DNA of 64,000 nt from an uncultured Eubacteriales bacterium (GTDB taxonomy: Bacteria; Acidobacteriota; Aminicenantia; Aminicenantales; UBA4085): the NCBI GenBank assembly GCA_964556755.1, contig CAZKXI010000013.1:2009-66008 (forward strand), read 5' to 3'. The notes beneath the pieces are model-generated. The model was not told the origin of the DNA. It was given only the letters and a program-made list of their open reading frames with translations, and did no database searches. Made by a program: the position numbers and the translations under genes. Positions 1-64,000 of the stretch are shown here, piece by piece. Numbering within the stretch: position 1 is the stretch's first letter; every line of letters begins with the position of its first letter.

Positions 1-983
1 AGATTGTGCAGGATGCCCTCGCGGCGGGCGAAGGCCACGATGTCGTGGACGATCAGGAAATAGGGGGCAAACCCCGACCGCTCGACGGCCCGCAGCTCCC
101 TCAGGGCCCGCTCGCGCCCGCCGCGGCCGAGGCCGGGCCGGGCCCGGAGCCGGGCCACCACCTCCCGGCGCAAGCCCGTCGGGAAGAGGTCGGGCGGCAG
201 CGGGGGCACGACGCGCGAGAAGTCGAAGGCGCAGCGGCCGGCCGCCTCCCGGGCGCCGGCGAAGGCTTCGGCCGCTTCGGGTCCGAGGCGGCGCAGGGCC
301 AGGGCTTCCTGGTCCGGCCCGAAGCGGCGCACGGCCCGGGCCAGGCGGGCCCACTCGGGCGGGTAGGGCCTCTTGCGCTCCATGGCCCGCAGCAGGACCA
401 GCCGCTCGGGCGAGCGGACGTATTTGAGCGGCTGGGCCCAGACGAGCGGCAGGCCGTGGGCCCGGGCCAGCTCCCGGGCCCGGCCGAAGCGCCCCCAGTC
501 GGCCCCCTGGCAGAGGCCGCCCTCCCCCGCCCCGGCCCGCAGGCTTTCGATCAGGGCGGCGAAGGCCGGGCCGCCGTCGGGCCGGCCGTTGGTCCATTCG
601 CTCTCCCCCGCCGCGCCCGCCTGAGCGGCCGGCAGGTCCTGGACCGGCCCCGGGGGGAGGAGGACCGTGACCAGGTCCTTCAGCCGGCCGGGATCGGCGA
701 TCCGGCGGCGGTTGAGAATCTCCATCAGATCGGCGTAGCCGCCGGGGCCGCGGACCAGGAAGAGGAGCGGCCGGCCCCCGACCGCGACCTCGCAGCCGAA
801 GATCGGGGAGAAGCCGGCCGCGGCCGCGGCCCGCTTCCACTTGGCCCAGCCGTAGAGGACGCCGATGTCGGACAAGGCCATGGCCTCCAGGCCGCGGCCC
901 GCCGCCCAGGCGGCCAGCTCTTCGAGGGTCGCCCCGCCCTGGCCGCGGCTGAAGGTCGAATGGACGCGCAGGGGGACGAACAT
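1..983 (-). CDS. dnaE2: DNA polymerase III alpha-family, error-prone DnaE2-like; 5' part only, runs off the window start
   Basis: Not listed in the ORF track because it is open-ended. Manual translation from ATG at 983 gives MFVPLRVHSTFSRGQGGATLEELAAW...MALSDIGVLYG (degenerate PHP domain) and ...GFAPYFLIVHDIVAFARREGILHN (DnaE palm lead-in). Starts a few bp after the dinB stop. Confidence 0.85.
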   Translation of the reverse strand, partial: MFVPLRVHSTFSRGQGGATLEELAAWAAGRGLEAMALSDIGVLYGWAKWKRAAAAAGFSPIFGCEVAVGGRPLLFLVRGPGGYADLMEILNRRRIADPGRLKDLVTVLLPPGPVQDLPAAQAGAAGESEWTNGRPDGGPAFAALIESLRAGAGEGGLCQGADWGRFGRARELARAHGLPLVWAQPLKYVRSPERLVLLRAMERKRPYPPEWARLARAVRRFGPDQEALALRRLGPEAAEAFAGAREAAGRCAFDFSRVVPPLPPDLFPTGLRREVVARLRARPGLGRGGRERALRELRAVERSGFAPYFLIVHDIVAFARREGILHN

Positions 984-987
984 GGCC

Positions 988-2271
988 TCACCGGGTCAGG
1001 GAGGCCGTCTTGAGGACGTAGCCCCGGCCGGGGTCGGCGGGATAGACGCCGTCGAGCATCTTCTCGCGGGCGGTCAGGACGGAGCCGAAGCCGTAGCGGT
1101 CCCGGACCTCGTCCAGAGCCGCCCCCAGACGCTCGCCCCTGTCCGAGGCCGTCTCGAAGAGGGGCAGGGGCCGGCCGCGGACCAGGTCCGAAGCCTTGAC
1201 GCCGACCAGGCGCAGAGCCAGCCGCGTCCCCCGAAGGAGCGGGAGGAAGAGCTCCTCGGCGATGCGGAAGACGTCCCCCATGTCCTGGCACGGCGTCAGC
1301 AGCAAGCGACGGCGGACCTCGGTCCGGAAGTCGGACGTGCGGGCCTTGACCTCGATGACGTGGGCGTAGCAGCACGCCCGCCGCAGGGCCAGGGTCAGGC
1401 GGTCGCAGAGGTAGGCCAGGTGGGCCAGCAGGAGCCGCTCGTCCCAGAGGTCCTCCAGGAAGGTCGTCTCGCGGGAGACGGACTTGGGCGCGGAGGAGGT
1501 CGTGATCGGCCGCGGGTCGAGGCCGCGCGAGTGGAGGTAGATGTCGTCGCCGCCCAGGCCGAAGATCGAGCGCAGGGAGCCGTGCGGCAGGCCCCACAGG
1601 TCGCCGATCGTCTGCACGGCCAGCATCCGCAGCAGGACCTGGGTCTTGGGGCCGATGCCGGGCAGGCTGTCGATGGGCAGGCCGCGCAGGAAGTCCTCCT
1701 CGCCGCCCGGCGGGATCTCGAAGTAGCCGGCCGGCTTGGCCCGACGGGTGGCCAGCTTGGCCAGGATCTTGTTGGATCCCACCCCGACCGAGACCGTCAG
1801 GCCCGTCTCGCGACCGATGCGGGCCTGTAGGGCCCGGGCGGCGCCGCTGAAGGAGGGATAGAGGTGGCGGCAGCGGGTCAGGTCGAGGTAGGCCTCGTCG
1901 ATGGAGGTCTCCTCGACGTCGGGAGTGGCCTGGCGGAGGATGGCGAAGAAGCGCTCGGAGAAAGACTGGTAGATCTGGTAGTTGCCGCGGACGAAGACGC
2001 CCTGGGGGCAGAGCTTGGCCGCGGTCCGCAGGGCCATGCCCGAATGGACGCCGTAGCGGCGGGCCTCGTAGGAACAGGTCGAGGCGACGCCCCGCTCGTG
2101 GGGCAGGCCGCCGACGATGACGGGCCGGCCCCGCAGGGCGGGGTTGAGCAGGACCTCGACGGAGGCGAAGAAGGCGTCGATGTCGACGTGGACGATGAAG
2201 CGGTTCCGGCTGAAGGAGGGCGCCGCGGACCGGGAAGAACGGGAGCCCGTGGCCGCCAAGGTCGCGCTCAT
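988..2271 (-). CDS. dinB: Y-family DNA polymerase IV (DinB-like), catalytic residues intact
   Basis: Motifs HVDIDAFFASVE, SYEARRYGVHSGM, SIDEAYLD, SNKILAKLA, LPGIGPKT; little-finger domain KSVSRETTF. Confidence 0.92.
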   Translation of the reverse strand: MSATLAATGSRSSRSAAPSFSRNRFIVHVDIDAFFASVEVLLNPALRGRPVIVGGLPHERGVASTCSYEARRYGVHSGMALRTAAKLCPQGVFVRGNYQIYQSFSERFFAILRQATPDVEETSIDEAYLDLTRCRHLYPSFSGAARALQARIGRETGLTVSVGVGSNKILAKLATRRAKPAGYFEIPPGGEEDFLRGLPIDSLPGIGPKTQVLLRMLAVQTIGDLWGLPHGSLRSIFGLGGDDIYLHSRGLDPRPITTSSAPKSVSRETTFLEDLWDERLLLAHLAYLCDRLTLALRRACCYAHVIEVKARTSDFRTEVRRRLLLTPCQDMGDVFRIAEELFLPLLRGTRLALRLVGVKASDLVRGRPLPLFETASDRGERLGAALDEVRDRYGFGSVLTAREKMLDGVYPADPGRGYVLKTASLTR

Positions 2272-2357
2272 CCGGCGCCCCTAGGAAAGACGGCGGCCGC
2301 GGGTCCGATGGGAACGGAGCGCCGCGGCCGCCCGGTTGGGAAGGAAATGGGGCATGG

Positions 2358-2966
2358 CTAGTATTTCCGCAGGACGCCGACCACACGGCCCACGACCTGC
2401 AGCTCGTCGACCTCGAAGGGCGCGAAGGAGGGGTTCTCGGGGACGAGAAGGGTCCGGCCGCCCTCGCGTCGAAGCCGCTTGAGGGTCACCGAGCCGTCCG
2501 CCAGCCGGGCCACGATCATCTCCCCCGGGCTGGCTGTGTCGGTCCGCTCCAGGAGGACGTGGTCGCCGTCGTCGATGTAGGCGTCGATCATGCTCTTGCC
2601 CTGGACCCGGATGCAGAACACGTTGCCCCGCCGGCGACCGATCATCCAGTCGGGAATGTCCATGGACTCGCCCGGAACGTCGAAGGCCTCCTGGGGCGAT
2701 CCGGCCGGGACCAAGCCGAGGAGCGGCACCCTCATCCGCCCGTCCGGACCGCCGGAGGGACGCCCGGCCAGCCGCAGCTCGCCTCGCTCGCGCCGCAGGC
2801 AGCCCTTGCGCTCCAGGCTGGCCAGATGCTTGAAGACGGCCGACGGGCTGGCGATGCGGAGGCCGGCCCCGATCTGGCGGATGGTCGGCCCGCTGCCGTG
2901 CTCAAGGACGAAGGACTCGACGAAGGCCAGGATGTCCCGCTGACGGCGGGTCAGCTCGCGGCGCAT
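2358..2966 (-). CDS. lexA: LexA repressor
   Basis: N-terminal LTRRQRDILAFV...GPTIRQIG...SPSAVFKHLASLERKG winged HTH; Ala-Gly cleavage site (LVPAG), Ser (GKSMID) and Lys (TLKR). Start placed at ATG 2966 because upstream ATGs fall within the promoter/TSS region. Confidence 0.93.
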   Translation of the reverse strand: MRRELTRRQRDILAFVESFVLEHGSGPTIRQIGAGLRIASPSAVFKHLASLERKGCLRRERGELRLAGRPSGGPDGRMRVPLLGLVPAGSPQEAFDVPGESMDIPDWMIGRRRGNVFCIRVQGKSMIDAYIDDGDHVLLERTDTASPGEMIVARLADGSVTLKRLRREGGRTLLVPENPSFAPFEVDELQVVGRVVGVLRKY

Positions 2967-2967
2967 G

Positions 2968-2990
2968 TTGTTCACCATTTTGTTCACCAT
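2968..2990. repeat. 11-bp perfect direct repeat TTGTTCACCAT x2 (period 12) just upstream of lexA; candidate operator
   Basis: Copies at 2968-2978 and 2980-2990, between the -10 box and the lexA ATG. Confidence 0.6.
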
Positions 2991-2994
2991 GTCC

Positions 2995-3023
2995 ATGATA
3001 GGCGCCGCCGGGCCTTTTGTCAA
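2995..3023 (-). promoter_or_regulatory. sigma70-type promoter of lexA-dinB-dnaE2
   Basis: TTGACA (3023-3018), 17 bp spacer, TATCAT (3000-2995) on the minus strand. Confidence 0.8.
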
Positions 3024-3073
3024 GAAGGTCAAGGGCTTGGAGATGAAAATTGATCTTCACCCCAAGTATCGAC

Positions 3074-3103
3074 TTGACAGATCCGCCCCCCACCATATAT
3101 AGT
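3074..3103 (+). promoter_or_regulatory. sigma70-type promoter of the PilZ/LuxD-like/MTase operon
   Basis: TTGACA (3074-3079), 18 bp spacer, TATAGT (3098-3103). The -10 lies within the inverted repeat CCCCAC-CATATATA-GTGGGG. Confidence 0.7.
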
Positions 3104-3221
3104 GGGGCAGGACCGTGTCTCGGATTTTTACATTTTCGAGGCCGCCGGACGACTAAACCTATCCAAGGGGGGCGTGGGAGGCGGAAAGGCGGAGATCATC
3201 GCCGAAAGACGAGGCCTGAGC

Positions 3222-6200
3222 ATGACGATGAAAGCGGCTGAAGCGGCCTCCGCCGACAAGCCGGTCTTGGTCATCGTCCACGGCGAGACCGTCAAGATCC
3301 GGGCTTTGAAGGCGGCCTTTGAGGCCGACTTCTCCGTCCAGGTCGCTTCCGGCGTCCGTGAAGCCATCGGCCTCCTCGGCCGTCTGCCGCGTCTCGACGC
3401 CCTGATCATCGATCGCCCCCTCTCGACCCTCGAGTCCGGGGCCGTTCTCCGCTATATCCAGGAGATGGTCGCCCAGCCCGAAGCCGTGGCCAAGCTGCTC
3501 CTCTGCGAGCGGCGGCCCGGCGGCGAGTCTTCGGCCCTGCCGGTGAACGGCTGGGTCGACGAGGTCCTCGAGGAGGATTTCGATCCCCAGCGCGTCCGCC
3601 GCCGCCTCCGCTCGCTGCTCATCCGCAAGACCCGCGAGAAGCGGGCCATCATGCGGACCCGCCTTGGCGGCGCTTCCGTCGAAGCCGACATCGGCCTGGT
3701 CGGCCGGGTGGCCGTCGACAACATCAGCGAGAACGGCATGTACGTCCGGGCCGTGCTGCCGCGCGACTACATCCACCCGATCACGATCCGGGCCGGCGCC
3801 TCGGCCCCCCTTCTGGCCACCGGGCGGGTCGTCCGCGTCGACGAACAGGCCGGCGGCACGGCCATCCAGTTCCTGCTCATGGAAGAGGACAGCCGGCGGT
3901 CCCTGCAGAAGCTCGTCTCCGAGGCCCGCATGGAGAAGGACCTGGCCGACCTGCGGGCCAAGTACCCCTTCCTCCGGCGCGACGGCATCGTCGCCTTCGA
4001 CGATCCGGACGGGATCGACCGCCTGCTGGCCGAGGCCTTCGCCGGCCCCGACACGGAGCTGACCGTCATCGGCGTCGGCCAGCGGTCGCCGATCGCCATG
4101 CGTCCGGCCGGCCTCGAGCCGCGGCGCCTGGTCCGCCTGGCCAGCGACGGCCTCGACGGCCGCTTCAAGACGGCCGACGCGGCCTTCGTCTCTTTCCAGT
4201 CCGGCTACGCCACCTACTCCTTCGAGACGGCGGTCTACCGCATCCCCGAAGGCGGACGGGCCCTGGAATGCCTCTATCCCCGCATCCTCTTCTATTCGGA
4301 GAAGCGGTCCTCCCGGCGGGCCGCCTCGGAGGAGGCCTTGGAGCTGGAGATCCTCCTGCCGCCGCCCTTCCAAAGGATCCTGCGCGGCCCGATCGCCGAC
4401 ATCAGCGCCGGCGGAGCCAGCTTCCTGACCGCCGACCGCGAGGTGGCTCTCCTGATCGGGACGCCGCTGCTGGCCGTCCGTATCCTGCAGGGCGGCCGGG
4501 TCCTGCGCGAGGTCCGGGGCGAGATCCGCAACGTCCTCAAGGTCGAGGACGGAAACGGCGGCCTGCTCCGCTACGGCGTCCAATTCGGCATCGGGCGGAT
4601 GGCCGTCCAGACCAGCGAGATGGCCGCCTTCGAATCCCTTCGCGAGAAGACCCGGACGCATGACACCGAGAAGCTGCGGACGGGCCCCCGCCGGCTCTCC
4701 GACTTGGCCGAGCTGGCCAAGCGCCCGCCCCAGGTGATCCGCTTGGAGAACGCGGCCGGCGAGGAGATCGTCGGCCTGCTCAACACCTCCTTCGAGCTGG
4801 GCGCCGATCCGGTCCCGGTCGTCCTCATCCCGCCGGCCTTCGGCAAGACCAAGGAGACCCTCTTCGCCCTGGCCGAGACGATCGTCGAGAACTTCTACCT
4901 GAAGGGCAAGCCCGTGGCCGTCCTGCGCTACGACGGCGTCCGCCGCAAGGGCGAGAGCTTCAAGGACCCGGACGCGCTGGAGCCCCCCTTCGAGATGATC
5001 CACGCCAGCGTCAGCCAGGGCGCCGACGACATCCGGGCCATCCTCGACTGGCTGGAGCTCAACCCGACCCTCAAGGCCAGCGCGGTGGTCCTGGTGACGT
5101 TCTCGCTCTCGGCCCTGGAGGCCCGGGTCGTCCTCCGCCAGGCCTCCTATCGCTCCAAGGTCGGGGGCTGGATCGCCTGCATGGGGACCATGGAGTTCCG
5201 CGAGCTGATGAGCCGGGTCAACTGCGGGCTGGACCTTCTGGAGCAGTATCAGCTGGGCATCGACCTGGGGGTGATCCCCATCCTGGGCAATCTGATCAGC
5301 ATGGTCCCCTATGCCTCGGACGTCGTCGCCAACCGGGTCGCCACCCTGGACCAGGCCCGGGAGGACATGGCCGCGATCGATCGGCCCGTGACCTGGATCT
5401 ACGGCGAGCACGACCATTGGGTCAAGGCGGAGTTCGTCCGCGACATCATGAGCGTCCAGGTCGACGCGCCGCGCGAGGTCATCTCGGCCCCCCTGGGCCA
5501 CAACGCCCGCACGTCGGAAGAGGCCCTGCAGCTGTTCGGCACCATCACCGACCAGGTCCACCGCATCCTGCACCGCGACTCCCTGCGGCCGGTCCCGCCC
5601 GACAAGGCCAACATGGAGATCATCCGCCGGGCCGAGAAGGACCGGCTGCCGGCCCGCCGGATCAAGGACCGCAAGGCCTACTGGCAGCGCTACCTGGTCG
5701 GCGAGGACCGGCTGCTGGGCTTCGACTGCATGGCCCTCTCGGACGACTACAAGCAGCTGATGGAGGACGAGCGCCTGGCCCTGGAGATCTCTCCCGGCGA
5801 CCGCTTCCTCGACCTGGGCGGCGGAACCGGCAACTTCGTCGAGCATTTGGCCGCCTCCGGCCAGCCGCTGCCCGCCGTGGTGACGATCGCCGACCTCATC
5901 CCCCAAGCCATGGCCCGGGCCTCGCGCAAGCTGCTGTCGCGCTTCCCCGGCCTGGCCCGCGACGGCCGCTTCGGGCTGCTGGCCCTGGACGCCGAATTGA
6001 ACCGCTTCCTGCCGGTGCGCCGCTTCCTGGCCGGCGAGATCGGGCGCTTCCGGACGCTGGCCGAGGAGCGCATCGAGAACCTGCCCCTGGCCTCGGCCGA
6101 GCGCATCGACGAAGCCTACTCCTCGCGCCTGCAGGCCATCCTGAGGGGCGAGGCGGTGACCCCCGCCGCCGACCGCTGGCTGAGGAGCCGCTTCGACGTG

Positions 6201-6761
6201 CCCGAGTACCGGGTCATCCTCGACTTCAACCGGGCCGTCCGCCTCCTGCTGGGCCGGGAGAAGGGCGACGGCGGATTCCGCCGGCTGGCCTTCCCCGGCG
6301 GTCTTCAGGCGGCGACCCACCTGCCGCTGCGGGCCGGCGTCTACAACAAGATCCTGATGAGCCTGGTCCTCTCCTATATCTTTGATCCGCTCGAGACCCT
6401 GGCCGAGGTCCGCCGCCTGATCGCCCCGGACGGGCGCCTGGTCCTCTCGACGATGCGCCCGGACGCCGACGCCTCGGGCCTCTACACCCGGCTGACGGCC
6501 AAGATCGAGGCCATGGCCGAGGAGGACTTCCCGGCCGACCGGCCCAAGGGCTTGCTGCTGGAATCCCTGCGGTCCTTCCTCAACGACGCCCAGGCCCTCG
6601 TGGAGCTCGAGGAAGCCGGGACCTTCGACTTCTTCGATCCCGAGAGACTGGCGGCTCTGCTTGAGGAAGCCGGCTGGGAGGCCGAGCCGCCCCGGCCCTC
6701 CTTCGGCCATCCCTCCCAGGGCTACCTCGTGGTGGCCCGCCCGAGGCCGGCCCATGGATAA
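3222..6761 (+). CDS. Multidomain protein: degenerate receiver + PilZ + PilZN + PilZ + LuxD-like alpha/beta-hydrolase (acyl-thioesterase/transferase) + class I SAM methyltransferase
   Basis: PilZ motifs RAIMR..NISENG and RSSRR..DISAGG; hydrolase motifs RYDGVRRKGES, TFSLSA (Ser), HDHWVK (Asp), LGHN (His); MTase motifs FLDLGGGTGNF and LVLSYIFDP..DGRLVLS. Start chosen after GAGG at 3211-3214. Confidence 0.8.
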   Translation: MTMKAAEAASADKPVLVIVHGETVKIRALKAAFEADFSVQVASGVREAIGLLGRLPRLDALIIDRPLSTLESGAVLRYIQEMVAQPEAVAKLLLCERRPGGESSALPVNGWVDEVLEEDFDPQRVRRRLRSLLIRKTREKRAIMRTRLGGASVEADIGLVGRVAVDNISENGMYVRAVLPRDYIHPITIRAGASAPLLATGRVVRVDEQAGGTAIQFLLMEEDSRRSLQKLVSEARMEKDLADLRAKYPFLRRDGIVAFDDPDGIDRLLAEAFAGPDTELTVIGVGQRSPIAMRPAGLEPRRLVRLASDGLDGRFKTADAAFVSFQSGYATYSFETAVYRIPEGGRALECLYPRILFYSEKRSSRRAASEEALELEILLPPPFQRILRGPIADISAGGASFLTADREVALLIGTPLLAVRILQGGRVLREVRGEIRNVLKVEDGNGGLLRYGVQFGIGRMAVQTSEMAAFESLREKTRTHDTEKLRTGPRRLSDLAELAKRPPQVIRLENAAGEEIVGLLNTSFELGADPVPVVLIPPAFGKTKETLFALAETIVENFYLKGKPVAVLRYDGVRRKGESFKDPDALEPPFEMIHASVSQGADDIRAILDWLELNPTLKASAVVLVTFSLSALEARVVLRQASYRSKVGGWIACMGTMEFRELMSRVNCGLDLLEQYQLGIDLGVIPILGNLISMVPYASDVVANRVATLDQAREDMAAIDRPVTWIYGEHDHWVKAEFVRDIMSVQVDAPREVISAPLGHNARTSEEALQLFGTITDQVHRILHRDSLRPVPPDKANMEIIRRAEKDRLPARRIKDRKAYWQRYLVGEDRLLGFDCMALSDDYKQLMEDERLALEISPGDRFLDLGGGTGNFVEHLAASGQPLPAVVTIADLIPQAMARASRKLLSRFPGLARDGRFGLLALDAELNRFLPVRRFLAGEIGRFRTLAEERIENLPLASAERIDEAYSSRLQAILRGEAVTPAADRWLRSRFDVPEYRVILDFNRAVRLLLGREKGDGGFRRLAFPGGLQAATHLPLRAGVYNKILMSLVLSYIFDPLETLAEVRRLIAPDGRLVLSTMRPDADASGLYTRLTAKIEAMAEEDFPADRPKGLLLESLRSFLNDAQALVELEEAGTFDFFDPERLAALLEEAGWEAEPPRPSFGHPSQGYLVVARPRPAHG

Positions 6762-9306
6762 GGGAAGCCGGTCCTTCGAGGAGCGGCTCAGCGCCGTCTA
6801 CGACTTGAAGCGGCGGGTCCGCCTGGTCATCCTCCTCAGCGCCATCCTCTACGTGTCCTTCCTGGCCCTGGACGGCATCTACGTCCCGGAGCATTTCGGG
6901 CTGTTCCTGGCCATCCGCCTGGTCGTCCTGGCCGCCCATGGCGCCCTCCTCCTGCTCGTCTCCCGGATGAAGACCAGCCGCGGCTGCGCCAACCTGGCCA
7001 TCGCCCTGACGGCCTTCGACGTGGCCGGCATCGCCATCATGATCCAGTTCATGGGCGGGTTCACGTCCGCTTACGTCCAGGGCCTCTACCTGATCATCAT
7101 GGGCATGGTCGTGGTCGTACCCCTGGCCTTCCGCGAGACGGTCGTCCTGTACGCCACCATCTGGGCTTCCTACGCCGTGCCCAGCTTCTTCAACATGGCC
7201 CGGACCGGCTTCGACTGGCGGACCGTCTTCGCCAACCTCTACTTCCTGACGGCCATCGTCCTGATCGGCGTCTTCGGCTCCTACATCATGGACGCGATCC
7301 GCCGCCGCGAGCTGCGCGGCCGGGTCCAGCTGGAGGAGACCTCGGCCAAGCTCCAGGAGTCCAACCTCAAGCTCATGGCCCTGGACGAGCTGAAGACCCA
7401 GTTCTTCGCCAACGTCAACCACGAGCTGCGCACGCCCCTGACCCTGATGCTGGCCCCCCTGGGGCCGATGATCGAGGGCGGCATGGGCCGGCTGACGGCC
7501 AAGCAGAAGGACACCCTGCTGACCATCCGCCAGAACGGCCTCAAGCTGCTCAAGCTGATCAACAACCTCCTCGACCTGACCAAGCTCGAGGCGGGCAAGA
7601 TGCGGCTGAAGATCAAGTCCGTCGAGTTCGTCGACTTCGTCAACAGCCTGCTGGCCTCGGTCAAGCCCCTGGCCGACCGCAAGTCGATCAAGCTCTACTT
7701 CCAGCACCCCTCGGTCGACCTGCCCCTGCATATCGACCCGGACCAGTTCGAGAAGATCGTCCTCAACCTGCTCTCCAACGCGGTCAAGTTCACGCCGGAG
7801 GGCGGCCGCATCACGGTCTACTTGGACGAGTCCGCCGAGGCCGTCCAGTTCACCGTCGAGGACACCGGCATCGGCATCCCGGCCGCCATGCTGGAGACGA
7901 TCTTCGACCGCTTCTCCCAGGTCGACGGCTCGCTGTCCCGGGCCCACGAGGGCTCCGGCATCGGGCTGTCGCTGGTCCGCGAGCTGGTCCAGCTGCACGG
8001 CGGGCGGGTCCGGGCCGAGAGCGAGATCGGCAAGGGCTCCCGCTTCATCGTCGACATCCTCAAGGGCGACGCCCACTACGGCGAAGAGGTCCTGGACCGG
8101 CGGGTCAGCGACCTGCCCGTGGCCCTCAAGAAGAGGTCCAGCGACGCCGGCCAGCCGCGGGTCCAGGACATCGTCACCGACTTCCGCAAGCTCCAGCTGA
8201 TGGACCTGGAGCGGGAGGAGCTGCGCCCCGGGGAGCAGGCCGCCCCGCGCCGGCACGACAACAACCTGGTCGTGGTCGACGACAATCCCGAAGTCCTCAA
8301 GCTGATGAAGCTTCTGCTGGAGGACGAGTTCGACCTTCACCTGGCCGCCTCCGGCGAGGAGGCCCTGGTCCTGATCCGGGACAAGATGCCGGACGTGGTC
8401 ATCAGCGACGTCATGATGCCGGGCATGGACGGCCACGCCCTGACCCGGCGGATCAAGACCGACGACGCCCTCCGCCACATCCCGGTCATCCTGGTCACGG
8501 CCCGCTCGGGGGCCGAGATGCTCAACGAGGGCATCGAGGCGGGGGCCGACGACTACCTGCCCAAGCCCTTCGACTCCGTCGAGCTGAAGGCCCGCATCCG
8601 CAGCCTGCTCCGGATGCGGCGGGCCGAGGCCGATCTGGCCCTGGCCAACCGCAATCTCAAGATGCGGACATCCGACCTGGTCGAGCGGCAGAGGGACCTG
8701 TTCCTGGCCATGGTCCGCTCGCTCGTCTCGGCCCTGGAGGCCAAGGACAAGTACACCCGCGACCACTCCAGCCGGGTGACGGAGCTGTCGCTGCGCATCG
8801 CCCGCTCCATGAAGCTCGACGAGAGGGAGCTGAACGACCTGGAGATGGCGGCCATCCTGCACGACGTCGGCAAGATCGCCATCCCGGAGCGGATCCTGCA
8901 CAAGAAGTCGCCCCTGACCGAGGAGGAGTTCGCCGTCATCCGCCAGCACCCCGTCATCGGCGAGAACATCCTCAAGCCCGTCGTCGAGCTGCGGCAGATC
9001 GCCCGCATCGTCCGCTCCCACCACGAGCGCTACGACGGCCGGGGCTATCCCGACGGGCTGAAAGGCCAGGCCATCCCGGTTGCGGCCCGGATCATGGCCG
9101 TGGCCGACTCCTACGACGCCATCACCTCGAGCCGCCCCTACCGCGACTCGGAGTCGCACAACTACGCCCTCAAGGAAGTCATCAAGTGCTCCGGCCTCCA
9201 GTTCGATCCGGAGGCCGTGGAGCACTTCATCGAGGCCCTCAAGACCGGCCCCCTGCCGGCCGGCCCGTCCGAGACGGCCCCCTTGTTCGGGAATCTGCCG
9301 GACTGA
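6754..9306 (+). CDS. Membrane sensor hybrid histidine kinase fused to receiver and HD-GYP c-di-GMP phosphodiesterase
   Basis: About six hydrophobic helices; H-box FFANVNHELRTPL; NLLSNAVKFT, DTGIGI, GSGIGL; receiver VVDD/SDVMMP/KPF; HD-GYP motifs HDVGK, HHERYDGRGYP, VADSYDA, RPYR. Overlaps the upstream stop (ATGGATAA). Confidence 0.93.
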   Translation: MDKGSRSFEERLSAVYDLKRRVRLVILLSAILYVSFLALDGIYVPEHFGLFLAIRLVVLAAHGALLLLVSRMKTSRGCANLAIALTAFDVAGIAIMIQFMGGFTSAYVQGLYLIIMGMVVVVPLAFRETVVLYATIWASYAVPSFFNMARTGFDWRTVFANLYFLTAIVLIGVFGSYIMDAIRRRELRGRVQLEETSAKLQESNLKLMALDELKTQFFANVNHELRTPLTLMLAPLGPMIEGGMGRLTAKQKDTLLTIRQNGLKLLKLINNLLDLTKLEAGKMRLKIKSVEFVDFVNSLLASVKPLADRKSIKLYFQHPSVDLPLHIDPDQFEKIVLNLLSNAVKFTPEGGRITVYLDESAEAVQFTVEDTGIGIPAAMLETIFDRFSQVDGSLSRAHEGSGIGLSLVRELVQLHGGRVRAESEIGKGSRFIVDILKGDAHYGEEVLDRRVSDLPVALKKRSSDAGQPRVQDIVTDFRKLQLMDLEREELRPGEQAAPRRHDNNLVVVDDNPEVLKLMKLLLEDEFDLHLAASGEEALVLIRDKMPDVVISDVMMPGMDGHALTRRIKTDDALRHIPVILVTARSGAEMLNEGIEAGADDYLPKPFDSVELKARIRSLLRMRRAEADLALANRNLKMRTSDLVERQRDLFLAMVRSLVSALEAKDKYTRDHSSRVTELSLRIARSMKLDERELNDLEMAAILHDVGKIAIPERILHKKSPLTEEEFAVIRQHPVIGENILKPVVELRQIARIVRSHHERYDGRGYPDGLKGQAIPVAARIMAVADSYDAITSSRPYRDSESHNYALKEVIKCSGLQFDPEAVEHFIEALKTGPLPAGPSETAPLFGNLPD

Positions 9307-9311
9307 TCCGC

Positions 9312-10412
9312 TCAGTCCCCGTCGCCGAAGGAGATCCCGATGGACCGGGCGGCGGCGATCAGCGGGTGATCGACGGGGACCAGCTTCGGCCCCCCGGCCG
9401 GCACGTCCAGCGGCACCGAAGTCAGCTCTCCCCCGTGGACCGCCACCATCCGCCCGAAGCGGCCTTCGGCGGCCAGCCGCACGGCCGCTTCGCCCAGCCG
9501 GGTGGCCAGGATGCGATCGGCCGCGGTCGGCGTCCCGCCCCTCTGGACGTGGCCGAGGACGACGGCCCGGGTCTCCGCTCCGGCCGCCTTCTCCAGCTGA
9601 GCGGCCAGGACGAAGCCGATGCCGCCCAGACGGACGGGATCGGCGCTGCGGGCGACGACCGAACGGACCACCGCCTTCCCTCCCCGCGGCATGGCCCCCT
9701 CGGAGGCGATGACCAGGCTGAAGGCCTTGCCGCGACGCCGCCGGTCGCGGATCTTGGCCGCCACGGCCTCGATCGTGTAGGGAAGCTCGGGGATGAGGAT
9801 GACGTCGCCGCCGCCGGCCAGTCCGGCGTAGAGGCCGATCCAGCCGGCCCGACGCCCCATGACCTCGACGACCATAATCCGGTGGTGCGAAGCGGCGGTC
9901 GTATGGAGCCGATCGATGGCCTCCGTGGCGATGGCCACGGCGGTGTCGAAGCCGAATGTCACATCCGTCCCGCGCAGGTCGTTGTCGATGGTCTTGGGCA
10001 CGCCCACGACCGGCAGCCCGTCCTCCTGAAGGCGGGCGGCCGAAGCCAGGGTGCCGTCGCCTCCGATCAGGATCAAGCCGTCCAGGCCGGCCTCGCGGGC
10101 GTGGCGCAGGACGCGCCGCGAGACATCGCGCCGGACGACCGTCCCGCCCCGGACCTCGGCGTAGTCGTAGGGATTGGCCGTGTTGGACGTGCCCAGGATG
10201 GTGCCGCCCAGGGTCAGGAGCCCCGAGACATCGCCCGCCCGCAGGCGGCGCCAGCGGCCGCGGATCAGGCCCTCGTAGCCGTCCTCGATCCCGACCACGC
10301 TCCAGCCGTGCTCCCAGATCGCGGCCTTGGCCACGGCCCGGATGACGGCGTTGATGCCGGGGCAGTCGCCTCCGCCGGACAGGATTCCAATGGTCAGGGC
10401 GGGCTTTCTCAT
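9312..10412 (-). CDS. pfkA: 6-phosphofructokinase (PfkA family, mixed-substrate/group III type)
   Basis: GILSGGGDCPGINAVIRAV, GGTILGT, IGGDGT, PKTIDND, EVMGRRAGW, GHVQRGG. Confidence 0.93.
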   Translation of the reverse strand: MRKPALTIGILSGGGDCPGINAVIRAVAKAAIWEHGWSVVGIEDGYEGLIRGRWRRLRAGDVSGLLTLGGTILGTSNTANPYDYAEVRGGTVVRRDVSRRVLRHAREAGLDGLILIGGDGTLASAARLQEDGLPVVGVPKTIDNDLRGTDVTFGFDTAVAIATEAIDRLHTTAASHHRIMVVEVMGRRAGWIGLYAGLAGGGDVILIPELPYTIEAVAAKIRDRRRRGKAFSLVIASEGAMPRGGKAVVRSVVARSADPVRLGGIGFVLAAQLEKAAGAETRAVVLGHVQRGGTPTAADRILATRLGEAAVRLAAEGRFGRMVAVHGGELTSVPLDVPAGGPKLVPVDHPLIAAARSIGISFGDGD

Positions 10413-10418
10413 GAGCCG

Positions 10419-10447
10419 ACTATAGGGAAGGCCGGCCGGGCTGTCAA
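10419..10447 (-). promoter_or_regulatory. pfkA promoter predicted to give a leaderless mRNA
   Basis: TTGACA (10447-10442), 17 bp spacer, TATAGT (10424-10419); ATG 7 nt downstream; no Shine-Dalgarno sequence. Confidence 0.7.
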
Positions 10448-10526
10448 TCGCCCGCGCGGCCGGCTTCCCGAGCGGGGCGGGGTTCTGGTATGATTCCGCC
10501 AACGCCAACCTTCTCGGAGGTCCGCC

Positions 10527-11903
10527 ATGATCCATCGCCGCCGCCTGACCGTCCTCCTCCTGGCCGCCGCCCTGGCCGCCCCCGCCCTGGCCGGACAGGG
10601 CATGAAGTTCGACAAGTCCGAGTACGCCGCCCGCCGGGCCAAGCTCATGGACAAGATCGCCGACGGCACGGCCGTCCTGTTCGGGGCGACGACGATCGCC
10701 AGCTACTATCCCTTCGCCCAGGCCAACGACTTCCTCTACCTGACCGGCGTGGAGATGCCCAACGCCGCCCTGATGATGGACGGCCGATCCCGCACCAGCA
10801 CCCTGTTCCTGACCACGACCGAGGCCGCCGTCCTGGCCGAGGGCCTCGACCCGGCCCTGGCCAAGGACCCCAAGGCCTTTACCGGGATCGAGCGCGTCCT
10901 GCCCGCCGAGAGCCTCTCTCCGATGATCGCCATGGCCGCCGGGCGAAGCCCGATCTACGCCCCCTTCTCGCCGGAGGAGCTCTATCGCGAGGCCAGCCTG
11001 GAGAAGCAGTCCGCGTTCCTGCGCAGCGCCACGCTCAACCCCTGGGACGGCCGGCTGACCCGGGAGATGCAGTTCGTCCGGGTGCTGAAAGAGCGCTTCC
11101 CCCAAGTCGACGTCCGCAACCTCTCGCCCTTGATCTGGGACTTGAGGACGATCAAGTCGCCGGCCGAGATCGCCCTGCTGCGGAAGGCGGCGGCCATCGG
11201 GGTCAAGGCTCACATCGAGATCCTCAAGGCCGCCCGCCCCGGGATGCGGGAGTACGAGCTGTCGGGCGTGCTGAACTATGTCTGCGAGCGGGAAGGGGCC
11301 CAGGAGAGCGCCTACGGGGTCATCATCTCCTCGGGACCCAACCACCCCTTCGTCCACTACGCCAAGCATGACCGCCTGCTTCGGGACGGCGATCTGCTGG
11401 TCGTGGACGCCGGTCCCGACCTGGACTCCTATGACATCGACATCACCACGACCTTTCCGGCCGGGGCCTCCTTCACCCCCCGCCAGAAGGAGATCTATGA
11501 GGCCTGCCTGGCCGTTCACGAGGCCAGCCTGTCGGTCTACCGGCCCGGCCTGACCGCCCTCCAGTGCCGGCAGGAGGTCGACGAGATCCTCAAGAAGAAG
11601 GGCTTTGACTTGAGCCGGGACTACTTCCAGCGGATGCGGGGCGGCTTCGGCCACTACGTCGGCATGGCCACCCACGACGTGGGCGGCGGCCCGCAGACGC
11701 TCAAGCCCGGCATGGTCTTCGCCAACGAGCCGCTGTTCATCCTGGCGGCCGAGGAGATCGGCGTCCGGGTCGAGGACACCGTCCTGATCACCGAGACCGG
11801 CTGCGAGAACCTGACCGCGGGCATCCCCCGCTCGGTGGCGGAGATTGAGGCGGCCAAGAAGTCGGACGGCTTCCCTCAGATCCTCAAGAAGGCCGGCCGC
11901 TGA
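10527..11903 (+). CDS. Exported Xaa-Pro aminopeptidase (M24B)
   Basis: Signal peptide; DFLYLTG, IKSPAEI, DAGPD..DITTTFP, GHYVGMATHD, NEP, GVRVEDTVLITE. Confidence 0.9.
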   Translation: MIHRRRLTVLLLAAALAAPALAGQGMKFDKSEYAARRAKLMDKIADGTAVLFGATTIASYYPFAQANDFLYLTGVEMPNAALMMDGRSRTSTLFLTTTEAAVLAEGLDPALAKDPKAFTGIERVLPAESLSPMIAMAAGRSPIYAPFSPEELYREASLEKQSAFLRSATLNPWDGRLTREMQFVRVLKERFPQVDVRNLSPLIWDLRTIKSPAEIALLRKAAAIGVKAHIEILKAARPGMREYELSGVLNYVCEREGAQESAYGVIISSGPNHPFVHYAKHDRLLRDGDLLVVDAGPDLDSYDIDITTTFPAGASFTPRQKEIYEACLAVHEASLSVYRPGLTALQCRQEVDEILKKKGFDLSRDYFQRMRGGFGHYVGMATHDVGGGPQTLKPGMVFANEPLFILAAEEIGVRVEDTVLITETGCENLTAGIPRSVAEIEAAKKSDGFPQILKKAGR

Positions 11904-11915
11904 GGCCGGCCCGGC

Positions 11916-13403
11916 TCAGTCGACGCGGCGGGCGTCCCGGCGGAAGTCCTTCTGCCACAGGACCAGGCTGTCGATCCGCCCGCCGGCCCCGCGGTAGAAC
12001 TGGATCCGGACGTAGGGATCCGTGGAGTAGAAGAGGGTCTGCCCCTCGGCGTAGAAGCGCGTAGCGGCCTGTCCGGTCGGGGTGATGACCAGATAGTAGT
12101 CCTCCGGCCGGACGTCCAGAACGTATCCGGGAACGACCTCGAAGCGGCCGCGGAGCTCCTCGTAGGCTTCCGGCGCCAGCCGCAGGACCGGCTTCTCGAC
12201 CGGCTTGAAGTCGGCCCATCCATAGGCCTCCGAGAAGGCCGCCAGAACCTCCTCGATGAGGACGTCGCCGTTGTCGCTGTTGGTCATGACCACGCAGCCC
12301 TGGCCGGCTCCCGGGTAGACGACCATGGCGCAGGCGAAGCCGCGGGTCGAGCCGGCGGCCCGGAAGTGGAGCGATTCGCCCCGGCCTTCGGCGAAGAAGC
12401 CAAGGCCGAAGTTCTGGACCTGAGCCCGCAGGAGCGTCCGGGCCGCTTCGGGATCGAGAAGCCGGGCGGGGCGCCCTTCGGCGGCCGCCAGGAGGTCGAT
12501 CAGAATCGCCGCATAATCCGAAGGCGTCGTCCAGAGGCCCTTGGCCGCCGACTCCGGGTACCGGGCCGCTCCGCCGGGCACGGCCTGGCCGTCGCGCAGG
12601 AAGCCCAGGGCGGCCGTGGAGCGGACGTCTTCCGACAGGTCCACGCCGAAAGACGTCCGTCTCAGCCCGAGCGGTCGGGAGATCCTCTCGTCCGCCAGAG
12701 CCGCGAAAGGCCGCCCGGTCAGGTCTTCCAGCAGCGCTTGAGCGACCACATATCCCGCCTCGGAAGGCCAGGCTTCCAGGCGCGCGCTCCGGCGCGGCGG
12801 CACCCACAGCGGGCCGTTGTGGGCCGGCTCGAGGCCGGAGAGGACTTCGGCCAGGCTGGGCAAGGGCTCATCCGGCCCGTAACCCGCCAGGACTTGATCC
12901 GAAAGCCCCGCCGACTGGGACAGGAGGGCTCTCAGGCTGACGCCGCCCGGCCCGGGCTCGAACTCGGGCGGGAATCTCCACGTCCGGAGCCTGGGCCGGA
13001 TGTCCTCATCCAGCCCGATGAGGCCGTCGCCACAGGCTTGGAGCGCGAGGACCGACGTCACGAGGGCGCTGAGCCCGCCGGCTTGGAAGGGCGTCTCGGG
13101 AGTCACGGGCGACTCGACCCGAAGGTCGCGGGCGCCGCGGGCCCGGGTCCATTCCAAACGCCCCTTATCGAAGGCGGCCAGGCTGAGGCCGGGGACTTTG
13201 TAGAAGGCCATGCGGTCTTCCAGGCGAAGCCTCTCCGGCCGCAGTCCCTGCGGATAGACGGCCCGCTGAAGACCCTTCTCGACCTGGTTGGCCCGCCTGC
13301 GGGCCAGGCCCGCCCGAGCGTCGCAGGCCGCCAAGCCCGCCAGGACCGCGGCGGCCAAGATCAAGCCGACCGGTCCGACCCGCCCTCCCCGCCCCCTTGT
13401 CAT
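11916..13403 (-). CDS. Beta-lactamase class C/serine-hydrolase fold lipoprotein with degenerate catalytic motifs
   Basis: Lipobox LAAC; KVPGLSLA, VTPETPFQAG, LLSQSAGL, GLWTTPSD, GQGCVVMTNSD. SxxK position reads GLSA. Confidence 0.75.
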   Translation of the reverse strand: MTRGRGGRVGPVGLILAAAVLAGLAACDARAGLARRRANQVEKGLQRAVYPQGLRPERLRLEDRMAFYKVPGLSLAAFDKGRLEWTRARGARDLRVESPVTPETPFQAGGLSALVTSVLALQACGDGLIGLDEDIRPRLRTWRFPPEFEPGPGGVSLRALLSQSAGLSDQVLAGYGPDEPLPSLAEVLSGLEPAHNGPLWVPPRRSARLEAWPSEAGYVVAQALLEDLTGRPFAALADERISRPLGLRRTSFGVDLSEDVRSTAALGFLRDGQAVPGGAARYPESAAKGLWTTPSDYAAILIDLLAAAEGRPARLLDPEAARTLLRAQVQNFGLGFFAEGRGESLHFRAAGSTRGFACAMVVYPGAGQGCVVMTNSDNGDVLIEEVLAAFSEAYGWADFKPVEKPVLRLAPEAYEELRGRFEVVPGYVLDVRPEDYYLVITPTGQAATRFYAEGQTLFYSTDPYVRIQFYRGAGGRIDSLVLWQKDFRRDARRVD

Positions 13404-14773
13404 CGCTTCGCTCCCGCGCCCGGGGCGTCTTTCACGAAGCCGGCCACGGCCTCGATGACGGCTCCGGACATATGGCCGGGGACCTGGTATTCGGCCGGGG
13501 CCGAGGGGCCGGTCCCCTCGAAGAAGAGATGGTTGCAGGCGGGCAGGAGCTTGAACACGGCGTTCTCCCGGCCGGAGAGGGCTTTTCTCCAATTCTCGAA
13601 ATCCTCGACCGTGACCTGGTAGTCGCGCCCGCCCTGCAGGATGAGAATCGGCTCCGGCGCCGTCCGCATCGCCGCCGCCGGATCGTAGCCGCGCAGGTCC
13701 AGCCAGTAGGCGGCGGGGGCGCCCAGGATGACGGCCGTCAAGCCCCTGTCCTTCTCCCCCAGGGCGTTGATAGCGGCCGCCTGGGCCTTCAGGTCCTCGA
13801 TCGCCTTGCGCTCCCCGGGCTCGATCCGCCCATCCAGGCCGGACAGATACTCCACTTGGCGGATCATCGTCTCCGGCAGCGGGCGCGTGGCCCCGGCCAG
13901 GCTGATGAAGCCCGCCGGGCGATCTTGTCCGAGGGCTTCCGAGATGCGCGGCAGGAGCGCGCCGCCCAAGCTGTGTCCGAGGATGAAGACGCGGCCGGGA
14001 TCGATCTCGGCCCGGCCTTTCAAGAGCCGGACCGCCGCCGCCGCGTCGTCGACGGCCTCCTCGCGGACGGTGAAGCGGCCGAAGTCGGGGCCCGCGGCCA
14101 GCCGGGCGCCGAAGACGCGGGTTCGCTTCTCATAGCGGAGGACGGCGATGCCGGCCGAGGCGAGTCCCCAGGCCAGGTCCCGGAACGGCTTGTTGGGACC
14201 GATCGTCTCGTCGCGGTCGTTGGGGCCCGAGCCATGGACCAGGACGACGGCCGGGAAGGGCCCCCGGCCGCGCGGCGTCGTCAGGACGGCCGGGAGGGGC
14301 CAGGCGGGGCCGCCCACGGTGAGATCGGACTCCTCAAAGCTTTCCGCCCGGACATAGGCCGCCGGGCGGTCGTCCGGCGGCGGGGCGACGGGAATGAACT
14401 GGAAGCCGGCGATGCGGCCTTGGGCGTCGAAGACGATCCGGGCGTCCAAGGTCTGTCTCTCGAACTCGCAGGTCACCAGGACGATGTCATAAGCGCCCAG
14501 CTTATCGCGGCGCGAAGAGGTCCGGCGCCGGAAGGGGCTGAGCCTCGCCGGAGCCTCCTTCCAGAAAGCGGCCAGCCGGTCCGGTCCCGAGACCCGGAGC
14601 ATGGTCGCGTCGAAGTCGCGGGCGGCGGCGGCGAAATCGCCGGCCGTCAGGGCGTCGACGAAGGCTTCCGCCTTGAGGACCAGGCCGTCCGGCGGACGGA
14701 CCTCCTGCATCGGCGCCGGCCCGCCGGACCAAGACGCCAGAAAGACCAGAGCGGCCAACGGAAGGCACATCAT
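13400..14773 (-). CDS. Exported DUF3887-like + alpha/beta hydrolase
   Basis: FDAQGRIAGFQF (DUF3887-like), VVLVHGSGPNDRDET, RYEKR, GHSLGG, QGGRDYQV, NHLF; ATGA overlap with the next gene. Confidence 0.85.
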   Translation of the reverse strand: MMCLPLAALVFLASWSGGPAPMQEVRPPDGLVLKAEAFVDALTAGDFAAAARDFDATMLRVSGPDRLAAFWKEAPARLSPFRRRTSSRRDKLGAYDIVLVTCEFERQTLDARIVFDAQGRIAGFQFIPVAPPPDDRPAAYVRAESFEESDLTVGGPAWPLPAVLTTPRGRGPFPAVVLVHGSGPNDRDETIGPNKPFRDLAWGLASAGIAVLRYEKRTRVFGARLAAGPDFGRFTVREEAVDDAAAAVRLLKGRAEIDPGRVFILGHSLGGALLPRISEALGQDRPAGFISLAGATRPLPETMIRQVEYLSGLDGRIEPGERKAIEDLKAQAAAINALGEKDRGLTAVILGAPAAYWLDLRGYDPAAAMRTAPEPILILQGGRDYQVTVEDFENWRKALSGRENAVFKLLPACNHLFFEGTGPSAPAEYQVPGHMSGAVIEAVAGFVKDAPGAGAKR

Positions 14774-14801
14774 TCTGAATCGACTCCTCGGCAGGCCATG
14801 G

Positions 14802-15494
14802 TCAAGCCTCCCGGCGGCGCTGCCGGAGCCAGAAGTCCCCCAGGATATAGACGTTGACCGCGGAGGACGCCGCCAACAGGACATAGATCCCGACATCGAC
14901 GCGGCCGGCCAGCCCGAAGACGGCGATGAGGGCCATCAGCCAGGCCCGGTTCTCGGCCGTATCCGCCAGCTTGGAGTCGCGGCGCAGGATCTTGACGAGG
15001 TAATACAGGCTCAGCTCCAGATTGTAGAGGCCCACCGCCAGCAGGCCCAGTCCCAGCCAGAGGACCCGCCCGGTCTGGGCGTAGAGGCCGGCCGCCGCGC
15101 AGGTCAGGAGGGCGAACTCCCCGATCCGATCGAGGATCAGGTCGAGCGCCGCACCGAGCTCGCTCTCCTGGCCGCGGCTGCGGGCCAGCATGCCGTCGGC
15201 GCAGTCGATGATCGAGGACATCTGGGCCAGCAGGCCGCCCGCGGCGACCAGCCACCGCTCCCCCGTCAGGAAGAGGCCGGCCCCGGCCAGGCCGACGAGG
15301 AATCCGGCCACGGTCACCTGGTTGGGCGTGACCCGGGTCCTGAAGAGCGCCCGGACGATCAGCGAGGCCAGGGGGCGGTTGAGGAAGCGGTTGATCCGGA
15401 GGGCTTTCAGGGTCCAGCGGCTCTCCTCCTTGGCCACGGCCAGGCGATAGTCGAACTCAGCCGCGGAGGCGGGGGGCGATGTCTCGTCGGGCAT
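14802..15494 (-). CDS. CDP-alcohol phosphatidyltransferase family protein
   Basis: TPNQVT and the full motif DCADGMLAR...GAALDLILD. Confidence 0.88.
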   Translation of the reverse strand: MPDETSPPASAAEFDYRLAVAKEESRWTLKALRINRFLNRPLASLIVRALFRTRVTPNQVTVAGFLVGLAGAGLFLTGERWLVAAGGLLAQMSSIIDCADGMLARSRGQESELGAALDLILDRIGEFALLTCAAAGLYAQTGRVLWLGLGLLAVGLYNLELSLYYLVKILRRDSKLADTAENRAWLMALIAVFGLAGRVDVGIYVLLAASSAVNVYILGDFWLRQRRREA

Positions 15495-16197
15495 GCTCGT
15501 AATCCTCGGGGGTGTCGATCTCGATCCAGGCCCGGCCGGCGGTCGGGACGAGGCCGAAGGCGTGCCGCCCGTCCGTGTCCCCGGCCGCCAGCCGGTCGAA
15601 TCCGGCCTCGAAGAAGTGGCCCCGCTCGCCGCGGGCCTCGAAGCCCTCATAGATCCGAACCAGCTCGGCGGCCGTCGCTGCGCCGATCCTGTTCAGGCCG
15701 ATGGCCTCGCCGCGGCAGGCGGCCGGGTCGAGGCCCTTGCCGATGCGCGTCACGCGGCCGTCCCGGACCTCCACCTTGACTTCCTCGACCGCCAGGCGGC
15801 CCGTATCGTCCACGGTCACGGCGTTGGGCCCGGGATGCCGGACCAAGTCGCCGGCCAGGCTCGGATCGAAGAGGACATCGCCGTTGAACTGGAGGCAGTC
15901 GAGCCCGGGCGAGGCGGCCAGGGCGAGCCGCAAGGAGACCGCGGTGTTGGTCTCGTCGTAGTCGGGATTGGCGACGAACCGGGCTCCTTCGGGCAGGCAG
16001 CGCCGGGCCTCCGCCTCGACCATCTCGGCCCGGTAGCCGGTGACGAGGAGAATGTCCCGCAGTCCCTCCCCCCGCAGGGCGGAGAGGCAGCGCTCCAGGA
16101 TCGTCCGGCCGCCGAGCTCGATCAGGCACTTGGGCCTGTCATCGGTCATGGGGCGGAGGCGCCGGCCGCGGCCGGCGCAGAGGATGATGGCTCTCAA
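15457..16197 (-). CDS. NTP transferase (LicC/IPCT-like cytidylyltransferase)
   Basis: TTG start 9 nt after AGGAGG; RAIILCAGRGRRLRPMTDDRPKCL, NPDYDETNTAVSL, NGDVLFD, WIEIDTPED. Confidence 0.85.
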   Translation of the reverse strand: MRAIILCAGRGRRLRPMTDDRPKCLIELGGRTILERCLSALRGEGLRDILLVTGYRAEMVEAEARRCLPEGARFVANPDYDETNTAVSLRLALAASPGLDCLQFNGDVLFDPSLAGDLVRHPGPNAVTVDDTGRLAVEEVKVEVRDGRVTRIGKGLDPAACRGEAIGLNRIGAATAAELVRIYEGFEARGERGHFFEAGFDRLAAGDTDGRHAFGLVPTAGRAWIEIDTPEDYEHARRDIAPRLRG

Positions 16198-16211
16198 GGC
16201 GACGGGCCTCC

Positions 16212-16940
16212 TCACATCTTCCAGGTTCCGGCCACGACGACGTTCGATCCCGTCACCCGGTCCGCCGCTTCGGAGGCCAGAAAGCGGACCGCCTCTCCCA
16301 CATCGCGGGGCGCCGCCAGGGGGTGCCGGGCGGTGTCCAATCCCCGCGGACGGAGACCCGTCGTGACCAGTCCGGGCGAGACCATGTTGACCGTGATGCC
16401 CCGCGGCGCCTCGGCCGCGGCCGCGGTGCGGGTCAGGAGCAGGAGCGCGGATTTGGCCGCGGCGTAGGGCAGGATGCCGGGGAAAGCCGCGGCCTGCTCC
16501 ACCCGCCCATAGCCGAAGAAGATGATCCGGCCCCAGCGGCGGCGCCTCATGCCGGGCAGGACGGCCAGGAGGCTGCCATGGGCCGCGACGAGATTGGAGC
16601 GGTACGCAGCCTGCCAGTCGGAGGGCGTCAGGCAGTCCCAAGGCTTCCGCAGGAAGGGGCCCATGGCCTGGACGAGGATGTCGATCCGGCCCAGACGGCG
16701 CCGGACCCGCTCGACCGCGGCGGCCGGCCCGCCGTCCTTCAGCAGATCCGCCCGGACGGTCCAGGCTTCCGCTCCGGCCGCGCGGACGGACTCCGCGGTC
16801 CGGACGGCCGCTTCGCGGCGGCTGTGGTAGTGCACGGCCACGGCCGCGCACTCGGCGCCCAGAGCCTCGGCCGCCGCGGCTCCCAGGGCGGAGGAGGCCC
16901 CGATGACGAGGGCGACGCGCCGGCGGCCGGAATCGGTCAT
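16212..16940 (-). CDS. SDR family oxidoreductase
   Basis: VALVIGASSALG, GRIDILV, YAAAK, GITVNMVSPG, VTGSNVVVAG. Confidence 0.85.
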   Translation of the reverse strand: MTDSGRRRVALVIGASSALGAAAAEALGAECAAVAVHYHSRREAAVRTAESVRAAGAEAWTVRADLLKDGGPAAAVERVRRRLGRIDILVQAMGPFLRKPWDCLTPSDWQAAYRSNLVAAHGSLLAVLPGMRRRRWGRIIFFGYGRVEQAAAFPGILPYAAAKSALLLLTRTAAAAEAPRGITVNMVSPGLVTTGLRPRGLDTARHPLAAPRDVGEAVRFLASEAADRVTGSNVVVAGTWKM

Positions 16941-16970
16941 GGGCTTTTCCGGCCGTTAGTATCGCCCATC

Positions 16971-17005
16971 CCGGGTTTGATTTCAAACCGGGGCCATGCT
17001 ATAAA
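16971..17005. promoter_or_regulatory. Back-to-back divergent promoters whose -35 boxes form a palindrome
   Basis: CCGGGTTTGA-TT-TCAAACCGGG. Plus strand: TTGATT, 17 bp, TATAAA with extended TG. Minus strand: TTGAAA, 17 bp, GATACT (extends to 16958). Confidence 0.5.
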
Positions 17006-17050
17006 GGCCGTCTTGCCGGCTACCCCGCAAAATCCTTCTTCGAGGCGACC

Positions 17051-18031
17051 ATGACATCGACCATGACCCGCATCCTCGTCACCGGTGCCTCGGGCCAGAT
17101 CGGCACCGAGCTTCTCCGAACCCTTCGCCGCCGCCACGGCGACGCCAACGTGCTGGCCACCGACATCCAGCCCCTGGCTGACCCCGAGCTTCGCGGCTCG
17201 GGACCCTTCGAGACTCTTGACGTGACCCAAGCGGCCCGGCTCGACGAGCTGATCGCCCGCTACAAGATCGACACCGTCTACCATCTGGCCGCCATCCTCT
17301 CGGCCACGGGGGAGAAGAATCCCCACCTGGCCTGGAACGTCAACATGGCCGGCTCCTACAACGTCCTCGAGGCGGCCCGCCGGCTCGGACTGTTGAGGGT
17401 CTACATCCCCTCCTCGATCGCCGCTTTCGGCCCCGAGACCCCGCGCGACAGGACGCCCCAGGAGACCGTTCTGCGCCCCAAGACCATGTACGGCCTGACC
17501 AAGGTGGCGGGCGAGCTCCTGGCCGACTACTACGTCCGGCGCTTCGGCGTCGACGTCCGCGGCAGCCGCTTCCCCGGCATCATCAGCCACCAGACCCTGC
17601 CCGGCGGCGGGACCACCGACTACGCCGTGGCCATCTTCTATGAAGCGGTCAAGAGCGACCGCTACACCTGCTTCCTGGGCCCGGACTCCTGCCTGCCGAT
17701 GATGTACATGCCCGACTGCCTGAAATCGGTCATCGACCTGATGGAGGCCGACTTCGCCAAGCTCCGCCACCACGCCGACTTCAATCTGGCGGCCATGAGC
17801 TTCACCCCGGCCGAGCTAGCGGCCGAGATCCGCCGCCACCGGCCGGACTTCCAGATCGCCTACCAGCCCGACTTCCGGCAGGCCATCGCCGACTCCTGGC
17901 CGCGCTCGATCGACGACTCGGCGGCCCGGGAGGAGTGGGGCTGGAAGCCCGACTACGACCTGCCGGCCATGGTCAAGGACATGCTGGACGTCCTCGGCGC
18001 CCGGCATGCCGCCGGCCGCCTGGGCCTCTAG
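17051..18031 (+). CDS. tdh: L-threonine 3-dehydrogenase (extended SDR type)
   Basis: ILVTGASGQIG, HLAAILSATGE, PSSIAAFG, MYGLTK, PGGGTTDYAV, PMMYMPD, RQAIADSWP. True start may be 17063. Confidence 0.8.
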   Translation: MTSTMTRILVTGASGQIGTELLRTLRRRHGDANVLATDIQPLADPELRGSGPFETLDVTQAARLDELIARYKIDTVYHLAAILSATGEKNPHLAWNVNMAGSYNVLEAARRLGLLRVYIPSSIAAFGPETPRDRTPQETVLRPKTMYGLTKVAGELLADYYVRRFGVDVRGSRFPGIISHQTLPGGGTTDYAVAIFYEAVKSDRYTCFLGPDSCLPMMYMPDCLKSVIDLMEADFAKLRHHADFNLAAMSFTPAELAAEIRRHRPDFQIAYQPDFRQAIADSWPRSIDDSAAREEWGWKPDYDLPAMVKDMLDVLGARHAAGRLGL

Positions 18032-18058
18032 CCCGGCTCGAATCCGGGGCGCATTCGC

Positions 18059-18661
18059 TCAGAAGCGCAGCGAGACGCCGGCCGCGGCGTCGATCCCGCC
18101 GAGCAGAATGTCGTCCTTGCGCACGGTCGGCCCGAGCTCGAGCCGGGCGAAGAGCCCGAGCGGCCCGAAGATCGCCACATCGGCCCCGGCCGCGAGAACC
18201 GCTCCCCAGACCGCCCTCTCGGCCGACAGGTTCGCGTCCGGCCAGGATTCGCGGCAGACGGTCCAAGCCGCGCCGGCGGCGAAGGAGAATCTCCACCGGC
18301 CGGCGGGCACGTCCGCCTGGAAGCCCCCCCGCCAGGAGTCGAGCTCCATGTCGATGCGCCCGGACGGAGCCTCGAAGGCCTCGCCGACGATGAAGGGCGT
18401 GCCCTCGGCCCGGTAGGTCCGGTAGCCGGCGAAGACCGACCAGCGGCCGGCGAAGCGATAGGACAGGCGGACCTGGTAGCCGCTCAGAACGCCGCCGTAG
18501 ATGTCGCGCAGGAGGGCGTCGTCGGCCCGGAAGCCGGCCGCGCCCAGCGTCAGATGGAACCGAGTTCCGGGCGCGGCGGCGGCGGGCGCCGCGCCGAGGA
18601 GCGGGAGGACGGCCAGCCACAAGAGAGGCCACGCGATTCTTCGTCTCATGATCAGCTCCAC
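18059..18661 (-). CDS. Small outer-membrane beta-barrel protein
   Basis: Signal peptide, alternating amphipathic strands, C-terminal Phe (VSLRF). Start may be 18649. Confidence 0.65.
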   Translation of the reverse strand: MELIMRRRIAWPLLWLAVLPLLGAAPAAAAPGTRFHLTLGAAGFRADDALLRDIYGGVLSGYQVRLSYRFAGRWSVFAGYRTYRAEGTPFIVGEAFEAPSGRIDMELDSWRGGFQADVPAGRWRFSFAAGAAWTVCRESWPDANLSAERAVWGAVLAAGADVAIFGPLGLFARLELGPTVRKDDILLGGIDAAAGVSLRF

Positions 18662-20292
18662 GTTCCGTCCTTGTCGGAGACTTCGATCGAGGGCCGGCTC
18701 TCGCGGCCTTGGTCGTCGAGGGCGGTGACGACGTAGAAATAGGTCTTGCCCACATCGAGGCCGCGGTCCGTGTACTCCAAGGCTTCCAGGCCGGCGGGGG
18801 TCAGAAGCTCATAAGGGCCGCCCGACTTGACGGCCCGGTAGACGTGGTAGCCGATGACGTCCTCCGCCCCGGCGTTCCAGCGCAGGGCGACGGTCTTGGT
18901 CTTCAGGTAGAGGGACCGCACGATCTGGGTTCGGACCGTCAGCCCGGCCGGCGCGGCCGGCGTGCTGACGATCCGGGCCGTATCGACCACGGTGGCCAGG
19001 GACGCCTTGACGGCCAGCAGGGCGTAGTCCAGGTTGAGGGTGCTCAGGGTGTCGGAGGTCGTGTGGTAGTTGGGATTCTGGGGGTCCTCGTTCTCGATGA
19101 CGCAGAGGGCCTCGTAGCCGTGGTCCCAGAATGGCGACTGGTCGCTGTAGGGCCAGGACCCGAAGATCATGGTGTTGACCGTCAGCCCGGCGTACTGGGC
19201 CGCGTTGGCCCGGTAGCGGTCGGCCAGGCCGCGGGAGATCTCGTTGCTGATGACGTCAAAGCGCCAGGGATGGCGGTCGGGGTAGGCGATCATGTCCATG
19301 TTGATGACGGCCACGATGTCCTGCTGAGCGGCGGCCGCCGCTTCGGCGTAGTGCTTGCTGCCGTAGAGGCCCCACTCCTCGGCCGAGAAGCAGATGAACT
19401 TGACCGAGAAGTCGAGGGGGGTGGCGGCCAGGACGCGGGCGATCTCCAGGACCGCGGCCGTGCCGCTGGCGTTGTCGTCGGCCCCCGGGGCCAGGCTCGT
19501 CGGCCTGTCACTGGTCGAGTCATAGTGGCCGCAGACGATCACCTGCCGGTCCGGGAAGAGGGTCCCCGGCAGGGTGGCCACGATGTTGCGGCTGCTGCGG
19601 GTCCCGGAGAAGACGAAAGGATCATACTCGACGGCCAGGCCCAGCTTGGCCAGCTCGTCGTAGAGGTACCCGCCGGCCGCCTCGCAGCCCGGGGTGATGG
19701 CATATCGGGTCCGGAAGCCCTCCAGATCGCTGATGGTCTGGGTCAGCCGGGCCTTCGAGACTTGGCTCACCAAGGCCGCGATCTGGGGATCGTCGCCGGC
19801 CTCGTTCCGTCCCGAGCGGGCCGGCTCGACGGCCGGATCCAGGGGCCGGGCGGAGTCCAGGAAGAGGCGGCCGAAGCGCATCCCCGGGGGCAGGATCTCG
19901 CGGGCTTCGCGCCCGCCCGACCAGAACAGAGCGGTCTCCTCTTCCAGCCGGACGGACCGGCCGACGCCCTGGAGGGCGGACCAGTCCGCTTGGCCGCGGA
20001 TGCGGACCAGGAAATAGGCTTGCCCGGCCGTGTCGGCGTCGAGGACCTCGAAGCCGCAGCCGGCCCGGGCCAGGCGTTCGAGGGACGACTCCGGCAGGGC
20101 CAGGAGCCAGGACGAACGGAGGGCGGCGACCGCCCTCAGCTCGGCCCGAAGAGACGCCGGCAGACCCGCCGCGGCCGGGCCGTCGATGCGGACCAGGGAG
20201 ACCCTCTCGCGGGGAGCGGCGGCCGGGCCGGGCGCGGCGAGGAGCAGGCCGGCCAGGACCAAGAGCCAAGCCGGGAGTCGTTGACGCTTCAT
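18652..20292 (-). CDS. Exported M28 metallo-aminopeptidase with C-terminal fibronectin III domain
   Basis: GHYDS, PGADDNASG, AEEWGL, NMDMI, SDQSPF, YHTTSD; FN3 motifs PAAPAGL..LRW..GYHVYR..YFYVVTA. Confidence 0.88.
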   Translation of the reverse strand: MKRQRLPAWLLVLAGLLLAAPGPAAAPRERVSLVRIDGPAAAGLPASLRAELRAVAALRSSWLLALPESSLERLARAGCGFEVLDADTAGQAYFLVRIRGQADWSALQGVGRSVRLEEETALFWSGGREAREILPPGMRFGRLFLDSARPLDPAVEPARSGRNEAGDDPQIAALVSQVSKARLTQTISDLEGFRTRYAITPGCEAAGGYLYDELAKLGLAVEYDPFVFSGTRSSRNIVATLPGTLFPDRQVIVCGHYDSTSDRPTSLAPGADDNASGTAAVLEIARVLAATPLDFSVKFICFSAEEWGLYGSKHYAEAAAAAQQDIVAVINMDMIAYPDRHPWRFDVISNEISRGLADRYRANAAQYAGLTVNTMIFGSWPYSDQSPFWDHGYEALCVIENEDPQNPNYHTTSDTLSTLNLDYALLAVKASLATVVDTARIVSTPAAPAGLTVRTQIVRSLYLKTKTVALRWNAGAEDVIGYHVYRAVKSGGPYELLTPAGLEALEYTDRGLDVGKTYFYVVTALDDQGRESRPSIEVSDKDGTWS

Positions 20293-20355
20293 GGCTGTCC
20301 TTTCTTCGGCGAAATCGATATCATCATATAGGATACGAAGGAAGGAGGCAAAATC

Positions 20356-21348
20356 ATGCCCGTGCTCTTGATCCTATCCGCCCTGGCCTGCTTCGCGGCC
20401 GTCCCTCCCGACGCCGCCGGACCGGTTCGGCCCGCGCACACCTACTCGATCGTGGCCCGGGACAAGGCGACCGGCGACCTCGGCGTGGCCGTCCAGTCCC
20501 ACTGGTTCTCCGTCGGGGCCCTGGTCCCCTGGGCCGAGGCCGGGGTGGGGGCGGTGGCGACCCAGTCCTTCGTCGAGGCCTCCTACGGGCCTCTGGGCCT
20601 GGAGATGATGCGGGCCGGCCGCACCGCCCCGGAGGCCTTGGCCGGCCTTCTGCGGGCCGATAAGGACGAGGCCGTCCGGCAGGTCGGCATGGTCGATGCC
20701 GCCGGCCGGGCCGCTTCCCATACCGGAAGCAAGTGCATCGCCGCGGCCGGGCATTATGTCGGCGACGGCTTCGCCTGCCAGGCCAACATGATGCTCAAGC
20801 CGACCGTCTGGAAGGCCATGGCCGAGGCTTTCGAGTCGACTCCCGGCGAGCTGGCCGACAGGCTGTTGGCGGCCCTGGAAGCCGCCCAGCGCGAGGGAGG
20901 GGACATTCGCGGCCGCCAGGCCGCCGGGTTGATCGTCGTCCGGGGCAAAGCCAGCGGCGCACCCTGGAAGGACCGCATCTACGATCTCCGTGTCGAGGAT
21001 CACCCCGACCCGGTGGGAGAGATGCGGCGCCTCCTGCGGACGGCCAAGGCCTACAACCACATGAACGAGGGCGATGCCCTTCTGACGGCCGGCCGGACGG
21101 CCGAGGCTCTCAAGGAATACAGCCTGGGGATGGAGATCTATCCCGACAACCCGGAGATGCTCTTCTGGCCGGCGGTGACCATGGCGTCGACGGGGAAGGT
21201 CGACGAGAGCCTGCCTCTCTTCCGCAAGGTCTTCGCCCTCGATCCGAACTGGATGGAGCTCCTGCGGCGCCTGCCCGCCGTCGGCCAGTTCCCCGACGAT
21301 GCGGCCCTTCTTCGACGCATCCTGGCCCTCGGCCCGCCCGGACGCTGA
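20356..21348 (+). CDS. DUF1028 (Ntn-hydrolase-like) protein with C-terminal TPR
   Basis: TYSIVARD..LGVAVQSHWFSVG, GAVATQ, QANMM, GGDIRGRQAA, DLRVEDH. Confidence 0.85.
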   Translation: MPVLLILSALACFAAVPPDAAGPVRPAHTYSIVARDKATGDLGVAVQSHWFSVGALVPWAEAGVGAVATQSFVEASYGPLGLEMMRAGRTAPEALAGLLRADKDEAVRQVGMVDAAGRAASHTGSKCIAAAGHYVGDGFACQANMMLKPTVWKAMAEAFESTPGELADRLLAALEAAQREGGDIRGRQAAGLIVVRGKASGAPWKDRIYDLRVEDHPDPVGEMRRLLRTAKAYNHMNEGDALLTAGRTAEALKEYSLGMEIYPDNPEMLFWPAVTMASTGKVDESLPLFRKVFALDPNWMELLRRLPAVGQFPDDAALLRRILALGPPGR

Positions 21349-21359
21349 AGGGCCGGCCG

Positions 21360-22181
21360 TCAGCGCCCCAAGGATTCCCGGAAGAAGGTCGGCAGGGCGA
21401 AAGCGGCTTCGTGAATCTCGGCGTTGTAGTGCTTCAGGCCCCGGACCGGCTTCTTGCGCCGGGCCGCCAGCGGCGGCACCTCGTCCGAGAGATAGACGAA
21501 GCACCAGGTCCCGCCCGGGTAGGTCGGCACGGGACAGAGGTAGAAGGCGGCGTGCCGGAACATGGTCTTCAGAAAGCGGTACTTGGCCCGGTGCTGCTCC
21601 TGGTGGTAGAGCAGAGAGCCGGCTTGGGCGGCGATGATTCCGCCCGGCTTGAGGATGGCCTTCAGGGCGGCGTAGAAGGGCTTGCCGTGCAGCACGGTGG
21701 AGGGCCCGACCGGGTCCGAGGAGTCGACCAGGATGACGTCGAAGCGGTCCTTGGTCGAGCGGATGAAGGCGTCGCCGTCGGCCACGACCAGCTCGGCCCT
21801 CGGGTCAGCCAGGTCCTTCTTCAGCCAGGGGTAGAAGCGCCGGCAGACGTCGATGACCTGGCCGTCGATCTCGCAGAGCCGGGCCTTGCGGACCGGGTGG
21901 CGCAGGACCTCGCGAAGCGCCCCGCCGTCTCCCCCGCCGATGATGAGAACGTCGAGCGGGCGGCGGTGCAGGGACAGCGCCGGATGGACCAGCATCTCGT
22001 GGTAGAAGAACTCGTCGGCATCCGTGGTCTGGACCAGGCCGTCCAGGAGCAGGACCCGGCCGAAGGTTCGATTCGAGACCATCTCGATCTTTTGGAAGCG
22101 GGAGCGGCCGCGGTAGAGCGTCCGCTCGACCTTGAAGAAGATGCCGTGCCAGGGCGTCTGGCTTTCGCGCGCTTCCTTCAT
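21360..22181 (-). CDS. speE: Polyamine aminopropyltransferase (spermidine synthase)
   Basis: FGRVLLLDGLVQ, FYHEMLVH, VLIIGGGDGG, CEIDGQV, DVILVDSSDP, YNAEIHEAAFALP. Confidence 0.93.
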   Translation of the reverse strand: MKEARESQTPWHGIFFKVERTLYRGRSRFQKIEMVSNRTFGRVLLLDGLVQTTDADEFFYHEMLVHPALSLHRRPLDVLIIGGGDGGALREVLRHPVRKARLCEIDGQVIDVCRRFYPWLKKDLADPRAELVVADGDAFIRSTKDRFDVILVDSSDPVGPSTVLHGKPFYAALKAILKPGGIIAAQAGSLLYHQEQHRAKYRFLKTMFRHAAFYLCPVPTYPGGTWCFVYLSDEVPPLAARRKKPVRGLKHYNAEIHEAAFALPTFFRESLGR

Positions 22182-22204
22182 CGGTTCCTCCTCGATCCGC
22201 CGGC

Positions 22205-24421
22205 TCAATAGGCCTTCTGCAGCGATATGCCCCGATAGTACTTTCCCAGAATCTCCTCGTAGGAGGCGCCCTGCTGGGCCATCCGGAAGGAGCCGATCTG
22301 GCACAGGCCCACGCCGTGCCCCCAGCCCTTGCCGCTGAAGACGAAGTGGCTGACGGATCCGTCGGGGGCGTACTCGCGGTCGATGACGAACAGGGTGTCC
22401 CTCAGATTGAGAACCTGGCGGATCCGCATGCCGCGGACCCGGCTCTGCCCAGCCTGGCCGACGATGTTCAGCTCCACGACCCGCTTGGAGGCGCCCCTCT
22501 TGACCGGCAACAGGTCGATCAGGCGGCCGACCGGATAGGACTGGTTGATCCGCTCTTGCAGCTCCTGGCGGGAGACCCGGACCTGCCAGCGGTGGAAGGG
22601 CGAGGCCGCGTCGAGAGCATAGGCGGAGCGGGATTGGACGAGGCGCAGGAGGCGGATCTTCCCATCCGCCTCAATCCAGCGGACGGCGTCTCCCGGAAGG
22701 AGATCCAGGCTCGAGGCGGCGGCGGGCGCGCCCGAGGCGTCGCGGAAGAGAGCCGCTCCCGGAACGATCTCCAGCGTCCTCTCCCCGTCCTCGGTGTGCA
22801 GGACCAGGGCCTCGCGGCGGAGCTCGTGCAGGGTGCCTTGGCGGGCGAAGTCCCGGTAGGTCGAGAGGACCGCATGGAGAGCCGCGGCGGCTTCGGCCCG
22901 GCTGACCGGCCGGTCCCGATCGATCCAGCGCTCCGGCGCGGCGGCCAATCCGGACGAGATGAAGTAGGCCAGGACGGCCCGCTCGCGCCCGCTCAGATGG
23001 GACGCGTCCCGCAAGATCCGCTCCGCCTCGCCGGGAACGACGAGGTTGCTGACCCGATCGTCCCAATCGAAGGCGGCGACCAGCTGGACGGCCAAGGCCG
23101 GATAGCTGAGGGGCGCGTTCTCGGCCGGGGCCCGGCCGGGCTTCTTGCCCAGATAGGCCGCGCCCCGAACCATCCACCCCCAGGCCTCGACCGTCGTCGT
23201 CGGGGCGTTCCACCAGGCCGCATCCGTCTCCAGGTCCATGATCCCGAGGGCGGCCAAGGCGCCGGCGGCATAGGCGGCGGGCCGGCCGTCCGCGGTCAGG
23301 GGCGGGAAGACGGCGGGCGAGCGGACCGTCCAGCCTTCCTCATGGTCCGGGACGCATTCGGTGCTCTTCAGGTACGGGGCCGGCGCGCCTTCGAAGATCG
23401 CTTCGACGTCCTCGGTGACGCCGCCGCAGGTGCTCATGTAGAGGGCGTTGATAAGCTTGCCGCCGTAGACCGCCGCTTCCCGGCGGGTCTCTTCGACGGC
23501 CCGCGTGCTCAGGGGGTGCTCGGCGGAGAGGCCGAGGTAGACCTGCGAGACCGGCGTCGCGTGGAGATCGAATCCGAGGCTTTCGAACTGGCCCATGTTC
23601 TTGAGGGCGTAGGTCCGGGCGGCCACGGCCTGGGCTTTTTGGGCCTCAATCTCGGTGAAGAAGGACGGCGGCAGCTCGCCGGGCACCACGCCCTTCAGAT
23701 AGTCTTCCACGTTGAGGGTGTTGATCAGGATCAGGCCCTTGCGGCTTCCGCGCAGGGTCATGATCCCGCGGTAGGTGCGGCCCCGGTACCGAAGATAGCT
23801 GTCGCTTGAGGCGGGAATGAAGTAGAGCGACGATTCGGCATTGAGGTTCATCAAATGGCCGTTGACAAGGACCCAGTGGGGGTGGTTTTCCGCCTCGACC
23901 ACCTCCTCGCGGACGATCCAGGCCTCCGCAAAGCCGAGAAGGCCGGCCTGCCGGATGAAGCCCAAAGCGTCGCCCCGGGTCAGGAAATCCCCGACCCGGA
24001 CGTAGTAAACGGGATCGCCGGCCGCGTCGGGCTCCTGGGCCACCGAGATCTTGCGGGATATCTTGGCCCGCAGGGCCCGGGCGGCTTCCTCGGCCTCGTC
24101 GCGCCGGAGATGCTGCGAGACTTGGACCAGGAACTTCTCGCTCAGCTTGTCCCGCTGCCCCTGGATGCGGGCCTGGGCCGCGTCTTCGGCCAGGAGCTTG
24201 TAGGCCCCGTCGACCTGGTAGATCTTCATGCCGGAAGAGGATGTGATGAGGATGTCCTCGACATTGACGCCCAGGGCGATGCGGATGACCGGCTTGGCAA
24301 TCGGGTAGCCCTGGAAGAAGAGGTTCTCCTCGCCGAACGGAGCCGGCTTCGCGGCGCAGAAATAGAGCAGGGCGAAAGCCAGGAAGACGGCTTTATGGTG
24401 ATGGGTCAGGATCCTGCGCAT
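22205..24421 (-). CDS. SpoIID/LytB lytic transglycosylase with SPOR domain and a large internal insertion
   Basis: SPOR-like YYVRVGDF; EDYLKGVVPGE, KAQAVAARTYA, SQVY, STCGG; C-terminal GWGHGVGLCQ..ILGKYY. Confidence 0.88.
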   Translation of the reverse strand: MRRILTHHHKAVFLAFALLYFCAAKPAPFGEENLFFQGYPIAKPVIRIALGVNVEDILITSSSGMKIYQVDGAYKLLAEDAAQARIQGQRDKLSEKFLVQVSQHLRRDEAEEAARALRAKISRKISVAQEPDAAGDPVYYVRVGDFLTRGDALGFIRQAGLLGFAEAWIVREEVVEAENHPHWVLVNGHLMNLNAESSLYFIPASSDSYLRYRGRTYRGIMTLRGSRKGLILINTLNVEDYLKGVVPGELPPSFFTEIEAQKAQAVAARTYALKNMGQFESLGFDLHATPVSQVYLGLSAEHPLSTRAVEETRREAAVYGGKLINALYMSTCGGVTEDVEAIFEGAPAPYLKSTECVPDHEEGWTVRSPAVFPPLTADGRPAAYAAGALAALGIMDLETDAAWWNAPTTTVEAWGWMVRGAAYLGKKPGRAPAENAPLSYPALAVQLVAAFDWDDRVSNLVVPGEAERILRDASHLSGRERAVLAYFISSGLAAAPERWIDRDRPVSRAEAAAALHAVLSTYRDFARQGTLHELRREALVLHTEDGERTLEIVPGAALFRDASGAPAAASSLDLLPGDAVRWIEADGKIRLLRLVQSRSAYALDAASPFHRWQVRVSRQELQERINQSYPVGRLIDLLPVKRGASKRVVELNIVGQAGQSRVRGMRIRQVLNLRDTLFVIDREYAPDGSVSHFVFSGKGWGHGVGLCQIGSFRMAQQGASYEEILGKYYRGISLQKAY

Positions 24422-24544
24422 AAAACGGCTCACGGCTCTTAGCGCCCCGGGGGCGCTTATTCGCTCCTTGAACGGTCTATATATGCCGCCCGGACGGGCG
24501 AGACATACCATATATGGGGGATTGCCGACGATAGCAGGGAGAGT

Positions 24545-24573
24545 ATGCTAACCGATGGAGGAGGCCGTGTCAA
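24545..24573 (-). promoter_or_regulatory. Promoter for the spoIID-like/speE genes
   Basis: TTGACA (24573-24568), 17 bp spacer, TAGCAT (24550-24545). Confidence 0.65.
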
Positions 24574-24598
24574 GCCCTGCCCCTCTCCCCGCGTCTTT

Positions 24599-24626
24599 TT
24601 GACATTTCTCGTCATTCGGATATAAT
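24599..24626 (+). promoter_or_regulatory. Consensus promoter for the acs-ACP-kbl-satP operon
   Basis: TTGACA (24599-24604), 16 bp spacer, TATAAT (24621-24626). Confidence 0.8.
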
Positions 24627-24661
24627 CTCGTCCTCTTAAACTCAACCTCGAGGGATGGACC

Positions 24662-26365
24662 ATGCCCAACATCGGCGCCTATGACCAAGCGTATGCGGAT
24701 TTCTCCTGGACGATCGCGGAGAAAGAGCTCGAATACGAGCCCGGCTCGGTTCTCAACATCGGCTGGCACTGCTCCGATCGAATCTGCCTGAAAGGCCAGG
24801 GCGGCAAGACCGCTCTTCTCTGGGAGGGCCTGGGAGGAGCCGAGAAGCGATTCACCTACAACGATATCCGGGTGGCCAGCAACACCATCGGCCACTTTCT
24901 GCGGGGTCTCGGGATCACGGCCGGCGACAGGGTCTGCCTGTTCATGGACAAGGTGCCGGAGCTCTACCTGGGCGTCCTGGGCATCCTCAAGATCGGGGCC
25001 ATCGGCCAGCCGCTCTTCTCCGCCTTCGGCGACGAATCGCTGTTCGTCCGCCTGGAAAACGCCGGCACCCGGGCCATCATCACCCAGCGCAAGCATGCCC
25101 CCAAGGTCCGCAAGATCCTGGACAAGCTGCCAGCCCTGGAGCACATCATCATCGTCGACCACGACGGCAAGGCGCCTCTGCAAAGGAAGGAGGTCGCCTT
25201 CAGCCTGGACAAGGCCGCCCCCGTCGAGTCGATCGATATCCACCCGACCCTGGCCGAGTCCCCCTCCCTGCTCCACTACACCTCCGGGACCACCGGCCTG
25301 CCCAAGGGCGTCAAGCACGTCCACTACTCCCTCGTCTCGCAGTACCTGACGGCCAAGTGGGTCCTGGACGTTCGTCCCGACGACATCTATTGGTGCACGG
25401 CCGACCCCGGCTGGGTCACCGGCACCTCCTACGGCATCCTCGGGCCCTGGAGCCTGGGCGTCACCCAATGCGTCATGGACACCGGCTTCTCGGCCGAGGC
25501 CTGGTACAAGTTCATCGAGAAGCACAAGGTCACGGTCTGGTATTCCGCCCCGACCGCGATCCGCTCCCTGATGAAGGCCGGCGACGAGATCATCAAGAAA
25601 TACGACCTGTCGAGCCTGCGGCTCCTGGCCAGCGTCGGCGAGCCTCTCAACTCCGAGGCCGTGCTGTGGTCGGAGCGGGTCTTCGGCCGGGCCTTCCTGG
25701 ACACCTACTTTCAGACCGAGACCGGCTCCATCATGATCACCAACTTCCCGGGCCTGAAGATCAAGCCCGGCTCCATGGGCAAGCCCTTCCCCGGCATCAC
25801 CGCCACCGTCCTCGACCCCAAGACCTACGAGCCCTACCCCGAGCCCGGCAAGATCGGACTCATCGCCATCCAGCCCGGCTGGCCGGCCATGATGCGGACC
25901 TACTGGAACAACGAGGAGACCTACCGCAAGAAGTTCCGGAACGGCTGGTACATGACCGGCGACCGGGCCTCTCTGGATAAAGAAGGCTACTTCTGGTTCA
26001 TCGGCCGCGACGACGACATCATCAACACCGGCGGCCACCTGGTCAGCCCCTTCGAGGTCGAGTCGGCCCTCATTGAGCACCCGGCCGTGGCCGAGTCGGC
26101 CGTGGTCAGCAAGCCCGACCCGATCAACATGGAGGTCGTCAAGGCCTTCGTCACCCTCAAGCCCGGCTTCACCGGCAGCGCCGACCTGGACCTGGAGATC
26201 ATGAACTTTATCCGCAAGAAGCTGTCGCCGCTGGCCATGCCTCAGGAGATCGAGTTCGCCCCTTCGCTGCCCAAGACCCGCAGCGGCAAGATCATGCGCC
26301 GGATCCTGAAGGCCAAGGAGTGGGGCGAGGAGATCGGCGACACGTCCACCCTGGAAGACGATTGA
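24662..26365 (+). CDS. acsA: AMP-forming acetate/short-chain acid-CoA (or ACP) ligase, AcsA-like
   Basis: YTSGTTGLPKG, WCTADPGWVTG, SVGEPLN, QTETG, GRDDD, LPKTRSGKIMRR. Confidence 0.85.
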   Translation: MPNIGAYDQAYADFSWTIAEKELEYEPGSVLNIGWHCSDRICLKGQGGKTALLWEGLGGAEKRFTYNDIRVASNTIGHFLRGLGITAGDRVCLFMDKVPELYLGVLGILKIGAIGQPLFSAFGDESLFVRLENAGTRAIITQRKHAPKVRKILDKLPALEHIIIVDHDGKAPLQRKEVAFSLDKAAPVESIDIHPTLAESPSLLHYTSGTTGLPKGVKHVHYSLVSQYLTAKWVLDVRPDDIYWCTADPGWVTGTSYGILGPWSLGVTQCVMDTGFSAEAWYKFIEKHKVTVWYSAPTAIRSLMKAGDEIIKKYDLSSLRLLASVGEPLNSEAVLWSERVFGRAFLDTYFQTETGSIMITNFPGLKIKPGSMGKPFPGITATVLDPKTYEPYPEPGKIGLIAIQPGWPAMMRTYWNNEETYRKKFRNGWYMTGDRASLDKEGYFWFIGRDDDIINTGGHLVSPFEVESALIEHPAVAESAVVSKPDPINMEVVKAFVTLKPGFTGSADLDLEIMNFIRKKLSPLAMPQEIEFAPSLPKTRSGKIMRRILKAKEWGEEIGDTSTLEDD

Positions 26366-26398
26366 GCGTCCCGAATATCCCCTAAGGAGTCACCCACC

Positions 26399-26650
26399 AT
26401 GGCCGACGAGCTGAAGGACATCGTTCTCAAGTACGTCACCGCCGAGTACCTGGAAGAGGGCAGCGATCCCATCACCTACGACACCCCGCTCATCTCGGGC
26501 GGCATCGTCGACTCCTTCTCCATGGTCTCGCTGAAGCGGTTCCTGGAGAACAAGTACAAGATCAGCATCCCCGATGACCAGGCCACCCCCGAGGCTTTCG
26601 ACTCGGTCGACAAGATCGCCGACCTGGTCCGCCGCTTCACCCAGGCTTGA
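26399..26650 (+). CDS. Stand-alone acyl/aminoacyl carrier protein
   Basis: 83 aa, acidic; GGIVDSFSMVSL phosphopantetheine Ser (codon 26513); AFDSVDKI C-terminal motif. Confidence 0.9.
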   Translation: MADELKDIVLKYVTAEYLEEGSDPITYDTPLISGGIVDSFSMVSLKRFLENKYKISIPDDQATPEAFDSVDKIADLVRRFTQA

Positions 26651-26696
26651 GGCCGCGCCGCGCCGCCGCCGTTCCCCCCGCGCAAGGAGTCTAACC

Positions 26697-27944
26697 ATGT
26701 CCTATAACGACACAACCCGGGCCCTCTACCAGAACGTCCTCAAGGGTCTCCAGGAGGCCGGCCTGTTCAAGCAGGAGCGCTTCATCCACTCCGCCCAGGC
26801 GGCCGACATCGAAGTCGAGTTCCCCTCCGGCGCCTCGGTCAAGCCGGTCATCAACATGTGCGCCAACAACTACCTCGGCCTGTCGAGCCACCCCCAGGTG
26901 GTCCAAGCGGCCCACGAGGGCCTGGACAGCCGCGGCTACGGCATGTCCTCGGTTCGCTTCATCTGCGGCACCCAGGACATCCACCGCGAGCTGGAGCGGG
27001 TCACGACCGAGTTCCTGGGCACCGAGGACACCATCCTCTTCCCCTCCTGCATGGACGCCAACGCCGGCGTCTTCGAGGCCATCCTGACCAAGGACGACGT
27101 CATGATCTCGGACCGCCTGGTCCACGCCTCGCTCATCGACGGCATCCGCCTCTGCTCGGCCATGCAGGACACCTTCAAGCACGCCGACATGGCCCACCTG
27201 GAGCAGAAGCTGGAGATGCACCAGGACCGCCGCCTGCGGCTGGTCATCACTGACGGGGTCTTCTCCATGGATGGCGACACGGCGCCGCTGGACAAGATGG
27301 TGGCCCTGTGCGAGAAGTACAATGCCATGCTCCTGGTCGACGACTCCCATTCGACCGGCTTCATCGGCAAGACCGGCCGCGGGACGCACGAGAAGTACGG
27401 CGTCCTGGGGAAGATCGACGTCATCACCACGACCTACGGCAAGGGCCTGGGCGGGGCGACCGGGGGCTGCGTCTCCGGCCGCAAGGAGCTGGTCGAGATG
27501 TGCCGCCAAAAGGCCCGGCCCTATCTCTTCTCTAATTCCATCGCCCCCATGGTTGTCTCCGGCGTCCTCAAGGTCTTCGAGATCCTCAACGCCTCGACCG
27601 AGCGCCGCGACAAGCTGGAATGGAACGCGGCCTATTGGCGCAAGGGCCTGCAAGAGGCCGGCTTCGTCCTCAAGGAAGGCGACACGCCCATCGTCCCGGT
27701 CATGCTCTTCAACGCCAAGCTGGCCCAGGACTTCTCCCGCGGCCTCTACGAGGAGGGCATCTACGCGGTCGGCTTCTTCTTCCCGGTCGTGCCCCAGAGC
27801 CAGGCCCGCATCCGAACCCAGCTGTCGGCCGGGCACGAGAAGCACCATCTCGACCGGGCCTTGGATGCCTTCATCAAGGTCGGCAAGAAGCTCGACATCC
27901 TGGGCAAGACGCGCCAGGAGATCATCGACCGCTTCGGCATGTAG
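26697..27944 (+). CDS. kbl: Glycine C-acetyltransferase (2-amino-3-ketobutyrate ligase)
   Basis: [45 protein letters not shown] (PLP Lys), [14 protein letters not shown]. Confidence 0.9.
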
Positions 27945-27952
27945 GAGGACCC

Positions 27953-28528
27953 ATGGACGGCAAGCTCGCCAATCCCGCCCCCCTCGGCCTGATGGGCTTC
28001 GGCATGACCACGGTCCTGCTGAACATCCACAACGCCGGCTTCTTTCCGGTCAGCGCCATGGTCCTGGCCATGGGCATCTTCTACGGCGGCCTGGCCCAGG
28101 TCATCGCCGGGATCATGGAGTACAAGAAGGGCAACACCTTCGGGACGACGGCCTTCACCTCCTACGGGCTGTTCTGGATGACTCTGGTCGCGACCTGGGT
28201 CATCCCCGGGACCAACGCGCCCAACGGCGGGGCCACCCCGGCCCCCTACTTGGGCTTCTACCTGGCCCTCTGGGGCGTGTTCACCTTTTTCATGTGGCTG
28301 GGGACCTTCAAGAAGAACCGGGCCCTCCAGTTCGTCTTCCTCAGTCTGACCGTGCTCTTCTTCCTCCTGGCCGCCCGCGACTGGCTCGGCTCCCCCGCCA
28401 TCGGGCGCTTGGCCGGCTTCGAAGGCATCGTCTGCGGCCTGTCGGCGATCTACCTGGCCATGGCCGAGGTTCTCAACGAGGCCAAGGGGCGGACGTTCCT
28501 GCCGATCGGCGAGATCAAGAAGGCCTGA
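27953..28528 (+). CDS. satP: Acetate uptake transporter SatP/YaaH (GPR1/FUN34 family)
   Basis: [35 protein letters not shown]. Confidence 0.93.
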
Positions 28529-28563
28529 GCGGGTCGGGCCGGCGGATCGGACGAAGGCGAGGA

Positions 28564-29820
28564 TCAGAAGAAGTAATAGACGGCGGCGAGCAGCCGCAGG
28601 TTCGCAACCCGAGAGTCGCCGCTCACCCGGCCTCCCGCGTCGGTTGGGCCGTAGGCGGCGGAGGTGTATTCAACCTCTCCCGCCAAGCGGACCGGGCCCG
28701 CGTTGAGCACGATGCGGGGCGCGACGCGGTAGAGATCCTTAATGTCGAAGCCCCGGCCGTAGACGGGGCCCCCAATCGTTCCGAGAACGCCCAGGTTCCG
28801 GCTCCAGCCGAGAAAAAGCCCGGCCTGGATCTTGCGGCCGTTCGTCGCCACATCGGCCCAGCCCGACAGGACTTCCATGGCGGCATAGTCGACCAGGCCG
28901 CGCTCCGCGTCCAGGACCGACTGAACCGCGTAGCCTCCCAACATGGTCAGGTGGTAGGGATTCTGTCCGTAGAAAGCCTCCAGCTTGAGAGTCAGGCCTT
29001 TGCTCCGGGCCTTGAAGAAGGCCATCCCCGACCAATCGCCGAGGCGCGCCTCGTCCATGTATCCGGACGCCGTCTGCAAGCGCGGCCGCAGCCGCTTATA
29101 ATCCCCGGCTGCTCCGATCAGGAGCTCGCCGCCGGCCCGCGTCTTCCAAGCCCGCTGGAGCTTCAGGACCAGCTCGGGAAAGGCGGCGTTGCGGGCGTAG
29201 GAGGTCCCGCCGCCGTCGGGGCCGGCGGAAGAGAAGTCTCGCTGGGACAGGGCCGCGGCTTGGAGGCTCCAGCGGCCGAAGGACCGGGTCAGCCGGATCT
29301 GGGGGGAACGGTTGAAGGGCTGGAACGGGGCGCCCGTGTTGAAGGAGACGACGTCCGGGAAGCTTTCGACCACGAACAGGGGGTGCCAATACTGCCCGAC
29401 AAGCAGCTCGGTGGCCTTCCACTCCAGCTTGAGGAAGGCGTGGCGGAGGCGGAATCCGTTGATGTCGGCCTCGGACGTCCCGAAGAACTCGGCCTCGATC
29501 AAGCCGGACGTCTTGGCTCCGAGGGCATCCGGCCCCGTGATCTTGCCCTGCAACCGGGTCTGCAGGGACAGAATGTGAAAGCTCGAGGCGGCGTTCAGAT
29601 CCCGCCCCTCCGGGTCCGGGACGACCGGCTTGGGATAGAGAAGGAAATGGCCCTCCCGCAGGCTGACGGTCTGGCGCGAGTCGTAGAGGATGTCGGTCTT
29701 CACGAAGCCGGAGAAGGAGATGCCGAAAGCGGGCTTGTCCTGGGCCGCGCCCGGGACGGCCCAGGCGGCCGAGGCAGCCGCCAAGGCCAGGAGAAGCCAA
29801 GGCCGGCGGATGGATATCAT
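28564..29820 (-). CDS. Outer-membrane porin, DcaP-like
   Basis: Signal peptide; FSGFVKTDILYD, QTRL, IEAEFFG, RLRHAF, GQYW; C-terminal YYFF. Confidence 0.7.
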   Translation of the reverse strand: MISIRRPWLLLALAAASAAWAVPGAAQDKPAFGISFSGFVKTDILYDSRQTVSLREGHFLLYPKPVVPDPEGRDLNAASSFHILSLQTRLQGKITGPDALGAKTSGLIEAEFFGTSEADINGFRLRHAFLKLEWKATELLVGQYWHPLFVVESFPDVVSFNTGAPFQPFNRSPQIRLTRSFGRWSLQAAALSQRDFSSAGPDGGGTSYARNAAFPELVLKLQRAWKTRAGGELLIGAAGDYKRLRPRLQTASGYMDEARLGDWSGMAFFKARSKGLTLKLEAFYGQNPYHLTMLGGYAVQSVLDAERGLVDYAAMEVLSGWADVATNGRKIQAGLFLGWSRNLGVLGTIGGPVYGRGFDIKDLYRVAPRIVLNAGPVRLAGEVEYTSAAYGPTDAGGRVSGDSRVANLRLLAAVYYFF

Positions 29821-29833
29821 CGCTCGTCCCTCC

Positions 29834-32530
29834 TCAGTCCAGATCCTTCTCGGCCTCGACCACCGAGCCGCCGGGATCGGTCGTCAGCCGGAAGCCCCTC
29901 TTCTCGAAGACCGCCACCATGCGAGGATTGTCGGAGTTCGTCACCGCGGTGATCCGGCGGACGCCCCAGTCCTTGGCGATGGCCAGACAATGATCGGTCA
30001 GCAGGCCGCCCAGGCCCTGGTCCTGCCAGGGATCGCCGACCAGGACGGCGTACTCGGCGGTCTCCCGCATCGGATCGGCGATCAGCCGGCCGACGCCCAG
30101 CAGCCGCCGCCGGCCCGCCTCCTCGACCTCGGCGACGATGGCCATCTCCCGGTCGTAGTCGACGTAGCAGTACCGGACGGCCGTGTCGTGGCTGGACCAA
30201 GCCGGGAAGCCCCGAAAGCGCATGTAGATCGACTCCCGGGAGCAGAGGCCGAGAAGCTCCAGCCAGAGCGGTTCGTCCTCGGGCTTGATCGGCCGCAGGA
30301 GGCACGGCGAACCGTTCGGCAGGGACGTCGCTCGAACCGCGTCCTGGGGATAGGGACGCAGGGCCAGATGGCGATAGGAAGCCCGCTCGGCCCGGCTGAA
30401 GCCCACGGCCGCGCGGTCGACCACGATCCGGGCGTCCAAGGCCGTGGCGCCTTCCGGAGTGACCAGGAAGGGATTGATGTCCAGCTCGGCGATCTCGGGG
30501 AATTCGGCGGCCAGGTAGGAGAGGCGGATGAGGGCCTCGACCAATCCGGCGACATCCAGGGCCGGCTTGCCCCGATACCCGTTCAGCAGCGGCCAGATCT
30601 TGAGCGACTCGAGCATGCGCCGGGCCAGGCGCTCGTTGAGGGGCGGAAAGCCCAGGGCCCGGTCGCCGATCAGCTCCGCCGCCGTGCCGCCCCAGCCGGC
30701 CATGAGCACGGTTCCGAAGACGGCGTCCTTCTTGGCCCCCAGGATCAGCTCCAGGCCGTCGCCGTAGCGGATCATCGGCTGGACGGTGACGCCGCGGAGG
30801 CGGGCTTGCGGCCGAGCGGCCGCGGCCGCGGCCAGGAGCCGGGCGAAAGATTCCCGGACGGCGGCCGCGTCGGCCAGCCCCAGGGCGACGCCGCCGACGT
30901 CGGTCTTATGGGTGATGTCGGGCGAGTCGATCTTGAGGACGACGGGATAGCCCATGGCGGCCGCGGCCGCGACCGCCTCCTCGGCCGTCGAGGCCGCGAC
31001 CGGGACGGCCACCTTCATACCGCAAGCCCGCAGGAGGGCTTTGGAATCGGCCTCCGAGAGGATCCCTTCCGAGGCGGCGAAGACCGGCCCGAAGCGGGCC
31101 CGGAGGGCCTCCCGATCCATGGGGAACTCGACGGGGACGTCCTTGGGCGTCTCGTAGAGGCTGTCAAGGTTCCGGGCGTAGCTGACCAGGGTCATGAAGG
31201 CCCGCACCGCCTGCTCCGGAGTCGGGAACGTGGGGATGCCGGCCTCGTTGAGGATGGCCGTCGCCTCGGCCATCGCCAGGCCGCCCATCCAGGCCGCCAG
31301 AACGGGCTTGTCCGATTCCGCCGCCGCGGCCGCCGTCTCCTTGGCCATGGCCGTCGGATTGGTCATGGCCTGAGGAGTGACGATCAGAAGCAGGGCGTCC
31401 ACGTCCGGGTCTTTCAAGAGGATACGGGCGGCCTTGGCCAAGCGCTTGGAGTTCGCGTCGCCCAGGACATCGACGGGATTGCGGCGCGACCAAGCGGGAG
31501 GCAGGACCTCGTCCAGGGCGGCCCGGGTCGACTCCCCGAGCCGGGCCGGCCGGCCCTGGGCGGCGACCAGGGCATCGGTGGCCATGACGCCCGGCCCGCC
31601 CGCGTTCGTGATGATCGCCAGGCGATCGCCCCGCGGCGATTTGGGTCGGGCCACCAGCTCGGCCGCGTCGAAGATCTCGCCGATGTCGAGGACCCGGACC
31701 AGCCCCGCCCGCCGGAACGCCTCCTCGTAGACGGCGTCTTCCGAAGCCAGGGCGCCGGTGTGGGAGAAGGCCGCCTCGGCCGACTCGGGGAACCGGCCCG
31801 CCTTGTAGACGATGAGCGGCTTGGTCCGGGCGAAGGCCCGGGCCGCGGTCATGAATCGGCGGGCGTCCTGGACGGACTCGACATAGAGCAGGATGGCCCG
31901 GGTCCCCTCGTCCTCGCCGAAGTAGTCGATGAGCTCGGCGAAGCCCACGTCCAGGGCGTTGCCGACCGAGACGAAATGGGAGAAGCCGACCTTCTCCTGC
32001 CGAGCCCAGTCCAGGACGGCGGTGCAGAGCGCCCCCGACTGGGAGATGAAGGCCACGTCGCCCGCCTTGGGCATGGCCGCGGCGAAGCTGGCGTTCAAGC
32101 GCCGGCCCGGCGAGATGAAGCCGAGGCAGTTGGGACCGAGGATGCGCAGGCCGGGGAACGCGGCGGCCTGGCTCCGGACGGCGGCCTCCAGATCCACTCC
32201 TTCGGGGCCTGTCTCGCGGAAGCCGGCCGAGACGATGATCAGGCCTCCGACCCCGGCCCGGCCGCACGCGCCGACCCAGTCCGGGACTTCCGCGGCCGGG
32301 GAGCAGATGATGCCCAGGTCCGGGACGGCCGGGAGAGACGTCAAGGAGGGCTGGCAGGGGATGCCGAGGACCGCCTCGTGGGCGGGACTGACCGGATAGA
32401 CCACGCCCGGGAAGCCGCCCAAGACGAGGTTGGAGAGGATCTTTCCGCCGACGCTCTTGGGATTGGGCGTGACGCCGATGAGAGCGATGCGGCGGGGCTG
32501 GAACAGTCGCTCCAGGTTATGGATGTTCAT
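29834..32530 (-). CDS. Acetate-CoA ligase (ADP-forming)-GNAT fusion; Pat/Pka-type protein lysine acetyltransferase
   Basis: LFQPRRIALIG, LGPNCLG, SQSGA, SHTGAL, NAGGPG, NPVDVLGDA, KIDSPDITHKTDVGGV, ELDINP; C-terminal GNAT LRPIKPED..WQDQGLG. Confidence 0.9.
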   Translation of the reverse strand: MNIHNLERLFQPRRIALIGVTPNPKSVGGKILSNLVLGGFPGVVYPVSPAHEAVLGIPCQPSLTSLPAVPDLGIICSPAAEVPDWVGACGRAGVGGLIIVSAGFRETGPEGVDLEAAVRSQAAAFPGLRILGPNCLGFISPGRRLNASFAAAMPKAGDVAFISQSGALCTAVLDWARQEKVGFSHFVSVGNALDVGFAELIDYFGEDEGTRAILLYVESVQDARRFMTAARAFARTKPLIVYKAGRFPESAEAAFSHTGALASEDAVYEEAFRRAGLVRVLDIGEIFDAAELVARPKSPRGDRLAIITNAGGPGVMATDALVAAQGRPARLGESTRAALDEVLPPAWSRRNPVDVLGDANSKRLAKAARILLKDPDVDALLLIVTPQAMTNPTAMAKETAAAAAESDKPVLAAWMGGLAMAEATAILNEAGIPTFPTPEQAVRAFMTLVSYARNLDSLYETPKDVPVEFPMDREALRARFGPVFAASEGILSEADSKALLRACGMKVAVPVAASTAEEAVAAAAAMGYPVVLKIDSPDITHKTDVGGVALGLADAAAVRESFARLLAAAAAARPQARLRGVTVQPMIRYGDGLELILGAKKDAVFGTVLMAGWGGTAAELIGDRALGFPPLNERLARRMLESLKIWPLLNGYRGKPALDVAGLVEALIRLSYLAAEFPEIAELDINPFLVTPEGATALDARIVVDRAAVGFSRAERASYRHLALRPYPQDAVRATSLPNGSPCLLRPIKPEDEPLWLELLGLCSRESIYMRFRGFPAWSSHDTAVRYCYVDYDREMAIVAEVEEAGRRRLLGVGRLIADPMRETAEYAVLVGDPWQDQGLGGLLTDHCLAIAKDWGVRRITAVTNSDNPRMVAVFEKRGFRLTTDPGGSVVEAEKDLD

Positions 32531-32585
32531 GGAGATCTCCGATCTTCAAGGGGGGCGCCCATTTTCCGTCAAACGAGGGGCGGCG

Positions 32586-33215
32586 TCAACGGATGCCGGC
32601 CAGGATCGCCAGCAATCCGGGCTCGAGCCGTCGCGCGGCTTGGCCGGCCGTCATGTCCGCCTCGACTTCGAGAGCGAGGACGGGGATGCCCTGGGCCCGG
32701 TAGTGGGCCTCCAGGGGCAGGGTTCGCTCCTCAAAAAGCCGAAGACGGTCGGCCACGCCCTTGGGGTCGTCGTCCGCCCGGCCGGCCCTGTCCCCTCCCG
32801 TGTCGCGCCGGATGCGCTCCAGAAGCACCTCCAGGCTGGCCTTCAGGCGCGCCACGGCCCGGACATCCACCAAAGGGGCGGCATCTCTGGCTTGACCGGC
32901 GTGGCGGGGCAGGCCGTTCAAGATCAGGAAGCCGCGAGCTTCCAGCCGCTCCTCTTGGATAAAGGCGGACAGGATGCTCAGGGCGATGGGAAACTGATCG
33001 TCCTCCAACAGGGCGCCCGAAGCCAGGACGCGACGGACCGTCTCCCGGTCGGCTGGACTCAGGCACCCCGTCGCCGCCGCGGCCGACCTCAGCCGCTCCC
33101 CGAAGTCGAAGTGGCGGCAAGGCCGTCCGCCCAGGCCCTCCCGCTCCCAGAAGCGTCCCAGGGGCGTCTTGCCCGAGCCTGTCGGGCCGAGGAGGAGAAC
33201 AGCTTCGGGGCGCAC
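32586..33215 (-). CDS. Short-LID nucleoside monophosphate (adenylate) kinase-like protein
   Basis: GPTGSGKT P-loop, FGERLR, LNGLPR..QA, RADD..RL..T.P. GTG start 7 nt after TATGAT. Confidence 0.7.
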   Translation of the reverse strand: MRPEAVLLLGPTGSGKTPLGRFWEREGLGGRPCRHFDFGERLRSAAAATGCLSPADRETVRRVLASGALLEDDQFPIALSILSAFIQEERLEARGFLILNGLPRHAGQARDAAPLVDVRAVARLKASLEVLLERIRRDTGGDRAGRADDDPKGVADRLRLFEERTLPLEAHYRAQGIPVLALEVEADMTAGQAARRLEPGLLAILAGIR

Positions 33216-33342
33216 GGCCCCGATCATACCACAGCCGGAGCTCGCCGGGACGACTCAGGCCCGCCGACAGCGGGACCGTTCAAGGCTTTGAGCGACGGAC
33301 CTTCCCGGAAATAGGCTAAGAGCCTTATAATAGGCGCTCACC

Positions 33343-34347
33343 ATGCGCGGCACGAACAGGGCTCTGCGGCTCGCGGTCTACGGGCTGCCGTTCCTCCTTC
33401 TGGCCGGCTCCCTGGCCCTGGGGCCGTTCCGCATCCCGTTGGCGGATGTCTTCAAAGCCCTGCTCGCGCCCCTCGTCCCGGCCTGGAAGGCCTCGCTCCC
33501 CCCCGACTATATCGGCATCCTCTTCGGCATCCGGCTGCCGCGGATCATCCTGGCCCTGGCCGCGGGCGCGGCCCTGTCCGTCTCGGGCGCTTCGCTGCAA
33601 GCCCTGTTCAAGAACCCCCTGGTCAACGAATACATCCTGGGCATCTCCTCCGGGGCCGGATTCGGAGCGGCTCTATCGCTGGTCTTCCTGCCGCATTTCC
33701 CTCCCCAGCTCCTGGCCTTCGTCTTCGCCGTGGCCTCCGTCCTCCTGGTCCTGGCCCTGGCTTCCCGCTCGGACACTCCGGCGGTCTCCCTTCTCCTGAC
33801 CGGAGTCATCGTCTCGGCCTTCTTCACCGCCCTGCTGTCCCTGGTCGAGCTCTTCGCCAGTCCCTACTCCCTGCAAACCCTGTTCTACTGGCTGATGGGC
33901 AACCTGTCGCTCCCGGGGTGGAAGCAGCTGCTGCCCTCCCTGCCGATCATCGCCGCCGGGATGCTGGTCCTCCACCGGATGCGCTGGCGACTGAATGTCC
34001 TGTCCATGAGCGACGACGAAGCCCGCTCCCTGGGCGCCGACCTGCGCCGGGAGAAGCTCGTCGTCGTCGGGCTGGCGGCTCTGATCACGGCCGCCGCCGT
34101 CTCCGTGGCCGGGATCATCGGCTGGATCGGGCTGATCGTCCCTCACCTCGTCCGAATGATGTTCGGGGCCGAGAACCGCCGCGTGCTTCCGTTGTCGGCC
34201 GCCCTGGGGGCCAGCTTCCTTCTGGCCGCCGACGACATCGCCCGCGGCCTGGCCTCCTTCGAGATTCCCGTCGGCGTCTTCACCAGCCTGATCGGCATCC
34301 CGGTCTTCATCGCCCTGTTGCGGCGGTCGTCCAAGGTGTGGCTGTGA
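33343..34347 (+). CDS. FecCD/BtuC-family ABC transporter permease
   Basis: IRLPRII, QALFKNPL, LGISSGAG, EARSLG, GIIGWIGLIVPH, EIPVGVFTSLIG. Confidence 0.93.
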   Translation: MRGTNRALRLAVYGLPFLLLAGSLALGPFRIPLADVFKALLAPLVPAWKASLPPDYIGILFGIRLPRIILALAAGAALSVSGASLQALFKNPLVNEYILGISSGAGFGAALSLVFLPHFPPQLLAFVFAVASVLLVLALASRSDTPAVSLLLTGVIVSAFFTALLSLVELFASPYSLQTLFYWLMGNLSLPGWKQLLPSLPIIAAGMLVLHRMRWRLNVLSMSDDEARSLGADLRREKLVVVGLAALITAAAVSVAGIIGWIGLIVPHLVRMMFGAENRRVLPLSAALGASFLLAADDIARGLASFEIPVGVFTSLIGIPVFIALLRRSSKVWL

Positions 34348-35102
34348 CCTTCCGCGTCCGCGGCCTCCGCTTCCGCCGGCCCCGCTTCGAGCTGGACGTG
34401 CCGGCCCTGACGATCCCGGCCGGGCGGCTGACCGCCGTCGTCGGCCCCAATGGGGCCGGCAAGACGACCCTGCTCCGCTGCCTGGCCGGCCTGCTGCCCG
34501 TGCCGCCCGGAGTCGTGAGCCTGGGCGGCGAGGACCTGGCTGGACTGGCCGCGGGCCCGCGAGCGCGCCGGCTGGCGTTCGTCCCGCAGGAGCATGCCGC
34601 GGCCTTCAACTACGCCGTCCGCGACTTCATCCTTATGGGCCGGGCGCCCTATCTGGGGCTCTTCGGCTCGCCCGGCGCCGACGACGAGGTCCGGGCGGCC
34701 GAAGCCCTGGCCTTCGTCGGCTTGCCGGGCTACGCCGATCGCCCCTTCCTCGAGATGAGCAGCGGCGAGCGGCGCCTGATCCTCATCGCCAGGGCCTTGG
34801 CCCAAGACACACCCGCCCTTCTTCTGGACGAGCCGGCGACCTTCCTGGACCCGCGCCACGAGTCCGAGGTGATGGGCCTTCTTGGCCGCCTGGTGGCGGA
34901 GCGGGGCAAGACCGTCCTGGTCACGCTGCACAATCTGGACATGGCGGCCCGCCTGGCCGATGTCTTGGTCGTCCTGCGATCCGGCCGGATCGCCGCCTGC
35001 GGCCCGCCCCGCGAGGTCCTCAGCGAGGATCTCCTGGCCCGGGTCTACGAGATCCCGATGCGGATCCTGGACCACGAGGGCCTCACCTTCATCGTCCGCT
35101 GA
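34344..35102 (+). CDS. Iron-chelate/cobalamin ABC transporter ATP-binding protein
   Basis: GPNGAGKTT, MSSGERR, LLLDEP, VTLH; GTGA overlap with the permease. Confidence 0.9.
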   Translation: MTFRVRGLRFRRPRFELDVPALTIPAGRLTAVVGPNGAGKTTLLRCLAGLLPVPPGVVSLGGEDLAGLAAGPRARRLAFVPQEHAAAFNYAVRDFILMGRAPYLGLFGSPGADDEVRAAEALAFVGLPGYADRPFLEMSSGERRLILIARALAQDTPALLLDEPATFLDPRHESEVMGLLGRLVAERGKTVLVTLHNLDMAARLADVLVVLRSGRIAACGPPREVLSEDLLARVYEIPMRILDHEGLTFIVR

Positions 35103-35232
35103 AGCCACGCGGGCCGGAGGGGCTTGTCTTTCCCCCCCGATCGTCTATAATGGTCGCGTTCCGAACAGCGGAACCCCCCCCTCCCGCCAGTGTCCTTCAC
35201 GGAGTGACGGGTCCGCCGCCGCAAGGAGACCC

Positions 35233-37026
35233 ATGAGATCGAACAGGCTGAAGATACGCTACCTCAACGGCAGCCGGCTCTACCACGCCTTCCTGGCCGG
35301 AGGGGACGCGGTCATCAACGATCAAGTCTTCCTCAATCGCATCAACGTCTTCCCTGTTCCCGACGGGGACACGGGGACCAATATGGCTTCCACCTTTCGG
35401 GCCATCGCCGAAGGGGCCCGGTCCGGCCGCTCGATCCGGGAGACTCTCCGCTCCATCGCCGACGCCGCCCTGCACGGCGCCCAGGGCAATTCGGGCCTGA
35501 TCCTGGCCCAGTTCCTCTACGGACTCAGCCGCGAAGTCGGCCACGAATGGAGGCTGACGACCAAGTCTTTCGGCGAGTCCGTACGGAGGGCCGCCCAGCA
35601 CGCCGCCCGGGCCATCCTCCACCCGGTCGAAGGGACGATGATCACGGTCATCCGCGACTGGGCCGAGTCCGTGTACCAGAAGCGGCTGCACACGGCCGAC
35701 TTCGAGGAGCTCCTGGCCGAAGCCCTGCCCGCGGCCCGCCGGTCGCTCCGCGAGACGCCCCGCAAGCTGGCCGTCCTGGCCAGGGCCGGCGTCGTGGACG
35801 CGGGGGCCAAGGGATTCGTCGACTTCTTGGAAGGCATCCTCCAGTTCATCAAGCGCGGGCGCCTGCGCCGCGATCCCCAGCCCGGACCGGCCTGGACACC
35901 GGCCGAGGCCAAGACGCCGGCCCGCGACAAGTCCCTCCACAACCGGTACTGCGCCGAGGCTCTCCTGGCCGGCCAGGATCTGTCGCCCGAGGCCGTCCGG
36001 GCCGTCGTCGACCGCTTCGGGGATTCGGCCGTCGTGGCCGGCTCGGAGGACCGCATCCGCGTTCACGTCCACACCAACGAGCCGGACGGGCTCTTCGACC
36101 AGCTCAAGGATCTCGGCGCCATCCGCCAGATCAAGGTCGATGACATGCGCAAGCAGCACGAAGCCGCCTGGGCCCCCCGGTCCAGGGTGGCCGTCATCAC
36201 GGACTCGGCCTGCGACCTGCCGCAGGAGATCATGGACGAGCGGCAGATCCACTTCGTGCCCATGTCGATCCAATGGGGCGAGCAGCTCTTCCTGGACAAG
36301 CTGACCATGAAGGCGGACCGGTTCTACGACCGGCTGCAGGCGGAGGACGTCCAGCCGACGTCGGCCGTCCCGGCCCTCAAGTCCTTCCAGAACGCCCTCT
36401 CCTACCTGGCCGGCCACTACGACTCGATCATCGCCGTCAGCCTGTCCTCCGGCCTGTCGGGCGTCCATGACGCCTTCCGCAAGGCCGCGGAAAGCCTGCC
36501 GGGCCGCAGGATCAGCGTCTTCGACTCGCGCTCCATCTCGGCCGGCGAGGGACTGATCGTGGCGCGGGCCACCGAGATGGCCCTGGCCGGCGAGGGGCAC
36601 GAGACGATCGCCCGCGGCATCGAGTCCTGGACGGCCAAGACCCACCTGCTCATCGACGTCAGGACGCTCAAGCCTCTCATTCGCGGCGGGCGCGTCAGCC
36701 CGGCCAAGGGCTTCCTGGCCAGACTGCTCCACATCCTGCCTCTCCTGTCGCTCGACGGGAGCGGCAAGGCGGCTCCCTTCGGCAAGGCCTTCAGCCGCCG
36801 GGGCGCCATGGCCGGCATCCTGGCTCGAGTCGCCGAGCTGACGGGCCGGGACAAGCTGTGGAATTACGCGGTCGTTCACGCCAAGAATCCCGGCCGGGCG
36901 AGCGCCTACCGGGACAGGCTGACGGCCTTGCTCGGCCGACCGCCGGCTTACATCATGGATGTCTCCCCCGTCATCGGGGTCCACTGCGGCGTCGGCGCCG
37001 TGGCCGTCGCCCTGCTGATGGAATAA
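35233..37026 (+). CDS. DAK2 (FakA-like) + DegV (FakB-like) fatty-acid kinase fusion
   Basis: NVFPVPDGDTGTNM, GAQGNSG, VEGTMITV, VVDAGA, VHVHTNEP; DegV VITDSACDL, TSAVP, SSGLSG, GVHCG. Confidence 0.9.
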   Translation: MRSNRLKIRYLNGSRLYHAFLAGGDAVINDQVFLNRINVFPVPDGDTGTNMASTFRAIAEGARSGRSIRETLRSIADAALHGAQGNSGLILAQFLYGLSREVGHEWRLTTKSFGESVRRAAQHAARAILHPVEGTMITVIRDWAESVYQKRLHTADFEELLAEALPAARRSLRETPRKLAVLARAGVVDAGAKGFVDFLEGILQFIKRGRLRRDPQPGPAWTPAEAKTPARDKSLHNRYCAEALLAGQDLSPEAVRAVVDRFGDSAVVAGSEDRIRVHVHTNEPDGLFDQLKDLGAIRQIKVDDMRKQHEAAWAPRSRVAVITDSACDLPQEIMDERQIHFVPMSIQWGEQLFLDKLTMKADRFYDRLQAEDVQPTSAVPALKSFQNALSYLAGHYDSIIAVSLSSGLSGVHDAFRKAAESLPGRRISVFDSRSISAGEGLIVARATEMALAGEGHETIARGIESWTAKTHLLIDVRTLKPLIRGGRVSPAKGFLARLLHILPLLSLDGSGKAAPFGKAFSRRGAMAGILARVAELTGRDKLWNYAVVHAKNPGRASAYRDRLTALLGRPPAYIMDVSPVIGVHCGVGAVAVALLME

Positions 37027-37029
37027 GGC

Positions 37030-37461
37030 TTACTTCAGCTCCGAGGTGCAGTGCGGGCAGCGGACGGCCCGCAGGGGGACGGCCGTCAAGCAGAAGGGGC
37101 AGTCCTTGGTCGTGGGAGCGGCCTCAGCCGGCTTCTTCCGGAAGGCGTTGATCCATTTGACCAGCAGGAAGACGGCCAGGGCTACGATCACGAATTCCAG
37201 CAGCGTGTTGAGGAAGGCGCCGTAGGCGATAACCGGGGCGCCGGCCGCCTTGGCGGCGGCCAAGCCGTCGTAAGGCTGGCCCGAGAGATTGAGGAACAGG
37301 CTTCCGAAGTCGACCTTGCCCAGGAGAAGGCCGATGGGCGGCATCAGGACGTCGTTGATCAGCGAGGTGACGATCTTGCCGAAGGCCGCGCCCATGATGA
37401 AGCCGACGGCCATGTCCATGACGTTGCCCTTCTGGATGAACTCCTTGAATTCCTTGATCAT
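37030..37461 (-). CDS. mscL: Large-conductance mechanosensitive channel with C-terminal CxxC..CxxC
   Basis: [31 protein letters not shown]; tail CPFC..CPHC. Confidence 0.95.
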
Positions 37462-37608
37462 GCTCTCCTCCCTCGACGATCGGTCTCGGACCCACTCTAA
37501 TCCCCGGTTGGACGGCCGTCAAGCCGGCGGATTCGCGTGTCCGCATTTGATTCGGCCCTGAGCCTAGTGTTAAGATTAAGGACATAGGGATCTCCGAGGA
37601 CCCTCTTG

Positions 37609-39024
37609 ATGGAAGCCAAGGAAAGACTGCTTGTCGCCGGCCGCGATGCGGCGCTCTTCGAGCTATTGGCTTCCACATCCGCCGCCGGTCTCTTCCAGGC
37701 CTCGTTCTGCCCCTGGGACGAGGATCTTCCGGCCTTCATCCGCGGCCACGACATACGCTTCGTCCTGCTCGATATCCCGGACGCCTCGGAGGCCGCCGCG
37801 GCCCGGCTCGAGGAGATCCGAGGCTCCGATCCCGCCCTGGACGTGCTTGTCGCCGGGCCCCCGCTCCATCCCGAAGAGGCCATGGACTGGATTCGCCGCG
37901 GCGCCGTCGACTATCTCCCCAAGCCCGTGGCCGGCGAGGCCCTCCGGGCCGCTCTGCAGAGATCCCTGGACAAGCGGGAGCTGCGGCGGGAGACGTTCCT
38001 CCTGGAGCGGAAGCTGGAGAAGAAGTACTATTTCCAGGGCCTCGTCAGCAAGAGCCCCTACATGATGGAGGTCTTCGGCCAGATCGAGGCGATCGCCCGC
38101 CACTTCTCCTCCATCCTCATCACCGGCGAGACCGGCACCGGCAAGGAGCTCGTCGCCCGGGCCTTGCACGCCCTGAGCGAGACGGCCAACCGCCGCCTGG
38201 TCGTCTGCGACTGCGCCTCCATCCCCGACACCCTCTTCGAGTCCGAGCTCTTCGGCTACGCCCGGGGGGCTTTCACCGGGGCCGACCGCCCTAAGAGAGG
38301 CCTGTTCGAGGAGGCCCACGACGGCGTCATCTTCCTGGACGAGATCGGCGAGATCCCGCTGACCGTTCAGGCCAAGCTGCTGCGGGTCCTGGAGAACCGC
38401 CAGATCCGGCCGCTCGGCTCCAACGACGTTCGGACGGTCCATGTCCGGGTCGTAGCCGCGACCAACCGCGACCTGGCCGACCTCATCCGCCGCGGCGCCT
38501 TCCGGGAGGACCTCTATCACCGCCTCAACCGGGTCGAGATCCACCTGCCGCCTTTGCGCGAGCGGGCCGAGGACCTTCCCCTGCTCGTGCGCCACTTATT
38601 GGACGGGATCAACCGGGCCTTCGGCAAGTCGGTCAGGGGCCTCTCGCGCGACGTTCAGAAGGCCTTCCTCAAGCACGACTGGCCGGGCAACGTGCGGGAG
38701 CTCGAGAACGTCCTGCAGAGCGCCGTCATGACCACCCGCAGGGACTTCATCGACGTGGCCGACCTGCCCAAGTCGCTCCGCGAGCAGGCGGCCGTCCAGG
38801 CCCGGCCCGCCTTCGGCGGGCGGGACAGCCTCTCGACCTTGGAGGATTTGGAGAAGGAGTATATCGCCTATCTCCTGAAGCTGACCGGGTTCAACCTTAA
38901 AAGGACCGCCGAGGTCCTCAATATCTCGCGGACGACCCTCTACAACAAGATGGCCCGCTACGGCATCGCCCGCGAGCCGCGGGCGACCGCGTCCCGCCGG
39001 CCGGAGCCTCCGCCTTCGGACTAG
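37609..39024 (+). CDS. sigma54-dependent enhancer-binding response regulator (NtrC family)
   Basis: GETGTGKE, ESELFG, GAFTGA, FLDEIG, RVVAATNRDL, WPGNVRELEN, Fis-type HTH. Confidence 0.92.
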   Translation: MEAKERLLVAGRDAALFELLASTSAAGLFQASFCPWDEDLPAFIRGHDIRFVLLDIPDASEAAAARLEEIRGSDPALDVLVAGPPLHPEEAMDWIRRGAVDYLPKPVAGEALRAALQRSLDKRELRRETFLLERKLEKKYYFQGLVSKSPYMMEVFGQIEAIARHFSSILITGETGTGKELVARALHALSETANRRLVVCDCASIPDTLFESELFGYARGAFTGADRPKRGLFEEAHDGVIFLDEIGEIPLTVQAKLLRVLENRQIRPLGSNDVRTVHVRVVAATNRDLADLIRRGAFREDLYHRLNRVEIHLPPLRERAEDLPLLVRHLLDGINRAFGKSVRGLSRDVQKAFLKHDWPGNVRELENVLQSAVMTTRRDFIDVADLPKSLREQAAVQARPAFGGRDSLSTLEDLEKEYIAYLLKLTGFNLKRTAEVLNISRTTLYNKMARYGIAREPRATASRRPEPPPSD

Positions 39025-39046
39025 GCGCAGGCCGGGGGCCCGGGCT

Positions 39047-39973
39047 CTAGATGGCCTGGACCGTCTCGATCTCCTTCAGCACGTCGTGGGCCAGGCGCAG
39101 GGCCTGCAGCCCCTCCTCGCCGCTGACCTTGCCGGGACGACCCTCGGCGATGCAGGTCAGAAAGTTCTGGATCTCCTTCTTCAGCGGCTCCTCCTTGCGG
39201 ATCTTGAAGGTCTTGATGTCGGTCTGGCGTCCGCTGAGGGGGAAGACTTTGACTTCCTGGTCGATGTAGTCGATGGTGTAGTAAGCCGTCGGCTCGAAGA
39301 TGCGCAGCTTGCGGACCTTGCCCTGGTGGACCCGGCTGGCGGTCAGGATGGCTACGCAGCCGGACTTGAACTCCAGCCGGGCGTTGGCGATATCGATCTT
39401 CTCGGACAGGACGTGGATGCCCGAGGAGCGGATGGCCCCGACCTCGTCATTGATCAGCGAGCGGATGATGTCCAGGTCGTGGATCATGAGGTCCAGGACC
39501 ACGTCGACGTCCAGGGAGCGGGCCGAGAAGGAGCCCAGCCTCTGGACCTCGATGAACTTGGGCTCGGAGATCATGTCCGCGACCGCTTCCACGGCCGGAT
39601 TGAAGCGCTCCAGATGGCCGACCTGGAAGATCAGGCCCTGGCGCTTGGCTTCGGCCACCAGCTCCTCGGCCTGGGCCACGGTCTCGGTGATGGGCTTCTC
39701 GACCAGGACATGCTTGCCCCTCCGGAGGAGCTCCAGCGAGATGGCATGATGCACCGAGGTCGGGGTGGCCACGATGCCGGCGTCGATCTCCTCGATCATC
39801 TCCCGGTAGTCCTGAAAGTACTTGACGCCGTGGCGGTTGCCGATCTCGAAAGCCTTCTTGAAGTCGATGTCGGCGACGGCCTTCAGCTCGCATTCCTCGA
39901 GATAGGAGGCGATCCGGGCGTGCTGCATGCCCAGGTACCCGACTCCGATGATTCCGACCTTGACCTTGTCCAT
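39047..39973 (-). CDS. Gfo/Idh/MocA oxidoreductase, GnnA-like (lipid A locus)
   Basis: GIIGVGYLG, VEKP, GHLERFNPA, DLMIHDLD; directly downstream of lpxI. Confidence 0.85.
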   Translation of the reverse strand: MDKVKVGIIGVGYLGMQHARIASYLEECELKAVADIDFKKAFEIGNRHGVKYFQDYREMIEEIDAGIVATPTSVHHAISLELLRRGKHVLVEKPITETVAQAEELVAEAKRQGLIFQVGHLERFNPAVEAVADMISEPKFIEVQRLGSFSARSLDVDVVLDLMIHDLDIIRSLINDEVGAIRSSGIHVLSEKIDIANARLEFKSGCVAILTASRVHQGKVRKLRIFEPTAYYTIDYIDQEVKVFPLSGRQTDIKTFKIRKEEPLKKEIQNFLTCIAEGRPGKVSGEEGLQALRLAHDVLKEIETVQAI

Positions 39974-39994
39974 GGAGAATCCTTTGCCCCTCGA

Positions 39995-40807
39995 TCAGGA
40001 GCGCTTGGCCAGGACGGCCAGCCCGGCCGCGTCGGCCAGGGCGATGGCCTCGTCCCTCTGGAAGAACGGCATGCGGCCGGCCTCGAAGCAGAGGGCCGCC
40101 GCCTTGACCTTGACCAGGCGGCGGACGGTGTCCAGGCCGACCGCCGGGATGTCGATGCGCGGGTCCTGCCGGGTCCGGGCCACCTTGATCACGACGAGGC
40201 CCGGACCGGCCAGCCGGCCGGCTCTTTCAATCGCCTCGCTGGTGCCTTCCATCCCCTCCACCGCTACCACGGCCCGGTCCTTGACCGCCAGCGTCTGGCC
40301 GATCTCCTCGTCGGCCAGGAGGCGGGCCCGCTCCCAGCCGAACTCGATGTCCTCCAGGATGGCCGGCGTGGGCGGGACGGATCCCAGGAGGCCCGGCGGG
40401 CAGAGGTAGGGCTGCAGGAGGAAGGAGGGATCGACGACTTCCACGCCCTGGGCGCCGAGATAGTCGATGAGCGTCTGGATCAGCCGGGCCGGGGTCTTGT
40501 CCCGGATCTGGGCGATGATCTGGAACAGGGCGTCGTCCATGGTCTCGGGCGGCTGCAGGACGGCCTTCGGATCGATGGCCCCGGCCATGACCGTCCGCCG
40601 GACCGACTGGCTCTTGAAGAAGGTGACAAGCTTGTCCAGCTCCGTCAGGCCGATCCACTCGAAGGCCGCAGCTCGGCTTTTGAGGTCGGGCTGAGCCTCG
40701 CTCCGGATGCCGGCTACGACGCACTCCAGGCCCAGCCGGGCGGCTTCCTCGAGAGCCAGGAGCGGGGACTCCCCCGCCCCGGCGATCAATCCGATTCGCT
40801 CTCCCAT
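39995..40807 (-). CDS. lpxI: UDP-2,3-diacylglucosamine diphosphatase LpxI
   Basis: IGLIAGAG, IGQT, VEGMEGT, DPRIDIPAVG, FEAG. Confidence 0.9.
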   Translation of the reverse strand: MGERIGLIAGAGESPLLALEEAARLGLECVVAGIRSEAQPDLKSRAAAFEWIGLTELDKLVTFFKSQSVRRTVMAGAIDPKAVLQPPETMDDALFQIIAQIRDKTPARLIQTLIDYLGAQGVEVVDPSFLLQPYLCPPGLLGSVPPTPAILEDIEFGWERARLLADEEIGQTLAVKDRAVVAVEGMEGTSEAIERAGRLAGPGLVVIKVARTRQDPRIDIPAVGLDTVRRLVKVKAAALCFEAGRMPFFQRDEAIALADAAGLAVLAKRS

Positions 40808-41607
40808 GTCTCCGCCGTTTTCTTGACCAAGCCGCGCTTGGAGGCGGCGATGAAGGCCAGCATCTCCTCCCGGTCGGGGCCGGGGACGATCTCGTCCCGG
40901 ATCGACTGGACCGCCTGGGCGGTATTGAGGCCGGCGTAGAAGAGCCGCTGGAACATCGCCTTGATCGCCGCGATCCGCTCCCGGTCGAAGCCCTTGCGCC
41001 TCAGCCCCACGACGTTCAGGCCGAAGACCTTGGCCGGCCGGGCCCCGACGACCCGGCTGAAAGGAACGACGTCCTGGGTGATGACCGAATAGCCGCCGAT
41101 GAAGGCGAAGCGCCCGATGCGGCTGAACTGGTGGACGCCGCTGAAGGCGCTGATCATGGCCTGGTCGCCGACGTGGACGTGGCCGCCCAGAGTCGCCCCG
41201 TTGATCAAGATGACCCGGTCCCCGACCCGGCAGTCGTGGGCCACGTGGACGTTGGCCATGAGGTAGTTGTCGCTGCCGATCGAGGTCAGCCGCTCCTCCT
41301 TGGTCGTGGCCCGGTGGACGGTGACGTACTCGCGCAGGATATTGCGGTCGCCCAGGACGACCCGGGTCTCCTCGCCGCGATAGCCGACGTCCTGCGGCGG
41401 CGTGCCCAGGACCGAGAACATGCCGATGGAGTTGTCCGCTCCCAGTTCGGTCCAGCCCTCCACGACGACGTGCGACTCCAGGCGGGTCCGGGGGCCGATG
41501 GTGACATGCGGACCGACCAGGCAGAAGGGCCCGATGAAGGCCCCCTCCCCGAGACGGGCCCCCGGATCGACGACGGCGGTCGGGTGGATGAAGGCGTCAA
41601 CGGCCAT
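40786..41607 (-). CDS. lpxA: Acyl-ACP:UDP-GlcNAc O-acyltransferase
   Basis: IHPTAVV hexapeptide repeats, PPQD, REYVTVHRAT, HVAHDC, HQFSRIG, GLNVVGLRR. Confidence 0.95.
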   Translation of the reverse strand: MAVDAFIHPTAVVDPGARLGEGAFIGPFCLVGPHVTIGPRTRLESHVVVEGWTELGADNSIGMFSVLGTPPQDVGYRGEETRVVLGDRNILREYVTVHRATTKEERLTSIGSDNYLMANVHVAHDCRVGDRVILINGATLGGHVHVGDQAMISAFSGVHQFSRIGRFAFIGGYSVITQDVVPFSRVVGARPAKVFGLNVVGLRRKGFDRERIAAIKAMFQRLFYAGLNTAQAVQSIRDEIVPGPDREEMLAFIAASKRGLVKKTAETWESESD

Positions 41608-42061
41608 GGATCTCCTCGCGGTCGATCAGGGAGGCCCACAGCGTCCCTTCCACGGCCAGCTCGCCATCGACGATGGCCCGCCCCTTCAGCTGGTGGAAGC
41701 GGCCCTTGATCTTATGCAGCTCGGCTTCCAGCCGGAGCTGGTCCCCGGGGACCACCGGCCGCCGGAACTTGGTGTCCTCGATCTTGCTGAGGAGCATGAA
41801 CTTGGATTGGGGATTGGGGATGGAATGGTAGACCAGGATCCCGCCCGCTTGGGCCACCGCCTCGACGATGAGGACGCCCGGCATGATCCGGGCCAGGGGA
41901 AAGTGGCCCTGGAAGAACTCCTCGTTGAACGTCACGTTCTTCAAGGCCAGGATCGACCGCCCGGCGTCCATGGCCAGAACCCGGTCGACCAGCAGGAACG
42001 GGTAGCGGTGCGGCAGGAACTTGAGGATGTCCTCGATGTTCAGGACCGGACCGGAGGTCAT
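41597..42061 (-). CDS. fabZ: 3-hydroxyacyl-ACP dehydratase
   Basis: [35 protein letters not shown]. Confidence 0.96.
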
Positions 42062-42588
42062 TTTGCGGGGACGGCCTTGGCGGCGTCGTAGCGCTTGATG
42101 ACCTCAGCCGTCATGTCGATGGTCGGGCTGACGTAGGCGGCCCCGCTCTTCTGCAGGTCGAAGATGAGGTCGAAGCCGCGCTCCTTGCCCAGGGCCTCGA
42201 CGATCGGGATGAGCTCGTCCTGGACCCGCTTGAAGAGGCGGTTGGTCAGCTCCTGCATGCCGGCGTAGGCGTCCTCGGCCATCCGCTTGCGGTCGGTGGT
42301 CTTCTTCTCCAGGTCGGCGGTGGCCTGGGCGGCGGCCTCGTCGGTCAGGGTCAGCCGCTGGGTGCTGAGCTTGGTCTGGAGCTGGCGGATGTCGTCGTCG
42401 AGCTTGGCGATGCTGGCCTGGTACTGCTTGTCCTTCTCCTGGATGCGGGCGATGACCTTCTTGCCCTCGACCGACTTCTCCAGGACGTCCTGCGAGTTGA
42501 TGACGCCGATCTTGCCCGTCTGGGCGTACAGCCCGGCGAAGCCGCCGATGACGGCCATCACGATCAATGCGGCGATAAGTCTCTTCAT
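42058..42588 (-). CDS. skp: OmpH/Skp periplasmic chaperone
   Basis: Signal peptide, KIGVINSQ, coiled coil, FDLIFD..IDMTAEVI; located between bamA and fabZ. Confidence 0.88.
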   Translation of the reverse strand: MKRLIAALIVMAVIGGFAGLYAQTGKIGVINSQDVLEKSVEGKKVIARIQEKDKQYQASIAKLDDDIRQLQTKLSTQRLTLTDEAAAQATADLEKKTTDRKRMAEDAYAGMQELTNRLFKRVQDELIPIVEALGKERGFDLIFDLQKSGAAYVSPTIDMTAEVIKRYDAAKAVPAK

Positions 42589-42634
42589 GGTCCGACCTCC
42601 TCAGTCGAATGCGGGATGGCGTCCCGCGGCAGGC

Positions 42635-45007
42635 TCAAAACGTGGTTCCAACGGCGAAGCGGAAGGCGAAGTTGGAATCGGATTCGTAGATCCGGCGGTT
42701 ATTATACGAAAAAATCAGGCGGAAGGGAACCCGCAGGGCGGGCACGAAGATGCGGGCCTCCAGCCCGGTCGAGGTGTAGAGGTCCTTGATGTCGATGGCC
42801 TGGTCGTGGGCCCAGGTGTTGCCCCGGTCGTGGAAGGCGATCAGGTAGAGCGGGCTCTGCGCCCCGCCGACGTGGAGGATGGCCTCGAAGTTCATGACCA
42901 GCTGCTTCTCGCCGCCGGTATTGGTCCCGCTCTCCGAGCGCGGCCCGATGGTGTAGATCTCGTAGCCGCGGATGTTCCGCTCGCCGCCCAGGAAGAAGCG
43001 CTCCCAGAAGGGCACCTGGGTGTCCCCGATGTGGAGAATGTCGCTGTACTCGATGTGGGCGCCCAGGGACAGCGTGCCGCGCTTGATCGGCTGGTAGTGG
43101 GTCAGCTCGATGCGCGGCTTGAACAGGTCGATCTCGCCGCCCAGGAAGGTCCCGGCGTACTTGAAAGATAGGGCCACCATGCTGCCCGAGGTCGGCGTCA
43201 GGGGGCTGTCGATGGTGGTGTAGTACAGGGACGGGGTCAGCGAGTTCATATTGTACTTGCCCCAGCCGAACATGCCCTGGTAGTAGGAGTCGATCATGTA
43301 GGTCAGGTACTGGGCGTACTCGGCCTTCTCCGCCTCGGTGTCGTACTCGTTGTCGGGCAGGGAGATGTCGATGCTCTGGACGCTGAAGGTCAGGTGGCCC
43401 CGCCACATGCCGAACAGCCGGGCCCCGGTGTTCAGGTCGACGCCTTTGGACTTCTGGTTGTAGAGCCAGGGGATGTCCGTCTCCCGGTTATAGATGGTGA
43501 AGCCGGCGCTGATCGGCAGGTCGAAGAGGTAGGGCTCGGTGAAGCCGAACGAGGCGTTGCGGACCCGGGCCCCGTACTGGCCGGCGATCTCGAGGTTCTC
43601 CCCCGCCCCCAGGAAGTTGACCGTGGTGTAGGAGACGGCGACGAAGGTGCCCTCGTAGCCGCTGTAGCCGGCCGTGAACTGGATGTTGTTGCGCTGCAGC
43701 TCCTTGATCGGGACGGTCACGTTGAACTGATTGGGGTTCTCGGGCCGCGGCTGGACGTCGGGGTCCTTCTCCAGGTCGACCAGGCCGAGCTGCTTGACCC
43801 GCAGGACGCTGTTCTTGAAGACGGCCAGGCTGAAGATGTCGCCTTCCCGGATGAGCATCTCCCGCCGGATGACCTTGTCCTTGGTGAAGACGTTGCCCTT
43901 GAATTCGAGCCGGTGCAGGAAGCACGGCTCGCCCTCGAAGATCTGATAGGTGATGTTGACGATCTTGTTCTTGGGATCGAGGTTCTCGACCGGCATGACC
44001 TGGGCGTAGAGGTGGCCGTAGTTGCGGAACAGCTCGCCCAGGTCCTCCACGCTCTTCTCCCGGACCTTGGTGCTGTAGGTCGTCCCGGGCTCGAACTTGA
44101 TGTTGGACATGATGCCCTTCAAGGTGAAGGCCTTGTGGCCCTCGACCTTGACCTCGCCCACCCGGTAGGGATAGCCGGCCTCGACCGGGACGGTGACCTT
44201 CATCATCTTCTGGGGCTTGCTCCAGGGGAAGATCGTCCGCTTGCGGATCTCCTCGATCTTGGGCTGCCCGATGACGGCCTCCATGTAGCCGCGCTCCTGG
44301 TAGATCCTCTTCAGCCCGGCGATGTCGTCGGCCAGCTTGCCCGGCTTGAAGACGTCCTTGCCGCTGATCACGCCAAAGAGGCTGTGGGGCTGGTTCTGCT
44401 TGAAGGCCCGCCGCAAGAGGCTGGGGGCCAGCTTGAGGCGCCCGGTGAAGGCGACCTCGCCCAGGCGGACCTTGGGGCCCTCGTCGATCTTGAAGACGAC
44501 GTCGACCTCGTTGCGGCCCTTGCGGTCGGTGACGACCTCGACGGTTCCCGCGCCCAAGCCCTTCTCGGCCAGCAGCTCCATGATCGTCTCGCGGGCCCGC
44601 TCCAGCTTGGTCGGGTTGTAGTTGCTGTAGGCCAGGACGTACTCGTCCTTCTCCTTGAGCTTGTTGGTGATGTCCTCTTCCTTAAGCTTGCGGCCGGTCT
44701 TGAAGACGACCGACTTGATCAGGGGCGTCTCCTGGACGGTGATGGTCACGATCCGGCCGCGGGGCCCGGCCGCCTGGGTGATCCGGACGTCGGCGAAGAA
44801 GCCCGTCGACCAGAGGACCCGGAAGTCCTTGCGCAGCAGCTCCGCGTTGAAGTAGTCCCCCTCCCGCGAGGCCAGATAGTACATGATCGTGTCTTTGGTC
44901 ACCCGCTCGTTGCCGACCACCTCGATGCGGTCGATCATCTCCTGGGCCGAGGCGGCCAGGGGCGCGAGCGCGAGCAGGAGCCAGAGGAGCGCGGAAAGCT
45001 TTCTCAT
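42635..45007 (-). CDS. bamA: Outer-membrane protein assembly factor BamA
   Basis: POTRA repeats (IEVVGNERV, KIDEGPKV, IFEGE..TKDKVIRRE), NFLGAG, FFLGGERNIRGY, C-terminal F. Confidence 0.95.
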   Translation of the reverse strand: MRKLSALLWLLLALAPLAASAQEMIDRIEVVGNERVTKDTIMYYLASREGDYFNAELLRKDFRVLWSTGFFADVRITQAAGPRGRIVTITVQETPLIKSVVFKTGRKLKEEDITNKLKEKDEYVLAYSNYNPTKLERARETIMELLAEKGLGAGTVEVVTDRKGRNEVDVVFKIDEGPKVRLGEVAFTGRLKLAPSLLRRAFKQNQPHSLFGVISGKDVFKPGKLADDIAGLKRIYQERGYMEAVIGQPKIEEIRKRTIFPWSKPQKMMKVTVPVEAGYPYRVGEVKVEGHKAFTLKGIMSNIKFEPGTTYSTKVREKSVEDLGELFRNYGHLYAQVMPVENLDPKNKIVNITYQIFEGEPCFLHRLEFKGNVFTKDKVIRREMLIREGDIFSLAVFKNSVLRVKQLGLVDLEKDPDVQPRPENPNQFNVTVPIKELQRNNIQFTAGYSGYEGTFVAVSYTTVNFLGAGENLEIAGQYGARVRNASFGFTEPYLFDLPISAGFTIYNRETDIPWLYNQKSKGVDLNTGARLFGMWRGHLTFSVQSIDISLPDNEYDTEAEKAEYAQYLTYMIDSYYQGMFGWGKYNMNSLTPSLYYTTIDSPLTPTSGSMVALSFKYAGTFLGGEIDLFKPRIELTHYQPIKRGTLSLGAHIEYSDILHIGDTQVPFWERFFLGGERNIRGYEIYTIGPRSESGTNTGGEKQLVMNFEAILHVGGAQSPLYLIAFHDRGNTWAHDQAIDIKDLYTSTGLEARIFVPALRVPFRLIFSYNNRRIYESDSNFAFRFAVGTTF

Positions 45008-45086
45008 AATCCCATCCTTATAGCATAACGGCCGCCCCGAGGGAAGGCTGGGGGAAGGAGCTCCGGCGGCGCGGACGTCCATGCCC

Positions 45087-45788
45087 TCAAGAACGCGCCG
45101 GAGGGGCAATCCGTTTCAATTCGCCCCGCTCCATCATGAAGGCCCGGCCGCAGTACCGGGCCACGGCTTCGCTGTGGGTCACGATCACCGCCGTCAGTCC
45201 CGTCCGGGCCTGCAAGTCCAGCAGCAATTTGAGGATCTGCTCGCCGGTCTTCCAGTCCAGGTTGCCGGTCGGCTCGTCCGCCAGAAGCAGCCGGGGGCGC
45301 TTGGCCAAAGCCCGGGCCAGGGCCACCCGCTGCTGCTCTCCGCCCGAGAGCTGGGCCGGACGCCGCCCGGCCTTGTCCGGCAGGCCGACCTCCTCGAGGA
45401 GGCTTGAGGCCCGGTCCAGAGCGGCCGCCTTCCCCTCCCCTCCGATCATCAGGGGCAGGGCGATGTTCTCGACGGCTGTGAACTCGGGCAGCAAGTGATA
45501 GAACTGGAAGACGAATCCTATCTTGCGGTTGCGGATCCGGGCCAGCTCCCGCCCGTCCTTGCCATAGAGGTCCTCCCCGTCCAAATAGACCCGGCCCTGG
45601 CTGGGCCGGTCCAGGGCCCCCAGCAGGTTGAGCAGGGTCGTCTTGCCGACGCCGGAGACGCCCATGACGGCGGCCACATCGCCGCCCTGAAGCTCCAGAT
45701 CCAAGCCGCTGAAGACCCGCAGCTTCTCTCCCCCCGGCAGGGGGTACTCCTTGCCCAGGCCGATAGCGCGGACGACGGGATCACTCAT
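45087..45788 (-). CDS. lolD: Lipoprotein-release ABC ATPase
   Basis: GVSGVGKTT, IGFVFQFYHLL, LSGGEQQRVA, DEPTGNLD. Confidence 0.9.
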   Translation of the reverse strand: MSDPVVRAIGLGKEYPLPGGEKLRVFSGLDLELQGGDVAAVMGVSGVGKTTLLNLLGALDRPSQGRVYLDGEDLYGKDGRELARIRNRKIGFVFQFYHLLPEFTAVENIALPLMIGGEGKAAALDRASSLLEEVGLPDKAGRRPAQLSGGEQQRVALARALAKRPRLLLADEPTGNLDWKTGEQILKLLLDLQARTGLTAVIVTHSEAVARYCGRAFMMERGELKRIAPPARS

Positions 45789-46998
45789 ATTTGAGGGCCG
45801 TTACCGGATCGACCTTAGCCGCCCGGCCCGAGGGGAAGAGGGTCGAGAGGAAGCTGATGGCCAAGGACACGCCCAGGATGAGAGCCAGATCGGGGATCCG
45901 GATATGGAAGGGGACGAAGGAGATCTGGTAGATGTCGACCGGGACGCGAATCAGCTTGAGGGCATTGGCCAGGACGCACCAGCCCAGGCCGAGTCCGGCC
46001 CCCAGGGACGTTCCGGCCAGCCCGATGGTGGCGCCCTGGAGGAAGAAGATGCGCCGGATGTCGGCCGGATTCGCGCCCAGGGACATCAGGATGCCGATGT
46101 CCCGGGTCTTCTCCATGACCATCAGGATGAGGGTGGCGATGATGTTGAGCGAAGCCACCAGGACGATCAGGGCGATGGTCAGGAAGATGATGGTCTTCTC
46201 CAGCTTGAGGGCCGAGAAGAGGGATTTATTGAGCTCGGCCCAGGTGGTGATGGCCACCAGGGGCGGGAGCTTGGCTTGGAGCCGGGCCTTGAAGTCCGGG
46301 GCGGCGAAGACGTCCTTCAGCATGACCTGGAGGTAGCTGACGCCCCCGCCCAGATCGAGCCACTTCTGGGCCGCGGCCAGGGGAATGATGGCCGTTCCGG
46401 AGTCGAACTCGTAGAGTCCGGTGGTGAAGATGCCGCTGACCCGGAAGCTCTTCCGCTTGGGGACCGTACCCAGGGGGGACAGGCGGGAGGAGGACGTCAG
46501 GACGCTGACGACATCCCCGATCCCGGCGCCCAGGGCGTAGGCCAGATCGTGGCCCAGGAGGATGCCGTCGCGGCCGGCTGCGGCCGGAAGCTCGCCGCTC
46601 TCCAGGCGGCCCAGCCAGGGCGATTGGCGGCGCTCCAGCTCCAGGTCCATGCCCTTGAGCATGGCCGGCTGGGCCTTGAGCGGGCCGTGGACCAGGACCA
46701 TGGACAGGGCCACCGGCGAGACCGAGGCCACGCCTTCCATGGCCCGGACCTGGGCCGCCAAGCCGGCCTGGTCGGGCAGGGAATCGCCGGCCAGGTCCGA
46801 GATCATCAGGTGCGAGGTGGCGCTGAGGATCTTGTCCTGGACATCCTCCTGGAAGCCCGTGATCAGGGCCACGGCGATGATCAGGGCGGCCACCCCGATG
46901 GTGATGCCCAGGACGGAGATGAAGGTGATGACCGAGACGAAGGCCTGCTTGCGGCGCGCCGTCAGGTAGCGGCGGGCGACGAAGCCTCCGAATCCCAT
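45781..46998 (-). CDS. lolE: Lipoprotein-release ABC permease LolC/E
   Basis: VARRYL..FVSVITFISVLGI, GLYEFD, NKSLFSALKLEK, EKTRDIGILMSLG. Confidence 0.88.
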   Translation of the reverse strand: MGFGGFVARRYLTARRKQAFVSVITFISVLGITIGVAALIIAVALITGFQEDVQDKILSATSHLMISDLAGDSLPDQAGLAAQVRAMEGVASVSPVALSMVLVHGPLKAQPAMLKGMDLELERRQSPWLGRLESGELPAAAGRDGILLGHDLAYALGAGIGDVVSVLTSSSRLSPLGTVPKRKSFRVSGIFTTGLYEFDSGTAIIPLAAAQKWLDLGGGVSYLQVMLKDVFAAPDFKARLQAKLPPLVAITTWAELNKSLFSALKLEKTIIFLTIALIVLVASLNIIATLILMVMEKTRDIGILMSLGANPADIRRIFFLQGATIGLAGTSLGAGLGLGWCVLANALKLIRVPVDIYQISFVPFHIRIPDLALILGVSLAISFLSTLFPSGRAAKVDPVTALKYE

Positions 46999-47012
46999 GC
47001 CTTCCTCCGTCC

Positions 47013-48545
<1,533 letters not shown>

Positions 48546-48987
48546 GGGTGTCGGTTTCCTCGCTCGATTCCTTGCCGGCCAGGCGCCGGCGGACGGCGTC
48601 CAGGACGCCGTTGACGAAGACGGCGGACTCCTCGCCGCTGAAGCGCCTGGCGATCTCGATGGCCTCGTTGATGACGATGGCCGGGGCTAAGGTCGAACCC
48701 TCGGCCAGGAGCTCCAGGACGGCCAGCCGCAGGACGTTGCGGTCGACCGGGGTCATTCGGGCCACCCGCCAGTGGCGCGACGTGGCTTGGATCAGGGCGT
48801 CCAGCTCGTCCCGGCGGGTCGCCACGCCGCGGACCAGCCAGCCGGCGTACTCGGCCGCGTCCTCGGGCGGGGGCCCGGCCGGGCTCGATCCGGACAGCGC
48901 GGCCTCCGGGCCCTCGCCGTTGAACTCGATCTCGTAGAGGGCCTGCAGCGCCCGCTCGCGGGCGGTCCGGCGCTTCCCCATCGCGGC

Positions 48988-49455
48988 CTACAGACCGGCG
49001 TCCCGGAAGAGGCTGAGGGTCTCGACCAGGGAGAAGGCCGCGTCCCAGCCCTTGTTGCCGGCTTTGGTCCCGGCCCGGTCGATGCCCTGCTCGACCGAGT
49101 CGACGGTCAGGACGCCGTAGGCCACCGGGCGGCCGTGCTGCAGGGCGACCTGGGCCAGGCCCTTGGTCACCTCGGCGCTGAGGTAGTCGAAGTGGGGCGT
49201 CTCGCCCCGGATCAGGGCCCCGACACAGAGGATGCCGTCGAAGGCGCCCGAGGCGGCCAGCTTCTCGGCCGCCTGGGGAATCTCGAAGGCCCCGGGGACC
49301 TTGTACACGCTCAGATCGGACTCCTCGGCTCCCAGCTTGCGGAGCGCGTCCAGAGCCCCCTCCAGCAGCCGTCCCGAGACGAACTGGTTGAACCGGCTGG
49401 CGACGATGGCGATCTTGAAGCCTTGGGCCTGCAGCTTGCCTTCGTGGATTTTCAT
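48988..49455 (-). CDS. ribH: 6,7-dimethyl-8-ribityllumazine synthase
   Basis: ASRFN, VPGAFEIP, IRGETPHF, GVLT, GNKG. Confidence 0.96.
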   Translation of the reverse strand: MKIHEGKLQAQGFKIAIVASRFNQFVSGRLLEGALDALRKLGAEESDLSVYKVPGAFEIPQAAEKLAASGAFDGILCVGALIRGETPHFDYLSAEVTKGLAQVALQHGRPVAYGVLTVDSVEQGIDRAGTKAGNKGWDAAFSLVETLSLFRDAGL

Positions 49456-49584
49456 GGCCGCTCCTCCGTTCGATGGGCGTCGACCTATTCTACAGGGTTG
49501 CGGCCGGCTTGTAAATGAGGCGGGGATGTGGTCTACTGGCCCTTCCGGGCGCCTCGCGCCCGTTCCCCTGTGGAGGTTTCACCC

Positions 49585-52020
49585 ATGTCATCCTCGAGCG
49601 ACGACTCCCGCGTTCCCCTGGACAAGCTCCGCTGGCGCTGCGACCCGGCCGGGCTGCCCTACGAGACGAGCAGCCTCTGCCCGGCCTGCGAGGAGATCAT
49701 CGGCCAGGACCGGGCCCTGCGGGCCCTGATGACCGGGCTGGACATCAAGAGTCTGGGCTACAACATCTTCATCACCGGGATGGCCGGCACCGGCCGCACG
49801 ACCACCATCAAGCAGCTGCTGGAGCGGCTGGAGAAGGGCGACCAGCCGCCCGACGACATCCTCTACGTCAACAACTTCAAGTATCCCGACGAGCCGACCC
49901 TGCTCTTCCTCCCAGCCGGCCAGGGCAAGCTCTTCGCCGCCGCCATGGCCAACCTGCTGGACAAGCTCAAGGCCGGCATCCCGGTCCTGTTCAAGAGCAG
50001 CTTCTATACCGACCGGCGCGACGCCATCGTCGAGGAGCAGCAGGCCAAGCAGAAGGAGATCCTGCAGGGCTTCGAGGCGGAGACGGCCGCGGCCGGCTTC
50101 TCCGTCATCCAGGTCCAGATGGGCCTCTTCGTCAAGCCGGACCTCATCCCGGTCATCGACGACCAGCCGACCCCCTTCCCCAAGCTCGAAGCCCTGGTCA
50201 AGGAGAAGAAGCTGCCGGCCGAGCGCTTCGAGGCCCTCAAGGCCGCCTACGAGACCCTGTCCCAGAAGATGGAGGGCATCTTCGAGCGCCTTCGCGAGCT
50301 GGAGGAGGAGACCCGGACCCGGCTCAAAGCTTGGGACGCCGAGTCGGTCACCCCGACGGTCCAGTCCTCGGTGGCCGAGATCAACGCCCGCTTCCCCCAC
50401 CCCCGCGTCCCCGAGTACCTGGCCGAGGTCGAGGCCAGCCTGATCGAGAGCATCGACCTGTTCAAGAACCAGAAGAAGGACGAGGACAAGAAGGAGGGGC
50501 CGCCGTCCGACCCCCTGATCGAGTACCGGGTCAACCTCCTGGTCGACAACGGCGACCTCAAGCACTCGCCGGTGGTTATGGAGACCAACCCCAACTACCT
50601 CAACCTGTTCGGCTCCATCGAGTCGACCATGAACCGCTTCGGCGTCCTGCAGACCGACTTCACCAAGATCAAGGCCGGCTCCTTCCTCAAGGCCAACGGC
50701 GGCTACCTGGTGGTCAACGCCCTGGACGCCCTGGTCGAGAACGGGGTCTGGGCCACCCTCAAGCGGACCCTCCGCAACCAGGTCTTCGAGCTGCAGAACT
50801 ACGCCGGGCTGTTCCTCTTCTCCTCGGCCCGTCTCAAGCCGCAGCCGATCAAGATCAACGTCAAGCTGGTCATGATCGGGGACGAGGAGATCTACTCCCT
50901 GCTCTACGCCATGGACGAGGACTTCCGCAAGGTCTTCAAGATCAAGGCCGAGTTCGACTCCGAGATGGCCAAGTCCGAGGCCGCGGTCAAGGACTACATC
51001 CGGTTCATCAAGAAGATCGGCGAGGAGGACGGCCTGCGGCCCTTCGACCGGACCGGCATGGCCGCGGTCATCGAGTACGGGACCCGCATCGCCGGACGGC
51101 ACCAGAAGCTGAGCACCCGCTTCAACGTCATCGCCGACGTCATCCGCGAGTCGAGCTACTGGGCGGTCAAGGACGGCGCAGCGGCCGTGGCCGGGCGGCA
51201 CGTCGAGCGGGCCGTCCACGAGCGCTTCGAGCGCGTCTCCCTGATCGAGGACAAGATCCAGGAGATGATCGACGACGGCTCCATCCTCATCGACGCCGCC
51301 GGCTCGGCCGTCGGGCAGGTCAACGGGCTAGCTGTCTACAACATGGGCCAGTTCTCCTTCGGCAAGCCGGCCCGCATCACGGCCCGCGTCTCTGTCGGAC
51401 GGTCCGGGATCGTCAACATCGAGCGGGAGGCCGAGATGAGCGGGTCCACCCACAGCAAGGGCGTCCTGATCTTGGGCGGCTTCCTGCGCGGGCTGTTCGC
51501 CCGCCGCAAGCCCTTCGCGCTGTCCGCCTCCATCGCCTTCGAGCAGAGCTACTCCGGCATCGACGGCGACAGCGCCTCCTCGACCGAGGCCTATGTCCTG
51601 CTCTCGGCCCTGGCCGACCTGCCCCTGCGCCAAGACCTGGCCGTGACCGGGTCCGTGAACCAGAAGGGCGAGATCCAGCCGATCGGCGGGGTCAACGAGA
51701 AGATCGAGGGCTTCTTCGACGTCTGCTCGGCCAAGGGCCTGACCGGGACCCAAGGCGTCCTCATCCCGCCCCAGAACGTCCAGAACCTGATGCTGCGCGC
51801 CGACGTCGTCCAGGCCGCGGCCGAGGGCCGATTCCACATCCATACCGTGCGGACGATCGACCAGGGCATCGAGATGCTGACCGGCGTTCCGGCCGGGCGG
51901 ACCTCCGAGGAAGGGGTCTTCCTCCCCGGCTCGGTCTACGACCGGGTGGACAAGGAGCTCGTTCGACTGGCCAAGGCGGCCAAGGATTTCTACGAGGACG
52001 AGAAGGCCAAGAAAGACTAG
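49585..52020 (+). CDS. Lon-like protease (LonC/AAA_32 type)
   Basis: IIGQDRA, GTGRTT, KANGGYL, VGQVNGL, FGKPARIT, FEQSYSGIDGDSAS (Ser), GGVNEKIEG (Lys). Confidence 0.92.
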   Translation: MSSSSDDSRVPLDKLRWRCDPAGLPYETSSLCPACEEIIGQDRALRALMTGLDIKSLGYNIFITGMAGTGRTTTIKQLLERLEKGDQPPDDILYVNNFKYPDEPTLLFLPAGQGKLFAAAMANLLDKLKAGIPVLFKSSFYTDRRDAIVEEQQAKQKEILQGFEAETAAAGFSVIQVQMGLFVKPDLIPVIDDQPTPFPKLEALVKEKKLPAERFEALKAAYETLSQKMEGIFERLRELEEETRTRLKAWDAESVTPTVQSSVAEINARFPHPRVPEYLAEVEASLIESIDLFKNQKKDEDKKEGPPSDPLIEYRVNLLVDNGDLKHSPVVMETNPNYLNLFGSIESTMNRFGVLQTDFTKIKAGSFLKANGGYLVVNALDALVENGVWATLKRTLRNQVFELQNYAGLFLFSSARLKPQPIKINVKLVMIGDEEIYSLLYAMDEDFRKVFKIKAEFDSEMAKSEAAVKDYIRFIKKIGEEDGLRPFDRTGMAAVIEYGTRIAGRHQKLSTRFNVIADVIRESSYWAVKDGAAAVAGRHVERAVHERFERVSLIEDKIQEMIDDGSILIDAAGSAVGQVNGLAVYNMGQFSFGKPARITARVSVGRSGIVNIEREAEMSGSTHSKGVLILGGFLRGLFARRKPFALSASIAFEQSYSGIDGDSASSTEAYVLLSALADLPLRQDLAVTGSVNQKGEIQPIGGVNEKIEGFFDVCSAKGLTGTQGVLIPPQNVQNLMLRADVVQAAAEGRFHIHTVRTIDQGIEMLTGVPAGRTSEEGVFLPGSVYDRVDKELVRLAKAAKDFYEDEKAKKD

Positions 52021-52028
52021 AGGGCATC

Positions 52029-52195
52029 GGGGTTCGAGGGGCAGGCACGCGCGTTTCCCCACACCGTTTTTATGAAAACGGTGTACGCTCCTCGCTCGCT
52101 CTCCCTGCTCCGCAGGGAACCGTGCCCGCTCGCTCGTCCACCCTAAGCTTGCGCTTAGGGCTGCAAAGCCCGCATACCTGCCCCCCCGAATCCCC
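52029..52195 (-). repeat. Intergenic multi-hairpin element (REP/MITE-like or structured RNA)
   Basis: Outer arms 52038-52051 and 52171-52184 enclose perfect hairpins at 52061-52084, 52102-52118 and 52141-52160, plus direct repeats CGCTCGCTC. Confidence 0.7.
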
Positions 52196-52256
52196 TCCCC
52201 CCTCAGGCCTCCTCAGACCGCGTCTCTCGCCGGGCTGGATCCCGGGCGCCCGTCGC

Positions 52257-55200
52257 TCATTCCAGGATCAAGAGCCAGCCTCTGCCGGGCTCGAGCGGGA
52301 TCGGCTCGCCCGGGGCGAAGGAGGCGGCCAGCTGGAAGTCGGGGATCTCCGGGGCTCGCAGGCGGGCCCGCCGGGGATCGAGGCCGAGCGCCTTCCAGTC
52401 GATCTTCAAGGCGGTCCGGACCGGCCCCCTTGCCCAGGAGGCCAGGGCGATCAGGCTCCGGCCTTTCCGGCGGTAGACGGTCGCCTTGACCCCCGGGTCC
52501 TCCGGTCGGACCGGGCAGCCGTCCGACCACCAGCCGAGCATCTCGGCTTGGGAGATGCCGAAGGCGTCCCAGACCTTCCACAGCCGTGAGGGGTCGGGGC
52601 CGGACCAGGGCTTGCGGTTGGTCATGCCGAAGACCATGCCCCGCCAGGGATTGCCGCCGTCCTGGAGCATCTCGCCCATCAGGCCGAAGGGGATGCCCGA
52701 GACCTCGACCAGCCAGAAGTCGGCCGGCGAGCCCTCATAGTCGAAGTACTCGCCGAACCACAGCCGGTCGAGATAGGGAAAGTGCTCCAGATACAGGGTG
52801 GCGCTGGAGACGAAGCCGTCGCGCGGATTGTACTGGTTGGCCGAGTGCAGGTCGATGAGAGCGGCCGGGCGGTTGCGGTCCAGGACCTTGCGGACCCGCT
52901 TCATGGTCGTCCGGTCGAAGGCCACGTCGTCCAGGTAGAGCCCGTCGATTCCGACATGGCGGGCCAGCCAGTCGAGCCCCTCGATGTAGTAGTTGTGCCA
53001 GCGCGACATGCCGCTGTTGATGACGGCGGCGTCCCGCAGCTCGGGGACGTACCAGGCCGGGATGTAGTCCGAGCCCAGGTGCTCCTGCAGCCAGGACGAC
53101 CCTCCCCCGGGGCCGGCGGTGAAGATCTCGTGGCCCAGGCTGCGCAGGGCGAAGATCTCCGGGGCCCGGTTGGAGAGCTCCCGGACGGTGTCATAGATCT
53201 TGACCCGGAGGCCGAGGCGATGGGCCTCGTCGATGTAGGCCTTCATCGCCGGAACCCGCAGGAAGGGATAGTTGATGTAGGGATTGACCGCGTTGGCGTG
53301 GTGGACGTTGACCACGTTGGCCCCTTCGGCGGCCGCTTCGGACGGCGGCTTGGGAGCATGGAGGAAGCGGGTGGCGAAGTGCCCGGCCGGATCGATGGGC
53401 TTAAAAGGGGTCAGGTGGAGGATGAAGTCGAAGTGGAGGTCCCGGCCGGGCTCGAGCCGCCTCTCCCCTCCCGAGGCGGCATAGAGCACGACGCCGGGCC
53501 GGGTCCGGCCGACCCGGACGGTCCCCTTGCCGTCATTCCACCAGGAGGGAGGCAGGGCCAGCGGCTTGCTCTGGTAGAAGTTGGTGTTGAGAGGGCGGCT
53601 GTAGTTTTCGGCCCGCAGGCCGACCTGCATCCCGGCGTCGACGTCGCCCAGCCAGAGCGAGTCCTGGTTCTTCTTCTGGTCCCAAGACCATTGGAGCTCG
53701 GACGGGCGCAATCCGCCCTTGGCGCCGAGGCCCATCATGTACCGGGCCGCGCTCTCGGCCCAAGGGATCTCCAAGCGGATGTCCTTGACCGCCCGGGGCG
53801 ATTCGGCCGCCAGCCGGACCTTGAACTCCAGGAAGCCGTCCGCCTCCATCGCTCCCCGGCCCTCCAGCCGCAAGCCCGCCTCCGAAGACCGGAAGGTCCA
53901 TTCGACCCGGCCCGGCGACCGGCGGGTGAAAGCCATGCCCTCCGGCTTCCAAGCCAGCCGCTCGCCCTTCTCGTCCAGGACGACCAGGGCCATGGGCCCG
54001 GCCAAGACGTCCTTGGCTTTGCCGCTCAGGCCCGTGACTTCGGGCCGGAAGTAGCTGCGGATCGCCTCCGGCAAGCCGTCCAGCCCCAAGCTCACCTCCC
54101 GGCCCAGGCAGCCTACGGTTCGGTCGTTGACGGTCAGGGGCGTGAACGGCTTGACCACCTCGTCATCCATGGCCAGAGTCGAGTCGAGCCAGCGGAGGCG
54201 CGACAGCCGCTCCGGCTCCGAGTCGCCGCCGTCGGGCAGGACGGCCGGCGAGACCGTCAGCGCCAAACGAAAGGCCTGTGACGGGGTCCCCTCGGCGCGC
54301 ACGGACACCTGGCCCTCGTAGCGCCCGGGCGGGAGATCCGCCGGCACCTGGACGCCGCACCAGAGCGCCTGGACCTTGCCGGGCTCCACCGATACGGTCT
54401 TGATCAGCCGCGATCCGTCCCAGTCGACGCCGCCCAGGTTGAAGCAGCGCAGGGCCGAGGCGGGAATCTCGCCTCCTTCCGGCGAGCGGAGAGGGGCGAA
54501 TGTGACGGATACCTTGTCCAGCCGGGAGCCGCAGGCCCAAAGGCCGATCTGGAAGGCGTAGAACTCTCCCTTGGCGGCTTGGCCGGCGAAGACCGCCCGA
54601 GGGCCTTCTTCGGTCCAGCGCAGGGGCACGTCGTCGGTCATGCGGATGGAGAGGCTCCGATCCTCCGGAAAGAGGAGGAAGGGGCGGTCGCTCCACCGCT
54701 CGCGCAAGGCCTTCGTCTCCTCGGGCGAGGCGATGCGCTCCATCTCGGTGAAGGCGTCAAACGGATCGAACGACTCGATCGGCCCCGCCTCCGCCTCGGG
54801 CAAGCCGGCGCCCCCCCCCGCCGCCGTCAAGCCGTGGCGGGCCAGCCAAGCGTCCTCGGCTGTCCGCTCCGGCTCGAGGTAGCGGACCTGGGGGTAGTTG
54901 CGGCTCCCGCCTGAGCGGTAGGGCATGTAGTAGAAGTAGTAAGTCCCGGCGCCCGCGGACGGCTGAAAGACGAGCTCCCCCTCCGTCCTCTCGATCCGGA
55001 CCGGCCAGACGTTGGCCACCCGCCGGCCGGAAGCGTCGGTGACGATAACGGCCTTCTTCTCGGGCGACGGATCGCGCCTCCGCCAGGGGATCTTGACCCG
55101 GACGGCATCCGCCGCGGCCGCGACCCGGACCACGGCCCGGTGGCCGCCCAAGAGTCCGGCATCCCAAGCGGGCCCGGCGGCCGCCGGCCCGGACCCCTGG

Positions 55201-55277
55201 CCGAGCTCCGGGCCGGGCCCGGCGGCCAGCCCGGCCAGGAGAGCGATCACCCCGATCAAGCGTGGGCTCATCATCAT
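52257..55277 (-). CDS. Exported DUF6067 / GH123-like putative glycoside hydrolase
   Basis: Signal peptide; GEFYAFQIG, NIHHA-like NVHHAN..NPYINYPF, IDGLYLDD, WFGEYFD, GEMLQDGGNPWRGM. Confidence 0.65.
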   Translation of the reverse strand: MMMSPRLIGVIALLAGLAAGPGPELGQGSGPAAAGPAWDAGLLGGHRAVVRVAAAADAVRVKIPWRRRDPSPEKKAVIVTDASGRRVANVWPVRIERTEGELVFQPSAGAGTYYFYYMPYRSGGSRNYPQVRYLEPERTAEDAWLARHGLTAAGGGAGLPEAEAGPIESFDPFDAFTEMERIASPEETKALRERWSDRPFLLFPEDRSLSIRMTDDVPLRWTEEGPRAVFAGQAAKGEFYAFQIGLWACGSRLDKVSVTFAPLRSPEGGEIPASALRCFNLGGVDWDGSRLIKTVSVEPGKVQALWCGVQVPADLPPGRYEGQVSVRAEGTPSQAFRLALTVSPAVLPDGGDSEPERLSRLRWLDSTLAMDDEVVKPFTPLTVNDRTVGCLGREVSLGLDGLPEAIRSYFRPEVTGLSGKAKDVLAGPMALVVLDEKGERLAWKPEGMAFTRRSPGRVEWTFRSSEAGLRLEGRGAMEADGFLEFKVRLAAESPRAVKDIRLEIPWAESAARYMMGLGAKGGLRPSELQWSWDQKKNQDSLWLGDVDAGMQVGLRAENYSRPLNTNFYQSKPLALPPSWWNDGKGTVRVGRTRPGVVLYAASGGERRLEPGRDLHFDFILHLTPFKPIDPAGHFATRFLHAPKPPSEAAAEGANVVNVHHANAVNPYINYPFLRVPAMKAYIDEAHRLGLRVKIYDTVRELSNRAPEIFALRSLGHEIFTAGPGGGSSWLQEHLGSDYIPAWYVPELRDAAVINSGMSRWHNYYIEGLDWLARHVGIDGLYLDDVAFDRTTMKRVRKVLDRNRPAALIDLHSANQYNPRDGFVSSATLYLEHFPYLDRLWFGEYFDYEGSPADFWLVEVSGIPFGLMGEMLQDGGNPWRGMVFGMTNRKPWSGPDPSRLWKVWDAFGISQAEMLGWWSDGCPVRPEDPGVKATVYRRKGRSLIALASWARGPVRTALKIDWKALGLDPRRARLRAPEIPDFQLAASFAPGEPIPLEPGRGWLLILE

Positions 55278-55319
55278 GGACCTCGGTTCAAAGCGATGAC
55301 GTCGCGACCTGCGGACCGC

Positions 55320-57722
55320 CTAGTCCGAGTACAAGTCGATCTCGGCGACGCTCCAAGGATACCGGCCGGCGTGCGTCTCGGTCAAGACGATCCGGAGATA
55401 GCGGGCCGTGCAGGGTACGCGGGAGACGACGCTGCGGTAGGACCTCCAGTCCTCGACGGCAGCCCGGTCCAGGGCGGGAAAGAAGCCCCGCCCCTCATCC
55501 AGGAGAGCCCACTCCCGGCCATCGACGGACGCTTCGACCCGGAAGCTCCGCGGGTAAGCCAGCGGCGCCGCCCCCTGCCTCAGCTCGATCCGGCTGAAGC
55601 GCTCCTCCCGGCCCAGGTCGATCTCGAGGCTCTCGCCGGGCTCCTGCGGATAGCCGTTGGTCCAGAGCGTGTCGGCCCGGCCGTCAAAGGCCCGGCCGAT
55701 CGAGTCGGGATTACGGCCGGCCCGGCCGCGCCAGAGGCGCTTGTCCCCCACCCTCCGCGTCGCGGTCTCCGGCTCGAGGTGGGCTTCGGCCCAAGGCAGG
55801 ATGCGGTAGAGGACCGAGCCGTCCGCCTCGGCCACGGGATCGGCCCGGTGCCGGTGGCGGAGCATGGTCCGCAGGAAATCTTCCCGGGAGGCTTCGGGCA
55901 TCTTGCCGACGTGGGCCAGGAGATAGCCCACCCCCAGCCGCTCGAGGAGGTCGAAGACGGGCCGGTCGGGCAGCCGGCCCATGGCTTCGCGGACGACCCG
56001 GTAGGCCGGCGGCGCGTAGCCGCTGTAGCCGTTGACCAGCTTCCGGCCGTGGAAGGAGGAATAGTAGACCGGCCAAGCTTCCCGAAACTCCTCGCTGTCG
56101 GCCGAGGGCATGGGCACTTCGACCAGCGAGGCGCCGGCGGGCAGGGCGGATACGGATTGATAGATCGCCGGAATCTCCCGCGGCCCCGGAATCCGCGACA
56201 GAGGCAGAGGCACGGCCCATGACTCGATCAGGATCCAGGCGGCCAGCCCGGCCGTCCATCCGATCCGTCCGCCCCGCCCTTTCGCCTTCCGCAGGCCGTG
56301 GGCCGCGGCGTAGGCCGCGAAGACGGCCAGGGTCAGGACGACCAGAATGGAGAACCGGTTGCTGGCCCGCAGGCCCTGGAAGCCCGGCACCCGGTCGTAG
56401 AGCCACTCGTAGGGGCCGGTCAGGATCTTTCGGTCGAAGAGCCTGATGGAGGGACCCAGCGAGAGGAGGAAAGCCAGCCCCCCGACGGCCGCGTAGGCGC
56501 GGGCCGGACGGGGCGCAGCCCGGACAAGCCGGGCCAGCCGGTCCCGCAGCCGCGGATCCAGGGCCGCCCGAGCGGCCAAGGAGAGGAGGAGAAGGCTCAA
56601 AGGGTCCTCGATCCTCCGGCCAACGACCTTGATCCCGGCCAAGGAGGCCGAGAATCCCGGACTGAACGCCAGGAAGACCGTCCATCCGGCCAGGACGATG
56701 TTGAAGCCGTCCCACAAGCCGTAGGGGATCCGGGGACCGCCGACCCGATCCGGCAGCGCGACCTGGGAGGCCCGACGCCGCAGCTCGATCCACCCCCAAG
56801 CCGTCAGGGCCAAGGCGGCCAAGCCGGGAAAATGCTGCCATTCCACCCCGCCGAGACCGCCGAGAAGCCTTCCCCACAGACGGTTCCAGGGAGGCACGGC
56901 CAGGTAGTGCTGGAGCTGGGCCGAGTAGTGCAGGACCTCCCAGCGCGGCCGCAGGAACATCATCCGCTCGTGGATCCTGAGGAAAGGCAGGATGTAGGGC
57001 CCCAGGCAGGCCGCCGCCGCGCCGACGATGGCGACGGCCCGGATCCAAAACCGCCCCTGCCGCCAGAGCTTCGTCCGGATCACCTCGGCCAGAGCCAGCA
57101 GGGCGGCCGCCACGGTGAAGAAGGCGCCGTAGTAGGCGCAGCAGAGGACCTGCAGGACATAGCTCGCGGCCACGCCCGCCGCATTGGGCCATGTGGGCTT
57201 CTCGAAGAAGCGGTCCATGAAGAGCAGGGTGAAGGGGATCCAGGCGAAGAAGAGGATCTCCAGGTGGCTGATGTGGGCGAAGCGATACGGGCAGAAGGCG
57301 AAGATGAGGCCGGCCAGGAAGGCGGCCGGGCGGGCGCCCATCAGGCGCTTGGCTAGAGCGTAGGCCCCCGCGGCGCAGAGCCAGAAGGACAGGAGAAAGA
57401 GGATGTTGAAGACCAGGACCAGGTTCGAGGTCAGCAGGCGGATCGGAGCCCCGAGCAGAGTCAAGCCCAGAAGCGGATCTCCATAGGCCAGTACGCCCCG
57501 GTGGGGGTAGAAGATGCTCGCGTCCCAATAGGCCCCGCCCCCCGCGAGCGCCTTGTAGCTCCAGGACAGCGCGTAGAGGGTATAGAGCGTGTCGTGGGGA
57601 TCCCCCGGGACCTGGCGGCCCATGTGGGCGGCCAGAGGCCAGGTCATCGCGATCGAGAGGAGGGCGAAGGCCAGGAGGGCGGCGGCGTCCGCACGGCGTC
57701 CGCGAAGCGCCCCCAGGGCCAT
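55320..57722 (-). CDS. GT-C-type polytopic membrane glycosyltransferase-like protein with C-terminal discoidin/F5-8 domain
   Basis: GDPHD after TM1, IFYPH..LAYGD, FAFCPYR, LVNGYSG; C-terminal AFDGRADTLW..YLRI..WSVAEI. Confidence 0.6.
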   Translation of the reverse strand: MALGALRGRRADAAALLAFALLSIAMTWPLAAHMGRQVPGDPHDTLYTLYALSWSYKALAGGGAYWDASIFYPHRGVLAYGDPLLGLTLLGAPIRLLTSNLVLVFNILFLLSFWLCAAGAYALAKRLMGARPAAFLAGLIFAFCPYRFAHISHLEILFFAWIPFTLLFMDRFFEKPTWPNAAGVAASYVLQVLCCAYYGAFFTVAAALLALAEVIRTKLWRQGRFWIRAVAIVGAAAACLGPYILPFLRIHERMMFLRPRWEVLHYSAQLQHYLAVPPWNRLWGRLLGGLGGVEWQHFPGLAALALTAWGWIELRRRASQVALPDRVGGPRIPYGLWDGFNIVLAGWTVFLAFSPGFSASLAGIKVVGRRIEDPLSLLLLSLAARAALDPRLRDRLARLVRAAPRPARAYAAVGGLAFLLSLGPSIRLFDRKILTGPYEWLYDRVPGFQGLRASNRFSILVVLTLAVFAAYAAAHGLRKAKGRGGRIGWTAGLAAWILIESWAVPLPLSRIPGPREIPAIYQSVSALPAGASLVEVPMPSADSEEFREAWPVYYSSFHGRKLVNGYSGYAPPAYRVVREAMGRLPDRPVFDLLERLGVGYLLAHVGKMPEASREDFLRTMLRHRHRADPVAEADGSVLYRILPWAEAHLEPETATRRVGDKRLWRGRAGRNPDSIGRAFDGRADTLWTNGYPQEPGESLEIDLGREERFSRIELRQGAAPLAYPRSFRVEASVDGREWALLDEGRGFFPALDRAAVEDWRSYRSVVSRVPCTARYLRIVLTETHAGRYPWSVAEIDLYSD

Positions 57723-57730
57723 GCCGCTCT

Positions 57731-58456
57731 CTACTCCAGCCCCGCCAGCCGCCGCAGGGAACGGACCTCGTCGCGCCGCAGCGGACGCCATTGGCCGGCG
57801 GGCAGAGAGCCCAGGCGGATGCCCGCGAACTCGACCCGCTTGAGGGACAGGACGCGATGCCCGACTTGATCCATCATCCGGCGGACTTCGCGCTTGCGCC
57901 CCTCGTGGATCTCGACCAGGGCCTGGCTGCGCCGCGGGCCGCGGCTTGCGACCCGGACACGGGCCGGGGCCGTCCTCCTTCCGTCCAGGCGAACTCCCCT
58001 CTCCAGCCGGGAGGCCTCCTCTTCCGACAGGCTGCCCTCGACCTCGACCGCGTAGAGCTTACGGATCTCGAAGCGCGGGTGGGTCAGCCGGAAGGCCAAG
58101 TCGCCGTCATTCGTCAGCAGAAGCAGCCCGCCGGAGTCGAGGTCCAGGCGGCCGACGGGATAGACCGATTCCCGCAGCCGGGGCAGCAGCGACATCACGG
58201 TGGGCCGGCCTTCCGGATCATCGCGGGTGACCAGGGTGCCGGGAGGCTTGTTGAGGGCCAGGTAGACGAGCTCCCGGCCCGGCTTGAGCAGCCGACCGTC
58301 GACGGCGACCTTGTCGCGGGCCTCGTCCACCTTGGCGCCCAGGTCGGACACGGTCGAGCCGTTGACCTGGACGCGGCCGTCCGCGATCATCCGGTCGGCC
58401 TCTCGCCGCGAGGCCACGCCCCGCATGGAGAGGTACCGGTTCAGGCGCAAGGGCAT
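57731..58456 (-). CDS. rluB: rRNA pseudouridine synthase (RsuA/RluB family)
   Basis: RLNRYL..SRREAD (S4), LNKP, VGRLDLDSGGLLLLTNDG, EGRKREVRRM. Confidence 0.9.
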   Translation of the reverse strand: MPLRLNRYLSMRGVASRREADRMIADGRVQVNGSTVSDLGAKVDEARDKVAVDGRLLKPGRELVYLALNKPPGTLVTRDDPEGRPTVMSLLPRLRESVYPVGRLDLDSGGLLLLTNDGDLAFRLTHPRFEIRKLYAVEVEGSLSEEEASRLERGVRLDGRRTAPARVRVASRGPRRSQALVEIHEGRKREVRRMMDQVGHRVLSLKRVEFAGIRLGSLPAGQWRPLRRDEVRSLRRLAGLE

Positions 58457-59019
58457 CACAAATGGATCTGGAAGCCGGCCCAGAACGTCCAGTCGCCCAG
58501 ACTCAGCTGGATGTCCTGGATGCTGACGACGATCTTCTGCCAGCGGCCCTCGGCCGTCAGGCTGAAGCGCTTCCCCAGCCTCAAGTCCAGTCCGGCTCCG
58601 ATATTGAGCCCGCCGTCGTTGTCCTTGTCGATATTTTGGATGTCCGCCGTGTAATAGCCGTAGCCGGCGGTGACGAACGGCTGCAGCATCAGGATCGGGA
58701 AGTAGACTTTGCCGTTGATCCCGATGTAGCTGTAGTCGTTGACCTTCTGGTCCCAATCGGCCAGTCCGGCGCCTCCGACCAGGATGTTGTGGGCGGCTTG
58801 AAAGTAGTTCAGCTCGACCCCGAACATCAGGACTCTCAGGCCGGCCCGCAAGCCGTAGACGAAGGTCGTGTCCGTGTCGAACTCGAAGCTCAACGCGCTG
58901 GGAGTCTGGACCGACGTCCCGCCGAAGGCGCCCAAGGTGATTCCGATCTGAGAGAAGGCGGGAACCGACAGGACGGCCATCAGGGCGGCCGCGGCCAGGG
59001 CGGGCTTGACGTGTCTCAT
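58456..59019 (-). CDS. OmpA-like outer-membrane beta-barrel protein
   Basis: Signal peptide, PFVTAGYG, GLNIGAGL, amphipathic C-terminal strand. Confidence 0.75.
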   Translation of the reverse strand: MRHVKPALAAAALMAVLSVPAFSQIGITLGAFGGTSVQTPSALSFEFDTDTTFVYGLRAGLRVLMFGVELNYFQAAHNILVGGAGLADWDQKVNDYSYIGINGKVYFPILMLQPFVTAGYGYYTADIQNIDKDNDGGLNIGAGLDLRLGKRFSLTAEGRWQKIVVSIQDIQLSLGDWTFWAGFQIHL

Positions 59020-59103
59020 GGCTGCTCTCTCCTCCTTCCCCTTGAATCCGCCCCATTGTCGGCCGGGGATCGGGGATTTGTCAAGGAACGCCTGCGGTTC
59101 GGC

Positions 59104-60303
59104 TCAGGCCTGAAGGCTCGCCCGGAGAGCCTCGGCCGCCCGGGCCAAGGCTCCCTGCGCGTCGGCCTTGGGATCGCCGGCGATCTCGACCAGCGAAGGT
59201 CCGCCTCCCCCCTTGCCCGAGACAAGCGGAGCGACCAGGCCCGCCAGCGGCCGCAGATCCGCCTGGAGGCTCTCGGCTCGCGCCAGGACGATCTGCAGCC
59301 GGTCCGGAGATCGGGAGGCGAAGAGAGCCGCGAAGGGCCCGCGGCGGACCAGGCCGAGGGCTAAAGCCCTGACGGCCTCCGGGCTGCGATCGTCGAAGAC
59401 TCGGACCACGATGCGCTCGCCGCCGCCGGCGGCAGCCATCTCCGCGGCTTCCCGCTCGGCCGCCGCCTCTTCCAGGGCCCGCACGGCCTTCTTCAGGGCT
59501 TTGGCCTCCTGCGCGACCCTGCCGATATGCGCCGTCAGGTCGGCCGGCGGGACGTTGAAGCGACCGGCCAGATCCCGCACGATTCGGGTCCGGAGCTGGA
59601 AAGCGCCCAGGGCCCGGCCGCCGCAGACGAAGGAGAAGCGCAGGTTGCCCCGGATCCTCTCCCAGCCGAGGACCTTGATCAGGCCGATCTGGCCGGTCCG
59701 CAAGACGTGAGTCCCGCCGCAGGCCGAGAAGTCGTAGCCGTCCACCTCGACGACGCGGATGGTCCCCGAGACCTTGGGCGGACGCCGCAAGGGCACGTCG
59801 CCGATGCGCTCGGGGGGAACGAAGGATGTCCGCACCTCGCGGTCTTCGAAGACGACGGCGTTGGCCCTCCGCTCGACGCGCTCGACAAGGGCCTCGTCGG
59901 CGGAAGCCAAGCCGATCTCCAGGGTCGCGACCTCGGGGCCGAGGTGGAAGGACCGGGTCTCGCCGCGGGCCTCCTCGACGAAGGCCTGCGACAGCACGTG
60001 CTGGCCCGAATGCTGCTGCATGTGGTCAAAGCGGCGGGGCCAGTCCACCCGGCCCCGCAGGACGCCGACGGGAGCCTCGCGCTCGAGGACGTGGACGACG
60101 GCCCCCTCGTCATCGAGGACCTGGACGACGGCGATCCCGTCCAAGCTCCCGAGATCCCAGGGCTGTCCGCCCGACTCGGGATAGAAGCAGGTCCGGTCCA
60201 GGACCACGGCCGGCCGGCCGTCCACCGTGCGCCTCTCCAGCACGCGGGCCTCGAACTCCACGAGGGTCGGATCCTGGTAGTCGAGTCTCTCGGTGGCGGG
60301 CAT
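59104..60303 (-). CDS. AlaX alanyl-tRNA editing protein with DHHA1 domain
   Basis: FYPESGGQP.D, MQQHSGQH, CGGTH, GKGGG. Confidence 0.9.
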   Translation of the reverse strand: MPATERLDYQDPTLVEFEARVLERRTVDGRPAVVLDRTCFYPESGGQPWDLGSLDGIAVVQVLDDEGAVVHVLEREAPVGVLRGRVDWPRRFDHMQQHSGQHVLSQAFVEEARGETRSFHLGPEVATLEIGLASADEALVERVERRANAVVFEDREVRTSFVPPERIGDVPLRRPPKVSGTIRVVEVDGYDFSACGGTHVLRTGQIGLIKVLGWERIRGNLRFSFVCGGRALGAFQLRTRIVRDLAGRFNVPPADLTAHIGRVAQEAKALKKAVRALEEAAAEREAAEMAAAGGGERIVVRVFDDRSPEAVRALALGLVRRGPFAALFASRSPDRLQIVLARAESLQADLRPLAGLVAPLVSGKGGGGPSLVEIAGDPKADAQGALARAAEALRASLQA

Positions 60304-60319
60304 GGCGTCATCCTCCCTC

Positions 60320-61537
60320 TCAGAGCGCTTGGCCGACCAGTAGGACGCCCAGGGCCCCGGCGAAGACGGCCGCGACCGGCCGCGCCAGGAGGCGGTAGAC
60401 GTCCTTGAGGTCGGCCCTGAAATATTCGGCCGTCAAGGCCAAGCAGAGATGGGCCGGCGAGAGCAGGATGCCGACGAAGCCGCTGACATAGGCGAAGAGC
60501 AGAAGGACCATGTCGGGCCGGCCCGTCCCGATGATGGGAGCCAGGAGGGGAAAGGCGATAGCCACGTAGGCCTGGTTGACGCCGGTCAGGAAGCCGACCA
60601 AAAAAGGCGCCGCGAAGAGCAGCGCGTACGTGGCCCAGCCCCCGGGGGGAACGGCCCGGACGACGGCCTCCAGGGCGCCGCTGGCTTCCAAAACGCGCTT
60701 GAAGACCATGACCGCGCCCGTCAGAAGGACGACGCGCGGGGTCACGGAGCGGCGGACGACTTGGAGCCGGGTCTTCAGCGGCATGCGGGAGAGGACCTGC
60801 GAGGCCAGGCAGGCGGCGGCCAGAGCCGGGAGCATGTCCATCCGGGCGATGAAGACCAGGGCGATGGTCAGCGCGATCGGCCAGATCGATCCCACCACCC
60901 TCAAATAATCGCCCGCGGTCGCCCGCCGCCTCTCGAGACGCGGCCCGCGCGGCACCTTCCGGAAGAGGGCGACCAGCCCGGCCCCCGCGGCAAGCAGCGT
61001 GAACGGCGCCTGGACCAGGCAGATCCGCCCGATCGGAACGTCGAGGATCAGCGAGACCAGAATGAGGTTGGTGTACAGCGGCCAGCAGTACTCCCAGATA
61101 TGGCGGAACCAGTAGTTGAGGAAGGTCATCCAGGCCGGGCTCAGTCCGTAGGGAGCGGCGGCCTCCTCGACGATCGGGGCCCCCATCATGGCCCCGCCCA
61201 TCATCGGCAGCAGCCCGATGAAGGCCGAGGGCACGGCCAGGATGAGCCGGGGATCGCGGATGACGGCCCGCAGGGCTTCGACCATACGGCGGAAGCTGTT
61301 TGATTCCTGGAGGAAATAGCCGAGATAGAGGACCAGGACGAGAACGCCGAGCAGCGTCAGGGTGTCCCCGGCGATCAGGGCTCGTCCCGATTCCCGCAGG
61401 AAAGCTCCGGCCGGCAGGCCGAAGAGCGCGGCCGTCAGGACCGCGTCGGCCAGCAGGGCCAGGCCGAGATCGACCTTGAGGCGCAGCAGGACGAGCAGGA
61501 GCAGGATGATCGCGGCGGTCTTGAGCAGGACGGGCAT
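60320..61537 (-). CDS. DUF401-family polytopic membrane protein
   Basis: PSAFIGLLPMMGGA, NYWFRHIWEY, GILLSPAHLCL. Confidence 0.8.
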   Translation of the reverse strand: MPVLLKTAAIILLLLVLLRLKVDLGLALLADAVLTAALFGLPAGAFLRESGRALIAGDTLTLLGVLVLVLYLGYFLQESNSFRRMVEALRAVIRDPRLILAVPSAFIGLLPMMGGAMMGAPIVEEAAAPYGLSPAWMTFLNYWFRHIWEYCWPLYTNLILVSLILDVPIGRICLVQAPFTLLAAGAGLVALFRKVPRGPRLERRRATAGDYLRVVGSIWPIALTIALVFIARMDMLPALAAACLASQVLSRMPLKTRLQVVRRSVTPRVVLLTGAVMVFKRVLEASGALEAVVRAVPPGGWATYALLFAAPFLVGFLTGVNQAYVAIAFPLLAPIIGTGRPDMVLLLFAYVSGFVGILLSPAHLCLALTAEYFRADLKDVYRLLARPVAAVFAGALGVLLVGQAL

Positions 61538-61564
61538 GGCGGATCGGTCCGGCCGCGGATTATA

Positions 61565-62227
61565 TCACAGCCCCGCGAGGACCCGGGCCGTCGTCTTGAA
61601 GTGGAGCTTGGCCACCCGGCCGAGGGCCTCCGCCCCGTGCCGCGAGACGAAGGCGGCGGCCGCCGCTTCCACCGGCGGCCCGGCCCCCTTGCGCAGGTCC
61701 AAGCCCCACGCGGCCGAAAGAGAGGCCAGACGCCGCAGGAACTCGGCCCGGGCCAGGATGGAAGCCGCCGCCACGGCCGGGTCGGCCTCGCCCCGCGGCC
61801 GCTGCTCCAGCTCGATCGTCCGGCCCCGGGTCAGGAGAGCCTGCCGGACGAAGCGCTCGTCGCCGAACTGGTCCGTCACGACGCGGCGCGCGTCGATCCT
61901 CTCCAGGACGTTCTCGATGGCCCGGGCATGGCCCCAGGCCAGCAGCTTGTTCAGGTTGCGGAGCTTGCCGTAGAGCTCGTTGTACTTCTCGGGGCCGATG
62001 GCCACGACGGAGCAGGGGTAGCCCGCCTTCAAGGTCGCGGCCAGGTCGGAAGCCCTCTTGTCCGAGAGCTGCTTGCTGTCGCGCACGCCCAGCTGGGCCA
62101 GAACCGGCTCCTGGCCTTCGGGACAGAAGAAGGCGGCGATGACCAGGGGACCAAAATAGTCGCCCTTGCCGGACTCGTCGGTCCCCAGGTGGCCGGCGGC
62201 CGCGGGAAAGAGCTCTCCGCCGCTCAC
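61565..62227 (-). CDS. rnhC: Ribonuclease HIII lacking the N-terminal TBP-like domain
   Basis: GTDESGKGDYFGPLV, RDSK, YNELY..NLNKLLAWGHA, DQF, VAAASILAR, VAKLHFKT; GTGA overlap with nfnB. Confidence 0.85.
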   Translation of the reverse strand: MSGGELFPAAAGHLGTDESGKGDYFGPLVIAAFFCPEGQEPVLAQLGVRDSKQLSDKRASDLAATLKAGYPCSVVAIGPEKYNELYGKLRNLNKLLAWGHARAIENVLERIDARRVVTDQFGDERFVRQALLTRGRTIELEQRPRGEADPAVAAASILARAEFLRRLASLSAAWGLDLRKGAGPPVEAAAAAFVSRHGAEALGRVAKLHFKTTARVLAGL

Positions 62228-63735
62228 GGCTCGTGCTCCCCGCGCATATAGGCGTCGATGCTCGCCGCCGCCCGGCGGGCGTCGCCCATGGCCAGGATGA
62301 CCGTGGCCCCGCCCCGGACGATGTCGCCGCCGGCGAAGACGCCGGGGGCTCCGGCGGCGGCCAGGGTCGCCGGGTCCACTTCGATGGTGCCCCAGCGCCC
62401 CCGCCGCAGCTCGGGCTGGCAGTCGAACAGCAGAGGGTTGGGGCTCTGGCCGACCGCCACGACCGCCATATCGATCCCGACCTCGCTCTCCGAGCCCTCG
62501 ATGGGGATCGGCCGTCGGCGGCCGGACGCGTCGGGCTCGCCCAGCGCCATGCGCTGGCAGACCATGGCCCGCAGCCGCCCCCGCTCGTCGCCCAGGTAAC
62601 GGACCGGAACCGAGAGGAGCTGGATCTCCACGCCCTCCTCCTCGGCGTGCCGGATCTCCTCGATCCGGGCCGGCATCTCCTCGCGCGAGCGGCGATAGAT
62701 GATCATGGCCCGCTCCGCGCCCAGCCTCTTGGCCGTCCGGACGGCGTCCATGGCCACGTTCCCGCCGCCGATGACGGCCGCGCGCCGGGCCAGGGCCACC
62801 GGCGTGTCCACGGCCGGGAAGTCGCGGGCCCCCATCAGGTTGACCCGGGTCAGATACTCGTTGGCCGAGTAGACGCCGACCAAGTTCTCGCCGGGGATGC
62901 GCATGAAGTGGGGCAGCCCGGCCCCGGCGCCGATGAAGAAGGCCCGGTAGCCGTCGGCCCGGAGGTCCTCGAGCCGGGCCGTGCGGCCGACGACAAAGCT
63001 GAGCCGTATCTCGACGCCGAGAGCCCTCAGATTCTCGATCTCGGCCCGCAGGACGCCCCGGGGCAGGCGGAATTCCGGGATGCCGTAGGCCAGGACTCCC
63101 CCGGCCTCGTGCAGCGCTTCGAAGATCGTCACGGCGTAGCCGAGGCGGACCAGCTCGCCGGCGGCGGTCAGCCCGGCCGGGCCGGAGCCGATCACGGCCA
63201 CCTTGGCCGCGGCCGAAGCCGGCTTGCGGGCGGACGCGGGGCCGCCCGCATCCCGGCCCTGGTCCGCGGCGAAGCGCTCCAGATGGCCGATGGCCACCGG
63301 GACTCCGGCCGCACGGCCGAGGTTGCAGACCTGCTCGCACTGGGTCTCCTGGGGGCAGACCCGGCCGCAGACCGCGGGCAGGGAATTCGTCTCCCGCAGG
63401 GTCCGCCCGGCCGCGGCGAAGTCGCCGGCCTCGATCCGCTTGATGAAGGTCGGGATGTCGATAGCGACCGGGCAGCCAGCGACACAGCCCGGCGCCGCGC
63501 AATCGAGGCAGCGGCGGGCCTCCTGGCGAGCCGCCTCGGGGCTGAAGCCCCGGTTGACCTCGGAAAAATCGCGGCTTCGCTGGAACGCGTCCCGCTCGGG
63601 CATGGCCTGGCGCGGGATCAGCGCCCTGTCCTTGGGCGGGATCGCGCGCCTCAGCGCCCGGCGCCAGTCCTTGTCGTACTCGACCCGGATCCGCTCCCGG
63701 TCCTGGGGATCGAGGGTCTTGAAGGCTTGGCTCAT
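62224..63735 (-). CDS. NfnB / glutamate synthase small-subunit-like NADPH oxidoreductase
   Basis: EARRCLDC..CVAGCPV, CGRVCPQETQCE, IGSGPAG, YGIPEFRLP, GGGNVAMD, FAGGDIVRGGATVILA. Confidence 0.92.
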   Translation of the reverse strand: MSQAFKTLDPQDRERIRVEYDKDWRRALRRAIPPKDRALIPRQAMPERDAFQRSRDFSEVNRGFSPEAARQEARRCLDCAAPGCVAGCPVAIDIPTFIKRIEAGDFAAAGRTLRETNSLPAVCGRVCPQETQCEQVCNLGRAAGVPVAIGHLERFAADQGRDAGGPASARKPASAAAKVAVIGSGPAGLTAAGELVRLGYAVTIFEALHEAGGVLAYGIPEFRLPRGVLRAEIENLRALGVEIRLSFVVGRTARLEDLRADGYRAFFIGAGAGLPHFMRIPGENLVGVYSANEYLTRVNLMGARDFPAVDTPVALARRAAVIGGGNVAMDAVRTAKRLGAERAMIIYRRSREEMPARIEEIRHAEEEGVEIQLLSVPVRYLGDERGRLRAMVCQRMALGEPDASGRRRPIPIEGSESEVGIDMAVVAVGQSPNPLLFDCQPELRRGRWGTIEVDPATLAAAGAPGVFAGGDIVRGGATVILAMGDARRAAASIDAYMRGEHEP

Positions 63736-63744
63736 GGGCCGGGC

Positions 63745-64000
63745 CTAGGGCAGGCTCTCCTTCTCGTAGCGGCAGAGCGAGCGCACCTCCTCCTCGAGGT
63801 AGGCCGCGCGCCGGCGGAAGAGCTCCGCCCAATCGACCTGATGGCCGTCGAAGTCGGGCCCGTCGACGCAGGCGAAACGGGTGCTCCCGCCGACCGAGCA
63901 GCGGCAAGCCCCGCACATCCCCGTCCCATCGACCATGATCGGGTTGAGGCTGACCACCGTCGGGAGAGCCAGCGGGCGGGTCGCCTCGGAGACGGCGGCC
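63745..64000 (-). CDS. NfnA / PyrK-like FAD-[2Fe-2S] subunit, 3' part only
   Basis: SLNPIMVDGTGMCGACR..CVDGPDFDG; upstream of nfnB, runs off the window end. Confidence 0.88.
   Translation of the reverse strand, partial: AAVSEATRPLALPTVVSLNPIMVDGTGMCGACRCSVGGSTRFACVDGPDFDGHQVDWAELFRRRAAYLEEEVRSLCRYEKESLP

Follow-up and report, generated by a model that had tools for sequence, protein, structure and literature searches.

The stretch analysed here encodes a genuine serine hydrolase domain of the LuxD type, and the domain context in which it occurs, with PilZ domains, hydrolase and methyltransferase in one chain, is a larger result than the likeness to LuxD itself. The domain forms part of a protein of 1179 amino acids, labelled PHM here, which belongs to an enzyme family not yet characterised; this family most likely produces or remodels a fatty-acyl compound, with control by a second messenger. 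The hydrolase domain is only remotely related to LuxD and has been repurposed; it is not a bioluminescence gene. The window, that is, the whole stretch of DNA that was analysed, comprises 64,000 nucleotides from an uncultured Aminicenantes lineage; its relevant features are given below, with PHM residue numbers (S668, D771, H800 etc.) counted from position 3102 and not from 3222.

3074..3103, + strand: sigma-70-like promoter upstream of the PHM gene (TTGACA-18-TATAGT, 11/12 matches)
3222..6761, + strand: PHM gene, encoding the 1179-aa multidomain protein (REC-like, PilZ, PilZN-like, PilZ, LuxD-like hydrolase, SAM-methyltransferase)
3234..3626, + strand: degenerate receiver (REC-like) domain, with PF00072 recorded in some orthologues
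3627..3956, + strand: PilZ domain 1 (Pfam PilZ, PF07238; TIGR02266)
3642-3656 and 3720-3737, + strand: c-di-GMP motifs of PilZ domain 1, R181xxxR185 and N207xSxxG212
3957..4286, + strand: PilZN-like domain, resembling the YcgR N terminus, between PilZ domains 1 and 2
4287..4631, + strand: PilZ domain 2 (Pfam match)
4305-4319 and 4398-4415, + strand: motifs of PilZ domain 2, R402xxxR406 and D433xSxxG438, both kept family-wide
4707..5591, + strand: LuxD-like alpha/beta-hydrolase domain (Pfam, profiles, models, Foldseek)
4830-4856, 4926-4958 and 5100-5114, + strand: hydrolase motifs PPAFGKTKE, RYDGxxxxGES and the F-S668-L-S-A elbow
5103..5105, + strand: TCG codon of the nucleophile Ser668, aligned with LuxD S114
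5406-5423 and 5493-5507, + strand: C-terminal hydrolase motifs EHD771HWV and LGH800NA
5412..5414, + strand: GAC codon of the triad residue Asp771, aligned with LuxD D211
5499..5501, + strand: CAC codon of the triad residue His800, aligned with LuxD H241
5592..5771, + strand: helical linker, or N-terminal extension of the methyltransferase, with a YWxxYLxG motif, in nearly all family members
5772..6758, + strand: class I SAM-dependent methyltransferase (Methyltransf_23/11/12 above cut-offs)
5808-5834, + strand: methyltransferase motif I, LDLGGGTGN
5985-6341 (roughly), + strand: helical insertion of the methyltransferase, ~120 aa
6456-6479, + strand: conserved methyltransferase motif RPDADxS
6754..9306, + strand: downstream gene for a membrane (MASE8-like) sensor histidine kinase with REC and an HD-GYP c-di-GMP phosphodiesterase

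The open reading frame extends from 3102 to 6761 on the + strand, with a GC3 of 0.93, and its frame passes the GC3 > GC1 > GC2 filter. The most likely start is the ATG at 3222, rather than the mechanical GTG at 3102, because orthologues align as proteins of 1179 aa at 100% coverage and because the near-consensus promoter overlaps the GTG. Two promoter sites were found in the upstream region against 0.1 expected from shuffles, and an Rfam scan of the 5' region (2950-3300) detected no riboswitch and no other known RNA. Thirty full-length orthologues share 50-89% identity and are all about 1180 aa long. The antisense frame at 3159..6755 (- strand) fails the same filter and was set aside as a high-GC artefact.

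LuxD (PDB 1THT) was found to be the closest relative of the hydrolase domain in four independent comparisons. The domain alone matches Pfam PF02273 (Acyl_transf_2) with E 1.2e-5 and 25.2-25.4 bits, and the whole protein with 21.1 bits, both above the gathering score of 20.3 bits, over profile positions 52-225 of 294; among 13 diverse relatives 11 are matched, the best at E 4e-13, and on these sequence scores the match is marginal for PHM but robust for the family. Searches of the PDB required profiles, since the single sequence retrieved 1THT only at E 0.23, which is not significant alone. The value fell to 6.8e-4 with the orthologues as profile, to 4.2e-7 with 80 sequences and to 2.5e-12 with 13 diverse domains, and in the last of these the alignment covers residues 35-252, including the cap region and all three triad residues, with the next hydrolase following at E 1.9e-7 over the N-terminal half only; among alpha/beta-hydrolases in the PDB, 1THT alone was matched strongly by the profiles. 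Foldseek placed 1THT first for two separate models (E 3e-14, TM 0.75-0.81 along the full length of LuxD) among more than 1000 matches to the alpha/beta-hydrolase fold; generic GxSxG esterases and lipases lie within about one log of its E-value, and therefore fold alone cannot discriminate, whereas the sequence profiles do. Judged by those profiles, the resemblance to LuxD exceeds chance. The modelled fold leaves the substrate of the domain unfixed.

These results bear out the original prediction of a LuxD-like domain, made from the letters alone: LuxD is the top match by Pfam, by PDB sequence profile and by fold, the proposed Acyl_transf_2 and Foldseek searches both returned it, and generic esterases did not come first. 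The strings quoted as evidence (VVLIPPAFGK, RYDGVRRKGES, TFSLSALEA, HDHWVK and LGHN) all occur in the reading frame, and the codons named for the triad, at 5103, 5412 and 5499, are those of S668, D771 and H800, S668 being the first serine of F-S-L-S-A, at the position of LuxD S114. A domain is indeed present at 4735-5570, although those bounds are slightly too narrow (about 4707-5591), and the LuxD strings given for comparison fit the 1THT chain apart from one or two residues (ARVA not ARIA, NDDWVK not DDSWVK).

An orthologue of LuxD was ruled out. The LuxD equivalog NF052253 of NCBIfam (fatty acid reductase transferase subunit) scores 14.6 bits (E 0.016) against a cut-off of 420 bits, identity to LuxD is about 17%, and lux genes were not found, in line with the original statement on the window: a Pfam scan of 25 of its genes, PHM included and about 19 smaller ORFs left aside, detected neither a luciferase nor a LuxC or LuxE family.

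Both sequence conservation and modelling suggest that the hydrolase domain is probably catalytically active. The predicted triad is intact, aligns with S114, D211 and H241 of LuxD, is invariant in the 30 full-length orthologues and near-invariant across about 150 cluster representatives; among distant members with a residue at those columns, Ser, Asp and His are kept in 144/146, 147/147 and 143/145, respectively. The nucleophile elbow reads T-F-S-L-S in PHM and A-A-S-L-S in 1THT, with a family consensus of [TS]-F-S-x-[AS], such that both glycines of the GxSxG elbow are absent, as in LuxD (A-x-S-x-S) and as the original prediction held. In the AlphaFold models (pLDDT 80 and 95) the triad residues lie at the canonical strand ends of an alpha/beta-hydrolase fold, with S133 (domain numbering) after strand 124-133, D236 after strand 228-233 and H265 after strand 256-261.

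Ahead of the enzymatic domains, throughout the family, stand PilZ domains; both of those in PHM carry the RxxxR and (D/N)xSxxG motifs that characterise c-di-GMP receptors, and these motifs are kept in the orthologues. The region between them matches YcgR structures at E ~5e-7 with the family profile, and its local domain profile was found again in relatives. The REC-like domain is more degenerate: PHM retains the phospho-acceptor D104, with an acidic pocket that reads H-G-E, and eight of the 30 orthologues have G or N at the acceptor position.

The C-terminal enzyme carries the invariant D-L-G-x-G-x-G of class I methyltransferases, with the fold modelled at pLDDT >90. Its matches are to generic Methyltransf_11/23-type enzymes, with no specific family above cut-off in NCBIfam or PDB profile searches, and consequently O-, N- and C-methylation are indistinguishable and which of the two reactions comes first can only be guessed. 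Hydrolase, linker and methyltransferase occur together in nearly all non-fragment matches, and AlphaFold, given an alignment of 80 sequences, predicts hydrolase and methyltransferase as a single rigid body (pLDDT 95, pTM 0.92). No membrane segment is predicted in the modelled cassette, and the 50 best Foldseek matches of the two-domain model are all hydrolases, with no methyltransferase neighbour among them. The original prediction took in one half of this cassette, the real functional unit, and missed the other.

The cassette was found in at least 500 protein clusters (50% identity), from at least 80 Aminicenantes species and several other uncultured phyla, and the present annotation of its members goes no further than "PilZ domain-containing protein" or "UbiE methylase". 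A pattern scan of contigs (PPAFGKTK, RVNCGLDLL) was too specific and so recovered only Aminicenantes orthologues; it serves the analysis of synteny and not of taxonomic breadth. Word-indexed homologue searches with the domain alone, and with a diverse alignment, added no lineage and brought up chiefly fragments with frameshifts. In the literature we found no biochemical data for any family member and nothing relevant on PilZ with LuxD, on PilZ with hydrolase or methyltransferase fusions, or on PilZ in Aminicenantes, and a survey of PilZ proteins does not mention the combination with a hydrolase-methyltransferase (bioRxiv 10.1101/814665).

The kinase-REC-HD-GYP gene is a conserved operon partner of PHM. 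Its first 8 nt overlap the end of PHM, stop codon included, no promoter was found between the two genes, and it follows PHM at 72 of the 80 Aminicenantes loci, as well as at the majority of distant ones; other neighbours in the window are lexA and dinB. Genes that point to an acyl-carrier or lipid substrate adjoin family members in phyla other than Aminicenantes. They include a long-chain-fatty-acid-ligase-like AMP-binding enzyme together with an acyl carrier protein (L081, L082, L085, L089, L091 and L092), a B12 radical-SAM gene (L082, L089, L091 and L092), an MMPL transporter (L086 and L090), an acyl-CoA dehydrogenase (L087) and a FadL-like protein with a fatty-acid desaturase (L093). The pair of acyl-AMP ligase and carrier protein is absent from the window and from the 80 Aminicenantes loci, and the putative association of PHM with an acyl carrier is borrowed from the neighbourhoods of its distant relatives. 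A fatty-acid-CoA ligase at 24662-26365 in the window was rejected as unrelated (23% identity).

On balance we lean, with somewhat better than even confidence, towards a c-di-GMP-controlled acyl-carrier thioesterase and methyltransferase that makes a methylated lipid. The flagged region would then supply the serine hydrolase in a cassette of two enzymes, where an acyl-(thio)esterase or acyltransferase of the LuxD type packs on a class I SAM-methyltransferase and the whole lies behind a putative c-di-GMP-sensing module of REC-like, PilZ, PilZN and PilZ domains. Both PilZ domains, to judge from their intact canonical motifs, would bind c-di-GMP, and binding may gate the cassette. Ser668, activated by His800 and Asp771, would accept a fatty-acyl chain, with an acyl-S-carrier protein, or a different acyl thioester or ester, as the donor, a step that we infer because of the homology to LuxD and the gene neighbours in other phyla; the presence of the carrier-protein thioesterase DcsB among the next-best structural relatives is also consistent with an acyl-carrier substrate. 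The chain could subsequently be released or transferred, and the fused methyltransferase might methylate the product, the least certain step, for which a fatty-acid methyl ester or other methylated lipid would be the simplest outcome. Finally, the co-transcribed membrane sensor kinase-REC-HD-GYP may lower c-di-GMP upon a membrane or lipid cue, producing a regulatory loop; here the gene pairing is observed and the loop is conjectural. In a more elaborate and distinctly tentative form, which we regard as rather improbable, PHM, gated by c-di-GMP, would synthesise a lipid that serves as a signal, either diffusible or in the membrane (a fatty-acid methyl ester, perhaps branched, that is freed from acyl carrier protein would be one example), and the partner kinase would sense that lipid and degrade c-di-GMP, in a self-contained feedback circuit common to Aminicenantes, Chloroflexota, Spirochaetia and anammox Planctomycetota.

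Of the alternatives, an unlikely one is a methyl-ester cycle similar to those of BioC/BioH or CheR/CheB, in which a carboxyl group, whether of a lipid, of a protein or of an acid bound to a carrier, is methyl-esterified by the methyltransferase, and the hydrolase acts as the opposing methylesterase, with c-di-GMP setting the balance in a reversible switch rather than a two-step pathway. The fusion of methyltransferase and serine esterase provides the enzyme pair that such a cycle needs, signalling proteins often combine antagonistic activities in one chain, and the acyl-AMP ligase and carrier protein encoded beside family members in other phyla are compatible, too, with a dicarboxylate bound to a carrier, such as biotin synthesis uses; moreover, one fragment bears the automated name "pimeloyl-ACP methyl ester carboxylesterase". 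Against this, PHM scores 16.1 bits with the BioC equivalog (TIGR02072), where the cut-off is 185, neither CheR (PF01739) nor CheB (PF01339) was matched in Pfam or NCBIfam scans of PHM, and the specific relative of the hydrolase, cap included, is the acyl-ACP thioesterase LuxD and not BioH or another methylesterase.

Remodelling of membrane lipids is, in our estimation, slightly more doubtful. The hydrolase would be a (lyso)phospholipase or acyltransferase acting on glycerolipids, the methyltransferase would act on a head group or chain, and the sensor kinase would report the state of the membrane. Phosphoethanolamine/phosphatidylethanolamine N-methyltransferases and cyclopropane-fatty-acid-synthase-like enzymes do occur among the better methyltransferase matches, as do monoacylglycerol lipases and other lipases among the fold matches, the kinase has a membrane-embedded MASE8-like domain, and the MMPL and desaturase genes adjoin family members in other phyla. 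However, the methyltransferase matches are those of a generic class I enzyme, the modelled cassette is without a predicted membrane segment, and the dedicated ligase and carrier-protein neighbours favour a soluble carrier-bound substrate.

It is very improbable that the domain is a generic esterase with an incidental resemblance to LuxD, or a catalytically dead scaffold, for which one may cite the GxSxG esterases close behind LuxD in Foldseek, the weak single-sequence search and a Pfam match just over its cut-off, because the LuxD match grows with profile diversity and extends through the cap, the next hydrolase trails by five orders of magnitude, and the near-invariance of the triad and oxyanion-region motifs in about 150 clusters argues that catalysis has not been lost.

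Most of the outputs known for PilZ domains concern motility, the synthesis of exopolysaccharide or transcription. An acyl-thioesterase-methyltransferase under PilZ control, if that preferred reading is true, would extend the direct outputs of c-di-GMP to lipid or small-molecule chemistry, and its tightly conserved sensor kinase-HD-GYP partner would offer a signalling loop open to test. A thioesterase naturally fused to a methyltransferase would also be relevant to the production of fatty-acid methyl esters, and the LuxD fold is distributed far more widely than the lux operon, in non-luminescent settings.

Among known systems, the nearest to the hydrolase is LuxD of Vibrio harveyi, the myristoyl-ACP thioesterase/acyl transferase of the lux operon, with which PHM shares the alpha/beta-hydrolase fold, a similar cap, the aligned triad, the glycine-free elbow, the D-x-W-V motif after the acid residue and the RYD....G.S motif. 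LuxD is free-standing, whereas the PHM hydrolase is one domain of a large protein, fused to a methyltransferase and PilZ domains, with no luxCABE genes among those scanned in the window. Trans-acting carrier-protein thioesterases (DcsB, PDB 7D78/7D79, and FSH1 relatives) constitute the second-best fold group, and FSH1 is the second commonest Pfam match among family members. DcsB-type enzymes act on acyl-S-carrier proteins, but their matches to PHM are weaker and superpose more poorly (rmsd 5-9 A), and they are fungal polyketide enzymes that lack a methyltransferase or PilZ fusion. BioC (malonyl-ACP O-methyltransferase) and BioH (pimeloyl-ACP methyl ester esterase) likewise pair a class I methyltransferase with an alpha/beta-hydrolase esterase, both working on carrier-bound acyl chains; BioH is, however, a GxSxG esterase, and PHM has no biotin context and is predicted to be under c-di-GMP control.

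On the regulatory side, the cellulose synthase BcsA and YcgR also carry PilZ domains with RxxxR and D/NxSxxG motifs beside an output module, and YcgR shares the PilZN-PilZ order, whereas the output module of PHM is the hydrolase-methyltransferase cassette. For the operon as a whole, a parallel is the phcBSR system of Ralstonia, whose signal is a fatty-acid methyl ester (methyl 3-hydroxymyristate or palmitate): the SAM-methyltransferase PhcB produces it, and the sensor histidine kinase PhcS, encoded next to PhcB, perceives it (PMC8578825, PMC13320629). The likeness resides in the gene logic of a cassette followed by a sensor kinase and is offered as a functional analogy rather than a comparison of homologues; PhcB has no reported PilZ or LuxD-like domains, whereas the partner kinase of PHM possesses an HD-GYP output acting on c-di-GMP.

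The hydrolase domain is encoded by one long plus-strand gene, termed here the cassette gene, which was detected mechanically as ORF 3102..6761 and has a GC3 of 0.93 and the codon-position GC pattern typical of real genes. Translation almost certainly begins at ATG 3222, because every full-length orthologue has about 1179 aa, with alignments covering 100% of the version that starts at 3222, and because a promoter-like site overlaps the GTG at 3102. The main features of the region are as follows.

988-2271, minus strand: dinB (Pol IV), paired with lexA and divergent from the cassette gene
2358-3032, minus strand: lexA, divergent from the cassette gene
3074-3103, plus strand: near-consensus promoter-like site TTGACA-18-TATAGT, overlapping GTG 3102
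3234-3626, plus strand: degenerate receiver (REC-like) domain, possibly a pseudo-receiver
6754..9306, plus strand: membrane sensor histidine kinase-REC-HD-GYP phosphodiesterase gene, directly 3' of the cassette gene

Directly 3' of the promoter-like site, within the leader of about 115 nt preceding ATG 3222, there is a terminator-like hairpin with a T-run after it (3103-3122, plus strand); an Rfam search yielded no known RNA family in this leader. An antisense ORF of 1198 aa (3159-6755, minus strand) spanning almost the entire gene was rejected as a high-GC artefact since its frame fails the GC3 > GC1 > GC2 filter. The minus strand also carries a near-consensus promoter-like site, at 3023-2995, which falls within the mechanical lexA ORF, and the real lexA start is therefore probably downstream of TTG 3032. 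The upstream lexA-dinB synteny is common to six close relatives only.

The degenerate receiver is followed, in order, by PilZ 1, a PilZN-like domain, PilZ 2, the LuxD-like hydrolase, a conserved helical linker and a class I SAM-methyltransferase. The receiver retains its acceptor Asp in the window protein but carries H-G-E in place of D-D in the acidic pocket, and in 8 of 30 orthologues G or N takes the place of this Asp. The domain may be a pseudo-receiver. Both PilZ domains retain the RxxxR and D/NxSxxG c-di-GMP motifs. Exhaustive profile searching, with the hydrolase domain as query, produced 502 clusters at E < 1e-3, 247 of them at E < 1e-30, and among the best 148 of the 502 the hydrolase-linker-methyltransferase order occurs in essentially every non-fragment, preceded by variable, PilZ-containing N-termini. 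AlphaFold predicts that the hydrolase and methyltransferase form a single rigid body (pTM 0.92). The functional unit is therefore a hydrolase-methyltransferase cassette, probably under PilZ control. An inserted helical segment of about 120 aa (about 5985-6341, plus strand), bounded by strands 422-426 and 546-552 of the cassette model, interrupts the predicted methyltransferase fold and is a candidate substrate-binding lid. In a class of relatives of about 820 aa, the match of the domain profile to the methyltransferase is split in two around this segment, so their insertion is probably shorter or different.

The original observation was confirmed, and its interpretation as a LuxD-like, putative acyl-thioesterase domain with an intact triad is supported. 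All five quoted peptide strings occur in the ORF and the Ser, Asp and His codons at 5103, 5412 and 5499 correspond to S668, D771 and H800 (numbered from GTG 3102), S668 being the first serine in F-S-L-S-A. The domain is located as proposed, and its limits of 4735-5570 were slightly too narrow and are better drawn at about 4707-5591. Of the alpha/beta-hydrolase families in Pfam, only PF02273 (Acyl_transf_2, to which LuxD belongs) matches the window protein. Its gathering score is 20.3, and the match reaches 21.1 bits with the whole protein and 25.2 bits with the isolated domain. Scanned singly, 11 of 13 diverse relatives matched PF02273 (best E 4e-13), and no other hydrolase family was matched by more than five of them. 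In PDB searches, V. harveyi LuxD (1THT) ranked top with the single sequence but was not significant (E 0.23), and improved to E 6.8e-4 with a 15-orthologue profile, to 4.2e-7 with an 80-member family profile, where it was the sole hydrolase in the 60 best matches, and to 2.5e-12 (49 bits, LuxD residues 35-252 aligned) with a profile of 13 diverse domains, for which the runner-up hydrolase gave E 1.9e-7 over the N-terminal half only. Such strengthening with broader profiles is the behaviour expected of true remote homology.

Foldseek also placed 1THT first, whether given the model of the domain by itself (pLDDT 80) or the two-domain model (pLDDT 95, pTM 0.92), with E about 3e-14 and a TM of 0.75, or 0.80-0.81 on the target. 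The fold alone is non-discriminating, since 1THT leads generic GxSxG esterases, lipases and the thioesterase DcsB by no more than about one log. S668, D771 and H800 are positioned after predicted strands 5, 7 and 8, which is the rule for every alpha/beta-hydrolase. When the 1THT chain sequence from the PDB was aligned to the family model, they paired with S114, D211 and H241 of LuxD, and the elbow T-F-S-L-S resembled A-A-S-L-S of LuxD in lacking the usual glycines, as had been proposed. The domain is thus LuxD-like by four independent comparisons, although it shares only about 17% identity with LuxD and the kinship is, by sequence, remote. LuxD itself was rejected, with 14.6 bits for the NCBIfam LuxD equivalog versus a cut-off of 420. 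Luciferase, LuxC and LuxE families were absent among the 25 window genes scanned, which also supports the proposed repurposing outside bioluminescence.

The triad is invariant across 30 full-length orthologues, at identities down to 50%, and among the 148 cluster representatives Ser, Asp and His are found in 144/146, 147/147 and 143/145, respectively, of those having a residue at the column. Equally conserved are PP(A/G)(W/F)GK.KE after strand 3, R(F/Y)DG....GES, and D.W after the acid residue. Retention of this pattern across the family argues that the domain is not dead.

The kinase-REC-HD-GYP gene overlaps the cassette-gene stop codon by 8 nt (CATGGATAA), and no promoter-like site was found between the two. 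The N-terminal 200 aa of its product give a full-length but sub-threshold MASE8 match (19 bits). In 72 of 80 Aminicenantes loci this kinase gene comes directly after the cassette gene; in the remaining eight there is little or no downstream DNA. The host is an uncultured Aminicenantes (Acidobacteriota) and the closest locus is that of MAG UBA4085, with 92% identity in the domain. One locus labelled Myxococcota (L057, DAINMX010000002.1) carries an Aminicenantes-type gene pair with 66% domain identity, which could be due to mis-binning or gene transfer.

Outside the Aminicenantes, twelve loci were sampled, with lineage names Anaerolineales, Spirochaetia, Candidatus Anammoxibacter and other Acidobacteriota. 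In most of them the cassette gene again adjoins a sensor kinase gene, usually of the form MASE8-kinase-REC-HD-GYP. The other neighbours are lipid genes, encoding a long-chain-fatty-acid-ligase-like AMP-binding enzyme and an acyl carrier protein (6/12 loci), a B12-binding radical-SAM enzyme (4/12), an MMPL transporter (2/12), an acyl-CoA dehydrogenase (1/12), and a FadL-like porin with a fatty-acid desaturase (1/12); the ligase and carrier-protein pair is absent from the Aminicenantes operon. The clusters and transporters are located as follows.

L089 1842-10863, L092 7001-16081 and L091 3927-12882: five-gene cluster including the cassette gene
L086 9611-11713 and L090 6592-8778: MMPL-family transporter, between the cassette and sensor kinase genes

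In the five-gene cluster the partners are the AMP-binding ligase, acyl carrier protein, B12-binding radical-SAM enzyme, with HpnJ and lipid-biosynthesis rSAM as nearest models, and MASE8 kinase-REC-HD-GYP; from its gene content it looks like a small lipid-modification pathway. The MMPL placement, seen in the class of about 820 aa, suggests export of a lipid product.

Elsewhere in the window, 34882-37026 (plus strand) encodes one 714-aa protein combining Dak2, a FakA middle domain and a C-terminal DegV domain, an apparent fusion of both fatty-acid kinase subunits, FakA-like and FakB-like. The 1006-aa product of 52257-55277 (minus strand) has an end-to-end match to Pfam GH123_N (1349 bits), which places a glycoside-hydrolase-123-like enzyme in this Aminicenantes genome.

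Beyond the domains, motifs, conservation, LuxD homology, cassette and synteny, which the data show, the best-supported reading, because it combines the acyl-ACP thioesterase homology with the recurrent ligase, carrier and lipid neighbours and the PilZ module, is that c-di-GMP bound by the PilZ domains would gate the cassette. Ser668 would accept the acyl chain of an acyl-S-carrier, or of a related thioester or ester, and the fused methyltransferase would then methylate the released or transferred product, a fatty-acid methyl ester being the simplest outcome, while the partner kinase-HD-GYP may couple a membrane signal to c-di-GMP turnover in a feedback loop. Less probably, the cassette protein may be a membrane-lipid remodelling enzyme, a reading supported only by its generic methyltransferase and lipase matches. 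A methyl-ester cycle, with the hydrolase as opposing methylesterase by the logic of BioC/BioH or CheR/CheB, is a further rival, but neither pair of families was matched. A generic or dead esterase is contradicted by the near-invariant triad of the 148 representatives and by the 1THT match with the 13-domain profile.

A literature search for the PilZ-hydrolase-methyltransferase architecture found no description, and in databases the family goes by no more specific name than 'PilZ domain-containing protein' or 'UbiE methylase'. We consider this conserved, uncharacterised family, with its kinase-HD-GYP partner, of more interest than the likeness to LuxD. For the gated acyl-transfer and methylation scheme, the phcBSR system of Ralstonia, in which a methyltransferase makes methyl 3-hydroxy-fatty-acid signals and the histidine kinase encoded next to it perceives them (PMC8578825, PMC13320629), offers a useful parallel, a methyltransferase beside a sensing kinase, which is an analogy of gene logic rather than an established homology.

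Follow-up and report, generated by a model that had tools for sequence, protein, structure and literature searches.

Why would a gene for a stand-alone carrier protein lie between genes for an acetate ligase (Acs') and an alpha-oxoamine synthase (Kbl') whose canonical counterparts depend on CoA? The question is raised by an operon in the window, by which we mean the whole stretch of 64,000 nucleotides analysed here, from an uncultured Eubacteriales bacterium. The three-gene unit acs'-acp-kbl', conserved with little change across hundreds of uncultured anaerobes, points to an undescribed, CoA-independent route connecting threonine, glycine and acetate; we found no paper in the literature that describes such a module.

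The operon and its transcription

Four genes on the same strand, acs', acp, kbl' and satP, follow a promoter-like site, and two further genes of the window bear on their function:

24599..24626, + strand, promoter-like site of the sigma-70 type (TTGACA-16 nt-TATAAT), with the start codon of acs' 35 nt further on
24662..26365, + strand, Acs', AMP-forming acetate ligase of the short, B. subtilis AcsA-like type, 567 aa (NF003313, PDB 9g79)
26399..26650, + strand, stand-alone carrier protein of the type II PCP/DltC kind, 83 aa (Ser39, AF2, Foldseek)
26697..27944, + strand, Kbl', PLP-dependent alpha-oxoamine synthase of the glycine C-acetyltransferase clade, 415 aa (TIGR01822)
27953..28528, + strand, SatP/AceTr acetate (succinate) channel or permease (NF038013, PF01184)
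17051..18031, + strand, Tdh, SDR-type L-threonine 3-dehydrogenase (PDB 2yy7)
29834..32530, - strand, Pat-like protein with an ADP-forming-ACS-like domain and a C-terminal GNAT domain (TIGR02717, NF058543)

In a sequence scan, the promoter-like site matches the consensus hexamers at 12/12 positions; shuffled sequence gave a mean of 0.6 sites at the far looser threshold of 9/12. The gaps between the genes are 33, 46 and 8 nt, and acp, kbl' and satP are each preceded by a strong AAGGAG or GGAGGA ribosome-binding site, that of satP overlapping the stop codon of kbl'. The scan found no terminator-like site on the + strand within the operon. The locus is transcribed: contigs from anaerobic-digester metatranscriptomes match it exactly and span parts of acs, kbl and satP. 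The consensus promoter, ligase, carrier, Kbl and permease reported in the preliminary description are thus all found, at the coordinates listed above. As to gene boundaries, a longer kbl' reading frame from 26574 was rejected, as it runs into the acp gene and relatives do not use that start; satP has its ATG at 27953, so the gene is taken to be 27953-28528.

The module in related genomes

Related loci were gathered by way of the carrier protein alone (n = 125, all from uncultured anaerobes), and the order acs-acp-kbl recurs in essentially all of them. The linkage, for which the preliminary description had suggested a neighbourhood survey, holds: Kbl' comes immediately after the carrier gene in 93/93 eligible loci and Acs' precedes the carrier in 91/93. 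Three loci in which a gene seems to be absent (L054, L057, L065) are frameshifted assemblies, and two (L074, L089) have acp-kbl' without a ligase alongside. The loci span at least 10 phyla, with varied flanks, and their groups include Aminicenantes, other Acidobacteriota, Zixibacteria, Bacteroidota, Ignavibacteria, Delongbacteria, KSB1, Chloroflexota, Elusimicrobia and Bipolaricaulota.

In subsets of the loci the operon also includes Tdh, SatP, a Pat-like acetyltransferase or, besides Kbl', a canonical Kbl. Divergence is much slower in the three shared proteins (72-79% identity) than in the neighbours in their operons (45-67%). Over pairs of genomes whose AcpS proteins are less than 50% identical (mean 44.7%), identity is 75.7% for Acs', 72.4% for the carrier and 79.4% for Kbl', against means of 63.8% for Tdh and 66.9% for canonical Kbl over the pairs carrying them.

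SatP is securely identified (274.6 bits to NF038013 [AceTr_1], cut-off 50; 144.7 bits to PF01184). Its gene lies immediately downstream in only 13/84 related loci and is an accessory one, outside the core, so that "imported acetate", which had been put forward as the input, does not define the system. The Tdh invoked in the same scheme is indeed an L-threonine 3-dehydrogenase of the SDR type (E 4e-107 to PDB 2yy7, up to 2e-135 to engineered TDHs, and 1e-102 to 1e-111, at full length, to other TDHs, against just ~1e-13 to sugar epimerases). Its gene in the window does not belong to the acs'-acp-kbl' operon, being a separate transcription unit 6.6 kb upstream. It is likely the partner enzyme that interconverts threonine and 2-amino-3-ketobutyrate (AKB): in 8/76 related loci (among them L049, L095, L106, L110 and L127) tdh immediately precedes acpS-acs'-acp-kbl' on the same strand, and it is co-operonic in several phyla, the order in L110 being tdh-acpS-acs'-acp-kbl'-satP-kbl. 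The Pat-like protein scores 505 bits to TIGR02717, below the cut-off, and its GNAT domain (residues 738-888) matches NF058543. A gene of this kind is found in 11/62 related loci; in L034 and L091 it adjoins the module and shares its strand. It is a probable lysine acetyltransferase regulating the ligase via Lys543, with a loose tie to the module.

The carrier protein

The carrier is a helical protein in its AF2 model (pLDDT 84; helices 2-17, 39-53 and 70-81). Ser39, the phosphopantetheine attachment site, opens the second helix at its N-terminus and lies inside an invariant GGIVDSFS motif; 43 further positions of the alignment are likewise invariant. Foldseek ranks PigG (TM 0.86), PltL (0.81), DltC and a glycyl-carrier protein as the best structural matches (TM 0.73-0.86), all of them stand-alone carriers and mostly charged by stand-alone adenylating enzymes. 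The top PDB sequence match is 6cxt. Ranked by sequence or by fold, the carrier is like type II PCPs and DltC and unlike the fatty-acid AcpP. It is divergent from the curated models: the match to NF052616 is weak (58 bits against a cut-off of 130), and the Pfam PP-binding model (PF00550) gave no match to the window carrier at E <= 0.001, although a precomputed PF00550 match is present in some members of the family.

A gene for holo-ACP synthase, acpS, lies immediately upstream of the module on the same strand in 70/88 related loci (AcpS scores 92 bits to TIGR00516, cut-off 59.8). It was not found in the 64-kb window, and the acpS serving the window carrier is presumably encoded elsewhere in the genome.

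The two enzymes

Acs' scores 748.6 bits to NF003313, acetate--CoA ligase of the PRK04319 short type (cut-off 729), and matches PDB 9g79 at E 1.3e-169. Its acetate pocket is intact (V252/T253/I379/W407, corresponding to V310, T311, V386 and W414 of S. enterica), as is Lys543, the counterpart of the catalytic and acetylated Lys609; each of these residues recurs in 63-70 of the 70 clade members. The difference lies in the A8 hairpin. All 70 clade members have Leu460 where the three solved Acs compared have Arg (S. enterica R526, M. thermautotrophicus R528), and the same hairpin carries two other clade-specific changes, V to D450 and G to S462. Many carrier-loading ANL enzymes retain Arg at this position, and to our knowledge the A8-motif change of Arg to Leu is not a signature of such enzymes. 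This Arg is described as highly conserved and as stabilising the thioester-forming conformation of Acs; CoA does not saturate the R528A variant, and replacement by K or Q lowers kcat 130-326-fold (PMC10455477). The effect in Salmonella Acs, as quoted there from Reger et al., is milder, R526A giving a ~2-fold loss of kcat and a 4-fold increase in Km(CoA). Of the contacts to the CoA 3'-phosphate, R584 is still present, as R518. The loop bearing R191 is absent from Acs', which is uninformative because the CoA-using short AcsA (PDB 9g79) also lacks it. We propose that Acs' is an acetate:holo-carrier ligase.

Kbl' scores 563 bits to TIGR01822 (cut-off 493) and matches solved Kbls at E 1e-130 to 1e-135; with Spt models it reaches 233-308 bits against cut-offs of 500-670. 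In 68/68 sequences it keeps the whole substrate cavity and catalytic set of C. necator KBL (N52, V81, H138, S187, D212, H215, T243, K246, L274, F275, R370; PMC9814548), as N57, V86, H143, S190, D215, H218, T246, K249, L277, F278 and R373. The PLP-binding Lys, the PLP-stacking catalytic His, the Asp/His pair and the Arg/Asn for the glycine carboxylate are thus in place. Judged against 18 neighbouring canonical Kbls and 3 solved ones, five residues are clade-invariant: P116, M119, V135, V142 and C269. The change of N to V142 adjoins the catalytic His, and those of F to M119 and S to P116 fall in the SCFDAN loop; each of the three is found in 67-68 of 68 Kbl', and the canonical residue in 19-21 of the 21 canonical sequences. 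Since 17/62 loci have a second, canonical Kbl (568-602 bits to TIGR01822) within 5 kb, Kbl' is not simply the housekeeping copy. It is proposed to be an acetyl-carrier:glycine C-acetyltransferase or, in reverse, a thiolytic lyase of AKB.

A proposed acetyl relay

The module may form a self-contained acetyl relay in which holo-carrier takes the place of CoA between the ligase and Kbl', a reading on which we are evenly divided. AcpS would convert the 83-aa carrier to its holo form at Ser39. Acs' would then catalyse acetate + ATP + holo-carrier <-> acetyl-S-carrier + AMP + PPi, and Kbl' acetyl-S-carrier + glycine <-> AKB + holo-carrier, with Tdh connecting AKB to threonine. The net, reversible reaction would be threonine + NAD+ + AMP + PPi <-> glycine + acetate + ATP + NADH. 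We argue that a protein carrier would have an advantage over CoA: it would hold this flux apart from the cellular acetyl-CoA/CoA pool, so the ratio of acetyl- to holo-carrier, and hence the direction, would be set by the enzymes of the module alone. The data establish what the genes encode, how they are linked and conserved, the residue patterns, the carrier fold and transcription; that the carrier is acylated, that Kbl' uses it and which way the flux runs are inferences. Counting against the relay is that both enzymes still pass curated HMM cut-offs as an ordinary acetate--CoA ligase and glycine C-acetyltransferase. The retained R518, the lack of a known Arg-to-Leu signature among carrier-loading ANL enzymes, the missing acpS and distant tdh of the window, and the two loci with no adjacent ligase also speak against it. 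The earlier suggestion that the carrier functions within an Acs/Kbl pathway gains considerably from the linkage across phyla, from the co-located acpS, from tdh in the operon in several phyla, from the second Kbl in 17/62 loci and from clade-invariant substitutions that leave the substrate determinants intact, and remains a proposal.

With regard to direction, the synthesis of threonine from acetate and glycine, the main reading of the preliminary description, is no better supported than its alternative of threonine catabolism. The parts are identical. We lean slightly to the catabolic, ATP-conserving direction, which a canonical Kbl in the same operon slightly favours; in these amino-acid-fermenting anaerobes, SatP would then let acetate out. 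Tdh and Kbl' would pass the acetyl group of AKB to the private carrier, and acetate and ATP would be formed from acetyl-carrier, AMP and PPi by the Acs-type ligase working backwards. We suggest tentatively, and with the balance against it, that uncultured anaerobes of many phyla conserve energy from threonine via such a protein-tethered thioester instead of acetyl-CoA. If true, this would be substrate-level phosphorylation without a CoA intermediate, carried out by a slow-evolving three-protein unit.

Alternative explanations

An assimilatory relay, in which acetate taken up by SatP is loaded onto the carrier by Acs' and condensed with glycine to AKB by Kbl', with Tdh then reducing AKB to threonine, would be driven through its unfavourable Claisen condensation by the conversion of ATP to AMP and PPi, which would keep the carrier acetylated. 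AMP-forming Acs normally activates acetate, the NCBIfam label for SatP is acetate uptake transporter, Tdh is linked to the module, and the host comes from acetate-rich digesters. The Pat-like acetyltransferase close by, here and in 11/62 loci, is also consistent with it, as its Salmonella counterpart restrains acetate activation, and Marcus and Dekker reportedly reversed E. coli Tdh/Kbl in vitro in 1993, obtaining threonine. A canonical, CoA-dependent Kbl co-expressed with the module would, however, cleave fresh AKB and so set up a futile cycle equal to plain Acs. Such a Kbl is in or beside the operon in 17/62 loci, and SatP accompanies only 13/84, which makes assimilation rather unlikely. The enzymes could instead be ordinary CoA-dependent ones, with a carrier that is unrelated or merely regulatory, so that synteny would not reflect common chemistry. 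Both do score above curated equivalog cut-offs, the known catalytic and substrate residues of Acs (acetate pocket, Lys) and Kbl are all intact, and the R526A substitution is mild (just ~2-fold in kcat, Reger et al., as quoted in PMC10455477). Such an explanation is improbable in view of near-universal linkage over at least 10 phyla with varied flanks, co-located acpS and joint high conservation of the three proteins relative to the rest of the operon. A canonical Kbl is moreover duplicated alongside, both enzymes carry clade-invariant substitutions, and no other conserved candidate partner for the carrier was found nearby.

The remaining alternatives place the product elsewhere. Acs', from acetate, and Kbl', from threonine-derived AKB, may both make acetyl-carrier for an unlinked consumer, such as one using a lipid or polyketide-like starter unit or accepting a donated acetyl group. 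The half-reactions would be those proposed above, and the PPTase of fatty-acid synthesis, AcpS, is in the operon. There is a precedent in trypanosomes, in which threonine is the main source of acetyl groups for lipids (PMC4034587). We consider it decidedly improbable here: in 80 genome loci examined to +/-10 kb, no conserved gene for a consumer was found, and the carrier resembles the PCP/DltC kind and not AcpP. A layout of ligase, carrier and oxoamine synthase is common in natural-product pathways, which could suggest that the product is a signal or secondary metabolite, either a small aminoketone or of the pyrazine type, made from aminoacetone (by decarboxylation of AKB) or from another pair of short acid and amino acid. 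Operons of TDH and KBL do give rise to aminoacetone-derived pyrazines (PMC9814548). However, the determinants for acetate and for glycine/AKB are strictly conserved, the neighbourhood survey found no conserved tailoring or export genes around the module, and extreme conservation with broad phylum spread is typical of core and not of secondary metabolism, making such a product very unlikely indeed.

Comparison with known systems

Bacterial Spt modules (Caulobacter, Sphingomonas) combine Spt with a dedicated ACP and an acyl-ACP synthetase. The resemblance noticed in the preliminary description is real at the level of layout, in that an ANL-family ligase, a small dedicated carrier and a PLP-dependent alpha-oxoamine synthase, the predicted acyl acceptor, occur together; it does not extend to the enzymes. 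The ligase is no long-chain acyl-ACP synthetase but an Acs with an acetate-sized V/T/I/W pocket, its Trp being the residue that limits Acs to acetate. As a Kbl, the oxoamine synthase scores 563 bits, and it falls far under the Spt cut-off (308 against 640); its predicted substrate is glycine, with no enzyme-catalysed decarboxylation, and it would yield a central metabolite in place of a lipid base.

The canonical combination of Tdh-Kbl and Acs (E. coli, C. necator; PDB 1fc4, 7bxp) shares the conserved residues and the predicted chemistry, i.e., threonine <-> AKB <-> glycine + acetyl thioester and acetate <-> acetyl thioester. Unlike it, the present system has a carrier gene between acs' and kbl', acpS upstream in relatives, Arg replaced by Leu in the ligase and five changes in Kbl', and coexists with a canonical Kbl in many loci.

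The closest relatives of the carrier, in sequence and in structure, are found in PltF-PltL, PigI-PigG and DltA-DltC, which likewise pair a free-standing carrier of ~80 aa with a separate ANL enzyme. Those carriers bear proline or D-alanine for secondary metabolites or cell-wall modification, whereas the cargo predicted here is acetate and the predicted acceptor a PLP-dependent Claisen enzyme. In primary metabolism, CitC and MadH, the acetate:[acyl-carrier-protein] ligases of citrate lyase and malonate decarboxylase, offer a parallel for the predicted reaction, since they use ATP to acetylate a thiol borne by a protein and not CoA. They are not homologues of Acs or ANL enzymes, and their carriers bear a 2'-(5''-phosphoribosyl)-3'-dephospho-CoA group, whereas phosphopantetheine installed by AcpS is predicted here. 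FAALs, which reject CoA and load holo-ACP (PMC8460268), are a precedent for an ANL enzyme like acyl-CoA synthetases evolving to use a carrier. They act on long-chain acids and exclude CoA by a specific insertion and pocket; Acs' has no such insertion and differs by point substitutions in the A8 hairpin. Set beside these systems, the module is a new version of the ligase, carrier and oxoamine-synthase design.

Organization of the operon

Four co-oriented genes form an operon in the window, which has a GC content of about 69%. They follow a promoter-like sequence and are listed here together with two nearby genes.

Features of the operon and its surroundings (coordinates, strand, description)
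24599-24626, +, promoter-like TTGACA-16-TATAAT, 12 of 12 matches
24662-26365, +, acs', Acs-type AMP-forming ligase, 567 aa, strong ribosome-binding site
26399-26650, +, acp, carrier protein, 83 aa, strong ribosome-binding site
26697-27944, +, kbl', Kbl-type PLP enzyme, 415 aa, strong ribosome-binding site
27953-28528, +, satP, 191 aa, strong ribosome-binding site
17051-18031, tdh, SDR-type L-threonine dehydrogenase, 6.6 kb from the operon
29834-32530, pat-like gene (ACS-like domain and GNAT), convergent to the operon

The intergenic gaps are 33, 46, and 8 nt, and the stop codon of kbl' overlaps the Shine-Dalgarno sequence of satP. A terminator-like site was sought on the + strand inside the operon, and none was found. 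Curated models assign acs' to acetate--CoA ligase (NF003313, 748.6 bits, cut-off 729), kbl' to glycine C-acetyltransferase (TIGR01822, 563 bits, cut-off 493), and satP to acetate uptake transporter (NF038013, 274.6 bits, cut-off 50). No RNA family was detected when the window was scanned against Rfam, and the operon is therefore not explained by a riboswitch or leader. The coordinates, the curated models and the carrier fold discussed below bear out the preliminary description, which had placed a promoter, ligase, carrier, Kbl and SatP here; the gene it had called Tdh is indeed an L-threonine dehydrogenase, though it lies outside the operon. Contigs from anaerobic-digester metatranscriptomes match acs', kbl', and satP exactly. 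These contigs are too sparse and mixed to establish a single acs-acp-kbl transcript; a 799-nt contig from a relative covers kbl-satP. DNA nearly identical to the window is present in sludge and wastewater metagenomes.

The acp product has no Pfam match. Its AF2 model (pLDDT 84) has helices at residues 2-17, 39-53, and 70-81, and superposes on PigG (TM 0.86), PltL (0.81), DltC, and a glycyl-carrier protein. Ser39 lies within an invariant GGIVDSFS motif and begins helix II. The predicted fold thus identifies the protein as a carrier, whose nearest known relatives are type II PCPs and DltC. Its best NCBIfam match, 'ACP for OlsHI', is far below the cut-off and, according to a paper on planctomycete ornithine lipids, OlsH needs neither ACP nor CoA; the OlsH/OlsI lead was dropped for these two reasons. 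Apparent fusions of longer carrier homologues with Kbl or Acs were also rejected: P0146, P0170, and P0176 are frameshifted gene calls, and P0217 is an unrelated carrier-hydrolase. One related locus (L129, 6004-6503) has two tandem carrier genes between acs' and kbl', with 81 and 58% identity to the carrier of the window.

Distribution and gene neighborhood

Homologue searches were anchored on the carrier protein alone. At 90% identity, at least 8000 carrier clusters are found in the protein database, the best 120 being 79-99% identical to the query; clustering at 50% reduces the family essentially to one cluster, followed by generic carriers. When one genome per GTDB species was scanned, the module was present in at least 579 genomes. 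The best matches are MAGs of Candidatus Aminicenantes (Acidobacteriota), and the other hosts belong to further Acidobacteriota, Zixibacteria, Bacteroidota, Ignavibacteria, Delongbacteria, KSB1, Chloroflexota, Elusimicrobia, and Bipolaricaulota. A cultured host was sought, including by a second homologue search, and every named match was a MAG. Neighborhoods were compared in 125 loci, namely the best 80 from the at least 579 genomes and 45 obtained when metagenomes were scanned with a divergent member of the family.

Genes near the carrier gene (position, loci with the gene/eligible loci among the 125)
Kbl', immediately downstream, 93/93
Acs', upstream, 91/93
AcpS, co-oriented and directly upstream of acs', 70/88
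Tdh, co-oriented and directly upstream, 8/76
Canonical Kbl, no more than 5 kb away, 17/62
SatP, on the downstream side, 13/84
Pat-like gene, anywhere in the locus, 11/62

These counts define a conserved core, acpS-acs'-acp-kbl'. The acs'-acp-kbl' linkage seen in the window thus recurs across the loci, while SatP, which had been counted as part of the unit, is accessory. The acpS gene, which encodes a holo-ACP synthase of 124-137 aa, surfaced through de novo clustering of neighbors; none lies within the 64-kb window. The fullest array, in locus L110, is tdh-acpS-acs'-acp-kbl'-satP-kbl. The adjacent ligase is truly missing only in L074 and L089. Three other loci seemingly without Acs or Kbl (L054, L057, L065) were rejected as frameshifted assemblies, and in L060 (2618-7923) an insertion of about 5 kb separates acs' from acp.

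The de novo clustering also served to look for a thioesterase or other consumer conserved in the neighborhood, and only acpS, tdh, kbl, satP, and pat recur. MntP, MgsA, ABC genes, and others were rejected as partners because their synteny is lineage-specific. Genes for methylglyoxal synthase (NF003559, 217 bits) and an MntP-like protein lie upstream of the module in 12-16 loci, and about 6 kb upstream of acp in the Saccharicenans-type loci L029, L036, L037, and L053; this recurrence is probably lineage synteny. Aminoacetone derived from 2-amino-3-ketobutyrate (AKB) can be oxidized to methylglyoxal.

Other genes in the window

Between the operon and the pat-like gene, a 418-aa protein (28564-29820, -) has a signal-peptide-like N-terminus and a C-terminal ...YYFF, and matches no Pfam or NCBIfam family. 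It adjoins the pat-like gene in Aminicenantes and Bacteroidales loci as well (47-64% identity) and may be an uncharacterised outer-membrane protein. Farther downstream (34882-37026, +) is a 714-aa fusion of fatty-acid-kinase FakA domains (Dak2, FakA-like_M) with a DegV (FakB-like) fatty-acid-binding domain; in four related Aminicenantes loci (L001-L004), a FakA-DegV fusion of 592 aa is likewise encoded downstream of the module, at a distance of a few kb. The gene at 49528-52020 (+) encodes a Lon-like protease of 830 aa that belongs to the LonB/LonC type and has AAA_32, LonB lid, LonC helical, and Lon_C domains.

Upstream of the operon, a 1219-aa protein with a PilZ domain and a C-terminal methyltransferase domain (3102-6761, +) precedes a hybrid protein with histidine kinase, receiver, and HD_5 (HD-GYP-like) parts (6661-9306, +); their domains suggest a c-di-GMP-linked signalling pair. 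A DUF1028 domain fused to TPR repeats (20356-21348, +) is encoded between an aminopeptidase-like gene (18652-20292) and an ORF (21360-22304) that, by eye, looks like spermidine synthase.

Sequence changes in the ligase and the synthase

Both enzymes appear only partly ordinary when aligned with characterized relatives: acetate and glycine/AKB chemistry would be retained, and the changes lie elsewhere. Acs' keeps the acetate pocket of the Salmonella enterica enzyme (V310/T311/V386/W414, here V252/T253/I379/W407), the pantetheine-tunnel glycine (G458), the catalytic, acetylatable lysine (K543), and R584 (as R518). Loss of the R191/R194 CoA-phosphate loop was rejected as a signature and is not counted, because the loop is also missing from the short AcsA of PDB 9g79, which uses CoA. 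At the position of S. enterica R526, all 70 clade members examined have leucine (Leu460); arginine occupies it in each of three solved Acs included in the alignment, among them 9g79, the nearest to Acs' and likewise of the short type. Further clade-invariant changes (V to D450, G to S462) are found in the same A8 hairpin. These ligase differences fall within the structural element forming the thiol-acceptor site. The arginine at the R526 position is highly conserved and stabilizes the thioester-forming conformation; in Methanothermobacter thermautotrophicus Acs, R528A is not saturable with CoA and R528K/Q lower kcat 130-326-fold, with milder effects in Salmonella Acs (PMC10455477).

The substrate-cavity and catalytic residues listed for Cupriavidus necator KBL (PMC9814548), N52, V81, H138, S187, D212, H215, T243, K246, L274, F275, and R370, are all kept in 68/68 Kbl'. 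Kbl' has five invariant substitutions that occur neither in 18 neighboring canonical Kbls nor in three solved Kbls: S to P116 and F to M119 in the SCFDAN loop, A to V135, N to V142 adjoining the catalytic histidine, and L to C269. The neighboring paralogues (TIGR01822, 568-602 bits) are more canonical than Kbl', those of the upstream type being 60-61% identical to E. coli Kbl vs. 53% for Kbl'.

Within the operons compared (loci L011-L135), conservation of Acs', ACP, and Kbl' far exceeds that of the neighboring proteins. In genome pairs whose AcpS are less than 50% identical (mean 44.7%), the identities of Acs', ACP, and Kbl' are 75.7, 72.4, and 79.4%, respectively; mean identity over the pairs in which they occur is 63.8% for Tdh and 66.9% for canonical Kbl. 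In a separate comparison within the same genome pairs, Kbl' reaches 84.6% vs. 66.5% for the canonical paralogue. A recent transfer of the whole operon could be proposed as the source of the similarity, but would have left acpS equally similar. For three adjacent genes the rate is unusually slow and coordinated, a pattern that fits joint strong purifying selection on three proteins that would interact.

Proposed pathway and its direction

The most economical reading, to which we give even chances, is that a holo-carrier replaces CoA between Acs' and Kbl'. AcpS would make the holo-carrier on Ser39. Acs' would then reversibly convert acetate, ATP, and holo-carrier to acetyl-S-carrier, AMP, and PPi, and Kbl' acetyl-S-carrier and glycine to AKB and holo-carrier; Tdh would interconvert AKB plus NADH and threonine plus NAD+. 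The unit seems self-contained, since no other conserved gene would supply or consume the cargo of the carrier. A private carrier would uncouple the acetyl-thioester/free-thiol ratio from the cellular acetyl-CoA/CoA ratio. The carrier-dependent alpha-oxoamine pathway of the preliminary description is partly supported: linkage, acpS, and tdh neighbors strengthen the case that the carrier is functional in it and that Tdh is connected to it.

Such a pathway could run either way. We lean slightly toward catabolism, from threonine to glycine, acetate, and ATP, since co-expression of a canonical Kbl from the operon would be futile anabolically, and the hosts have a proteolytic and fermentative lifestyle, with several peptidases encoded in the window; in Syntrophus, an AMP-forming Acs reportedly runs in reverse. 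Assimilation, which we rate slightly less likely, is favored by the usual role of Acs, the annotation of SatP for uptake, and the Pat-like regulator.

Relationship to known systems

In textbook central metabolism Acs and Kbl work with CoA, and protein tethering has so far been linked to the pathways of lipids, polyketides, and the cell wall. Versions rebuilt around a carrier would mean that tethering can set primary C2 and amino-acid metabolism apart from the CoA pool, and Acs' would be a putative example from nature of an acyl-CoA synthetase in which a few substitutions changed the thiol acceptor. The model is amenable to direct test with four small soluble proteins. The module also occurs in thousands of metagenomic protein clusters, all from uncultivated lineages, and its parts are annotated in databases as ordinary enzymes. 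Because it is present in so many genomes, of lineages (Aminicenantes, Zixibacteria, Bacteroidales, KSB1, and others) dominant in wetlands, sediments, and anaerobic digesters, it could be a quantitatively relevant route by which amino acids and acetate are turned over anaerobically, one that is mis-annotated at present.

Literature searches on Acs-ACP-Kbl units, on acetyl-ACP with glycine C-acetyltransferase, and on Aminicenantes or Saccharicenans with threonine returned no description of the module. CitC and MadH acetylate protein thiols and are unrelated to Acs'. FAALs (PMC8460268) provide a precedent for ANL enzymes abandoning CoA. The closest layout is that of bacterial Spt modules (serine palmitoyltransferase, ACP, and acyl-ACP synthetase), to which the operon had been likened. 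The ligase, carrier, and oxoamine-synthase design is shared, but membership is not, because the synthase here is Kbl and the ligase is of the acetate type; the Acs'-carrier-Kbl' design is a widespread variant of that known layout.
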